From positions 3,116,735-3,180,734 of the forward strand of contig CM082592.2 of NCBI GenBank assembly GCA_040954595.2: DNA of 64,000 nucleotides. The letters run 5' to 3'. Of the stretch, positions 1 through 64,000 are shown in pieces. Below the pieces are notes generated by a model. It did not search any database and was not told the DNA's origin. It saw nothing but the letters and a program-made list of their open reading frames with translations. Position numbers and translations under genes: made by a program. This DNA is from Balanoglossus misakiensis. Its lineage: Eukaryota; Animalia; Hemichordata. Positions within the stretch are counted from its first letter, which is position 1, and each line of letters opens with the position of its first letter.

Positions 1-256
1 GCGTCTATGTTGGAAAGATAGTTTGTATGCCATCAATTACAAACACTCACTATGAAATATACATTCATTTATTTTTCATTGCATCTAACCAAATAGAAAA
101 ATGACATGTCTCACATGTTCTAACCACTCCCTCGTGTTGTTTGGTGTCTACTACTAATTTAGCTTATTGACAAATTTAGAACTGTTCATTATTTGTAGCT
201 CTGGCAATGGGCAATTAGCCTATACGTGCTTACCAATAAAGAATTGGTGTGTTTAC

Positions 257-3200
257 CTTAACTTCCTGCAAAACGCCCTTCCAATCACAGCCTTTTGTGT
301 AGTTGCAACACTTGACTGGCAGATTTCCAATCTCCTTCCCAAAAGGAGTATCTACGTAGACCTGAATGTGACAAGAATCGATTCAAAGCAATTGGCCGAA
401 TAGAACGCAATGTATAACGATACAGCATATAACGTACAATTCAATAAATTGGGCTGAAACTTGATTTGAAACACTAAATACACACAGTCATAAACAAAGT
501 ACACATTGTGAAGATTCAAACGGTCGGCCTACAGAGATATTGCTCCACGTTCTCAAACACTTTAAGAACAACGCATCGGTTACTCACTCTGTCTCGGGAT
601 ACAGGAGTCTGATCAATCGGACAACGGGGAGATACTCTGTAAAACAAGATAAAACATACACAATGTCAGTTATGCGTATTTTCTTTCAAGGGGAAGCAAT
701 ATCCGGAAAAGTTTTAAAGAGAACATCCCTTGAGACCATAGCCAACGGACCGGACAACTTCCCCTTTACAAAACTGTTTACTGGAATGTGGTTTTGGCTG
801 CGTACCATTAAAGTCATCTATATCTTTCTGTATTTTGAATACCCATTACAATATCCAAAACCCTTTTAAGTATTTCTCATTTTTTTTTGATATCCCAAGG
901 CAATGAAAGACATTTATTGTCGTGGTAACCAAAGTTTATTCCTTGTCCACTCTACGCTCCCCGTTTTCTCAGAATTCCATTTTACCCAAACCACAATGAT
1001 TTAGTCTTCCCATCGCTGGTGTTCAGTCCACTACAAGTTCCCGGAGGATTTCTATCGCGCATTAAATTTGGTTGAGAAACTTGGTACATGACAAAAATAT
1101 TCTTATCACATACTATTACAAGACTGTTTATATATGCATAATTTGTGAAATAGATTGTACGTTAACTTCGAGATCTCACGAGACTTGGCTAATTACCGTG
1201 CAAAAGTTGCTGAAAAACTCTCGTCGTCCGTGTTCGAGTCGAGTCTCCTACCCCTTTCTGTTCACGTCTCTCTCAACAGGCACTACTTCAACTGCGCAAT
1301 TGGGATGGGGGCGCCTCTTTGTCTACTAAATTGTGACGTTGTTACAATTTTAGAGATAACGCGTTGTTGGCATCAAAGAAATACGTGTGTTTCTAGTTTG
1401 GCGGTTGTTGCAGCTATTTTGAATTTTGTGGTAATGGGTGCAGACTGAGTTTAAAAAACATTGTAACGTATGTGCCGTTTAACACGATGGGCCATGAGTT
1501 GTTTGTCCTGTGTCAAGTCAGAGAATGTTCTCCAATAGAAACTGCCGAGTTACAACGTTTATTAAATCATTGCCGTTGAAATACGGTATTTCTGGTTTTA
1601 TATGTCAAAATTACAATGGCCAGTAAACATAGAGTATCCGGAAGATGGGGCTTGACGAACTCCTATTTGTTACAACCGGTGTATGAAACCAACTTTAATA
1701 CATACGATTGATACTTTGACAAACATCTTCGCCCACAGTGCATTGCCTGGGCCGAAATTAAATTCCATCAATACTTTAGACGAATAATTCAAATATCCAG
1801 AGTCACTTTTCAAATGATACGGGACTAAAATGTCATAATCGACATAAAATATGCTGTGAAAACAATCACGTGACAGACATTTAATTCTTATTTGTAGTTT
1901 GGTCCGAATGTTAATGGATTACGTCATACCGACTACGGGCAGTTTACACTGCTTTGTATGTAGAACAAGGTATTGAATTGCTACGTAAGTTGCCTCGTGT
2001 ACACACTCGTGTCGCGTCGCCCGTTCCTGTGCGCGTCCAGTTGCTAACCGACTTGCCTCGTATAATTAGCCCTATATGATGTCGCTTTCATTGAGAGCAT
2101 CCGCCCTTCAGTATCGTATTTCTGTTTTCCTATATTACCTCCGAGTTTTGGTAATTCCATTTTTGCTGCTGGTAATTAGATCATCATTAATTTATGTGGA
2201 GGAAAAACAAGCCTTTTGATGCATAACAGGGGGAGAATACCAAACAGATTATTTGAAATGGTCAGCGTCATTTATGGTCACCAAACACGAGTGATCTATA
2301 ATTTAATTATGAAGGGGCGATTTCTCAATGTTTCAAAAAACATGATATAAGCAAACACAGAAACGACTGGTACACAAAAACTCGGGGAAATATAGTACAG
2401 ATCCCTGTCATGTATGACGAGATTTCCCATGTGGGCATTTCACGTGACTCGGCAATTACACTAATGAAAAAGTGTTCATGCATTGAAAAGTAATAATTGC
2501 TTTCAAATGATGGTTCCATACCCAATTCCGTTATTTTATTTAGTAAACCATGGCAACAGGTTGAAAAGCGAGACTTGTTGTTGAAAACTCCGTTACTGGG
2601 TTATAGAATTGTCAGTGGTACATTTAACATATTCGTTTAAAACTCATCACACGTTGCTTGTTTAGTTAACTAAATCGTTTGTTTTAATATATGATACAAA
2701 TTTCGTGTATTGTTCTTCTCGGTCATTTTAAACGCTTTGGATAAGAATGGGGGATTAAAAACAATATTGAAAACATTTTTGTCAATGCGACATTTGGGTT
2801 ATAGCGGTATCATAAAAGTAGCCACGTTTCACTATGCAATCCAAGCTATGGTCAAAGAGGAAGCAATGAGGAACACGAGCTCATCTATTTTGGGCTACGC
2901 TCATTTACTTTTTGCTGACTCACGTGTGGTATTAAACTGCAACATTTCTCTCATGTTTCTGCCATATAACCTGTATTGGTGGGCAAGTAGCCATACATAC
3001 ATAAGAAATACTGCAATTTCGTTTGATCTCTAACATTTTTTGCCATTCACGACTCAGTCAAAAATAAATGAGCGTACACCAAAATATACGAGAGAGTGTT
3101 AAGGATTATCGATTCTGTAAAACGTTAAGATCAATCATTCGCAATTCCTTGTTCACACGCATAAGCAGAGAATATTTATTTCGCCTTCTAAGCGTATTTA

Positions 3201-3772
3201 CGCCAACATTAGAACGGGTCATAGAATAAGCTTCCCCATAAAACTTAGATTCACTGAAACTGCACGAAACGTCCAAGATCATACCGTATTCCTGATTATC
3301 AGAGACCTTGGCTCAGATAAGCTGTTAATCAATTATATATTCAAACGGGAACTTTAATGTCTACATTCGTAGGTTTTTAAAAGTCGTCCCGATCTCCAAC
3401 TGCTTGAGAAGCCCTTGGTTCCGGTGCAATGTTGATGACAATACAGGGTATACATCTTAAGCTGACTGGTTCATACAAGTAGTTTTGTCTGACTCACCGT
3501 AATAGGTCGGGCAAGCATGATGAACACACGCGGTGGCCACAGTCTTCAAACTGAACTGGATATCTCAAAACCTGACAGCAGGCGGCACATTCGTATTTCT
3601 TATCCACGTTGCCTTCAAAACAGATCTCAAAATCACCCATTTTCGAATTACTCATGGAGGAACTACTACTTGTGGATGCCATCGAAATGCGAGAAGTGGC
3701 CGATCCCCGACGGGACGAACTGCTGCCACTGCTGGACATCGACATCGTGTCGAGATTATCTGGCTCCGGCAT
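257..3772 (-). CDS. TNF receptor-associated factor (TRAF4/TRAF6-like, RING + first zinc finger), 5' part; gene continues beyond the window start
   Basis: Exons 3772-3498, 636-588 and 361-257 have GT-AG boundaries and compatible phases. Spliced product: MPEPDNLDTM(Ser-rich)...KKYECAACCQVLRYPVQFEDCGHRVCSSCLPDLLR|VSPRCPIDQTPVSRDR|VYVDTPFGKEIGNLPVKCCNYTKGCDWKGVLQEVK. This is a C3HC3D RING ending in CPID followed by the TRAF-typical 'EI..L.V.C.....GC.W.G.L' segment. Confidence 0.9.
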
Positions 3773-5478
3773 TTTCTTCGACTTGATGACGGTATAGATT
3801 AGGTGTTTCTGGGAATATTGAAGGCGCGCGCTGGAGAGCGTAATGCTACGGTGGAGACCCGCGTTGAAAAACCAACTGGGACAGTGGAGACGAAATAGCA
3901 ATGCGTCACAGCTTCGTCGGAAGTTTGGCGCACTGTGCTGGGAAGGCGATTCTAATATTGATTAGAGTGCCCTTAATCCCTTCTTTTAATCAGACAAACA
4001 ATTATTCCTTCGTTTCCTTGGCAACAAAACCATCAGTCGATGAAAAAGACAACAGTACGAACAAGATGTATTGTCTATATGAATACATATTTAATGAGGT
4101 CGATTCTTTCAATCCACCTTATTGATCTCACGCATTTATTAATGTGTAAATGTGTACAGTAGACATTCGGAAGTCTGAAAGTTGTATTGCAGATGGACAA
4201 TTTGTGAGTCGTTGAATGTTTAATGTATTTGATATTAAATATTGTCAGTCGCAACCGATGTCCAACTCCCACATCCCAAGTCTTCGGCCAAGTGTGCAAG
4301 ATCGCGTGACCAGTTAGGGTTGAATACTACAGCACTGTTTTGATGGTAGAAATACCCGCTGTAGCCACAGTGTAAATCGTGATAGCCGTAGGACGTTCCG
4401 TAGTCGAGTCTCGCTTGCCAGATCTCCAAACCAGTCGTCTTTCATATCCAGCAATCGGGTGGCCAATCCGCGAGGCTGGATATTCACAGCCTCGTACTCC
4501 GCTGTACTAAACACTTACTATGTATTCCACACTGATTCAACGGCAATTTCTTGAACGAGGATGTTAATATCTGATCGCCCACAACAATGATTCACCTGTA
4601 ATATAGACGTGTGAATCGAATAGTAGTTCAAGGTTTATAGAATTTCGCATATGCGAAGGACGGTTGAAACAAAGATATTCACATCTTCTAAACACACGCC
4701 AAATGTATCCTTACAATGTAGCATACGGTTCGGTTTGCAGAGGTGTCTGGTTTACTAATACATTCATGTATTCACTTAGTGTTCGGTATAGACAGGTTTC
4801 CAGATTACACAGGGTTCTGTTCAGACAGTTTTTACTGAACAAATGATGTATTTGTCAGACGCACATTTCATCCACAACGGTCTAGCAGCGTTAGAAATAT
4901 ATCAAAGACTACAAAAGCTCAGTATATAAGATTGAAGTTTATTGACAAACTGTGTAAAGTGTCGTTATAGTAGCCCGTGCAATAAAAACGGTTTAACAAT
5001 GCTTCGAGTAAATAACTAAAGACATATACATTTCAAAATATGCCGGATGGATTTTTATCACATAACTAATGTCAGTAATTATTTGCTAATAGGCCTATGC
5101 CAAACGCGATTAACTTTCCATTCTAATACCTCAATGTCGTGAATCAGCCCTGTCAACTGGTATGATTTCTAGTCAGATTCTACGAATAAGTAACGACTAG
5201 TCATTGCTGTATAGACGACAATGTAAAAATTACGGCAGAATTGAAAATATATGCTTTCAAGGGTAAGTCTTTCGACAGCGGTTGTGAATTTTTAATCCCG
5301 GGAACCTTATAAACGAATAGCAGTAAAATTGATACAAGAAACTTCTGCAGTATCCCAGCTTTACAAAACACATTGTAGAATTTAGGAGTAAGACGCTCTA
5401 TATTCTTCAGAAAATACTTATAAAATGACGGTTCCTCGTCGGATGTCCGTAACTAGTAAATGTCACATTCCCGTGGTT

Positions 5479-6440
5479 CTATTCACATGCGTAGACCTCC
5501 ACTCTCATTGAAATGTGGCCCTCCCACGTCAGGGGATAGAATCGGACATACTGAGTGGTGAACGAGTTTTCGACCAAGTTGTGGTAGACTACCGTGTTCC
5601 TGTCAGAATTCCCTTGGAAAGTCTGGAAAGTGAAAAGAACACTCGTTTTAAGAGATTTCGCAATTCTTCAGGGAAACATCTTTGATGTGATTGGTCATCT
5701 TTCCCTAAATGACCTCGCTTTGAGTTCAAATTCATGATGGATGCATGGGGGCGCTAGACTTATGAAAGGGGTTCGTGCGTTTATAAAATTACGAGAAAGG
5801 AACAAAGACTGCATGTATGGATAAGAGAGACGGTAGAAAGGGGTTTTCACAAATCAATAAAATTACCATCTTTGGAATATTGTGAAATCTGCGATCTTGT
5901 ACAGTTTAGAAATCAGCAGCTACTTTGTGGTGACATGTTTTCGATTATGCGAGAAGTGGGTTTTGTGTCACTTAAGTTGTAACAGAGAAAAATTGAAGAC
6001 GTATTTCCCTAGCAATGTCATATTAAATGGTGTGACGACTCTAACACTTACCATGGGCGAGTGGTTTTCGTCTGCAACATATTTCCATTCATCGCCGTCG
6101 TAGTATTTTAAATGAAACGTCTCCACCCATTGGTCACAGCAGTTAGAACGTCCCTACAATACCATATAGACATTCATGTGTTATGGTTATATGTAGCGTG
6201 GGATTCATCAAATGTGAGGTCAAATGAGAACATCACGAATGGCTTCTATCATGACACTTCAATGGCCACCTTGTGCCTTTGAAGTTTGTGTGTTGACATG
6301 TGAACAATGAGGGCGCCAGTCATTAGATGCTGCCACTCTTAGAAAATTCCTCTCCGTAAAAGCCCGCGTAAAAAATTCCAGCAGTCGCCTTTTTCATTCC
6401 TAACCTTGCCCATATAAAGATGTTCCCCTCTACCTACATG

Positions 6441-6498
<58 letters not shown>

Positions 6499-6682
6499 GA
6501 GAGAGGGGGGCTGACAGACAGAGGGAGAGGGGAGCAAAAGAAAGAGATAGAGAGAGGAGGAACGAGCAGAGAGGAAGAGGGAGAAGGAGAGCGAGAGAGA
6601 GTGGGGAGAAAGAGAGAGAGGTAGGGCAAGAGGAATGGAGAAGGGAGAGAGAGGGAAGGGGGAGAGAGGGGGGAGAGGATGA

Positions 6683-6731
<49 letters not shown>

Positions 6732-9621
6732 GGTAGATTTTTAAATAGACCCCATGCCCGTCACTGTTCTGTTACGGCAATGACTCACCTGGGTCGCCAC
6801 TCTTGTTACTAGTCTCTCGTAACCGAGATCAACTTGCAGCCACTGTCCGGCGATATTCTGCAAGGCACACCAAGCATGCGACCCGGGTCCCACGTAGTTC
6901 AGTCTCCCTTGGTGGGGCATGTGGTCGTAACGCCAGTGGCTACTGGCCGTTATCTGCGAGTCCGGTATGTCGCCACTCTCTAAGCCAACAGCGGAGACTG
7001 CGCACAACAATTCATCTGCTGGAGAACCTACAATGTTCAGGATGTACGTTCAGTATAATTGAAAGTATTGTCATTTCTTTTAATTGTATATTTTTGGATT
7101 ATCCTGTGTACGTACATGTATAATAAAAATATGTGATAAAATACAGGGGTCACCGCGCTTGTTTGTGAAATACAGAGCCATGAATTTAGTCGATAATAGA
7201 AGGAAACTGCTGACTCAGCATTTTTCACCAATGGTTTGTCTATGGGCAAAATTTTTAACACAATTTATCTCAAAATAGAGCGTGGTGACCCCTTTATTTT
7301 ATTTGACCAACGAATTTATCTTTACTGGACTGAGCTATGTGTAAAATTTCGTGAAAATGACAATAGTAGATCGAAGTTTTTTTCTAGCCATTATCAACGA
7401 AATCCTATAGGGAAAAGACACTTTTTTGAGTTATACACTTACGTGGTTCTTTTTCGCAGATGAACCCCATGAGAATGTCGCAGTTGACATCGTTCCATTT
7501 CGCATGATATTTATCGCTGAAATGCAAGCAATGTTCGACATTGTCAACGTTGTTTGGTTCGCCGATTTTCCAATTAGTGTATGTCATCTGCCAAAGAATT
7601 GAGAGAGTTTGTTTGATTGTTTGTTTGTTGGTTGGTTGGTTGGTTGGTTGGTTTGGATTGTCCGTCTGTATTTCTGTCCGTCTATCTATATGTCTGTCTG
7701 TATGTCTGTGTTTGACGGCTGGAGTGAGCATGTGTGCACGGTCGCGATCGTATATACAGAGGAAAAGGACTTTTCCTGTGTCATCCGCATAGGCCGACGC
7801 CGTGTAAACGAACAATCGTCACGCATCTGTGCATGTGTGCAATATTTCCAGCGCCTTACAAACACGTGCGTAGATTGACGTCTTTCAAGGAGACATTGCT
7901 ATTGCTAATTAAAAATGCACCAATATGTGAATTGCTTTGCAATGAAATTCTTAACAGTTTTGTTTATTTGTTAACATCTGGAATCAAGGAACCTACGGTG
8001 TTGTGTGCGCACGACACACCCGGATGTGTTGCTGTAGATTTCTTTACATGGCATTGCACTCTCTGTACAATTTTATTTGCATTGTTGTAAAAATACGAAA
8101 ATGGTGGTGTACATTTTGACCTTTAACCTCGCCGACTTGAAGAGACAAGAGGAAAATAAACCATTTCAAAACGACTGAGATGGGATGGGTGCTTTTTCCA
8201 AACTATTCAAACATGTCCGCGTAATTTCTTATAGATAATCACGTCTACATTATCATGGATCTTGTACGGCCCCAAATAATATTAACACAAGGACTCACCG
8301 GGGTATTGTCTTCCCACATCCAGGTTCCTTCATTTTCACGATCGTTTGCACCCAGCCACATGTTAACTTTGTCTTCTGTATACCCTGCGATAAAAGAGAT
8401 TGATTTCGAAAAGTTGAATTTTCCCCGATAAATGTACGTAAATTATGAGTCTCGTTGTAATTTAATGGCCAAGCTCTTTTGGCAGAGAAAAATGTATGAT
8501 TAACACATGATTTTGCTTTATACGTTCTGAATAATTTTCTTTTGTACGATTCAGATAAAATCTGACCAAAACAATGTTGTTCATCTGACATGGTCACCGA
8601 CCTTTCAAATACAAATCCTCTTCGACGTTGTTTATCTTCGCCAATGCACCTCCCATTGCCATGCACAGCGTCCTTGCTTCATCGTAGGTATACAGCGGAA
8701 ACTGGTACGCGTAGTAGCATTTGTCCTTAAAACTGTCCCAACCGGACTCGCAACCTGTAACACGCACAAAAGTCAAAGAACGGAAAAAAAGCAGGTTAAT
8801 TTTTAAACCATACTATAGGTTCTAAAAGACGTTGGATGAAAATATAAAAGTCAGTCTACCAAATTGGGCTAATCAAATTTCAGATTTGCTAATAAAATAC
8901 ATCTCACAACAATTGGCAATGGTTATCTTGTTCTTGTAATATTGAGTCGTTAATGTTTGCACGCACGCCAGGCTGTCCGGCACGATTGTCGGTATATACA
9001 CACATAGACTCTCTCACTTCCCACGGTTCGCTACAAGGCTCTTCACTGATGCGCCCTCAACTGTTTAGCAAAGGAGAAGCCCCATATGGTGTTGTGTAGC
9101 GCCGGGCACACATACAATCAGTCCATAAGCCTGCATGGACGACGAGAGGGGCTGTGAGAGAGTCTAATACACACAATGAAATGAGCGCTGACAGCCGACT
9201 GTTGCGTCCGGGGTGGAATATGGACAGTCGGACTGCGTTGTCGATCAACTGCACCCAGTAGTTTATAGTGTTCCGTTTACCGCCAAAACTGGGTTAAAGA
9301 AATGTTGATGGTAAAAAGGTCGACCGACCTCTTCCAGTTGGTTCAATAGTAGCTAAGATGTTAATACTATACTCCACCCCCTGGAACATACGACTCAACT
9401 CGATCGCCAAACCACAGTGACAAATATTGACCAAGTCGGAATGTCTTGTTGTAGCACCTCAGAATCGATATACAATTTACCAAATCTCGTGCCAATTTCT
9501 GTGCGTATTACGAGAGTAACAGAGTATGCTTACCTGACTGGCTACGGTTGGCGTCACATTTCATACCAGTTGAAATAATAACCAACAGTCCAAGCAAAAT
9601 AGAGGTCGATGCTTCTACCAT
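5479..9621 (-). CDS. Secreted C-type lectin domain + F5/8 type C (discoidin) protein, EPN-motif paralog (318 aa)
   Basis: Seven coding exons (9621-9534, 8754-8602, 8384-8299, 7587-7443, 7027-6789, 6153-6052, 5622-5479; 957 nt), all GT-AG and in frame. Signal peptide MVEASTSILLGLLVIISTG. CTLD: CESGW...KCY...WLGAND...W.W...YTNWKIGEPNN...HC...WNDVNC...FICE. Discoidin: GLESGDIPDSQITASS...GRLN...QWLQVDLG...VATQG...FQGN...YVRFYPLTW...SMRVEVYAC. Confidence 0.92.
6444..6730. repeat. (GA)n / purine-rich simple repeat in lectin intron 5 (mirror CT-rich tract at ~16102-16357)
   Basis: Seen directly. Confidence 0.9.
7045..7420. mobile_element. Interspersed repeat fragment filling intron 4 of the EPN paralog
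   Basis: Homologous in reverse orientation to ~29115-29480 (shared blocks such as atagagcgtggtgacc / ggtcaccgcgctctat and tgtctatgggcaaaat / attttgcccatagaca). Confidence 0.75.
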
Positions 9622-10393
9622 CTTGTCGGAAAAGGGGCTATCTGAGAAAATATGAACATCCGTTTTTTTCGACAAAGGTTTTTTGACATGTTTATTGAAA
9701 ATGTACAGTCTTCAGTCTCATATCCATAAACCTCTCTCCCAAATCTGATTAAAATATGAGATAGGCGGCGTCATTATTATCCTTACTCGGTCTCTGCTGT
9801 TCGCGTTTTGTTCACCGTTGTTGACGCGGCTATACCTCTTCATATTGATCTATCATCCAGAATACTTTCAACACCCGCAAAATACTTTTTGACTTGCCTA
9901 ATTGAAATAATAACCAGCAGTGCAAGTATTTGGATACCACCAAACCATTGAAATGTACTTGGAAAAGAGAATATTCTCCGCATACATAATGAAAATTGTG
10001 TAGTTTGAGTAGAACGTGTAATAAAAGTTAAACTTACGACTAAATGAGAGTGCAGCCCGGAGTTACGTCGTTCCTTCTCTCGGAGTCACTTGAACAATTG
10101 CGGCGAGTACGAGGCCGCCTTATTTATGGTCTTCAAACAGGATACTGGATCCCGGATGTTACGAGAAAAAAACAGGACTTATATTGTTTATCATTATCAG
10201 GTTTCTCGGTACAAAAAAACGCGAGAAGAATTAATACAAAGTGTAAATTTAGTGAGAGCTGTTGGTATCGAAGGATTAAACACTCGTATAACAGCTGGAT
10301 TAGGGAAATGATTGTGGTGTATTTTGATTACACGTTTTATCATGATTGTTTTAACTCTTAGTTTATCACGTGGCTGTAAGTAAGTCGCAAACA

Positions 10394-10845
10394 TCAATCA
10401 ATCAATCAATCAAAACAAACATTTATAAAGCGCCAGAATCAATAACAATGTTATTTCCAAAGGCGCTGAAAGTATAACATCAGTGTTCGTAGGCTTTGAG
10501 AAATAGAAATGTCTTACTAGAAGCCTGTTGAATGTCAGATGGCAGAGAATTCCAAAGTTGTGGCGCGACAACGGAAAAGGCACGTCCACCATATGTTTTG
10601 AGTCTGTACTTTGGTACACACAACTGGTTCCTTGAGCTGGAGCGCAGAGCACGACTAGGCTTATATGGCTTGATCAGATCCTGAATGTAGACTGGGGCAA
10701 GACGGTTGAGAGCCTTGTACGTTAGTAGTAGAATTTTGTAGTCGAGTCTGTGTCGAACTGGCAACCAAAGGAGACTATGAAGAACTGGTGATATGTGGTT
10801 TGATTTCCTCGTGCGGGTAACATGCGATATTCTTCTCTGAGTCAT
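10394..10845 (-). mobile_element. 5'-truncated L2/CR1-group LINE 3' end with (TTGA)n tail
   Basis: HISPVLHSLLWLPVRHRLDYKILLLTYKAL...LRSS...GGRAFSVVAPQLWNSLP is the typical L2/CR1-group ORF2 C-terminus, followed by a short 3' UTR and a tandem TTGA tail. A partial copy lies at 12076-12272. Confidence 0.85.
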
Positions 10846-10989
10846 GCCATTTCTGAGTTATGTTCAAATATTATGTATTTGGGGGGCAGTAACGTACTTT
10901 TTGTACCTAAGCCATTCCATCACAATGCAATAATACAATGTAACACAACTCAATAAAATGGTGTAAAGGCACCTTACCGTATATATTAG

Positions 10990-12076
10990 TCTTGCTCCAA
11001 GACTGTGTGATACTGAAAATGAAATGCGCGTCCGTTACGTATAGAACGTCCTGTGGACGCGACGCTAATCACACTGGCGGCGCGTCGTACGAACGAAAGT
11101 TCCATTCCTTATCGACAGCGACTGCCATAGAGTCTACTTATATATAAGAAACAATATTATGTCCCGACGAAGTGATTAGCGATCGCTAATATAACCAAAT
11201 CATTGCGTTTACTTGGAAAAGGTACAATTTCGAGGAAAATAATGCACAAAGTACATAGTTGGAGTGGAAAGTCAAGGTAGAACTCCGAAGTGAAATTCAA
11301 AATTACACATTCTATAAGACTCGAAGTTGAAAGCCGAATATACTTGAAGTTAGGTGTTTTTTCTCCTTCCTGCTTTCAGAGTCATTTGATAACGTCGTAG
11401 GGCTTGCCTTTTCATAGTACCCAAACCGGGCGTCTGATTTAACGATATCAGCTTGTTTATATTATTTCTAGGCAAAATAAATGATATGAAGGATCAAACG
11501 CCAGTATGAGAGCCACTTGGGTATCAAAACGCATCTCAGTGCTCAAGTATTTATCAAGTGGGTCTTCCTGGACCTGTTACTCCTTCCAGATTTTTTCAAC
11601 GAAATGTAAGTTCTGTTTCCTGTTGTTAAATATATACACCGGAAAGGATAGAACTTTTAATATCGTGGATTCGTGAACTTTGGACTGAATGGGTGACCTT
11701 CGTCGAGGGGCTGTTCCTTCACGCTCCACCGGTTTGTACTAAACTTTAGACTGTATGAATGACAGACAGTCTACGAAGTAAAAATGTACTCCTTTCTGCA
11801 AATGGTTGCTGTAACAGGGTGCCTCGCTTGAGGACATGAAGTGGCAGTTGCATTACTCAAAAAGTCCCCTAACCGCACGCAGTATGCAGAGATTCGATTT
11901 TTTTCCCGAGTGGTGTCTTTTCTAAGCTGTGTTCGCGTCTAAAATACGTTTTTGACAATATCGCCCATGAAGTTATGGGATCTAACGCGCTTTAGGTAAT
12001 CCAGTCTATAACAACACAAATCGATACTGTTATGTCTTGAATCCGTTGCTGAGATTCGATTGGCCAGACGATGACT
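10990..12076 (+). repeat. ~1.08 kb direct repeat, copy 1 (in the spacer between the inverted arms)
   Basis: tcttgctccaagactgtgtgatactg...ttggccagacgatgact recurs almost identically at 18575-19642, apart from a few small indels. Confidence 0.95.
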
Positions 12077-12537
12077 GTCGCGCCACAACTTTGGAATTCT
12101 CTGCCATCTGACATTCAACACGCTTCTAGTCTCAACATTTTCAAACAAAAACTCAAGACATTTCTATTTCTCAAAGCCTACGAACACTGATGTTATACTT
12201 TCAGCGCCTTTGGAAATAACATTGTTATTGATTCTGGCGCTTTATAAATGTTTGTTTTGATTGATTGATTGATGTTTGCGACTTACTTACAGCCACGTGA
12301 TAAACTAAGAGTTAAAACAATCATGATAAAACGTGTAATCAAAATGCACCACAATCATTTCCCTAATCCAGCTGTTATACGAGTGTTTAATCCTTCGATA
12401 CCAACAGCTCTCACGAAATTTACACTTTGTATTAATTCTTCTCGCGTTTTTCTTTACCGAGAAACCTGATAATGATAAACAATATAAGTCCTGTTTTTTT
12501 CTCGTAACATCCGGGATCCAGTATCCTGTTTGAAGAC

Positions 12538-12628
12538 CATAAATAAGGCGGCCTCGTACTCGCCGCAATTGTTCAAGTGACTCCGAGAGAAGGAACGACG
12601 TAACTCCGGGCTGCACTCTCATTTAGTC
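12538..12628 (+). promoter_or_regulatory. Putative TATA-like element and non-coding first exon of the QPD paralog (mirror copy at ~10038-10128 for the EPN paralog)
   Basis: CATAAATAAG at 12538, a GTAAGT donor at 12629, and a pyrimidine-rich acceptor (ttttctcag, 13024) 20 nt upstream of the ATG, which implies an upstream UTR exon. The transcription start is inferred only. Confidence 0.4.
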
Positions 12629-13044
12629 GTAAGTTTAACTTTTATTACACGTTCTACTCAAACTACACAATTTTCATTATGTATGCGGAGAATATTCTCT
12701 TTTCCAAGTACATTTCAATGGTTTGGTGGTATCCAAATACTTGCACTGCTGGTTATTATTTCAATTAGGCAAGTCAAAAAGTATTTTGCGGGTGTTGAAA
12801 GTATTCTGGATGATAGATCAATATGAAGAGGTATAGCCGCGTCAACAACGGTGAACAAAACGCGAACAGCAGAGACCGAGTAAGGATAATAATGACGCCG
12901 CCTATCTCATATTTTAATCAGATTTGGGAGAGAGGTTTATGGATATGAGACTGAAGACTGTACATTTTCAATAAACATGTCAAAAAACCTTTGTCGAAAA
13001 AAACGGATGTTCATATTTTCTCAGATAGCCCCTTTTCCGACAAG

Positions 13045-16000
13045 ATGGTAGAAGCATCGACCTCTATTTTGCTTGGACTGTTGGTTATTATTTCAACTGG
13101 TATGAAATGTGACGCCAACCGTAGCCAGTCAGGTAAGCATACTCTGTTACTCTCGTAATACGCACAGAAATTGGCACGAGATTTGGTAAATTGTATATCG
13201 ATTCTGAGGTGCTACAACAAGACATTCCGACTTGGTCAATATTTGTCACTGTGGTTTGGCGATCGAGTTGAGTCGTATGTTCCAGGGGGTGGAGTATAGT
13301 ATTAACATCTTCGCTACTATTGAACCAACTGGAAGAGGTCGGTCGACCTTTTTACCATCAACATTTCTTTAACCCAGTTTTGGCGGTAAACGGAACACTA
13401 TAAACTACTGGGTGCAGTTGATCGACAACGCAGTCCGACTGTCCATATTCCACCCCTGACGCAACATTCGGCTGTCAGCGCTCATTTCATTGTGTGTATT
13501 AGACTCTCTCACAGCCCCTCTCGTCGTCCATGCAGGCTTATGGACTGATTGTATGTGTGCCCGGCGCTACACAACACCATATGGGGCTTCTCCTTTGCTA
13601 AACAGTTGAGGGCGCATCAGTGAAGAGCCTTGTAGCGAACCGTGGGCAGTGAGAGAGTCTATGTGTGTATATACCGACAATCGTGCCGGACAGCCTGGCG
13701 TGCGTGCAAACATTAACGACTCAATATTACAAGAACAAGATAATCATTGCCAATTGTTGTGAGATGTATTTTATTAGCAAATCTGAAATTTGATTAGCCC
13801 AATTTGGTAGACTGACTTTTATATTTTCATCCAACGTCTTTTAGAACCTATAGTATGGTTTAAAAATTAACCTGCTTTTTTTCCGTTCTTTGACTTTTGT
13901 GCGTGTTACAGGTTGCGAGTCCGGTTGGGACAGTTTTAAGGACAAATGCTACTACGCGTACCAGTTTCCGCTGTATACCTACGATGAAGCAAGGACGCTG
14001 TGCATGGCAATGGGAGGTGCATTGGCGAAGATAAACAACGTCGAAGAGGATTTGTATTTGAAAGGTCGGTGACCATGTCAGATGAACAACATTGTTTTGG
14101 TCAGATTTTATCTGAATCGTACAAAAGAAAATTATTCAGAACGTATAAAGCAAAATCATGTGTTAATCAAACATTTTTCTCTGCCAAAAGAGCTTCGCCA
14201 TTAAATTACAACGAGACTCATACTAGTAATTTACGTATAATTTAGTAAATTTATTGGAGAAAATTCAACTTTTAGAAATCAATCTCTTTTATCGCAGGGT
14301 ATACAGAAGACAAAGTTAACATGTGGCTGGGTGCAAACGATCGTGAAAATGAAGGAACCTGGATGTGGGAAGACAATACCCCGGTGAGTCCTTGTGTTAA
14401 TGTATAGTTATTATTTGGGGCCGTACAAGATCCATGACAATGTAGACGTGATTATCTAAGGGGAATTACGCGGACATGTTTGAATGGTTTGGAAAAAGCA
14501 CCCATCCCAGTCGTTTTGAAATGGTTTAATTTCCTCTTGTCTCTTCAAGTCGGCGAGGTTAAAGGTCAAAATGTACCCCACCATTTTCGTATTACAACAA
14601 TGCAAATAAAATTGTACAGAGAGTGTGCCTAGTCTCGGTTACCCAGACTCCTTCGCGCGGGCTACCTTCTGGCTTTGGCGATAGCCCGCGCGAAGGAGTC
14701 TGGGTAACCGAGACTAAGAGTGTGCCATGTAAAGAAATCTACAGCAACACATCCGGGTATGTCGTGCGCACACAACACCGTAGGTTCCTTGATTCCAGAT
14801 GTTAACAAATAAACAAAACTGTTAAGAATTTCATTGCAAAGCAATTCACATATCGGTGCATTTGTAATTAGCAATAGCAATGTCTCCTTGAAAGACGTCA
14901 ATCTACGCACGTGTTTACACGGCGCTGGCCTATGACACAGGAAAAGTCCTTTTCCTCTGTATATACGATCGCGACTGTGCACACATGTGCACTCCAGCCG
15001 TCAAACACAGACATACAGACAGACATATAGACAGACGGACAGAAATACAGACGGACAATCCAAACCAACCAACCAACCAACAAACAAACAAACAAATAAA
15101 TAAATAAACACACACACATGGCATATGTAAGTAAGCGAAGTAGGCGATTTCTTTACCTCGTGTCAACTTAAAATCGAGAAAAATATCCCTCTCAACTTTT
15201 TTTGCAGATGACGTACACTAATTGGAAAACCGGCCAACCAGACAACGCTGACAATGTCGAACATTGCTTGCATTTCTACCATAAATATCATGCGAAATGG
15301 AACGATGCCAACTGCGACATTCTCATGGGGTTCATCTGCGAAAAAGAACCACGTAAGTGTATAACTCAAAAATGTTATGCCATGCCCAAGATTACAAATA
15401 TTCATAGTTTTTTTCCATAGTGCTTATCCATACTGTACAGCAGTAGTTTAATGCACCTTGAATTCAACCGTGATACAGAAATGATTCGATAAGTAGATCA
15501 AAGGGCGCAAATTTCTGATTGGTTATTGTAAAAAGCGCTCTATAACTAGTATCTGCTATGATTAACATCGTAGTCGTAGATTTAAGCTTGTTACCAAAGG
15601 GATATTTTTTCTTTTGCATGACGATTTTCTGTTCAAAGCCATAATTTGGTGAATTTATACATTTTAATACGAATCTCTCTGTCACATTGCACAATTAGAT
15701 GCAGTATGTGTTCACTAAAAAGCCTACATCCACACAGAAATTGATTTCCCAGTTTGGCCAGAGTGGGTAAACGCTCATTTCAGCTCCATTTTTACATTGT
15801 AGGTTCTCCAGCAGATGAATTGTTGTGCGCAGTCTCCGCTGTTGGCTTAGAGAGTGGCGACATACCGGACTCGCAGATAACGGCCAGTAGTCACTGGCGT
15901 TACGACCACATGCCCCACCAAGGGCGACTGAACTACGTGGGAACCGGGTCGGATTCTTGGAGTGCCTTGCAGAATATCGCCGGACAGTGGCTGCAAGTTG

Positions 16001-17352
16001 ATCTCGGTTACGAGAGACTAGTAACAAGAGTGGCGACCCAGGTGAGTCATTGCCGTAACAGAACAGTGACGGGCATGTGGACTATTTAAAAATCTACCAT
16101 TTCTCTCTCTCTCTCTCCCCCCCCCCCTTCCTCTCTCTCTCTCATCCTCTCCCCCCCTCTACCCCCTTCCCTCTCTTTCCCCTCTCCATTCCTCTTCCCC
16201 TACCTCTCTCTCTTCTCCCCACTCTCTCTCGTTCCCCTTCTCCATCTTCCTCTCTGCTCGTTCCTCCTCTCTCTATCTCTTTCTTTTGCTCCCCTCTCCC
16301 TCTGTCTGTCAGCCTCCTCTCTCTCCCTCCCCTCTCTCTCCCTCCCCCTCTCTCTCTACATCCATGTAGGTAGAGGGGAACATCTTTATATGGGCAAGGT
16401 TAGGAATGAATAAAGGCGACTGCTGGAGTCTGCGAAATTGTCCAATTTTTTACGCGGGCTTTTACGGAGAGGAATTTTCTAAGAGTGGCAGCATCTAATG
16501 ACTGGCGCCCTCATTGTTTACATGTCAACACACAAACTTCAAAGGCACAAGGTGGCCATTGAAGTGTCATGATAGAAGCCATTCGCGATGTTCTCATTTG
16601 ACCTCACATTTGATGAATCCCACGCTACATATAACCATAACACACAAATGTCTATTTGGTATTTATAGGGACGTTCTGACTGCTGTGACCAATGGGTGAA
16701 GACGTTTCATTTAAAATACTACGACGGCGGTGATTGGAAATATGTTGCAGACGAAAACCACTCGCCCATGGTAAGTGTTAGAGTCGTCACACCATTTAAT
16801 ATGACATTGCTAGGGAAATACGTCTTCAATTTTCTCTCTTACAAGTTAAGTGACACAAAACGCACTTCTCGCATCATCGAAAACATGTTATCACAAACCA
16901 GCTGCTGATTTCTAAACTGTACAAGATCGCAGATTTCACAATAGTCCAAAGATGGTAATTTTAATGATTTGTGAAAACCTTTTTCTACCGTCTCTCTTAT
17001 CCATACATGTACGTGTCCAGGCTTTGTTCCTTTCTCGTTAAATTTTATAAACGCACGAACCCCTTTCATAAGTCTAGCGCCCCCATGCATCCATCCTGAA
17101 TTTGAACTCAAAGCGAGGTCATTTAGGGAAAGATGACCTATCACATCAAAGATGTTTCCCTCAAGAATTGCGAAATCTCTTCAACCGAGTGTTCTTTTCA
17201 CTTTCCAGACTTTCCAAGGGAATTCCGACAGGAACACGGTAGTCTACCACAACTTGGTCGAAAACTCGTTCACCACTCAGTATGTCCGATTCTATCCCCT
17301 GACGTGGGAGGGCCACATTTCAATGAGAGCGGAGGTCTACGCATGTGAATAG
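13045..17352 (+). CDS. Secreted C-type lectin domain + F5/8 type C (discoidin) protein, QPD-motif paralog (318 aa)
   Basis: Seven coding exons (13045-13132, 13912-14064, 14298-14383, 15208-15352, 15803-16041, 16669-16770, 17209-17352; 957 nt), all GT-AG and in frame. Same architecture as the minus-strand copy, but exon 4 reads YTNWKTGQPDNADNVEHCLHFYHKYHAKWNDANC. Confidence 0.92.
14630..14716. mobile_element. 87-bp hairpin MITE, TAG...CTA termini, 10-bp TSD
   Basis: tagtctcggttacccagactccttcgcgcgggcta + loop + perfect reverse complement. Flanked by agagtgtgcc at 14620-14629 and 14717-14726. The site is empty in the left arm (~8050-8062). Confidence 0.9.
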
Positions 17353-17769
17353 AACCACGGGAATGTGACATTTACTAGTTAAGGATATCCGACGAGGAAT
17401 CGTCATTTTATAAGTATTTTCTGAAGGATATAGAATGTTTTACTCCTAAATTCTACAATGTGTTTTGTAAAGCTGAGATACTGTAGAAGGTTCTTGCACT
17501 CACTTTTAAAGTTCCCGGGATTAAAAATTCACAACCGCTGTCGAAAATCATTTTACCTTAGACTTACCCTTGAAAGTATATATTTTCAATTCTGCAATAA
17601 TTTTACATTGTTGTCTATACAGCAATGACTAGTCGTTACTTATTCAAATAATGTGATTAGAAATCATAGTTGACAGAGCTGATTCAATGTCAATGAGGTA
17701 TACGGTAATAAAGGAAAGTTTGGCAGATTAGCAATTAATTACCGACATTAGTTACGCGAAAAAAATCCA

Positions 17770-18240
17770 TTTTGGTGGTTCTGGCGTATAGGCCTATATT
17801 GAGGGAGAATTCCTTCGCCTTCAGTCTCGGTTGTATCTTCAGCTAGTCAACAGTAGCATTTTTTGTAAGTACATTATTTCAAGTGTACATGTACGAGCGT
17901 TTGTTAATTCGATTTCTTTTGACAATGCTTTGCATAGGGGCGCCTGAGTTATTAACGAAATTGGATTTTGAGTATACAAAGTCCGCGCGTTAGGTCCCAC
18001 ATACAACCGCATACAATGTCTGTCGAATTATTGTTGGACATATTTCACAAATTTAACCTTTGAAGATTTTCACCTTTCCGTTTGGTGTTTCAGACCAGGT
18101 GTTTAAAGAAAAGAAAGTGTCAGTATGTAGGCATTGCTAAAGTGAACTCAAAGTATTGTATTGTAACATTTGGCGATATGAGTTACTAGTATTTTTGTAT
18201 TGTACACACATAATATCTTTCCCCTACCAAACTACCAAAA
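17770..18240. mobile_element. ~470-bp insertion specific to the right arm, with short imperfect TIRs
   Basis: Absent at the homologous left-arm site (~5046). Ends read ttttggtggttctgg / ccaaactaccaaaa. Confidence 0.5.
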
Positions 18241-18574
18241 CGTCGGCATATATTGAAATTTAAAGTATATGTCTTTAGTTATTTACTCGGAGCATTGTTA
18301 AACCGTTTTTATTGCGCGGACTACTATAATGACACTTTACAAAGTTTGTCAATAAACTTCAATATTATACAGGGAGCTTTTGTAGTCTTTGATATATTTC
18401 TAACACTGCTAGACCGTTGTGGATGAAACGTGCGTCTGACAAATACATCATTTGTTCACTGTCTGAACCGAACCCTGACTAATCTGGAAACCTGTCTAAA
18501 CTGAACTCCCTTTCCAGTCCCCTTCAAATAAAACGATATGTCAAGTGAATACATGTATATGTAAACCAGACACC

Positions 18575-19642
18575 TCTTGCTCCAAGACTGTGTGATACTG
18601 AAAATGAAATGCGCGTCCGTTACGTATAGAACGTCCTGTGGACGCGACGCTAATCACACTGGCGGCGCGTCGTACGAACGAAAGTTCCATTCCTTATCGA
18701 CAGCGACTGCCATAGAGTCTACTTATATACTAGTATAAGAAACAATATTATGTCCCGACGATCATTGCGTTAACTTGGAAAAGGTACAATTTCGAGCAAA
18801 ATAATGCACAAAGTACATAGTTGGAGTGGAAAGTCAAGGTAGAACTCCGAAGTGAAATTCAAAATTACACATTCTATAAGACTCGAAGTTGAAAGCCGAA
18901 TATACTTGAAGTTAGGTGTTTTTTCTCCTTCCTGCTTTCAGAGTCATTTGATTACGTCGTAGGGCTTGCCTTTTCATAGTACCCAAACCGGGCGTCTGAT
19001 TTAACGATATCAGCTTGTTTATATTATTTCTAGGCAAAATAAATGATATGAAGGATCAAACGCCAGTATGAGAGCCACTTGGGTATCAAAACGCATCTCA
19101 GTGCTCAAGTATTTATCAAGTGGGTCTTCCTGGACCTGTTACTCCTTCCAGATTTTTTCAACGAAATGTAAGTTCTGTTTCCTGTTGTTAAATATATACA
19201 CCGGAAAGGATAGAACTTTTAATATCGTGGATTCGTGAACTTTGGACTGAATGGGTGACCTTCGTCGAGGGGCTGTTCCTTCACGCTCCACCGGTTTGTA
19301 CTAAACTTTGGACTGTATGAATGACAGACAGTCTACGAAGTAAAAATGTACTCCTTTCTGCAAATGGTTGCTGTAACAGGGTGCCTCGCTTGAGGACATG
19401 AAGTGGCAGTTGCATTACTCAAAAAGTCCCCTAACCGCACGCAGTATGCAGAGATTCGATTTTTTTCCCGAGTGGTGTCTTTTCTAAGCTGTGTTCGCGT
19501 CTAAAATACGTTTTTGACAATATCGCCCATGAAGTTATGGGATCTAACGCGCTTTAGGTAATCCAGTCTATAACAACACAAATATATCGATACTGTTATG
19601 TCTTGAATCCGTTGCTGAGATTCGATTGGCCAGACGATGACT
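18575..19642 (+). repeat. ~1.07 kb direct repeat, copy 2 (abuts the outer end of the right arm)
   Basis: Near-identical to 10990-12076. Confidence 0.95.
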
Positions 19643-21288
19643 ATCGGTGCCTGGGTGTGTTGCGATAGCTCCGCGCGCACCAACACCGAAGACATTCTGG
19701 ATTACCAAGAATCCAAAGCATGCAAAGCGTATACATGTAACTGCTTGTTTAGTTCAACGATCAGTCTTCCCTGTTTGCGGTGTTTTTTTGTCTTAATAAA
19801 TGTACATTAGTATTTGAAGCCCATAGACTTGGAGCAAGTCTACTCTTTTCGCAATTCTGTGAAGATTTCAAGAAAATGACTATTGTAACACCGTTTTCTC
19901 AAATTTCTACATGTAAGGCTATGGAATGTGATAACCAGGCACTGCATCTGGGTAGTTATCTAAATAGTAAAACACATGTCATCAAAGCCAATGACGTCAT
20001 CAGCATGCTCAACTCTTTGTCAGATTTGAAACTTCACTTGTTAAGCAAGGAGAAAGGAATTTATAACAAGGAGACAAGTTTATCGCAGCTGACATAATAG
20101 TAGACTCCCTGCTAACGTTTGAAGTGGATTCAAGTGTAGGATCGTGTCAGAGAATGCATGTAACAAGAGCATGCAAGAAACTACACGCACGCATCCATTT
20201 GATCTAGATTGGCTGAGAGGGCGCTATATAGTTATGTGGATGTTATACGTTGAGCGCATAGCAACGTTGTAACTTTGCTTCACTACCAATCATATTGCAA
20301 ATTTGGCTGTGATTTCGTTAAGTCATTGGGATGTGTTTTGTAAATTCTTTAATTTCTGTTTATATGAAGTGCGAAAAACCTTCAGAAGTTGTACAATGAC
20401 CTCCCCTGGATACAGATTCCACGGCGTTACTATTGTAGTTTGCCGATCAACCATTTCACCTAAACTGAATACGTGCTGTAAACATTACTCGTTGACAACA
20501 ATTAACATCGAGTGGGAACGGAGGAGCGTATCGCACCCTATTTCAAATGAAGGTTTCCATTGTTCAAATGAATTAAGAATTTCAGCTGGTTTTACAGAAA
20601 TCTCTATACCTCTAAAGACTTTTACGTAACCACTGTTGATTTTAATCTTCTCTGTGCATCTTAGACAAATCCCTAAAAAGCCAGGGAAATATGGCAGCCA
20701 ACCGTAATCAATGCGAGAGAGTCGGCATTTCTTAAACTTATCAGTGTTTGCTGAAAATCCACGCACCTTTCTGCAAGTACAATTCTGACGGAGACGAACA
20801 TAAGGGGTGATGATTTTGTCAGCTGCCATCTTTCAATTGAATGAATGTTGTAAGGAGTTGTGCCTTTGATACAGAATCGATGTCATAACTACACCTCGGT
20901 TTGAACAACATAAATGACGTGCATAGATGTTGATTGCGGTGGCGAATACACCCCCGTTCTAGAATGGTTCGGGCCATTTTTCCTGGCAATATTTCATCCG
21001 CAACAAATAGGCTTGTTGGTGCAGCAGGGGAAATGAACAGGGCGTCGCCGCCAGCTAATAAGCAAATGGATGTCTCAAATAGCGCCTGTCAAATCATATC
21101 TGGCTAGAATGTCATCATAATGTTGGGTTCGTTTACATGTCAGGAAGTGATATACAGTAATGGAGAGTTGTAGATCATCATCCACAGTGACGAGACAGTA
21201 CAACAACATCTGGTGAATTCGAAATGCGGTTATCATCACGTGAGGTCATCGACAGAAACAACCGGTACCCGCTCCCGTCAATCAGTGA

Positions 21289-24200
21289 ATGGAGAACAAC
21301 ACAACAATAAGTATAGACACAAGCGCGTTTGAAGAACCATTTTGTTGCGAAATTATGGACACGTCAACTGATGAGCAGTTTAAGCGTCTCGAGGACATTG
21401 GAGATTTTATCAGCTGCAGTGACGGAATCGGAAGCACGGCAACGCCGCCAGAGGAAATCTTCACAGAGGACGCAAATACGACGGGAAACATCGACAGATA
21501 TGATGCAGTAGAGTCGTGCACTTTTGAAGAATCTGGCGGTCAGACATTACTGACTCATGCGCTATGTACTATACCATGTGTTTGCACTCAGGCAGACAAC
21601 TGGGGCTTAGCTGGATGGATGCCGAACTTATTCGAAGACGACACTGTTAAGTTGAAAAGAACAAAGCGAAGACCGAAATTCCCTTACAGACTCGCCTACA
21701 GCACGTATAGAGAACCTCCCTATGTGTTTCGTCATTACTCCGATGTGTCCAAGTATATCGAACAATATAGGTATCACCACACAAGGGGAGATATATGTAA
21801 AGACAACGAGGAAAAATTAATTCTAGGTTATAATGTGCCAGATCCGTATAGACCTAAACTGCATCGCTTCAGGTAAGGGTCATCTGGTATTTGACGTATG
21901 ATTTTTTTTAAAGAACCAAACCTTTATTTTGTTTGGAATAGAATAGATTTGGCTGAAACAAAAAGAGAACAGACAGAAAAGATAGAAAAATGGGCCTATA
22001 AAACATTTAGCGACCGATAGAAACGAATGGACGAAGCAGATTTTGTATTACACTATTCCAGATCATTCGAAAACGCCATTTTCGATGTGACGTTCAAGTG
22101 CATATGTGTGCGAGAGAGCGATATTTTACTGCTTTTAAAATAAATTTAGAATCAGTAAGAAACAGAGAACGCTTCAAATGCGTCACTGTCAGCAATGAAA
22201 TTTGCGAATGCTGTGGTTGGGTGCTTCGTTGCCTAGAGCGCAAACGACAACACGATCTAAGGTATAGCAAAGTATTATCTGAGCGTTTGTAGATATTGCA
22301 AGGTGTACTAGTCGACGCTACCCGAAACCACAAGCTCAGTCGCAAATTCGAAACTCGCCTCACTACCAAAAACACGCTAAAGGCAAGCATGCACGCAAAA
22401 AGTATTGAAATTATTTATTAAGACAAAAAACCACCGAAAACACAAAAAGTATTGAGATTTAAAAATCACCAAGCGACTAGTGGGCTAGTCTATCCAAGCG
22501 TATATACTTTCCGAGTTGTGTTACTAGTATATTGTCATCATTGGTGTATTGATAAACGTGATTAGTGTAATCCCCGTATGTCAATGCAAGAACAAGATGG
22601 TCATTATTTCTGAATAGGAATGTACAATACCGACTGAAGGACAATGAACGACGTCTATCAACTCACATTTCCTGTCCATTTCAAATTTATACGTGTACAT
22701 TTCCGCTAATTCAGTCTAATTCCTTGTCACACTCAACACACAATAAAAACAGGGACTCGTGTTCAAATTTACACGGATATTTTACAAAGATCTGTCCGGC
22801 GTTTGCATATTTTCACATATAATCATTTTGCGAATACTGAACATTTCAAAACCAACATACTGCTGTGTGTTAATAATTATGTTACTATGGCAACGGAATT
22901 GCCATGCGCTCGTCCTCGAGTGGTTAATTGCGCGTAAGCTCATTTAATCTTGGAGTGTTCCGATCGCAGTAACAGACTATGCGATGCATATCTAACGTAG
23001 AACGGCATATTCATTTTTTAATATTCCCCACTACATTGGAACGATACAGCAGCCAATGATATATTGGTTAAAAAGCTTGGGGTGGAATACAGACGCGATA
23101 AACCTGGTTAAATGAAGCCCTCTGCCAGTCATTCCACTTTGAGAAATTTGACTGGATCTTCAGTATAACTGTACTCTGCTTTTTCGTAAATGCCTGCGAG
23201 TGTGCCTACATGATAATATATCGTAACAAGACTTCAAAGCGAAATGTAAAGGAGTCCTTAGATACTAGTAGGCCTAACCTCAAAATGTGAGGAAGAACCA
23301 TTTTGTGACTTTCTTCAACACATGTCTGAAATGAACATAAGAATTTAACTCGTCTTTTGTTAATCGGTACAAATTGGACTTCTGTTATGGATTGACTCGC
23401 GGTGATATTTGCCAGGAATTTCCAGCCAAGAAGTAAACGTGGCTTACAGCACGGGTAAATAGTTTTACTAGCTAGTTCTCCGATCGTTATTTACTCGGAC
23501 CGACTTTGGTTTTCTCACTGCTTTGTCTGACTCGAACGTTGTTGTCATGGTGACGACAGTCTTGAAATGTAAACTGTGAAGTTAACGTCCATGTGGTCCG
23601 TGATGCTTGACCGTAGTGTTTAGCTTCCATGGCAACGAACTGGCGAGATTGAATGGCATCATATATTCACTCTAACAGACTCGCAAACATACAAACGTAC
23701 ACAATTGAATGGTCGGTTTCGCCATTCTTAACTTATACAGTAACTGTATGGGTTGGTGTATCAGATATCGATGTTTGTCTGGAATGGAATTGCATCAATG
23801 TTAGATTTTCATTTTAGATTTGGAGTCCTAAAACGTTGTTCATCTTTCTTCGTCTATCTCCATCCCCGTCTTTGTTCACGTTTTTCAGTGTTTGAGTAGA
23901 CTGACCAATGTGTAGAGTGACCACTACACTGGTCCCCCTTTGTATTGACGTCGACTGACACCTGTTTGAGTTGCTACCTCTGTTTGTGTAGACGGACCCG
24001 GCCATGATTCATGAACGCCCCCAACCCTCCATGTTTGTGTAGAGAGAACTCAGAGAAAATTGTATAGACTGACCTCTATTCGTGTTAATAGGCTGGGATT
24101 TGCTAACTTGAAATTATGTACTTAAATGTTTAGAGTAAAGACATCTGATATGGCATTCGTGTATAAAGCACAAGATGTCGACTCTTTTACAGGTGCGCAC

Positions 24201-27200
24201 TGCTAATGCTATAAGCAACACATTTCACAGTTGGCATAGCAACTGACGAGATCCGCGAACAAGACAGCTGCAATATGTCACAAAGGGTCGCAATAAATCT
24301 TCTAATAATAGACTTAAGATGGCCACGCTTGCCATTTGTAGTTGTCGATAGGAGAACAGCAACTGCATGCAGATGATCTTGTCAACCTCGCAATGGCATA
24401 CACATATTATGATGCTCGCCTAATGATAGAAGTACTACTCTCACTTTGTCCTCATAGTATATCTCCATATCTCGATAGGTCCAATGTTTCTAACGTATTA
24501 ACACTGTCATTCGATCATAATTCATCGATTAATAGATATCTAGTAAGAAGGCTGTCGAAAACAAAACTTACACGGATCAATAATAATGCTAATGCTAATA
24601 TTACACAAATTCTCAATACCGTGCTAAATAGATAGTTAAGCTATACACATCGCGCACCCTTAGTTTACATATGACGGTTGAGTGATGATTAAATTTCCGT
24701 GCGATGTAATGCTGAGAGATTATTGTACATGTATATAGGTTATTAATATGTAGTTAATTTCTTCTTACATAGAGTTTATTGTAAAAACATGTCATGTAAT
24801 TGATCTTGTTCAGTTGCAATGCTTTCGTTTCCATGGCAACAGTATTCTAATTTAAAGGAATACTAAAGCTCTGACATCTTTTATCACATGCCGTGACAAA
24901 TCGATGACATACATGTATGATTTTCAAAGGGTCTGTCGCTATGGGAGACTCTTGTTTATGTTTTTCGTGGCATCTCATAAATGGGATGTTCGACTGAGTC
25001 AGAATAAAACCCAGGCGCTCTTAGACTTTTGTTCGTTGCTTCACATGATGCGGGAAAATTGCCTGAAAATACTAGCCGTGAATTCGGGCTCAAAATGACA
25101 CATTTCAAGTATTATCAGTTTCAATTAAATGCAATATCACAAACACTAAATTATTTTGATCCCTCAACAGAAAAACTTGTCGGCTTTCATGCAAAACGTT
25201 CTGTTCGTAGTTGTGCGGGTTACGTATGGGTCTGTCTGTCTGTCTGTCCGTCTGTCTGTCTGTCTGTTTGTTTGTTTGTTTGTTTGTGTTAACAAGGGAA
25301 TCGAGTAAGTATACAATAGACTCACTCCTAGGTTTGAGGAAGTGTCAGAATATCACGCATAATATATATCTTACAAATGATACTGAGTGCTACATGTTAA
25401 GATGGCATTTTCAACTTACAATATTCCCCATCTTATAACAATTTTCAGATTTTTATTCGAAGCACTGGACGCTACGCTCTCCGGTTCACAACTGAAAAGC
25501 AGGTAAGACCGTATTAGACTTGTATGCATATACTAGTAGTTTAAGTATGCACATATGGTATAGAATTTAAAATCCCCCCACGTGATATTGAAATGACAAG
25601 AGCAACGGTGTATTTAAGCTTTCTGTAATAATTATAATAATAAAAATAATAATAGATTGTTAGACTTCGAAGTTAATGTTACTGGTTTTGGGGGCTTGGA
25701 TGCATCGAGAACGGTACGGACACTAGTTCTGTCCCAAAATGTTCAGTTCCTAGGCTGAAAGAAACAACAAACATATTTCGAAGGCTATAGTTACTAACGA
25801 TTGCAAAACATCTGCTTTCCTTTGATCGCAGCCGTTGTTATGACAACCGCATGTATATTCCCCAAACCATTGTCCACCGTGTTCTCGCAGGTGTCTGTAA
25901 TTGCCGCCGCCATTTTTATTGCGGCAGACCGACCAACCTGAACGTCAGCCATCCTGGTCCGTTGTAAAAGCCATTACTCTAGTCATAGCAATCATCGCGT
26001 TGGTGAAAGCCATCAGAACCACTGTGGTCATTGCACAAATACAACAGAGCATGGCTACAGCAAAGATGGCAAACCTTCCGCTATTAATGCAGTATTTAGC
26101 AAAAACTTTGTAATCTTTTAATGGCTTTGGCTTACTATTATCTGTAGGATGGTGACCACAATTATATCATGTAAGGGCGGGACTTTTCTGTTCCTCAGCT
26201 ATGGATCAAGATTTTCAGTCCCGGCAATGAAACGGAAAAAAAATGTTGTGACTGATCCTGACGTGTGTGCCAAATGATGTCAGCCATAGTCCTTGTCTTT
26301 CATCACACACTCCTTGCTCTTCTGATAAATGCCTTCCGCACACGCCGTCCGTTGTATTGTTTTTTAATAAATCATAAAGTATCGCTAGCTTCTCTGAAGG
26401 TGATACCAATACTTACATACTTTAAACGAAACATAGTAATTTTTAAAATTAATATAACCTTCACTTAATAGCATAACCTAGCCCATACCAGACTGTCCCC
26501 GTCTGGAGACAAACACCTTCCAGGCCGTCCTCAATGCAAATATTAATAAACTCTTATAAGTAGAGATATTACTGATATTATTGTACGTATTTTGCTGAAA
26601 TGTGGTACAGATATTGAGTCATAGCATTGGGGACCGTTGTTGGTGCAATGCGTCACCACTAAAATGTTAATTTTTTTTCAGTTTGATCGATAGTGAGGAT
26701 TCCGATAGTGATGACAGCCAAAAGTCGACCGACAACCGTAAAACTGTGTTTGTGAACTTGGCGCCAACAAGACATCAACAATATGAACGAGTCAAACCAG
26801 GTATCACGCTGCCTAAAATAGACCAGAGTCACATGCAAATGATGGAGAATGGCGGATCACTGTCCGGGCGAACGACAGACAGTACACCCAACATTCTAAA
26901 CGATTTTCAAAAGTATCGCTGCTCAGGTATGTCGTTGCCAGCACACTTGGTGGAAGATTACAGGGCTTTAGGGAAGAAAACAAGCTCATCTACGTCATTT
27001 GGGAAGGAATATTATCAATTCTGTCGAAGCGCAACGTCCAGCGGGAGACAGTCACGTGACAGCTCAATCGACGCTTCTGTTCATTGTTTAGAAGAAAATG
27101 AAAACGAAAAAGACTCCAGTCCTCAAGTTACAAATAAACCAATTCCATACCGATTGTGGAAACTGTCACCCGGAACGAGTTTACAAGAGTATCTGGCACA

Positions 27201-27651
27201 CATCTACTCGATCCGAAATACGGGGTCGCTTGTCATTGGTTCAACACTCAAAGACAGGAGAAATCCCAACGCCGGATGTAAACGAACGAAAGAAAGTAAA
27301 GAAGTTCCAATAAGAATGGGACTATGTACTTTCTACAGCAGTAGTAGTATGAGCAAGGCGGGCAGAGACGGAGATAAAAACTCAGAGGGAACGATGCTGG
27401 GAGTTGAAGGGAAATCGGCAGCATCGAATTCCAGCGCAGTTAAAGCTTCAAATGTGGCACAACTGAAGGCACATATCAACGCCATCAAGAAGGAACTACA
27501 AAGTAACTGCATGGATAAACGACGAGTTGCATCGCCGCTGAGTATTGACACAGTGCTTATTGGTAACCAGTACCGGACCGAGGAAGGTCACAAAGCTCAC
27601 CTTGCCCAACAGAAACAGACTGTCCGAAATACAGCAGCACAGTCAACCTAA
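21289..27651 (+). CDS. Uncharacterised 535-aa protein, 3 coding exons, largely low-complexity/disordered
   Basis: Exons 21289-21872, 25449-25502 and 26682-27651 join in frame through GT-AG introns (...KLHRFR|FLFEALDATLSGSQLKSS|LIDSEDSDSDD...). The two long ORFs (195 and 322 aa) stand out in AT-rich DNA. No domain recognised. Confidence 0.75.
22881..25847. promoter_or_regulatory. Cluster of RFX X-box-like palindromes
   Basis: gttactatggcaac 22881, gttgtcatggtgac 23541, gcttccatggcaac 23623, gtttccatggcaac 24827, gttgttatgacaac 25834; compare the X-box consensus GTTNCCATGGNAAC. Confidence 0.55.
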
Positions 27652-27787
27652 AAAGGGTACACATGTACAGTGCATCGGATCTTTTGTCTCTCGCTTCTCT
27701 GTCAAAAACTTCACCATAAACCACAGATCTGTTTTTCTCTGTTAATAGTTCGTGGAGCAGAAATAAAGCACTGCCTAGCGAAAGTGT

Positions 27788-27868
27788 TAGGCTGCAGAAC
27801 CGTAGCTCGAGGTTTTACCCATTATTTCGTGCATGCATACAAAACCTCGAGCTACCGTTCTGCAGCTA
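27788..27868. mobile_element. Degenerate TAG...CTA hairpin MITE
   Basis: tag(g)ctgcagaaccgtagctcgaggtttt ... aaaacctcgagctaccgttctgcagcta. Flanks gcgaaagtg / gcgagaatg may be a decayed TSD. Confidence 0.7.
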
Positions 27869-28032
27869 GCGAGAATGATGAAAAATTGTCTGTCTCCGTA
27901 ATTCAACAAGAAAGACATTGGTCCTATGCCTGGTCCTCATTAGTTGAACGTATGAACTTGTCATTGACGTCCAACATCTTCTTTCATGTTCGTTTAATTG
28001 TACTAGAGAATGCCAATAAATTGTTGTATATT

Positions 28033-28345
28033 CAGTGACAGATGAAATATTTCACAAAAGAAAGCAGGACTACATGTATACGCCTTTTCCCTGAAGAGGG
28101 CGCCCTTCCAAGACGACGCGCAAACGAGGCCAGTAGGTCACAGATTAAAAACTTTTATTGTCTTTGAGTATCGTCACTATAGTTGGGACCGATGTTCGAC
28201 AGCCACATTTTATTGTATAGTGGTAAGTTTTACTCGCAATTTGTGTCGTATACAAAAAAACAAACGAGCTCAAACAGTACTCAAACTGGCCTCGTTTTCT
28301 ACGTCGTCTGCTTGGAGATGGCACCAGTCTGTATTTGTCACTGTG
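28033..28345. mobile_element. Degenerate MITE-like element with inverted termini
   Basis: cagtgacaga... / ...tttgtcactg at the ends. Subterminal ccaagacgacgcgcaaacgaggccagt pairs imperfectly with actggcctcgttttctacgtcgtctgcttgg. Confidence 0.5.
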
Positions 28346-29114
28346 ATTCTACATGTATATCAGTGCCGGTATTGTGATATTCATAGTGACCTTTAGATTT
28401 GTAGTCACTGGTTTAGTTCACTTTTTGTTGAACAATTTATGCACTTAAGCTTGTAAAATATATGCTTTGGACTATCTGATATACATGTATTTTAGCTATA
28501 GCCAACTGAGTCGTTCATTGCTATTAAAATCGGAAACAAAATTCCAGTTTTATACATTATTGACTTTGTAAAAATCGTACGTGTTCTTGGCTCTGTATAT
28601 AGAACCAAGAAAGTGCTGCACATATTTTAGACTACGCAATATTCAATTGTTGATCAAACTGGTGCAACAGTTTGTGGCCAAATCGGCAGTGAAATCTATG
28701 AACATTCCCAAGATTTTGTGGGAATGAAGATTGTTTTAGTGTCATCTGGAATTTTGTCAGAGGCATTCTTTCTATGTTGATTTGTTGTAATGGTCGTGCA
28801 TGTACGGCGTAGTAGCGAGACACTGTTTGGTCTGTAATGTTGGCCATTTGTAAATCATTTTGACAAATATTTCAAAACTCAATAAAAACTGCTTCGCCGG
28901 CGTCAACAACTTGAAATCTTGTTTCAGAGTAATTCGTGGGGAAACTTGTCATCATAAAGGTCGAAAAATAGAAATGTTGCATGTACTCCACCCCCACCCC
29001 CAAATATCAATGGTTTACCCCTAATAAACAGTTAGTAAAATTCAAACGACAAGTCAAAATTGTCTCAAATTTGACATTCAAAATGGCTGTCAAACTGGAA
29101 AATTGCGCGCATCC

Positions 29115-29480
29115 GTCTTTTACCATAGGATTACATTGAGAATAGCAAGAAAACTTTCTTCTACGTTTGTCATTTTCGTAAAATTTTACACATAGCTCAG
29201 TTAAGTAAAAATAAATCCACCGGTCAAATAAAATCGTTTGGTCACCGCGCTCTATTTTAAGATGAAAATCGCTAAATATTTTGCCCATAGACAAAACATT
29301 GGTGAAAAATGCTGACTTAGCAGTTTTCTTCAATTATCGACTAAATTCGCGGCCTTGTATTTCGAAAACAAGCGCGGTTCCCCTGTATTTTATTACAGAT
29401 TTTCATTATAAATACAACAGAGAAACCAAAAATCCACAATTAAAATAACTGACAATACCTTCAATTTTACAATCGTACAT
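29115..29480. mobile_element. Interspersed repeat, same family as 7045-7420
   Basis: Reverse-complement similarity to 7045-7420 over ~370 bp. Confidence 0.7.
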
Positions 29481-30947
29481 CTATTAAGAAAATTTTATAA
29501 ATCCAAAAGCTGTAAATAATCATCATCTGTAAGTTAAACAATACCCTAGAATTTTTATTGCCTAACAACAAACTTCAGGAAGTGAAGTTCAGCAAGTACT
29601 AAACTGTAAGTTACTGACGTTTGAGGGCGCTATGTACTGGTAGCAGCGCCCTCATATGGCTGTACTGTCTAAGCAATTGCAATCAACCAGACATTTCAAG
29701 CATATTAATCAGGGAAGACTGCAGCTTGGCTTGATATAATCCGGTTTGAAATGTACTTCCAAAGAGGCATTTTAATTGTACTGAAATTTCTCTATCACTC
29801 AAATGTACAAACTTCAGAAAGTGTAACTTCATAGTTGAGAAAAGAACATGCCAGGATGTGTTGGCAACAGTCTTTGACTAACTGTTTCTCAAGTACAGCC
29901 AGTTTCGCTTTTCAACAAAATGAATGAAATAGGGGCATATGAACAAGGCTCCATATCTGACAAAACTGTTTGGCAAGCAAGGTGTCAATAAATCATATCA
30001 TCGAATACTTTTCTTCTCGAAATGGAAGACTGAAAAGTTGTTTGAACACAATTCTTCGATATCAAACGCTGTCAGACAGTTACAGTGGTATTCAAATTTC
30101 CAGCTGATGAGCAACGTGGTGTAGATGGCAACTATGCAGACAAAACACCACGAGGCTGATGAGGCAACATGTCTGATGCATGTTACATTATAGGGTGGCC
30201 ACCTTGCATCCATATGGGTGATTTCCTGACATAATCAAGTAAATTGCTATGCATATGTACCGGAACATTACAGACTTTGTATCTGATTTGAATGAATTGG
30301 TTAAGTGGCCCTCCATAAAAAATATCATAGAAAAATGGCTGCCAGTTAGCCATAGATCATGACATAAATTTATATACATATGTACATATGTACATAACAC
30401 ACTGTCCCAGTACTAAGATTGATTAGAGTCACTTTAAGGGCACCAAACTCAGGTTAACTACAGAGTAAATAAATGGCCATCCAGCTGCCACATTGGATCT
30501 TATTGCCAAATGAATTGATGTGCTATGTACACCACAGTATATTGTCCATCTCAGTTTGACTGAAATGGGGTTCAGACATGTCCGAGAAAAGAATGTCTTT
30601 GGACAGAGGGATGGAGCTTAAATCCATGTGTTCCACAACATCACCAGGGCATAGAAAATCAACCTTCCAGCAAGATCAACACCAAAATATAAATACATAG
30701 GAAATGCCCTATTGCACTCTTCATTATGTAATTGTACTCTTGAATTATGTAACAATTGCATGTATAGTTTAGCACCATTATGAATCAAAAACCAGAAATT
30801 TCCTTCAAAATGATACAAATACTAATATAAAGCAAATACTTTGTCAGTACTGAAGCTGCATCAAATTTGGCAGAATAAACTATTTACACATCACCCCTGA
30901 GATGAGAATGTTACAGCAAACTCTGTACTTTATTGCCAGTACCAATA

Positions 30948-33819
30948 CTATCGTTCATGGTGCATTAATTTCTTCTCATCTTCTGTTACATTACGCTTTC
31001 GTAGAGTCTTATCCATCACATAGTCGACCGACCTACACAATAATTCAAATAAAATGTATTATTATTACAAATTTAGATCTGTAAATTCCTCTTATAAAAA
31101 AGAACTTAGCAAATATTAATGATTGAATAATGCCTAAAAGAACAACAGAGCCAATGCTTGCATGGTGCCTGGTATACAAACAAATTCCGTAATTGTGGGC
31201 ACTATACATGCGTGTATAAATTTCCTGCAGGCTTCACATTTTTCAGGTAACTGTGTTGATGGATGAAAAGAAGTATATGTGTGTGTGTGTGTCAACTGAT
31301 GGATGACATATAAGAACCAGTAACTGTGGTGTATGTGTTTGTGTGTGTATGTTAGGTGCGTGTATGGCTTGCTTGGTTGGCATGCTCTCATGCATGTGCT
31401 CAATTTCGTGGGCTCACAACATGCATTATTTGAACTTGAGGCGCATAATGTAGAACAACTAGACTAGAATGGGCTGTTAGCAATGGATAAATGGCATGGT
31501 GTAAGCCCAAGTAAGCTACTAGCCTCATGTTTTGAGTCTGGACTAACTGGCTTACTGGGGTGTGAAGAAGGGCTAATGCCCATTCAGAAAAGAAACATTA
31601 GCCTGACTAGGTAAATAAGCTTCCAGTGGCCAGACACACTCAGCAAGCAGTTGGTAGCACAAAATACATTTGTGTCAATGATAGTTGTCACCCGAGCCTG
31701 CTGCGAGTCAAAATAATCTATCATATCCCCTGCACAAAGCAAATGGGAGTTGACAATGTTCAAAAAGATGATACTTTGAATGTTGGGTATGGCCCTTTTT
31801 ATCCCTATAACATTTGGTAGGAACAAAAGCCTTAATTCCATAAAGACCGAGAGAACAGGACAACCAAAATAAGGTGAAGACGGCACCTACATGTAGATTT
31901 ACATCTGATTGTAATCAAATTGACTGCACTGACCAGTACACATTAGAATTTGTCATTTTTTTCGTACTTCGAAACCCAGTTTACAATGCCGTACATAACT
32001 TACATACACAAGCACACATTCACTCCATGCCTGCTTTACGGAATAGTAGTTAAAGGCTGTGAGACTAACCTGTCAATTGGTTTAATTATAAAAGGTATTG
32101 TTGACAATCCTATGGCAGTTGTTGTCCATTTCCTCACATGTACTGGAAGCTTTGTATAATTCTTGAGCATGAAAAGTGACAATGCACAAATCCTGTTGAT
32201 AGTGAAGCCAGGCACAGCTACTGACGCTAATCCCTGCCATATCACGCAGTCAGTCACGGCATAAAATACCTTTTTATTCCTTGTAGACTTGTCTCTCCAT
32301 GGTATCTGTGTGCACAAAAACCCAAAGCTACTGTAGCAACATTATTTGAGCAGCCTCGTGGTTTTGAGCCTCATGTTTTGAGACTTATTCGCGACATAAT
32401 TGTTCCATTGCTGATATAGGAAATTAATCTTGACATGTATGTAATTTTATCTTCAAATACAAATGTTATATAGGTCAACCTATAGTCTGCCATTGATATT
32501 ACCTTTTTTTAAAATATCCTCATAATGAGAATACATGCTTTAGTGTTATATTAATGAGCAATGTAAACCTACATTGTACTGACCTTATTTGCTCTATACC
32601 CTTTGTCAATGGAATCTCCAACGACATAAGCACATGCCACTGCATAGCTGAAACGTACAACAGAAACCGCAACTATGGACCGAAAAGATTCTCCAATTTC
32701 ATTTGCATAGCCTGAAAACATCAAAACAGATTGATACAATTTAATTTTTATATCATATCATTTTTATATCATATCATACTCCATGAGCACTGCAATGATG
32801 TTCATTTCTTCAGGCTGCTATTTCAACATCTGAACACGGTTAGTAACCGTAATCTGAATGACTACAAATTTCCATATAGAGTTCAGGATGCACTTAGGCC
32901 TTGGGATGGAAGGCAATTTTCCTTTGTTGTCGTGGATGAGGTAACACATGAGTTTCATGCTACATGTACTATGATTGCCACCCAATTAAAGTGTTCAAAG
33001 GGAATTCAGAGTCCCATTATTATACAACATTTCCTCCTCTGAACACCACATGCTTCTTCAATCTGTTGGTAAGCTTTACAATTACATCTCCAGCCACATT
33101 TTTCGCCTTGTAGTCAGCTGCTAGTGCTACCAAGTCCTGAGTAACATACATGTATTTGTATGTATTCATGGAGTAGACTTATTATGTGGTTACTGATGAA
33201 GCAAGGTGGTTTCTGTTGATATCATTTGCAAGACTAGCAGTGAGCTGGGATTTGTGACGGTTTTACTTTTAGAAGGCTGTGAGGGCGCCATCTTCAATTG
33301 AGACCTCAGAGTTCATCTAGGGTCAGTTTGAGTCATGGCCATGCCCAATCTGATTAAAATCAGATGTAGGGAACGGCCATGCCATCCTGTTCTGGAGTTT
33401 GCCTTGGTTTTACTGAACTGCAGCTATCATTGATCATGAAAGATGAACACATGCATGTTCATGCACACAGTCCGATTCACGAAGTACACACGTACACATG
33501 ACGGAGCTTAAGGTCTGACATCCCCCTCGTTGGAGTAAATGTCAACATAGGTGACCAGTGACCTGGATAAATCGTGCATACGACACGTAAAACTAAAGGC
33601 CGAAACGGCTACCTCGCACGTACGTACGTCACTCACACACGCACACGATGCCGGGCCGGGCCCCGGGGACTAAGCCGACAGACCGTACCTACCTAAGTAA
33701 CGAATCCATGTATCCCTAAACACGTCAATTTCTTTGCTTGTGCGTGCTTGTACGTGTACAGGACCTTGGACGCCAAGGCTATGGATGTCAGCTGTCACGT
33801 TTAGATCCGACCTTGCCAT
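30948..33819 (-). CDS. MTFP1: Mitochondrial fission process protein 1 (MTP18), 191 aa
   Basis: Exons 33819-33693, 32711-32584, 32305-32070 and 31032-30948 (576 nt, GT-AG, in frame): ...EIDVFRDTWIRYLG|YANEIGESFRSIV...SYAVACAYVVGDSIDKG...|...DCVIWQGLASVAVPGFTINRIC...RKWTTTAIGLSTIPFIIKPIDR|SVDYVMDKTLRK.... These are diagnostic MTFP1 motifs. Confidence 0.96.
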
Positions 33820-33977
33820 TTCTAACACATAGAACAACACAACGATATCTCCACGCACGCGCAGAGACTAGCGGCCGGGATTGACAATTTTAACCTAGCT
33901 GAGGAGCCTGACCATGGTCTGACGTCTCCGTTTCCATCGCATGTTAAGTAGGCCACATTTTGTCTGGAAGTCACTAA

Positions 33978-36493
33978 GGGACCGTTCAGTTTTTACGGCC
34001 GGGGGGGGGGGCGGCAAGTTTGTGTCATCGGCTTTCAAAAGCAGGCCGACTCCCCCCTCCACCGAGGGCAAAAAATGATGACCCCCCCCTTTGACAGGCC
34101 CAATTGCAAAAATATGATGACCCCCCACGCCGAAAACATTCGCCGTCCTGATCCTATGTACACTGTATGCAATAAAGGAAATGAGGCTCCTCACACCTCA
34201 ATTATAATAATATCGTTGCAATAAAGAAATCTATGAACAAAATAAAATGACAAGTCAATACAATACTTGCTAGAATTGGTAAAACAAGAAAAGTGGTGGG
34301 GGTGGGTGTGGGAGGGGGTGTCCCAAACAAGTAAATATCGGGAAAAACTTATTACCTACGTCCATGGTAAAGACACACTACCCCTGCCGCGCCACGCAGA
34401 GCCAGTCGTTTCCTCAAAGTCTTGTAGTTACCGGTAATTTATTTGCACTTTAACTAAGCGACCGATTTACTCAATGGGTAATATTCTTCGGGGCTCAAAA
34501 TTACATTATGATGCACTAAATAAAGGAAAGACAAAAATAGGGGGAAAAAACAAAAGTTAAGGAATATAGGCCTACACATGGAAATCAACAAAAATATAAA
34601 TAATTTCATACCTCAATAATCATAATGGAATGTTGTTCGTAATATACCTCCTTGAAAAAGTGTGAATCTTGTTTCATTTCGTTCAAATTTCAATTTCAAT
34701 GGGTAAAGAGTTCCGGACTTTAACCCCTGTATACCGAAAAGTTCTTTCCCACCATTTTAAAGACAAATATTCTATAAAAATTCTGATGGAAAGCCGAGCA
34801 CGTCTCACATATTACGATGACTTTGAGGAACAAGCGCATTACAGAGGTAGTATGGAGCAAAGTTGATGGCAAAGTTATAACGAAAAAATCAATGTTCAAG
34901 TCTACATCACATAGTATTACTTGGTGGTCTCCCATATAAATATTAACAACGCCAACCGCAGCTTTGCTTCGGTGATCGGACCACAGGGATTTATTCAGGG
35001 AAAGTATGGAAATACTATTATTATAATAATAGAAACTGAATAAGCTTGCTACTACCGATACACTCAGGCTGCTCTCTAGCCGTGGAAACGCAGCTGTATC
35101 GTTGGGGGTATACTGATGCGGCCCAACTCGTAGACCACATTGGAAGATTGAACGACCCGACTTGGTTCGCAGTATTCGAACGGCAAAGGAAAAAAACTGA
35201 GCGCAATTTAATAATAAATCCGTGGCAAAAGGCGATCAATAGTTTTAACTTTTTGATACAAAGAAAGGGGCGCTTTTCCTCCGGGACTTTCAACCAATTA
35301 TTTCTGTTTCACAGATTTCAACAATGAGTTGGAAAACTCGCTTTTGAGTTTGAAAGGGTAATATTCACAGCAAAAGTATCACATCATAACACAGGAGTCA
35401 ATGTTTATGTACATTCATAAATTTAGAATTCATCGTTTTGTTCGCTGTATTTGTGCGACTGCGTCACTAATTATTACAATCGCAGTAATGGAACTTATTC
35501 CACTGTGACGTTACTGTTGTTCACAAGATCTAGTCGTGCGAGGGCGCTTACTAGCGCTCCGGGACTTTCAACCAATATATTTCCGTGTATCCCAATGTGT
35601 TGTAAAAGTCTCTTTTGAATTTGAAAAGGGTAATATTGACGGCAAATTGTCACGTCATAACACAGCTGACACTATATACATTCGTATATTTAGAATTCGT
35701 TATTGTTATGTTGGCTGGATTTGTGTGACTGCGTCACTAAATACATTGCAGTAAGATGGAACTTATTCCACTGTGACGTCACCGTTGTTCACCCGACAAT
35801 CACAAAATAGAATGTCACCATGGTCACAGTGTTCTTCGTAGTCTCTGCGATAACACGGTGTATCGCTAGCTGTAACAAAATTCTCTCAAAGTTCAGCGAA
35901 TTGCTTGACAAATTTTCTGAATTTCAATACCTTTCTTTTCAGTGTTCTAGTTGCTTCTCCCGACATTCCTAGCGTGTTTAGGTGAGTGCAGTGGTTACTT
36001 TACTAAGCTATTTCCCTACCATGAACTTCAACGGGTTTGTCTTCATTCTTGCAGTAGGCCTACGCAACTTATAGTTATAGGTCTAGTAAATCTCGGACCC
36101 CGTTCTCGAAAAGAACAGCGATGACGGATCGGCCAGTTGGAATCTGGAGAAATGTGATGAGGTTTAATGAAAACTCATCAGTCAAGTAGCGCGTAAACGA
36201 ACAATTTATTGCAAATGTCGCATCATTGGGAAATTAGTTGACAAAACGAAAATTGTGCTGTTCCGATTACCCGACCTCCCCTTATTTTAGCTCGCCGACC
36301 CTAAACTTTTGTTCCGTCACGACCGTGCCATCTAATTTGGAGGCGAGCAGGCTCTTGGAAAATAATATTTTTTTGCCCGTTAAAGGGGAGGGGGTCATCA
36401 TTTTTTGGTCCCGGGATGAAGGGGAGGTCTGCCTAATTTTGAAAACCGATGACACAAACTTGCCGCACCCAGCCGTAAAAACTGAACGTTCCC
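33978..36493. mobile_element. ~2.5 kb non-autonomous DNA transposon with ~140-bp imperfect TIRs
   Basis: gggaccgttcagtttttacggc...ggcaagtttgtgtcatcgg...aaaaaatgatgacccc at 33978 is mirrored by ggggtcatcatttttt...ccgatgacacaaacttgccgc...gccgtaaaaactgaacgttccc ending at 36493. Internal ~270-bp direct repeat at 35265-35790. No transposase ORF. Confidence 0.7.
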
Positions 36494-37742
36494 ATATATG
36501 TTATTTGTTGCTTGTGAAAAAAATAGGAGAAATTCCGAGGGAGCCCTGCCACGATTCTTTGCCTTAGTGGAGAAGGGGGGGGGGGGTAACCTTTTGATAC
36601 AGACGAGTTCCTATAGTCCCCAAATTGCATTTGTTTGCTGTCAAACTTTCGACCATTTCTCTTTGTTTGCATTGCCCGAGGCCATCCTTCCTTCCAAAAT
36701 TTATATCTTGAAATCACCCTGTTGCTATAGATTTTTCAGTAAACACATGGGTAATGCATGTAACCACCCGTTTTTATCCAGAGAGGGATACAAATTTTTC
36801 TCAACGTTTCCACTGTCCGGTAAATAACATGCAAGTACCCATTCGGAAAGAACCACAGTTGCTGTCCACCACAGTTCTCCAAATAAAATTGTATTTTGTC
36901 CAGCATTAGACTCCTGAAGATTTCAAATTTTTGTAGGCTATACTGTACAAGTGTGACCCCTTGGTCCAGGGCGACGAAGGAAAATACATTCCCTGACACA
37001 AACATCAGTTTGGCTGATAACTTCATCTCCTTTTATATTTTGTTCGGTCAGGCCACTATCATGCATATATGGTAGCACACATAAGAGAAAGTGGAAGCTA
37101 TCTCCTGAGGGCGCTCAACCCATTGGCATCCTCGTTCACGCATTTAATTCTGCAAGACGTCTTGGGCCACGCAAGATTTCAGTAGGACAAACCAAATTTC
37201 ATGTTTTTTTTTGTGGGAAAATTAAATTATATCAGGAAATTTATGGGGCGCTCAACCCGCTTGCATCCTCGTTCACGCAACTATTTCTGGAAGACATCTT
37301 TGGTCACACAAGATTTCAGTAGGACAAACCAAATTTAATGTTTTTTGTGTGGGAAAATTAAACTATATCAGGAAATTTATGGTTGACACCCTGCAGCTGA
37401 TATACAGGTACATGTCATGTTTGTTCTTTAGACGATACTTTGAGATTTGTCAATGTTTGCTTCCGTTTTCTGACATATCAAGTGAAATTTCAAGTAAATA
37501 AATTGTGACTGAATTTATAGAAAACATCAGATGTCTGGATTGGAAATCATATCACCAAACCGACTGCGTGTAATAGCTTGAAAATTGTTGGTAATTGTTT
37601 TGGGAACTTCTTAATGGCCATTTTAACTGCTAATTAACATTTTAGTCGCCAACATAGTGAGCTTTGCCTGCCCTGTGGCATTAATTCTTGTATAAACCAT
37701 TGTCATTGCTGCCTGCAGACGTCCACTAATTCCAAGTTTATT

Positions 37743-37853
37743 TAGCCTGGCCCCAGACCAGTGTGTTTTAGATATATAGAAATTATATCTAACAGTGTGT
37801 TTTAGATATATAGAAATTATATATCTAAAACACACTGGTCTGGGGCCAGGCTA
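37743..37853. mobile_element. 111-bp hairpin MITE, TAG...CTA termini, 9-bp TSD
   Basis: tagcctggccccagaccagtgtgttttagatatata ... tatatatctaaaacacactggtctggggccaggcta. TSD aagtttatt at 37734-37742 and 37854-37862. Contains an internal ~33-bp duplication. Confidence 0.9.
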
Positions 37854-39089
37854 AAGTTTATTATACAACACCTCGTATCATATTGCATCGGCACTGAATG
37901 TAGGGGCTATGATTCCTCATAAAATATATGCTTTAATGTCCAATGTTTTTCAGGGGGGGGTTGTTGTTGACAGAACAGCATTGCTATTCCACCAATGTTG
38001 CTCTCCCCAAAATTCCTTACAAGTTTCATTCCCTCCGAATTCAGCTTCCGGCCCAGAGGGTGGTTAATGTATTTTCGCAATTTTGAGGTTTCCATGTTGA
38101 TTCTTATTTTCATGTGGACAAGTTCACATCCTGCCACCACATCACATCTGCACATTTTCAAGTTTACATCCACTGTTGACGGACGCACAAAATCTACTAG
38201 TTCTCTACACATACTCGAACATAAGACACTCTGCTTTAGTCTCCATTCCCATTCCATCTAGCTTGCATTCAAACTAACACTTCCAAATGCATACACATAC
38301 ACAATACAGGTTATTTTTACATGAGTAGCGGTTCATGTATTTTATTGGATGAACTGAAAATTTACCCCGCACCAAAACCCAGAGGTAAAACCCTTTTTTT
38401 CATGATAAGGGAAAAAATTCTCTGGGAAAGCGTAGGTATACAGATTCATCTAGTTTTCAAACGATTGTATATAAATAAATGCCTCTTGAAAATCTAACTT
38501 TCTAATAAACTAATCTGGCATACAAATTTGTAGGTTTAGAGAAAGAAAATATTGAAAGTTTTACCATACACCAAGCAAAATTTTGCATTGGAAGTTTAAG
38601 GTAAAACTAACAAAAATTAACTCTAAATGAATAAAGTGTTCTCAGTATCTCATAACAGATTTGGTGTTTCACTGTTCTACATATAACGTTTTCAATTAAA
38701 AAGTTTTTCAATTAAAAAGTCAATACCTGTAACTAATTTGGTACAGAACATTGTTATCATTGACAAATGCATTCAATTCTTGAATACAAATTGCAACAAT
38801 AACAATGCTCATTATGTACACAAGAAGCCATGCTTCATACACTGGCTAAAATTACTTTAAAAAGTTATCAAATGTAACAGATAATGTATATGAGAATGAT
38901 TCTAATCCAAACTATGTTCTATAAAAATTAGCAAGCGTATATTGGGCTTGAAGAGATCCACTTGAAGGAAACCTCGCAGTTACACCACTTGGAAACCTTC
39001 ATTGTAGATCCAAAATTTCTTTAAACACCCCCAAACATTGAGGGGAAAAGGACAAAGAGATGAATGTTCAAATGTAAAGCAACTGAAAA

Positions 39090-40430
39090 CTGAAAGTGTA
39101 TAAAACACTTTTAATACCAGAATGAAAAGTTTTTTATTGTTCAAAAAAGTGTAAATAACGTGTTGCCCGTAAGCCATGTTGCATAGGCTCGATGCTAGTC
39201 AATTTATGAGCAAATTCATTGCTAATATGCCATCCCCCAATAAAAAACAAAACAATTATGCCTAAATGGCTACTACAAACACATTATTTACGTCTTTATA
39301 AGGAAAATTTTCATTAAAAAAAATCAAAGGACTGTAAACACTCGCATGATGCGTATGCACGCAATAATGTGTAATCTGTACAAAAACAGACAAGGGCATA
39401 CACACATACGTCAAAAAAGTTATATCAAAATAACTGAACGTGTATAAAAAAAAATTAAAAGTAAATACCACAATGAAGTTTTTTTTTTGTTCAAAAAAGT
39501 GTAAATAACGTGTTGCCCGTAAGCCATGTTGCATAGGCTCTATGCTATTCAATTTTATGAGCAATATGCCATCCCCCAATAAAAACAAAACAATTATGCC
39601 TAAATGGCTACTACAAACACATTATTTACAACTTTATAAAGAATATTTTCATCAAAAAAAATGAAAGGACTGTAAACACTCACACAATGCGTATGCACGC
39701 AATAATGTGTAAAATAATCTGCACAAAAACACACAAGGACATACACACATACGTCAAAAAAGTTATATCAAAATAACTGAACGTGTATAAAAAAAAATTA
39801 AAAGTAAATACCACAATGAATTTTTTTTTTTGTTCAAAAAAGTGTAAATAACGTGTTGCCCGTAAGCCATGTTGCATAGGCTCTATGCTATTCAATTTAT
39901 GAGCAAAATTCATTGCTAACATGCCACCCCCCAATAAAAAACAAAACAATTATGCCTAAATGGCTACTACAAACACATTATTTACAACTTTAAAAAGAAA
40001 ATTTTCATCAAAAAAAATCAAAGGACTGTAAACACTCACACAATGCGTATGCACGCAATAATGTGTAAAAAATCTGTACATAAACACACAAGGGCATACA
40101 CACATACGTCAAAATAGTTATATCAAAATAATTGAACGTGTATAAAAAAAATTAAAAGTAAATACCACAATGAAGTTTTTTTTTTTTTTTTTTTCAAAAA
40201 AGTGTAAATAACGTGTTGCCCGTAAGCCATGTTGCATAGGCGCGATGCTATTCAATTTATGAGCAATATGCCATCCCCCAATAAAAACAAAATTGTGCCT
40301 AAATGGCTACTACAAACACATTATTTACGTCTTTATAAAGAATATTTGCATAAAAAAATCAAAGGACTGTAAACACTCACACCATGCATATGCACGCATC
40401 AATTTGTAAAATAATCTGCACAAAACACAA
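39090..40430. repeat. Tandem array of ~350-bp units (~3.8 copies)
   Basis: ttcaaaaaagtgtaaataacgtgttgcccgtaagccatgttgcatagg recurs at ~39140, 39490, 39834 and 40194. Confidence 0.92.
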
Positions 40431-40754
40431 ATGCCTACACACTATAAAAATAAAAGATATACCAGTATATTGTTGAATACTAGTGTAAAAAAAGCGAGCA
40501 ATGAACTGATCCCAGGAAACTATACTGGACTTAAAGGATTTTTTGCAATTGTTTGGAACTTTTTCACCATCAAATCAAGTTATAGTCATGTCATGCATAT
40601 TCTCAAATATATTGCAAATTGAACCCTTCTCATCTGTTATAGCCATTGGGAAAACTTCATTAAAGACGTACCCTAAAAATTTAAGGAAAAAGGACTCAGA
40701 CACAGATTAAAATAAACTGAAAACTGAATGTGTATAAAATATAGAAAACATGTT

Positions 40755-40825
40755 TTAAACATACAGACGCCCCGGATCTATAAGGTCCCATGGTATATAT
40801 AAATATACCAAATGGGACCTTAAAA
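40755..40825 (+). mobile_element. Helentron/HINE-like 3' terminus (short microsatellite, stem-loop, A-run)
   Basis: acatacagac...aggtcccatggtata-tataaa-tataccaaatgggacct-taaaa forms a terminal hairpin, resembling non-autonomous Helentron ends. The classification is inference. Confidence 0.45.
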
Positions 40826-41258
40826 GTAAAGGCCACAATGTCATATTTTTATTGTATTAAATGTAATAAAAAAATTTAAAATGCAAGCTGGTACACATAC
40901 ACACATACATATTCTTTATTTATAACATGGGAAAGAACATTCAAGAAAGTGACGGATGCGCGCGCAAACACATAATTTGCTTGAAGAGGGACTGCAATCT
41001 CGTGACTTCTTCTGCAAGGGTTGTTGGACCAGCTTCTTCAGATAACCAAAAACCATCCAGACATGCAAAGAAGCATGAAAATCAGAAAGTCCACTGCAGG
41101 TAGCGACAGGTGCGCGTCCAAAGACAAACATGATTTGAAGAGGGACTGCGATCTTGTGACTTCTTCTGCAAGGGTTGTTGGACCAGCTTCGTCAGATAAC
41201 CAAAAACAATCCAGACACGCAACGCAAAGAATCATGAAAATTCAAATATGAATTCAAA

Positions 41259-44200
41259 GATACAACCATGGCAATCACAAATGCCAAAATACAACCAGAA
41301 AGTAATCCCCAGATACAACCATGGCAACCACAAATGCCAAAATACAACCAGGGACTAATCCCCGGATACAACCATGGCAACCACAAATGGCAAAATACAA
41401 CCAGGGACTAATCCCCGGATACAACCATGGCAAACAACCAGAGACTAATCCCTGGATACAACCGTGGCAACCACAAATGCCAAAATAAAACCAGAGACCA
41501 ATCTCCGGATACAACCGTGGCAACCACAAATGCCAAAATAAAACCAGAGACCAATCCCCGGATACAACCGTGGCAACCACAAATGCCAAAATAAAACCAG
41601 AGACCAATCCCCGGATACAACCGTGGCAACCACAAATGCCAAAATAAAACCAGGGACCAATCCCCGGATACAACCGTGGCAACCACAAATGCCAAAATAA
41701 AACCAGAGACCAATCCGCGGATACAACCGTGGCAACCACAAATGCCAAAATACAACCAGGGACCAATCCCCGGATACACTGTGGCAACCACAAATGCCAA
41801 AATACAACCAGGGACCAATCCCCGGATACAACCGTGGCAACCACAAATGCCAAAATACAACCAGGGACCAATCCCCGGATACAACCGTGGCAACCACAAA
41901 TGCCAAAATACAACCAGGGACCAATCCCCGGATACACTGTGGCAACCACAAATGCCAAAATAAAACCAGAGACCAATCCCCGGATACAACCGTGGCAACC
42001 ACAAATGCCAAAATACAACCAGGGACCAATCCCCGGATACAACCGTGGCAACCACAAATGCCAAAATACAACCAGGGACCAATCCCCGGATACACTGTGG
42101 CAACCACAAATGCCAAAATACAACCAGGGACCAATCCCCGGATACAACCGTGGCAACCACAAATGCCAAAATACAACCAGGGACCAATCCCCGGATACAA
42201 CCGTGGCAACCACAAATGCCAAAATACAACCAGGGACCAATCCCCGGATACACTGTGGCAACCACAAATGCCAAAATACAACCAGGGACTAATCCCCGGA
42301 TACAACCGTGGCAACCACAAATGCCAAAATACAACCAGGGACTAATCCCCGGATACAACCGTGGCAACCACAAATGCCAAAATACAACCAGGGACCAATC
42401 CCCGGATACAACCGTGGCAACCACAAATGCCAAAATACAACCAGGGACCAATCCCCGGATACACTGTGGCAACCACAAATGCCAAAATACAACCAGGGAC
42501 TAATCCCCGGATACAACCGTGGCAACCACAAATGCCAAAATACAACCAGGGACTAATCCCCGGATACAACCGTGGCAACCACAAATGCCAAAATACAACC
42601 AGGGACCAATCCCCGGATACAACCGTGGCAACCACAAATGCCAAAATACAACCAGGGACCAATCCCCGGATACAACCGTGGCAACCACAAATGCCAAAAT
42701 ACAACCAGGGACCAATCCCCGGATACAACCGTGGCAACCACAAATGCCAAAATACAACCAGGGACCAATCCCCGGATACAACCGTGGCAACCACAAATGC
42801 CAAAATACAACCAGGGACCAATCCCCGGATACAACCGTGGCAACCACAAATGCCAAAATACAACCAGGGACCAATCCCCGGATACAACCGTGGCAACCAC
42901 AAATGCCAAAATACAACCAGGGACCAATCCCCGGATACAACCGTGGCAACCACAAATGCCAAAATACAACCAGGGACCAATCCCCGGATACAACCGTGGC
43001 AACCACAAATGCCAAAATACAACCAGGGATCAATCCCCGGATACAACCGTGGCAACCACAAATGCCAAAATACAACCAGGGACCAATCCCCGGATACAAC
43101 CGTGGCAACCACAAATGCCAAAATACAACCAGGGACCAATCCCCGGATACAACCGTGGCAACCACAAATGCCAAAATACAACCAGGGACCAATCCCCGGA
43201 TACAACCGTGGCAACCACAAATGCCAAAATACAACCAGGGACCAATCCCCGGATACAACCGTGGCAACCACAAATGCCAAAATACAACCAGAAAGATCCC
43301 CAGATACAACCATGGCAACCACAAATGCCAAAATACAACCAGAAAGTAATCCCCAGATACAACCATGGCAACCACAAATGCCAAAATACAACCAGGGACC
43401 AATCCCCGGATACAACCGTGGCAACCACAAATGCCAAAATACAACCAGGGACTAATCCCCGGATACAACCGTGGCAACCACAAATGCCAAAATACAACCA
43501 GAGACTAATCCCCCGATACAACCGTGGCAACCACAAATGCCAAAATACAACCAGAGACTAATCCCCGGATACAACCGTGGCAACCACGAATGCCAAAATA
43601 CAACCAGAGACTAATCCCCGGATACAACCATGGCAACCACAAATGCCAAAATACAACCACAAATGCCAAAATACAAGCAGGGACTAATCCCCGGATACAA
43701 CCGTGGCAACCACAAATGCCAAAATACAACCAGGGACTAATCCCCGGATATAACCGTGGCAACCACAAATGCCAAAATACAACCAGAGACTAATCCCCGG
43801 ATACAACCATGGCAACCACAAATGCCAAAATACAACCAGAGACTAAACCCCGGATACAACCATGGCAACCACAAATGCCAAAATACAACCAGGGACCAAT
43901 CCCCGGATACAACCATGGCAACCACAAATGCCAAAATACAACCAGGGACCAATCCCCGGATACAACCATGGCAACCACAAATGCCAAAATACAACCAGAG
44001 ACTAATCCCCGGATACAACCATGGCAACCACAAATGCCAAAATACAACCAGGGACCAATCCCCGGATACAACCGTGGCAACCACAAATGCCAAAATACAA
44101 CCAGAGACTAATCCCCGGATACAACCGTGGCAACCACAAATGCCAAAATACAACCAGAGACTAATCCCCGGATACAACCGTGGCAACCACAAATGCCAAA

Positions 44201-44460
44201 ATACAACCAGGGACTAATCCCCGGATACAACCGTGGCAACCACAAATGCCAAAATACAACCAGAGACCAATCCCCGGATACAACCGTGGCAACCACAAAT
44301 GCCAAAATACAACCAGGGACCAATCCCCAGATACAACCATGGCAACCACAAATGCCAAAATACAACCAGGGACCAATCCCCGGATACAACCATGGCAACC
44401 ACAAATGCCAAAATACAACCAGAGACTAATCACCAGATACAACCACGGCAACCACAAATG
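41259..44460. repeat. 53-bp minisatellite, ~60 copies, with a 158-bp higher-order subrepeat
   Basis: Unit gatacaaccgtggcaaccacaaatgccaaaatacaaccagggaccaatccccg. A 52-bp variant (gatacactgtgg) occurs at 41773, 41931, 42089, 42247 and 42458. Confidence 0.97.
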
Positions 44461-44707
44461 TTAAAATACAAACAGAGAGTACTCCCTCAGAAACCACAAA
44501 TTGGTGAAAATTCAAATATGAATTCAAAAATATCACCATTGGCAATCATAAATGCCAGAATGCAACCACTGAATACCCTCCGCCCCCCCTGAAAATGTTG
44601 AAAATTCAAACATGAATTCAAATATACAACCATGGCAATCACAGAAATATACAAACATACATACATAGATGTACATTGTACCTACATTCCCAGGTACATA
44701 CACATAT

Positions 44708-44782
44708 AATGAATGAATGAATGAATGAATGAATGAATGAATGAATGAATGAATGAATGAATGAATGAATGAATGAATGAAT
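44708..44782. repeat. (GAAT)n microsatellite
   Basis: Seen directly. Confidence 0.95.
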
Positions 44783-44829
44783 GGAAAATCAAAGGCACAA
44801 GCAGGCTTGTTGGGGCCCAAGCACTATTG

Positions 44830-45720
44830 GTTGGTCAGGAATTAGGTATGCACATAATTAATATGTAGGAGCATGAGACTCCATCAGACTCCATCAGGTG
44901 TTTTAAACCACAAAACAACAAGGCTATGCTGAGATAGGGCAAAGTAGGTGAAGGGTCACCCCAAGGTCACCAAAATTTAACAAAAGCTGTTGGTCCTTTA
45001 TTGTTCCATGTCCAACAAAAACAAAACGTCTAGCCCTATTGGCTAGCCTTGAATTAGGTATGCACGTAATTAATGAGTTAAAGTGTAAGACTCAATTAGG
45101 TGTTCCATCCCCAAAATGCTAAGGCTGTATCTGCTCTGGATACAGAGATATGAGAAGTAACTCAATGGTCACCTCAGGTCACCCAAAAACCAGACTTATA
45201 AGCTCAATTGATTAGCCTAGAATCAGGTATGCACATAATTAATATCGTTGACATATGTGAACGGGGTCAAGACATTTGGCAACGTTTCATCCCGTAGTAG
45301 AACATATTCATAAAAAATGGACATCTGGCTCTATTGGCAAGCCTAGACTAAGATATGCGCATATTTAACGAGGTCAGCGCAGGTCAAGGGGGTCCTGGAA
45401 ATTACCAAAATACTTTAATACCCATAAAGGTCGATTGCATCAAAAAACCATCCTGTAGCCCTATAGGTTAGCTTGGAATTAGATATGCAGAAAAATGTTG
45501 TGTCAAAAGCAGGTCAAAGGTCATTGCCAAACTTTGAAGGGGAGAGGACATGTGTACCATGCACCAAATTTGAAGTTCATTGGCCGTGTAGATTGAGATT
45601 TTCAGAAATCCAATATGGCTGCCAGGTCATGTGATTAATTAAAAATTCCACGGTTCGGTGCACTTTGACAAAATTCCCTTTGGTATCGAAAAACTCCTAT
45701 GAGTGCCAACTTTGTACTGC
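44830..45720. repeat. Degenerate ~180-200 bp tandem units, possibly Helentron-associated
   Basis: Recurring ctattggc/ttagcct.gaattaggtatgcac.taattaat motif at ~44825, 45035, 45210, 45330 and 45460. Confidence 0.55.
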
Positions 45721-47039
45721 TATAAAAATCACTTTCAAAATGAACTATACTAGTAAATCATTCATATATCAAGTACAATAATGAACAATGACAATTCAAG
45801 TTTAGAGAGAGAGAGAGCGCTCGAGTAATATGCTAAGGTGGTTTATTTTGTTCATTGTCAAGTTTGCTTTCTAAACATCTGATTCACGCAAGTTTTGTAA
45901 AAAACAGAAATAATGCTGTAATTCCTTTTTATATTGTTTACCATTCAGCTTATCTTAACTTTGCTTTTTTTTATACGCAAGTGCAGTTATTCGCTTGAAG
46001 GCTAAATGGTAAACACCTGAAGGCTGCTGTATCCAGTGCGATTAGTGTTAATTTACGTACTGTGCTGCTTGTTACGTGCAATGCTTATTGTGCCTATATA
46101 GGACCCAACAGCCTTCGGGTTATGTTGACCAAATCAGAGTGGTATACATGAAGGACTGTAATAAACCAATGGGGTGGGATTTATTTGAAAATATTCTATT
46201 CCATTGGCAAACTTGAAACAGTGTTGGCACACTGATATGTACACATTGCAATGTAAGTTTAATTTTCTCGGGTTCCTCTCTCTCTCTGTGACACAATTAC
46301 AAAAAAATGGAATTGGCTCATAATCACTGAGGTAGGGAATGATCAATGTTCAATTGCAACCCATGGGGAAAAGTTCTGTTCTTGAAATGACGATGAAATC
46401 ACACAAAGTTGGTTCATGTCAGTGTAAAGAAAGTCATCTTGTCCAAGGAAACGTGTCTGCATCTGATGTACTGGCTTTTGAATCCATCCATGTATCCTCT
46501 TCTTTCCTGTAAACAGAAAGCACATTACACTCACCTTGAATATTGATTTACCAAAGCAAGAAAGAGACATTTAACCTCCATACAGAAACAAACATGTGCT
46601 CCTGTCCATCACTGACCATGGGATAAGGAGTATAGCAGCTAAATTTGGGAAGTAGGCGACGGGCTGTATTTAGCTCGAGCTACCACAAGGCCAGGTGTGC
46701 ATGTCGGGGGGAGGGGGGGGGTAGGGGGGAGAGTGTCAGGGGTAGGTGGTAGAGAAGGGCCAACATAGGCAAAATTAATGTGGTTTTCCTTCAGACTTCT
46801 GCCTATACTAAAGCCATCTGCAGCTAGACATACTGCATGATCTCAGAATGTACGACGTACTTTATTGGATGGCTCTTTTAATATTTAATATTGCTCCATT
46901 TAATATTAATAGGAGAAAAGTGTGTGTGTATGGGGGGGGGGGGGGGAGAAATGTACGTTTAATATTTCATCCATCCTTCCTTGTACATACGTACATACAT
47001 GATGTTCCTCCCCCGGTTTCGAGGATGAGCTTGACTCCA

Positions 47040-47735
47040 TATCAGATCTATGATCAGTTTTTGTGGGTCTGAAGATGACTGATGAGGTTGATCCAGGCCC
47101 ACACATGGGACAGGTGTGGGTGGGTGCTACGTTGCAAGTGCTGACAGCTCGAGTTTTACACGCTTCACGTTTCTGCTGCGCTTCCATCGTGAGTTGCTTC
47201 TCTGCTGCACGGGCGCCTGTGGAGACTTTGCTTCGCCAAGTTGAGCGGTTGGTAGCAAACTTCTCCCAAGTGCTGACGTTGATATTCATGTCCTTGAGGG
47301 GCGCTTTGAGACTGTCCTTGAAGTGTTTCTTCTGTCCCCCAATTGAGCGCTTGCCTTTGCAAAGTTCTCTCTGTACTGTAGCTGTTTTGGCAGTCGACTG
47401 TCCGCCATTCTGACAACATGTCCGGCCCATCTGACGTGTGCTTTCTGTAGAAGGGTGTGGATGCTGGGGGTCCTGGCCTGTTCCAGGACTTCCATGTCAG
47501 GGATTTTGTCCTGCCACTTGATGTGCAAGAGTCTGCGAAGGCAGCTCAAGTGAAAACAGTTGAGCTGTTTGGCATGTCTGCTGTAGACGGTCCAGGTCTC
47601 ACAGGCGTAGAGGAGGGTGGTAAGCACCACTGCTTGATGGTCAATCTGAGTCCGCTCTGCTCCCAAACATTCTCACGGAGTCTACCAAAAGCGGAGCTGG
47701 CCTTGGCAATCCTCTTGAAAGTGTGCTGCCCAGAT
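47040..47735 (-). mobile_element. RTE-clade LINE 3' remnant (frameshifted)
   Basis: RIAKASSAFGRLRENVW / VVLTTLLYACETWTVYSRHAKQLNCFHLSCLRRLLHIKWQDKIPDMEVL...RWAGHVVRMADSRLPKQL / GKRSIGGQKKHFKDSLK...HTCPMCG, spread over three frames. This is the typical RTE ORF C-terminus. Confidence 0.9.
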
Positions 47736-47956
47736 AGGTGAAGCTGAAAGTTGAAAAGTTGAAAGTTGTTGTTGTGAAAATACAACATTTGTTGCGTCAA
47801 ATGTTGCAAAAGATGGCTGCCTGGTTGCCATTCTGATCAAACTGCAAAAACAATTGATGTGCGTATTGTCTATGTACCAAGTTTTAATGAAATTGAAGTC
47901 AAGTCATATCAGAATTATGTATTATACGCCCTCTATTGCTGTTTGCAGTTTAAATT

Positions 47957-50900
47957 GTTACCTTTGAAATCTGCTTGCTCTACAGGCATCTACAGATCTA
48001 ATGGTATTTGTAGGTTGGCTGATGTTGATCAGTAGGGAGAAACTGCTATCTGCAAACAATGAAAAATAGACCAATATCTAATTTTTGTGTCAAAAAGCAT
48101 AAATTTAAATGGTAAAGTGTAGCAGGAAGATCACCTGTCTTCATGGACAATACATTCAAAATGAGTAATTTAATTCTACATCATATGCTGTCAACCATGG
48201 AGTCTAACAAGTCTTTAGAAGAATAAAATTTATCTTATGTTACCCTTGGAAACTCACTGGTCTGCTTTACAGGCATGTATACCGGTACACATTCAGTTTG
48301 GCAGGTGTTGGATCATCAGTGAGAAACCATTATCTGCAAAAATGGAAAATATGACAATAAGTATTTTTGTGTCAAACAGGATGACTGTAATATGCGTGGG
48401 ACAGAAGATCACCTGGATAAATCGTACACTGCCATCCAAAATGAGCAATTAAATTCTCTGCTGTCATCCATGGAGTCTACCAAATCTTAAGAAAAAGAAA
48501 TGTCTTACATTACCCTTGGAAACTACTGCTCTGCTATACAGGCATGCACACACGTCTGGTTTGGCAGATGTTGATCACCAGAGAAACCATTATCTGCAAA
48601 AATAAAAAAAATATTACATTTGTAGTATGACAATAAGTAATTTTATGTCAAACAGCATGACAGTAAAACGTATCAGACAGATGATCTCCCAGATGGACAA
48701 TCTAATAAGTTGTACACTGCCATCCAAAATGAGCGATTAAATTCTATGTAATCCATGGGGTCTACCAAATCTTTAGAAGAAAAAGAATTGTCTTAGTACG
48801 TTACCCTTGGAAACTACTGGTCTGCTTTAGAGGCACGCATACACATCCAGTTTGGCAGGTGTTGATCATCAGCTAGAAACCCCTTCCTGCAAAAATGGAA
48901 AATATGACAATAATTAATTTTATGTCACACGGCACAATGGTAAAATGTATCTATGGACAGAGATGATCTCCTGTCTTCAGGGACAATATAATAAGTCGTA
49001 CATTGCCATCCAAATGAGCGAGTAAATTCTATGTAATCCATGGGGTCTACCAAAACTTAAGAAGAAAAAGAATTGTCTTACGTTACCCTTGGAAACTACT
49101 GGTCTGCTTTAGAGGCATGCATACACATCCACTTGGCAGGTGTTGATCATCAGCTAGATGCAAAAATGGAAAATATGACAATAAGTAATTTTATGTCACA
49201 TGGCACAATGGTAAAATGTATCTATGGACAGAGATGATCTCCTGTCTTCAGGGACAATACATTCAAAATGAGTAATTAAATTCTACATCATATGCTGACA
49301 ACCATGGAGTCTAACAATTAAGTCTTTAGAAGAATAAGATTTATCTTATGTTACCCTTGGAAACTACTGGTCTGCTTTAGAGGCATGCATACACATCCAG
49401 TTTGGCAGGTGTTGATCATCAGCTAGATGCAAAAATGGAAAATATGACAATAAGTATTTTTGTGTCAAACAACATGACAGTAAAATGTATCAGACAGATG
49501 ATCTCCCAGATGGACAATATAATAAGTCGTACACTGCCATCCAAAATGAGCAATTAAATTCTCTGCTGTCATCCATGGAGTCTACCAAATCTTAAGAAAA
49601 AGAAATGTCTTACATTACCCTTGGAAACTACTGCTCTGCTATACAGGCATGCACACACGTCTGGTTTGGCAGATGTTGATCACCAGAGAAACCATTATCT
49701 GCAAAAATAAAAAAAATATTACATTTGTAGTATGACAATAAGTAATTTTATGTCAAACAGCATGACAGTAAAATGTATCAGACAGATGATCTCCCAGATG
49801 GACAATCTAATAAGTTGTACACTGCCATCCAAAATGAGGGATTAAATTCTATGTAATCCATGGGGTCTACCAAATCTTTAGAAGAAAAAGAATTGTCTTA
49901 GTACGTTACCCTTGGAAACTACTGGTCTGCTTTAGAGGCACGCATACACATCCAGTTTGGCAGGTGTTGATCATCAGCTAGAAACCCCTTCCTGTAAAAA
50001 TGGAAAATATGACAATAATTAATTTTATGTCACACGGCACAATGGTAAAATGTATCTATGGACAGAGATGATCTCCTGTCTTCAGTGACAATATAATAAG
50101 TCGTACACTGCCATCCAAATGAGCGATAAATTCAGTGCTGTCATGTATGGGGTCTACCTAAAACTTAAGAAGAAAAAGAATTGTCCTACGTTACCCTTGG
50201 AAACTACTGGTCTGCTTTACAGGCATGCATACACATCCAGTTTGGCAGGTGTTGATCACCAGAGAGAAACCATTATCTGCAAACATGAAAAATACTAGTA
50301 TGACAATTAGTATTTTTGTGTCAAACAGCATGACAGTAAAATGTATGGGACAGAAGATCTCCTGGATGGACCATACAATAAGTCGTACACTGCCATCCCA
50401 AATGAGCAATTAAATTCTTTATTGCATATGTACCACAGTATTCCAAGCGGGCCGTGCAATAATAATTCTGGTATTTTTGCGAGCTCATATGCAAATGAGC
50501 ATCCAGAAGAATAAGATCCCCCCATTTCCCCTTCAATCGATCGTATCTTTCAAAGTTTAACCCTCGTTCTGTTACACAATCACTTGGAGTTCATATAAAC
50601 CTCCGGAGGATATAACAAAAGTTTTATTTCAGTCGCAAAAAAGCCGATTGTTGTTTTAGTTGTGCGCGTGACAAAGTGGTATTTTTCACAACCCATATGC
50701 AAATGAGTAAAAACAAGCCGGACTACGTTTTGTTTGTAAACATTGAACGCCGTCAGCAGAGCTGGAGTATGATCGCCGAAACGTGGGGAATTTTCAACAT
50801 TCGGAGACGCCATTGTCTTATCCTTCCCAAATTTTGTCAGAATAACAAAACATTAATTGGCAGTATGTTTGGGAACCTCGGAAAATCCCTCGCTATCGCC

Positions 50901-52030
50901 AGTTTCTCAAATATTGCCAATGCTATCTTGCGACCTGAGCTAAACCACCGATGAAATGAGCCAACATGATCGCCGAAACATGCGGATTTTTCAACATTCT
51001 GGCACGTTCTTTTATTATCCTTCCCAACTATCGTCAGAATAACAGAACATTTAGTTGTCAGTGTGTTTTGGAACCTCGAAAATTACGGAAATTTCTCGCT
51101 ATCGCCAGTGTTTCGAAATTTATCGCTGCGATCTCACGACCTCTGGTAACCCACTGATGGAATGACCCCACATGACCCTTCTTTGCATAACAAAGGTTGC
51201 GTCATTTTGGCCAATGAGCGGCCTTCTCTGGGTTGCATAGCCTTTGGCGCATCACTGTAATGAAAATCAATACGCCACGATCGAAACTTTGATTTTCGTC
51301 AAATCTGGGGAAACATATGCAATAATAACAGAACTTCATGACCTCTGCGCGCGATCTGTGCAATATGGATGTTATTTTCACTCGTGAGAAGGTGTATTCT
51401 TCTGCATTTTTACTCGCTGTCGCTCGTAAAAATACTCGGAAGAATACACCTTCTCACTCATGAAAATAAAATCCATATTGCACAGATCGCGCGCAGAGGT
51501 CATGAAGTTCTGTCATAATATGTTGTCATCTATGGGGTCTACCACATCATGAGTTTTACGTTATGTTACCTTTGAATCAGCTGGGCAGCTATACAGGAAT
51601 GCACACAGATCTAGTTTGGCACATGTTGATCATCAGAGAGTTAACAGCTGTTATCTGCAAACAAATGAAAAATATGCCAATAGTCAAATGTATCAATAGA
51701 CAAAGAGGATCTCCTGTACATGTCTTCATGGACAATACAATATGTCAGACACTAGTACTGCCATCCAAACTCCTCCATGGCGTGTACTGAATTTTGAGAA
51801 GACTGTATTACCTTTGAACTCCACTTGGCTGCTTAAAGGCATGCATGCATATAGATCTAAAGTTGGCAAATGTTGATCATCAGTGAAACTGCTATCTGCA
51901 CAAAATGAAAAAAAGACCGATACATATTATCTGCAAAAATGAAAAATATGCCCATAAGTATTTTTCTGTCAAACACAATGACAGAGAAACGTCTCTATGG
52001 ACAGATGGTCTCCTGTCTTCATGAACAATA
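47957..52030. repeat. ~280-bp satellite array with ~1.1 kb (4-unit) higher-order duplication, interrupted by an insertion
   Basis: ttacccttggaaact recurs at ~48240, 48510, 48801, 49083, 49351, 49614, 49906 and 50191, with degenerate units at ~47957, 51565 and 51807. Units n and n+4 are the most alike. Confidence 0.92.
50419..51515. mobile_element. ~1.1 kb insertion with 13-bp inverted repeats and a 186-bp terminal palindrome
   Basis: Interrupts one satellite unit. ttattgcatatgt (50419) pairs with acatatgcaataa (51313), followed by a long hairpin at 51328-51513. Confidence 0.75.
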
Positions 52031-52854
52031 CAAGACGCCATACTGTTGTGCATGAGCGTATGGACAAATCTTGACCTTTTGTGACATTCAGATCGTCAAT
52101 GTGCTTTATGAATGTAAGGAACTTCAATTGGTGGTTTCACAAAATTAATTTGCATACTCACACCACAGCAATCATGTTACCTGGTTACCAGCTCGGCACC
52201 TGGGCAGGAGGATCTATATTACATCATTGAAATCTGAAACTAATGAGAAAAAAATGTGTAAATAGACAATAATAACTGACTGCTACGGACTTCACCTTGG
52301 CTGCTAACAAACCCAAACACCTGCAACAAATAATAAATAGTCAATATTAATTCATTATCACAGAATGGGTGGGGGTTTCATGTTATCTATTGTTTGGTTA
52401 CATTGTGCTGCGTCGTCTTTCATCTGTTGGCTAGTTAGCTGGCCAATGCACATTGTAAAACTCTAGGATCTGATAAACTTAATTACCTAATAGACTTACA
52501 AAATGTGAAACTATCTATACTTCAATGAGAGCAACACAGACCAGTACTTACTGTCAATGACAGTCCAATTACGGACTAAAAATTCTACAAATTATCAACA
52601 ATTTTTTACAGTAGTTTTCCCCCTTACTATATGTTATGTAACTGCCATATTATCCCTTTTACTAGTTTTAGCTCCTAACTGGAAAATCATCATTACAATT
52701 TACAATTCTACAAATTGTACAAATTAATAATGGGCTTTTCAGTAGTAATCTCCTAATATTATGATACATAATTACTTAATTATGCAAATAACACAGAATA
52801 AGTTCTACAGCAGTGGGTTCATGAACAACTACACTTATATTATTTATCTTTTAG

Positions 52855-53255
52855 TCATCATCATCATCATCATCATCACCATCGCCGTCGTTGTCTATGT
52901 TTATTTGTCTTTTAATTATCATCATCTTTGTTTACACATTTATTTATCTTTTAATCACTTTCATTATCAACATCATTGACAATATTGACGTCATAGTAAT
53001 CATCATCATCATCATTTAATCACCACCATCATCACCATGATTTAATTAATCTCATCATCATCTACTCATTTCTTATTTATCACTACCATCATGATCACCA
53101 TCATTATTGCAGCCACCATCACCATCACCATCATCATCATCATCATCATCATCATTGTCATCATTATCATCACGAGACTACCATCAACATCAATGTCACC
53201 ACCATAACAATAAGTATTAACAATGAACATCATGACTGCCATCACCATCACCAAC
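52855..53255. repeat. Degenerate (CAT)n simple repeat
   Basis: Seen directly. Confidence 0.85.
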
Positions 53256-54439
53256 ATTACAGGAATAAACTATTAAGTACCCATGGAAATCAGAAACATT
53301 CAACCAATGTCATTCTACAAAGTCTACAGTCACTAGTTTATTAATCTAGCATTATTATTCTCTTAAATATTATGTTTATTATTATTGGTACGTAAATTAG
53401 TAAATCTAAGAATATTGTAACATTAAACTTTCAATTGGTAATTTTGAATATGCATAGTTGACATTATACACCAGTGATTCTGATTGTTGATTTACTAAAC
53501 TACTGCAATTTCCAAAAAAGACAAACCCATTCTGTATATACATGTTGCTATGTAACATGCTTTCCAATTTACAAATGGGAGTTCACTTTGTTGATGAAAA
53601 GGTGGAAGACAATGAGCTGTTGGTGAAACTGACTGGATGGTATTAAACACAATAAAATACAGGTATACATCTGAAATAGAAATGTTATACAATACGCGTC
53701 TGTTTAATTAATCATATAATCTGGAATGAAATCATGCATTCAATACACGACAATTGTGATCACAATTACAGGTAAAGTGCAAGTAACACTGTCTGAAAAA
53801 AAGGTTAGTACAAAGTTTCGTATTTAGCTATAGTACTTAAAACAACAATGTGATCACACTCCATCATTTTCAATGTGAACACCATGGTTTATTTACTGGG
53901 TCATGCGATATTTTTAACACAGGGGAACACTATAAATGCCACATAGTAATATCATTATGATAAAACACATAATGATGCAGCATTGTTATACTGGAGGTAC
54001 TAAAGTCATATCCACACAATTACACTTTTACTTATCAAAACTCTGAGTGAGTGGTTACTTATACAGTATGTCATGTTTGAGAGTGCAAGGTATGTCATGT
54101 TTGCGAGTGCAAGGTATGTATCAATGACATCCCCAAATCTGACTGGCCAGGTCAGAATGGGGACACCCACAATTTTATAGTCACATGTGAAACTCTACTC
54201 ATGGTACCACTTCCACCATTATCTGTGCAAATTAACCAGTATATCCCAATTTTACAAGCTCACCACTTTTCTTACTTGATCACGTACGTTTTACAAAGCT
54301 TAAGTGTTATTATTATTATTACCAAAGTCATCACTTTAAGTTATGTACATTTGTACACACCACCAACATGTGTGTGTTTTAACAAAATGCACTTTAACCC
54401 AGCATATTACCCATGTCAACTGCCTTGTGTCATTACAAG

Positions 54440-54733
54440 TGTGTATCTCATAGTAAACTTCCCCTGTTGAAGGAAAGTTTAAGTATTGCAACATTGTGGG
54501 ACTCATTTGGTTATTACATGACCAAATGTTAGACAGTACCACTACAAAGCTATAGATACTACAAGATCTACAGAAAAAATACACATGTGTATCTCATAGT
54601 AAACTTCACCTGTTGAAGAAAAATATTAGTATTGGAACATTGTGGGAGTCATTTGGTTATTACATGACCAAGTGTTAGACAGTACCACTACAAATCTATA
54701 GATACTCCAAGACCCACAGAAAAAATACACATG
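54440..54733. repeat. ~146-bp tandem duplication
   Basis: tgtgtatctcatagtaaacttc...cagaaaaaatacaca occurs twice. Confidence 0.85.
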
Positions 54734-54872
54734 TTAAGCATTTAAGTAAGAATCTGTCACATGATATACATGTAATCACACTTTTTGCATTAAATCCACT
54801 TACACATGAGCGGTATTCAACACAACTGTTTATCATGAGCGCGAAGTTATGGTTAAGGTATTAAAATTTCGG

Positions 54873-54971
54873 CATCACTACCATCATGATCACCATCATT
54901 ATTGCCATCACTATGATCATCTTCATCATCGTTATCACCATCATTATCAGCATCATCACCATCACCAGTAC

Positions 54972-55003
<32 letters not shown>

Positions 55004-55127
55004 CCACCATCATCATTATCAGCATCATCACCATCACCAGTACCACCATCATCATCATCATCACCATTATCAGCATCATCACCAGTACCACCATCATCAT
55101 TATCAGCATCATCACCATCACCAGTAC

Positions 55128-55159
<32 letters not shown>

Positions 55160-55225
55160 CCATTATCAGCATCATCACCAGTACCACCATCATCATTATC
55201 AGCATCATCACCATCACCATCACCA
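54873..55225. repeat. (CAT/CAC)n compound microsatellite
   Basis: Seen directly; produces spurious poly-His, poly-Asp and poly-Met ORFs. Confidence 0.95.
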
Positions 55226-56265
55226 TAATTCAAAACAGATATTTATCATGAACACAAAGTTATGGTTATACCAGTAACTGCTAAACCAGTTGGTATAGCG
55301 TCACCATCATCATCACAATCATTATCACTATCACCATCATCACCATATTCAACACAGCCGTTAATCATGAACGCGACGTTACGGTTAATTAAAACTGCTG
55401 TAACAGTCGGTATAGATCACCATTTCCCATGGTAATATTGTGGTTAAATTTGCATGCATGTCTTTTGTCTGGAAAATAAAAAACATTAAATACCACAGTC
55501 TATCCAACTGCAGTGTCATTGCAATACATAAATGAGTTTCCAGACAATACCTCAGTGTAGTGTACACACAAGTTAAAAATTCTACAGTGTGTGTCTGGAA
55601 GTGGCGTAAAGATTAGCGCAACTACATGATATACTACATACATGTCAAGCAAAAGGGCTGCTTAGTTTGTACGTTAAAATGATACCAGGGAATCAAATGA
55701 ACTGCATTCCTAGAAAAAAAATATTTAATTTATCAATAACATGCATATCAACAATAATTATCTATACCAGTCATAAATGTTCACCAACAGCTCTATGTAC
55801 TAGGATCATTTTACTCTAGTTTGTACAAACACATTTGCCTTGCAAAACTCTGCACACAGAAACACAAAGTATGTAATGTCAACCATGCATAGTGTTTTAG
55901 GCTACCAATTCTTTCGAATATTTAAGATGAATGTGACTGACTGTTTAGATGAAAATACATCTCTGTGTTAAATGTATGGTAAAATTATATCCTTCACTAA
56001 CATTATTATTCTGTTATTATACCACAACCACTACAACCACAAGGCTAACGGATACAACATTATACTCATTATTCTGGATTAAATTAAGACCGTTAAGAAT
56101 CAAATAATCACCATCTATACCATTTAAAACATATCCATTCTCCCGCCTTTTCCAACTCAAAGTATCCTGAATATCCACCAAACAAGACCAGACAATACCA
56201 CATTGACATATTATGCGCTGCAGAAACTACTGTTTTTGGTGTCTTACTTACAATTTTAAAGCACT

Positions 56266-56267
<2 letters not shown>

Positions 56268-56305
<38 letters not shown>

Positions 56306-56310
56306 TTCAT

Positions 56311-56365
<55 letters not shown>

Positions 56366-56370
56366 GTCAT
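56268..56370. repeat. (CAT)n microsatellite
   Basis: Seen directly. Confidence 0.95.
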
Positions 56371-57299
56371 TTAAGTGTTATTTTTGTTATTATACCATCA
56401 TCCTCATCATTATTGTGCCCATTATTAATCTGATAGTATTAGGGGCCCTGTCTATTATTGAAAAACTTATGTATGTCAGACATAATTAAAATTGTTGTCT
56501 TACCAAGCCACTGATTATAACCGGCAGTTACTCTTGGTTTCATATTTCATTAACAGATCGATTGCTCTCATATTAAATTTGTTTTTCAATTGTCATTGGT
56601 TTTAAGACTTAAAAGTGCTCCATTTTCAATGTAACTGATCAATACACTACATCCATCCTCCTTACCGTTAATTAGCATTTGAACATCGAGAAGTACATGC
56701 AAACTGAATATAGGAGATGCTTACCATGTTTTGCAGCAGGCTAGTGTTAGCAATTCTGCACCATCCTGCAAATTGAATGTACATTTCAGCTGCCAAGCAA
56801 AAGAATATGCATATAGTATAAATAAAAAAATATTACTTCCCTACTCAAAGGTCAGCTGTAGTAATGTATATCCATTTCTGTAATCTTCAATCCACAAGTC
56901 TTGTCAGCTGGATCACATGGAAAGTTCCTCCTGCAATTAGAAAAATGAAAACAATATTTGAGTACAAAATCAAAGCTTTTGAATAGTACCGAAATCATGG
57001 GTAAATAAAACTCACACATTTTTATTTTCAAATGTATACAGTCATCTAAATTTAGTTGGCTATACCAGTAAGTTGAGATCTGGCCAATCCTGTATTTCTA
57101 GTTGGAAGCCATGTGAAAGAAGCTATATCATGGTAATGCCCCCTATCATGGTCATTCAAAGACTTAGATATACCCTTTGACCATATATGGTCATACCATA
57201 TGCATATGCCCTGCGGCCTCAGAGTTTTCCAGCAAATGGCAGTTTAATTCCATAAAGGGCAACGTCAAAAGATCAATGTCAGATAAAAAGTTAATCCTT

Positions 57300-57665
57300 T
57301 TAGTTTTGGTGGCAAAAGGGCTTGTAACACGCGTAACGTTGTTCAAATTCGTGGCCACAAACAAGCTCTTGAAGGATGTGTTAGCAGAAATGAATCGATT
57401 AAATCTATTACTTCAACGCGATAATATTGATCTCCTTTCTATAGCTCCAATGGTCTCATCTATGGTAGTGAGTCTCGAAAATGTATTGGAGACACCTTAC
57501 AGTGGAATGCACGAGGTCGTGTTTATCAATCAATTTGACCGTGAGAACCAGACCTATCAGGGCATAAAGCTTAGATACATGCCCATAATCAATGTAAATG
57601 CGTTCGCTGACGGCACCTGATGCAATTCATCCAATATTCAACTTGCAGCACCGTTTCCTGCAGGT
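57300..57665 (+). pseudogene. Probable hAT transposase (ZNF862-like) remnant
   Basis: FKFVATNKLLKDVLAEMNRLNLLLQRDNIDLLSIAPMVSSMVVSLENV resembles the 'F.....LL.D+L..+..LS..fQ...+D' helical region of hAT/ZNF862-type transposases. The fragment is isolated and the frame is lost downstream. Recognised by eye only. Confidence 0.55.
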
Positions 57666-58328
57666 GGAAGTCACCATGCTTTCGTCACTGAGCAAAAAGT
57701 TACAAGATGTTACATCCTAAGAAGTGAATGTGTGAGCAATTACAACATATTGATTATTAATAAATACATTTTATGTCCATGGATATCTATTGCTGTATTA
57801 TTTACCAGTGTACATGTAGTTCTATATTGGGGGCCGGGCATTTGCAATGACTTGTTTTGTTGAGGTTTAACCCGACCATGCGACAGAACACTTCAAGCAT
57901 GGTTGTTTGAGCCTTCATGTCACAGCACCCCCCCCCCCCTCAATCCAAGAGATACTATCTTAATAAGGTGCACAGGTACCAGTACATGAATGAATAACGA
58001 TGAGGGGTCACTTTTCAAAAAAATATCATAAATGAGTTAACTTTTCATGATCTTCTGGGGGTAACTAATCATGGGTCAACAACATGTCATAGGAAATTTT
58101 CTAATGCGGCAATATGCTGTTGAAAAAGTAACACCACATACAACAGACCATGATAAATGAAATGAAACTTCAAAATTTTAACAAGAATTCCCAACGAGGA
58201 ACCACCTGAGTGAAAGTTGTGAAATTCTAAGGAAATTAATGATTCCTTGCGTAGAATTCGTTTTTCATGGACAACTTTAATAACTTAATAACTGTGTAAA
58301 ATTTAGTCGCGAATGCTGGGGCCTGTGC

Positions 58329-58492
58329 TAGCTGCAATAATTGTAGCCCTGGTGGGTTGGTTAATCGCTGACGGGGGGGCTTGATCGCTGTCGGTCCCAC
58401 TTCAGAGCGGACTCCCGCCAGGTGGGGCCGACAGCGATCAAGCCCCCCGTCAGCGATTAACCAACCCACCAGGGCTACAATTATTGCAGCTA
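58329..58492. mobile_element. 164-bp hairpin MITE, TAG...CTA termini, 10-bp TSD
   Basis: ~72-bp near-perfect arms (tagctgcaataattgtagccctggtgggttggttaatcgctgacgggggg...). TSD gggcctgtgc at 58319-58328 and 58493-58502. Confidence 0.92.
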
Positions 58493-61400
58493 GGGCCTGT
58501 GCTAGAAGTTGAAATGAAATGAAACATTATTTACAAATTACGCCACGGCAAATCATGGTAAACACTCACCAAATCATTCAAGACTTCCAACGACATTCCA
58601 TGCACACTGTATTCCATCTTCAGAGCGGACTCCAGCAGGAAAATTTGGATACAAACGCGCACACAAATCGCGATACATCGTTTTCCACGTTCTGTGACGA
58701 CATCCATCTCGAATATTACCTGCGCCATGACACATATGTGACGTCATCGTGTAAAATTCCATTATGTTCCATTCCAACGCGTTGAACAATATTTCCACTG
58801 TCTGCGATAGAAACACACCAGAAAATTCGACTGCCTATGATAAAACTTGCACCCGGACCTCTGGCGAATACCTGGAACCAGTTTTTCGTGAATAATATTT
58901 CCATTCTTAGGGATGGGTGCTCCTTTTCAAACCAAGCGATGGAAGTTCACTTCAAACCGACCGCCATGATATGACGTACATGTATGACGTAGGTCTACCA
59001 CAACTATACAGCGCCCTCAACGCCGGGAAACATAAAAGTGACAGTTTCGTTTTGTTTCTTCCTGATGCGGGCTAGTTCACACCTTGGAAATTTAATTAAC
59101 CATAATGCCAGGCTGAATTCAATTTACATTTGACATGCCTATCTATGAACTTGTATTTGACACAGCTATCTGCGTTCACAGCTTGGATCAATCAATAGTT
59201 TTGTGAAATGCTGATAAATTTATTCTGGTTGCATCGTGGTAACTTCGGCACATCAAAAGCATCACAGTAATTCTTCTGGAAAAGTACGAAGCCACATTAT
59301 AAAAAGAGTTACATGCTTGAGTGCAGCGAGTTAGTTCAAAAGGGCTGGAGTCCGCTGGTCCAGCCTGGACTGCAGGCCCTGTCCTGTAGTGTTAATAACG
59401 GATACCAATGAGAGTTAGTGAAATAAGAACGTTTTTCGTCGCGAACATTTCCAGGTTTATAAATAACACTATGTCGACACTGATTTATCAGACTCATGTC
59501 TGTCAGATTGACTGTCTGAGTTGATGCCTTGAGCATGGAACCAGACAGTCTCGAACACAGAGAGCGTTGCAAGAATGTAAGTCGATTTTGGGAGGCATTG
59601 TCTTTTCTACTTGCATTGTCGTTTTTCTTGCACTTCTTTGAGTAAAACAATTAATTGTTAGCACAGCAAGAAAGAGAACAATTTTTTTGGAAAATAAACC
59701 AATTTTTCATAAACTTCAAGTATAAAACTTACGGAAAAATTAAATATATAATATGTGAGGGAAATCATGGAATATATAAAAGTTTCGTTAAACCTGGATC
59801 TCAATTACGTTAAATCTTCTCTCTATCCTTTAAAATCCATATTACTTGTAACATACGTCCGTAATCTCTTGGCGACGCATACCATGGTTGTGTAGTCATT
59901 GTATGGAGGGCTAAAGGCCGATTAAACGGGTGCGGCACCAGTTTAATATATCACTTGTTAAAATTGCAACATACAGCCTAGCCACAATCGGGAGTCGATA
60001 TCAAAGGGAGTCTTTAGTAATTACATGGGGTGGGCCGGGGGAAATTGGGGAAGGTCCACCATGTATAAGTGTGATCCTCCCCAAGCATCCCTTTTTAATT
60101 AAAGTGTGACCCTCCCCTCTTATGTATAGAACTATAAATAATATGCAATTTATGTACTGTGGGTTAGCTATTCTTGTAGGATTCTTATGAGGAGTTTCTT
60201 TAAGTCCCAGGGAACTCATTTTTTTTTAAATTTCAGGTAACGACTTTGGTGTTTTGCTATTCACTGTGAAATGCTCCAGGGTTTCGTTTCTCAACAAAAC
60301 ACTTTCGTAGTAAATGACCGTTGTTATTGTTGAAAATTGAATTCAAGTCCGGACTTGAATGCATTTGTCAACAAAGACAATACGTGTACATGTAGTCGTT
60401 ATACACACAGGCCTGTCTCATTCGTTGATGTCAGAGCGGAAAACTGAGAATATTGGGTTGGAATGTAGTTGGGAGAACAAGAAATTACCAACAAAGCTTA
60501 GTTGAAGGTACTTTGGTAGGCCTACACAAGTACAAATGATGAAAAACATTACATCAACAAGAAGTTACAGATAATGGTCCTTTAATGGGTATGGAATATT
60601 TTTTTTAACCGTTCATACATTGTATATTCTTGATATAAACAAACGCGTCCCAACTCCACATGTTTTTCATGTGCTCTCAGTTCGTAGGCTGCAGGGCGTG
60701 TTCGGCCGTGAGAAATTGTCAATTTACATATTCATGATTTGAGAGCTCGGCCCACACTGCAATCACGTGGATCTTCGATTTTGTTTACACCCAGTAGAAT
60801 ACCAACGTAAGGCTATAAACGGGTAGCGGGTAGTGGGGACCAATTACTACTTTTACATAGCGTTCGACTAAACTTACCCTCGATTTATTTGTTAGATTAT
60901 TAACTGAGAGTATTCAAAGTCTAATCCATTTGGAATCGCATTATACAAATAAATGGGTAGAAAATGCAATTTTGTTTTCACCCATATTCTGCGAACACCC
61001 CCGTCAAAATGGTTTATGCTGACAACCGAGTAGCTGTCACATGTTTCAACGATGTTATGTTTGGACTACAGCAATACGATGATAGCTGGTCGCGCCATCT
61101 TGCCTCGGAAGCGGTGATCAGTGTCGGCTTGATCACAGATCTGGTCGTGCGATCGGAATAATCTATCTTACCATATATTTGTTGTAACTCTATCGGTCGA
61201 CCAGTGGCACTCTTTAGCTGAAATATGAGTATAGAGACACTGTTGGAAGCAGCCAAATTTCTTGAGTGGCGCGCCCAAGCTACCGAAGCACGTGGTACGT
61301 ACGCACATGTTATGATGTTTGTGTGGACGAGTGTTAAATCGTTGCATTGTTAAATCATTGTCTGTCCTTGTTCCAATCCTGTTTAATGTCAGCGTGGATG

Positions 61401-62385
61401 TCAGTGTTCAACACATAAACTTGTAATACCACTACCAGTTATGAAGTAAATGACGATTTTCGATTTTTTCAAGTGACGTTATACTTGATCATGTCTGCTT
61501 ACGTGTTCAGTTGCATAAATAACTAAGGCTATTGACCTGGTTCATAGTGACTGCTATTTGCATACTGACCAGTCGAAATCATTGTTCTCGTCGCTTGTAT
61601 TGTTTTGGTTTTAGATGAAGGCCAAACCATAGGCGTGAAGGATAACATAAAAACGCAACGAAATTCAATACCAGATGTGACAGCGATCGATGTGGCGAAT
61701 GAAAGCTCCAAAGATAGCATTGTATCTGACGACCTGAATTTCGAAGACCGAGAGAGGCGGAGGTCAGGAGGGTAAGGGTCTCATTTATTTGTGACGTTTG
61801 CAAGCACAATCAACACACCTACTGTGCGTCCCACCCTTGTCAACATATACACTGTATTAGCAGTTGCAGATTAAAAAATAAATGATTTTACCAGTGATTT
61901 GATTTTTTTTTTAAATGATGATTTTCCCAGTGATTTGTATTAAAACTGTGGGAATTACTGTCAAATTAATAATTCATGTACAATCAATTTTTCAGAGCTG
62001 GTACAAGAGAAGTTCATAATAAATTAGAAAAAAACAGGTAGGTTTATCTACATACTATATACCATGTTTATTAAATCTATTAGCAACTGTAATGGTGTTA
62101 TAAATGTAAAATATCAACATGTTATTGTTGATGTCTTCATCAGAGTGCTGAATACTTTGAAGGTATACGGTCACCCCTAATTTACATACGCCCATATATG
62201 GCTGAAATTATCATATTTGGGTGTTCTAAAGAATATTTGGCACTCTTTTTTTCCGCGTGTGCCACCCACTGAAAATCTGTGATTGGCTAGATCTCAATTT
62301 GCCATGGTAACTGTAGCTATATTTGCATATGTGACCGTATACCTTTAAATTAAAGCCTCAGTAATCCTCACTCTGTTTGTAACTA

Positions 62386-62596
62386 CTGTAAAACATGTTA
62401 TTTTCGCGAGGAATAAATTTTTGCCAAATACGCGAGAACCAAAATAACGTGGAAATAAAAGTTGCGTAATTTTTTTGTATCCACAGTTAACGATGCAGTA
62501 AATGAAATAAGAGAACGCGAAAAGTAATACTCGCGAAACAGTTGCCTCTTTTGATATCGCAAAAATTTCTTGTCGCGAAAATAACATGTTTTAAGG
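62386..62596. mobile_element. MITE with TA TSD (Tc1/mariner-like)
   Basis: ta|ctgtaaaacatgttattttcgcga ... tcgcgaaaataacatgttttaagg|ta. Confidence 0.8.
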
Positions 62597-64000
62597 TATC
62601 AAATGTGTCCTAGAGGGTGTGATTCCCATGACAACTGGCAGGAACTGTGGTTGTTGTTGAATTCATGGACGGAACACATTATTTGTGGTCGTTATTGCTC
62701 GTTATCTATTTGTAGATTGTTGTTTGTCATGACTGCAAGTGTTTTTCTTGCTGCTGTTCATTACTGCTTGTTACTAGTTTACAAACACCCTGTATAATAT
62801 AGGAACCCTGGAAATATGATTCTGGCCCTACCCAAAGCTCAGAAATTTACAGACCACTTGGCAGGATGGCATCAGCAGGGGGAATATGTCCCCCTTTTAT
62901 TACTGAAGCTTCCATTTCAAACAAAAATATGTAGACTTAGCGAGCATTTTCTTTCCGTTTTAATTTCTTGATATATAAAGGTCATATTTGTAGCTCGTTA
63001 TCCTTTGTCCTTCTTGCTCGTTATTGCTCATGGCTGTTCGTTTTTGCTAATTACTTTGGTAACTATCAAACGTGTTGTAGAGGGCGTGATTCCTGTGATT
63101 GGCAGGAACTGTGTGGTTTCCGTTTAAATTATGGATGGATCACTGTTTATTTCAAGATCATTATTGGACATTACTACTCTACCAATTGTTGCTAGTTTTA
63201 CATTCACCCAAAATGTACATCCCCGCAGTTCCTTGCCAGGCTTCCTGCTATAAAATGATTTGATCTGGTGTATCTATGTGTCAGTTTTTGCCAACATGCA
63301 TCCGGTCCCATACAGTAGAACGTCGATTATCCGAACAGCTAGGGGGACAGGCTTTTGGTTCGGTTATGCGATCGGTTCGGATACGCAAACTTAGGGGGGC
63401 GGGGTCATATCTGACATATAACACGCATACATAAACCCGTCCATAGTAGACAAGACACATCGTTTTCCATTCTATTTTTATTTCTAAGTAAATTTGGATG
63501 TTTTCAAATACTGCACAAAGTAAAATTATGAGAAAGTAAAAAATAAATAAAAGAATGACGACGTGAGGTCGAGCATGTGACGCTCGCTTCATGACATAGC
63601 CATGATGGCATGGACAGTAATGGCGGAAGCAATGCGATGTCGGTCGGTTCGATGTTTCTCGGCAGATCACTACTGGAATTACAAATGGTGAAATTTCCCA
63701 AAACCCAAGGGTTTTTAAACACTTCTACCGAACCAGTTAACACTTTCAAGTTTTGACAAAATGCCGCGAACGTTTAATGAAGAAGCCGACCATCGGTCGC
63801 AACCTTTTAGCAAGGCTGGCAAAGCTTTGCGGCTGACGAACCGTGCCATTGTCGAGCTGTTTATTTTCACACCTCTTGCGATTGCATCCAAATGATTCAT
63901 ACCCGGGGATACAAAACATTAACACTTTAATTAAAACAAAAGGCTAATGGGCGGTAAGGTTGTTTAAAGAAATAACTTTTTTAAAAGAGGAAAGTGCTGT

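Follow-up and report, generated by a model that had tools for sequence, protein, structure and literature searches.

Two lectin genes stand head to head in a stretch of 64 kb from the acorn worm Balanoglossus misakiensis (the window). One carries the sugar-specificity motif EPN and the other QPD, and a sequence-only reading had taken them for a natural and recent version of the engineered EPN-to-QPD switch. Do these genes form a functional pair with two specificities, which motif is the newer one, and how did the two come to lie side by side? The EPN/QPD rule was established largely with engineered proteins of mammals, and some invertebrate lectins do not obey it; the pair, denoted here as copy A (EPN) and copy B (QPD), would be a natural test case for this textbook rule, and an unusually clean one.

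Structure and domains of the two genes

Both genes are intact, as first read, with seven coding exons of the same lengths in A and B (88, 153, 86, 145, 239, 102, and 144 nt; Table 1), GT-AG borders at 12 of 12 introns, and an open frame of 318 aa each that is free of stops, frameshifts, and splice losses. The CTLD plus discoidin layout and the identity of exons 1-3 were equally confirmed: the nucleotide differences from exon 1 to exon 7 number 0, 0, 0, 9, 6, 4, and 2. The proteins are 95% identical and differ at 16 of 318 residues, nine of which lie in exons 5-7 and had been overlooked. According to tblastn, A and B are the only two copies within the window, which is contiguous across both and holds no N; their exon-4 forms are 7.8 kb apart.

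Exon 4 of either copy exceeds the cut-off of the Pfam profile Lectin_C, exon 2 matches it below cut-off, and the CTLD cysteines and the WLG core (WIGL-like) align with those of relatives. By profile, cysteines, and core, the proteins would thus belong to the sugar-binding C-type lectin domains. The second domain is an F5/8 type C (discoidin-like) domain of the neuropilin/factor V type, found by a profile match (F5_F8_type_C, above cut-off on exons 5 and 7 of copy B) and by its PDB relative neuropilin-1 (E 8e-18); exon 6 alone as a query gave no meaningful PDB match. An F-type (fucose-binding) lectin was considered and rejected, the triad HX24RXDX4(R/K) being broken by Q214 in place of His and W246 in place of Arg/Lys. 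Copy B does have R239-x-D241 (with N241 in A), and the pair has two adjacent cysteines (242-243), which are missing from every relative whose alignment covers this loop. A hydrophobic N-terminus, recognized by eye, and no visible membrane segment suggest that both proteins are secreted, and a putative role of the pair is surface or immune glycan recognition. With exon 4 of copy B as query, a word search returned 0 matches, and an Atlas search with the ORF 26671-27648 was blank.

Table 1. Features of the locus (positions in the window)
Feature	Position	Strand	Remark
Copy A (EPN), coding exons	9621-9534, 8754-8602, 8384-8299, 7587-7443, 7027-6789, 6153-6052, 5622-5479	minus	span 5479..9621; 318 aa
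Copy B (QPD), coding exons	13045-13132, 13912-14064, 14298-14383, 15208-15352, 15803-16041, 16669-16770, 17209-17352	plus	span 13045..17352; 318 aa
EPN codons 119-121, copy A	7552..7560	minus	exon-4 translation
QPD codons 119-121, copy B	15235..15243	plus	exon-4 translation
WND codons 140-142, copy A	7489..7497	minus	exon-4 translation
WND codons 140-142, copy B	15298..15306	plus	exon-4 translation
Left arm P	4740..10575		likely original position
Segment Q	10571..10989		single in window; holds remainder of a presumably LINE-like fragment truncated by the right arm
Direct repeat X	10990..12080		upstream of copy B
Junction J1 (X to inverted P)	12076..12080		microhomology 1-5 nt, by placement of switch
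Right arm, inverted copy of P	12076..18575		likely inserted copy
Divergence change point, intron 2	14170 (= 8496 in copy A)		0/2000 permutations as extreme
Hairpin insertion, 94 bp, intron 3 of copy B	14628..14721		missing from A
Repeat in intron 4 of copy A	7041..7419		80% to 29115-29481
Junction J2 (inverted P to X')	18572..18577		3 nt microhomology
Direct repeat X'	18575..19646		downstream of copy B

The predicted sugar site

Exon 4 indeed encodes EPN in copy A, QPD in copy B, and WND in both, and the earlier count of eight nonsynonymous changes (seven residues) and one synonymous change holds. The residues concerned (A/B) are 117 I/T, 119 E/Q, 121 N/D, 123 V/A, 133 S/Y, 134 D/H, and 143 V/A. 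All five ligand positions of the principal Ca2+ site (119, 121, 127, 141, and 142) are retained in a gap-free alignment to CRD4 of the human mannose receptor CD206; Glu127 and the WND residues are presumed to serve as Ca2+ ligands in A and B, and Ca2+-dependent sugar binding at site 2 is probable for both. CRD4 (1egg, 7jub) is also the best PDB match of exon 4 of A (E 2e-9), with EPN and WND aligned, although it is one domain of a membrane receptor and differs in its secondary-contact residues. Its sugar contacts Tyr729, Glu737, Lys739, Ile749, and His753 (PMC7949135) correspond to positions 123, 131, 133, 143, and 147 of A and B. Five of the seven changed residues fall on the ten contact positions (five Ca2+ ligands and five contacts) among 48 (P=0.0025), and three of five do so when 119 and 121 are set aside (P=0.03-0.04), a clustering inflated by the greater family-wide variability of the 16 changed sites relative to the remaining ones (p=0.005). 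Tyr133, specific to B, lies at the place of Lys739 of CRD4, one of the secondary contacts.

The predicted preference is for mannose, GlcNAc, or fucose in copy A, with its mannose-type motif, and for galactose-type sugars in copy B; a mannose-type CRD is defined by a preference for sugars with equatorial 3,4-OH groups. The two specificities are a prediction because EPN/QPD swaps have arisen repeatedly, among snake lectins as well as in the present family, and the motif rule is violated by lectins of sea cucumbers: CEL-IV bears EPN yet binds galactose, and bivalve lectins frequently deviate as well. MBP-A was reportedly engineered from EPN to QPD, a swap cited in PMC10377782. CEL-I was engineered from QPD to EPN or EPNH, and QPD-to-EPN alone failed to switch it. 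The same two residues are exchanged between A and B, and a third change lies two residues past the motif, at 123, as in the CEL-I swaps; we take this to be the position that mattered in CEL-I and that presumably holds its galactose-stacking aromatic residue. Copy B has Ala there instead of an aromatic residue and may on this account bind galactose weakly; the pair shows Ala/Val at 123, the CEL-I swaps Trp/His. Unlike the engineered swaps, that between A and B is natural and likely went from QPD to EPN, as in CEL-I, and five more exon-4 residues and nine second-domain residues differ. With only 16 of 318 residues changed, five of them at sugar contacts, A and B allow a direct test of the specificity-flipping changes used by evolution.

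Relatives and the direction of the motif change

The same CTLD plus F5/8 type C layout is found in proteins of Ptychodera flava (XP_070572211.1, XP_070572120.1, XP_070563235.1) and Glandiceps talaboti (XP_077985569.1, XP_077985081.1). The acorn worm relatives measure 302-322 aa, are 45-63% identical to A and B, and mostly retain WND. This family appears to be unstudied; no dedicated paper stood among the publications listed, and its records bear automatic names only. The AlphaFold model of one relative (P0154) has a pLDDT of 44 and is unusable.

Q-P-x occurs in 8 of 8 nearest acorn worm relatives, which makes EPN the likely derived motif, and the direction from EPN to QPD that had been read into the pair is not borne out. 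Within the enclosing clade (support 100/100), Q stands at 119 in all eight Ptychodera relatives, and the end branches are 0.042 for copy A and 0.011 for copy B, in a tree that omitted P0095 (degenerate motif, long branch); another tree of relatives omitted the partial P0153, P0098, and P0045. At the 16 changed sites, relatives favor the letter of B at eight and that of A at two, with six unclear, a split that falls short of significance (two-sided 0.11, calculated by hand). The polarity as a whole is read from the letters of relatives and from label counts. Glandiceps harbors its own EPN member besides QPD and EPD members. The identity between its EPN protein and its QPD proteins is 63-67%, compared with 95% in the A/B pair, and well-supported branches hold the EPN members (copy A, Glandiceps) apart in the tree.

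Selection on the pair

The excess of nonsynonymous change suggested by the exon-4 counts is not significant (Fisher p=1.0), dN/dS over exons 3-7 amounts to 1.06, and positive selection is not shown, the counts giving a ratio of about 1. Exon 4 has eight nonsynonymous changes in ~120 sites, compared with nine in 451 for exons 3, 5, 6, and 7 (p=0.013). In the latter exons the rate is lower than in introns (p=0.005), a sign that the genes are constrained; the exon-4 rate equals the intron rate (p=0.39), a pattern that relaxed constraint produces as well. It is worth considering that the pair is real but near-equivalent or drifting, with a motif change that does not flip the preference or with one copy barely expressed. 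The ratio near 1, the hypervariability of the binding-site positions across the family, the counter-examples to the motif rule (CEL-IV, CEL-I, bivalve lectins), and the replacement of the upstream region of B are in line with this. We nevertheless regard it as unlikely, since the two motif residues were each exchanged for precisely their canonical counterpart, three further contact positions changed as well, both frames are undamaged, and exons other than 4 are constrained relative to introns.

Anatomy and age of the inverted duplication

The duplicated unit extends beyond the two genes as originally delimited and encompasses both arms and a direct repeat of 1.1 kb flanking copy B, in the order P-Q-X-inverted P-X' (Table 1). 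Between X and X', 1062 aligned letters show 5 mismatches (0.5%), in addition to 3 indels. The 5' 2 kb of the arms likewise differ by 0.5%, and everything from intron 2 onward by ~4-8% (3' arms 3.6%, exons included; distal flank about 7-8%). Before the change point there are 10 differences in 2070 aligned letters, after it 78 in 2140. The sequence shared upstream of the start codons is limited to 969 bp, copy B being replaced beyond, and the near-identical divergent promoters proposed at first are therefore putative. The middle of intron 4 is non-homologous between A and B. A Pfam search with the fragment in Q gave no match. The description of the event as recent therefore suits the duplication and its 5' part, but not the motif-bearing part, where introns differ by 4-5.5% and transposon-like indels occur.

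It is supposed that two template switches at short microhomologies generated this arrangement, with P copied inverted and X repeated. The copied template could have been the other haplotype; alternatively, copy A could have acquired a divergent 3' haplotype afterward, by crossing over within intron 2. By either route, the EPN and QPD forms would be older than the duplication now holding both. The contrast of 0.5% with 3.6-8% fits such a young duplication of older forms, and gene conversion can mimic it. An older duplication (~5%), after which the binding site of A changed and gene conversion later homogenized the inner 2 kb and X/X', would explain why the 3' parts, with several insertions, diverge by 4-8%, more than the heterozygosity of 0.5-1.3% measured from SNPs in acorn worms; copy A carries most of the polarizable changes, and the homogeneous part adjoins the spacer of the inverted repeat. 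This history is rather improbable in our view: conversion would have to act twice, once on the inner arms and once on X/X', and reach 0.5% each time, a figure that one young duplication accounts for in both places, and the 8 to 2 split of changes is not significant. With about even confidence, we favor an intact head-to-head pair, predicted to recognize mannose/GlcNAc/fucose (A) and galactose-type sugars (B), in which EPN is likely the newer motif and a likely young duplication joined two older variants.

Read and transcript evidence

Contigs of three runs (X1, X2, and X3) from one sample, which may be the source of the assembly, were compared over 10420-15000 only. Record 22 of run X3 joins exon 2 to exon 3, lacks intron 2, and ends just before the first exon-4 difference between A and B; this one spliced contig indicates transcription of at least one copy. 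Run X1 contains the B-type intron 2 (record 7, 0 other letters); the joint of A type, which lacks the hairpin, occurs in runs X1 and X2. That exon 1 is uncovered in run X3 carries no weight as evidence. Place 12019 shows the X'-type letter in run X1 and the X-type letter in run X2. Junction J1 was not found among the 24 contig matches listed (1962 more lie beyond), and the sole listed contig over its place continues unlike the window.

Such data bear on the possibility that the copies are alleles misplaced on one chromosome by the assembly, each real chromosome carrying one gene polymorphic for EPN/QPD. The A/B divergence falls within the range given for Ptychodera haplotypes, J1 is unseen among the contigs listed, J1 and J2 both abut repeats, and A-type and B-type letters in one sample suit alleles as well as paralogs. 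Yet an error of this kind is very unlikely, as the window is free of N, an inversion and two precise short-microhomology junctions would need inventing, a fold-back read would yield identical arms and not a mosaic, and the letters of X and X' both occur in the runs.

Possible allelic origin and comparison with known systems

The older variants that a young inverted duplication likely joined may be alleles. Haplotype scaffolds of Ptychodera are reported to show ~94% BLASTN identity, so a gap like that between the 3' parts of A and B could exist between alleles in acorn worms; that it exceeds the measured heterozygosity counts against an allelic history. Tentatively, and with more doubt than confidence, we propose that old balanced mannose- and galactose-type alleles were locked on one chromosome by the duplication, creating a permanent heterozygote for glycan specificity. 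Such a capture would represent the step at which allelic immune diversity turns into a gene family, and would add a recognition gene to the short list of heterogeneous duplications in Haldane's sense. In the open literature, no paper was found that ties EPN/QPD forms to alleles, balancing selection, isolectins, or gene conversion.

The pair is a real, clean, and testable example of a known phenomenon. Natural EPN/QPD shifts, mapped to old branches, are reported for snake venom lectins (PMC8742412), and a cyprinid MBL homologue is predicted to bind galactose (Vitved, 2000); as far as the available parts of these sources go, they share with A and B the recurrent natural exchange within one lectin family, but describe no neighboring 95%-identical gene pair. 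A search by title and beginning of abstract, in a collection largely missing subscription journals, found no near-identical EPN/QPD gene pair. The mosquito ace-1 locus is a heterogeneous duplication (PMC6121789) that the pair would resemble: two divergent forms of a locus share one chromosome through a duplication of apparently younger age. It differs from A and B in that these show an inverted geometry and encode a putative recognition protein, not the target of an insecticide, and in that their allelic origin would be deduced from one assembly.

Structure of the lectin gene pair

Comparison of the window with itself revealed an inverted duplication near 11.3 kb that carries two lectin genes, copy A (EPN) and copy B (QPD) (see table). 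Spliced by coordinates, each shows seven exons, GT-AG introns, and a 318-aa open frame. The Pfam matches are to Lectin_C and F5_F8_type_C. No nucleotide differences occur in exons 1-3, with nine, six, four, and two in exons 4, 5, 6, and 7. Those in exon 4 comprise one synonymous and eight nonsynonymous changes in seven codons, giving EPN in copy A and QPD in copy B, with WND in both. The sequence-only reading was exact in its exon-4 counts, motifs, and identical exons 1-3; the pair it described is real and accurately rendered. Judged by predicted sugar specificities, it is a very clean natural example of a known phenomenon. Among snake lectins, QPD arose repeatedly from EPN (excerpt of PMC8742412), a title in a reference list mentions a carp MBL homologue predicted to bind galactose, and heterogeneous duplications are described in PMC6121789. 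A near-identical EPN/QPD gene pair was not reported in the literature searched, whose scope mostly excluded subscription papers.

Coordinates of features in the window
Feature	Position	Strand	Remarks
Copy A	5479..9621	-	EPN
Copy B	13045..17352	+	QPD
P	4740..10575		left arm
Q	10571..10989		single segment
X	10990..12080		direct repeat, upstream of copy B
Inverted P	12076..18575		right arm
X'	18575..19646		downstream of copy B
J1	12076..12080		X/inverted P junction
J2	18572..18577		inverted P/X' junction
Short hydrophobic frame	12683-12770	+	mirrored in left arm
Adjacent cysteines	16669-16690 / 6132-6153	+ / -	after R-x-D/N, discoidin-like domain
VPS13 adaptor-binding match, weak	465-866	+	Pfam, E 0.01, below cut-off
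RING finger match	3497-3961	-	Pfam, E 8.7e-5
Long acidic/low-complexity open frame	21289-21873	+	without Pfam match
Long acidic/low-complexity open frame	26671-27648	+	without Pfam match; Atlas search blank
Tandem array	39113-40429		343-bp unit
Tandem array	41258-44486		53-bp unit
Broken frames	46909-47836	-	one piece scanned: no Pfam match
Tandem array	48626-50418		~285-bp unit

Origin and divergence of the duplication

The segments follow the order P, Q, X, inverted P, X', and unique sequence. A LINE-like fragment extends from P into Q but is truncated where the right arm begins, so copy A likely occupies the original position. The two new junctions display microhomology of 1-5 nt, in keeping with two template switches. 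Between X and X', 5 of 1062 letters are different. With microsatellites and the non-homologous intron 4 excluded, there are 10 mismatches between the arms among the 2070 letters as far as 14170 (intron 2) and 78 among the following 2140, a jump equalled in none of 2000 permutations. The sequence-only reading overlooked this mosaic history. Introns 2, 3, 5, and 6 diverge by 4.1-5.4% and the distal flank by about 7-8%, and intron 3 shows insertions of 94, 79, and 60 bp. One young duplication combined with an older 3' haplotype would explain the divergence with the fewest events, the rival being an old duplication followed by two conversions. SNP heterozygosity of 0.5% and 1.3% in two acorn worms argues against an ordinary allelic origin of the A/B divergence, whereas many Ptychodera haplotype scaffolds with ~94% BLASTN identity to each other would, by analogy, make it possible (both from parts of PMC4729200).

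The start codons lie 3.4 kb apart and have 969 bp of upstream sequence in common, beyond which copy B is preceded by X and copy A by Q. An acceptor-like stretch ~20 nt upstream of the start codon suggests a possible untranslated exon further upstream. A short frame that precedes the start codon by ~300 bp resembles the hydrophobic part of exon 1; it may be a signal-peptide exon, either alternative or relic.

Relatives and direction of the motif change

Relatives were retrieved with exon 5 (10 of the 150 matches listed were looked up) and by two further searches. Those named belong to Ptychodera flava and Glandiceps talaboti; the full-length ones are 45-63% identical to the pair, so that the source of the window is likely a further acorn worm. 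The family bears automatic names only. Among 14 relatives, position 119 is Q in ten and E in four, including the degenerate P0095. Because all eight relatives in the clade enclosing the pair carry Q (QPD in four, QPN in one, QPS in three) and the end branch is longer for copy A (0.042) than for copy B (0.011), the EPN of copy A is likely derived, reversing the EPN-to-QPD direction originally assumed. EPN also occurs in Glandiceps P0174, which shares 67% identity with the QPD-bearing P0076 and is set apart from copy A by well-supported branches. EPD and QPN intermediates exist too, so the motif has shifted at least twice within the family. Glandiceps P0076 (QPD), P0174 (EPN), P0183 (QPD), and P0184 (EPD) are encoded on contigs of equal length, likely one chromosome, and represent an older, independent motif radiation.

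Changed positions, selection, and sugar preference

Exon 4 of copy A aligns gap-free with mannose receptor CRD4. Tyr729, Ile749, Lys739, Glu737, and His753, named in an excerpt of PMC7949135 as contacts or near neighbours of the bound sugar, correspond to positions 123, 143, 133, 131, and 147, with a constant offset to the aligned chain. Together with the Ca2+ ligand positions 119, 121, 127, 141, and 142, they form a contact set of 10 of 48 positions. This set holds five of the seven changed residues (P=0.0025), or three of five once the motif positions, which had drawn attention, are left out (P=0.03-0.04), a clustering to be read against the higher variability of the 16 changed sites among the 14 relatives (p=0.005).

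For exons 3-7, dN/dS between the copies is 1.06; the odds ratio for exon 4 alone is 1.57 (p=1.0). Nonsynonymous changes are as dense in exon 4 as changes in the introns (5.0%; p=0.39) and denser than in exons 3, 5, 6, and 7 (p=0.013), which fall below the intron rate (p=0.005). The genes thus look constrained outside exon 4, which is either relaxed or positively selected.

The EPN/QPD rule has exceptions: CEL-IV carries EPN yet binds galactose, and CEL-I required an additional Trp-to-His change for mannose preference (sections of PMC10377782). For molluscs, the rule is called simplified (excerpt of PMC12842671). The two copies probably differ clearly in sugar preference, in the direction expected from the motifs.

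Among solved structures, neuropilin and factor V/VIII C domains are nearest to the second domain. Here four of the changes fall close together, at 205-211, within the loop that precedes a conserved Trp aligned with neuropilin b1; this loop and residue 241 may face a ligand pocket. The adjacent cysteines of this domain, absent in the relatives aligned, recall the F-type lectin loop. Assignment as an F-type lectin was rejected, as the basic triad is missing and the domain deviates from the motif in PMC5712786.

Sequencing runs and transcription

Contigs from three runs of one sample (X1-X3), which drop variants, were compared over 10420-15000. An X1 contig matches intron 2 of copy B with 0 other letters, and the A-type joint without the hairpin occurs in X1 and X2. 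Places 12346 and 12415 show A letters in X1 and B letters in X2; place 12019 has the X' form in X1 and the X form in X2. Both sequence types are therefore present in the sample. No contig among the 24 matches listed, with 1962 others beyond that list, crosses J1; the only one listed that covers 12080 then departs from the window sequence, as X' would. Contig depth, which does not equal copy number, is 292-327 (X1) and about 978 (X2) over X (11089-12080), and lower over the shared arm, at 216-232 and about 630-675; each is double in the window.

In record 22 of X3 (181 letters), exon 3 follows directly on exon 2, with intron 2 missing, and the first exon-4 letters come next, so that X3, catalogued as a guessed DNA run, is likely RNA-derived. 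This joint was not among the matches listed for X1. At least one copy is spliced, or else an identical further copy. The record stops immediately ahead of the position where exon 4 of A and B first differ. Two diverging transcripts would cause such an end, but so could merging with a different paralog, which makes it no more than a hint. Exon-2 contigs (13908-14065) with 5-8 other letters in X1-X3, one of which (X3) continues into exon-3-like letters, suggest additional paralogs that are 90-95% identical.

Other features of the window

The two long acidic/low-complexity frames are likely exons of one neighbouring gene. The broken frames resemble a LINE reverse transcriptase tail.
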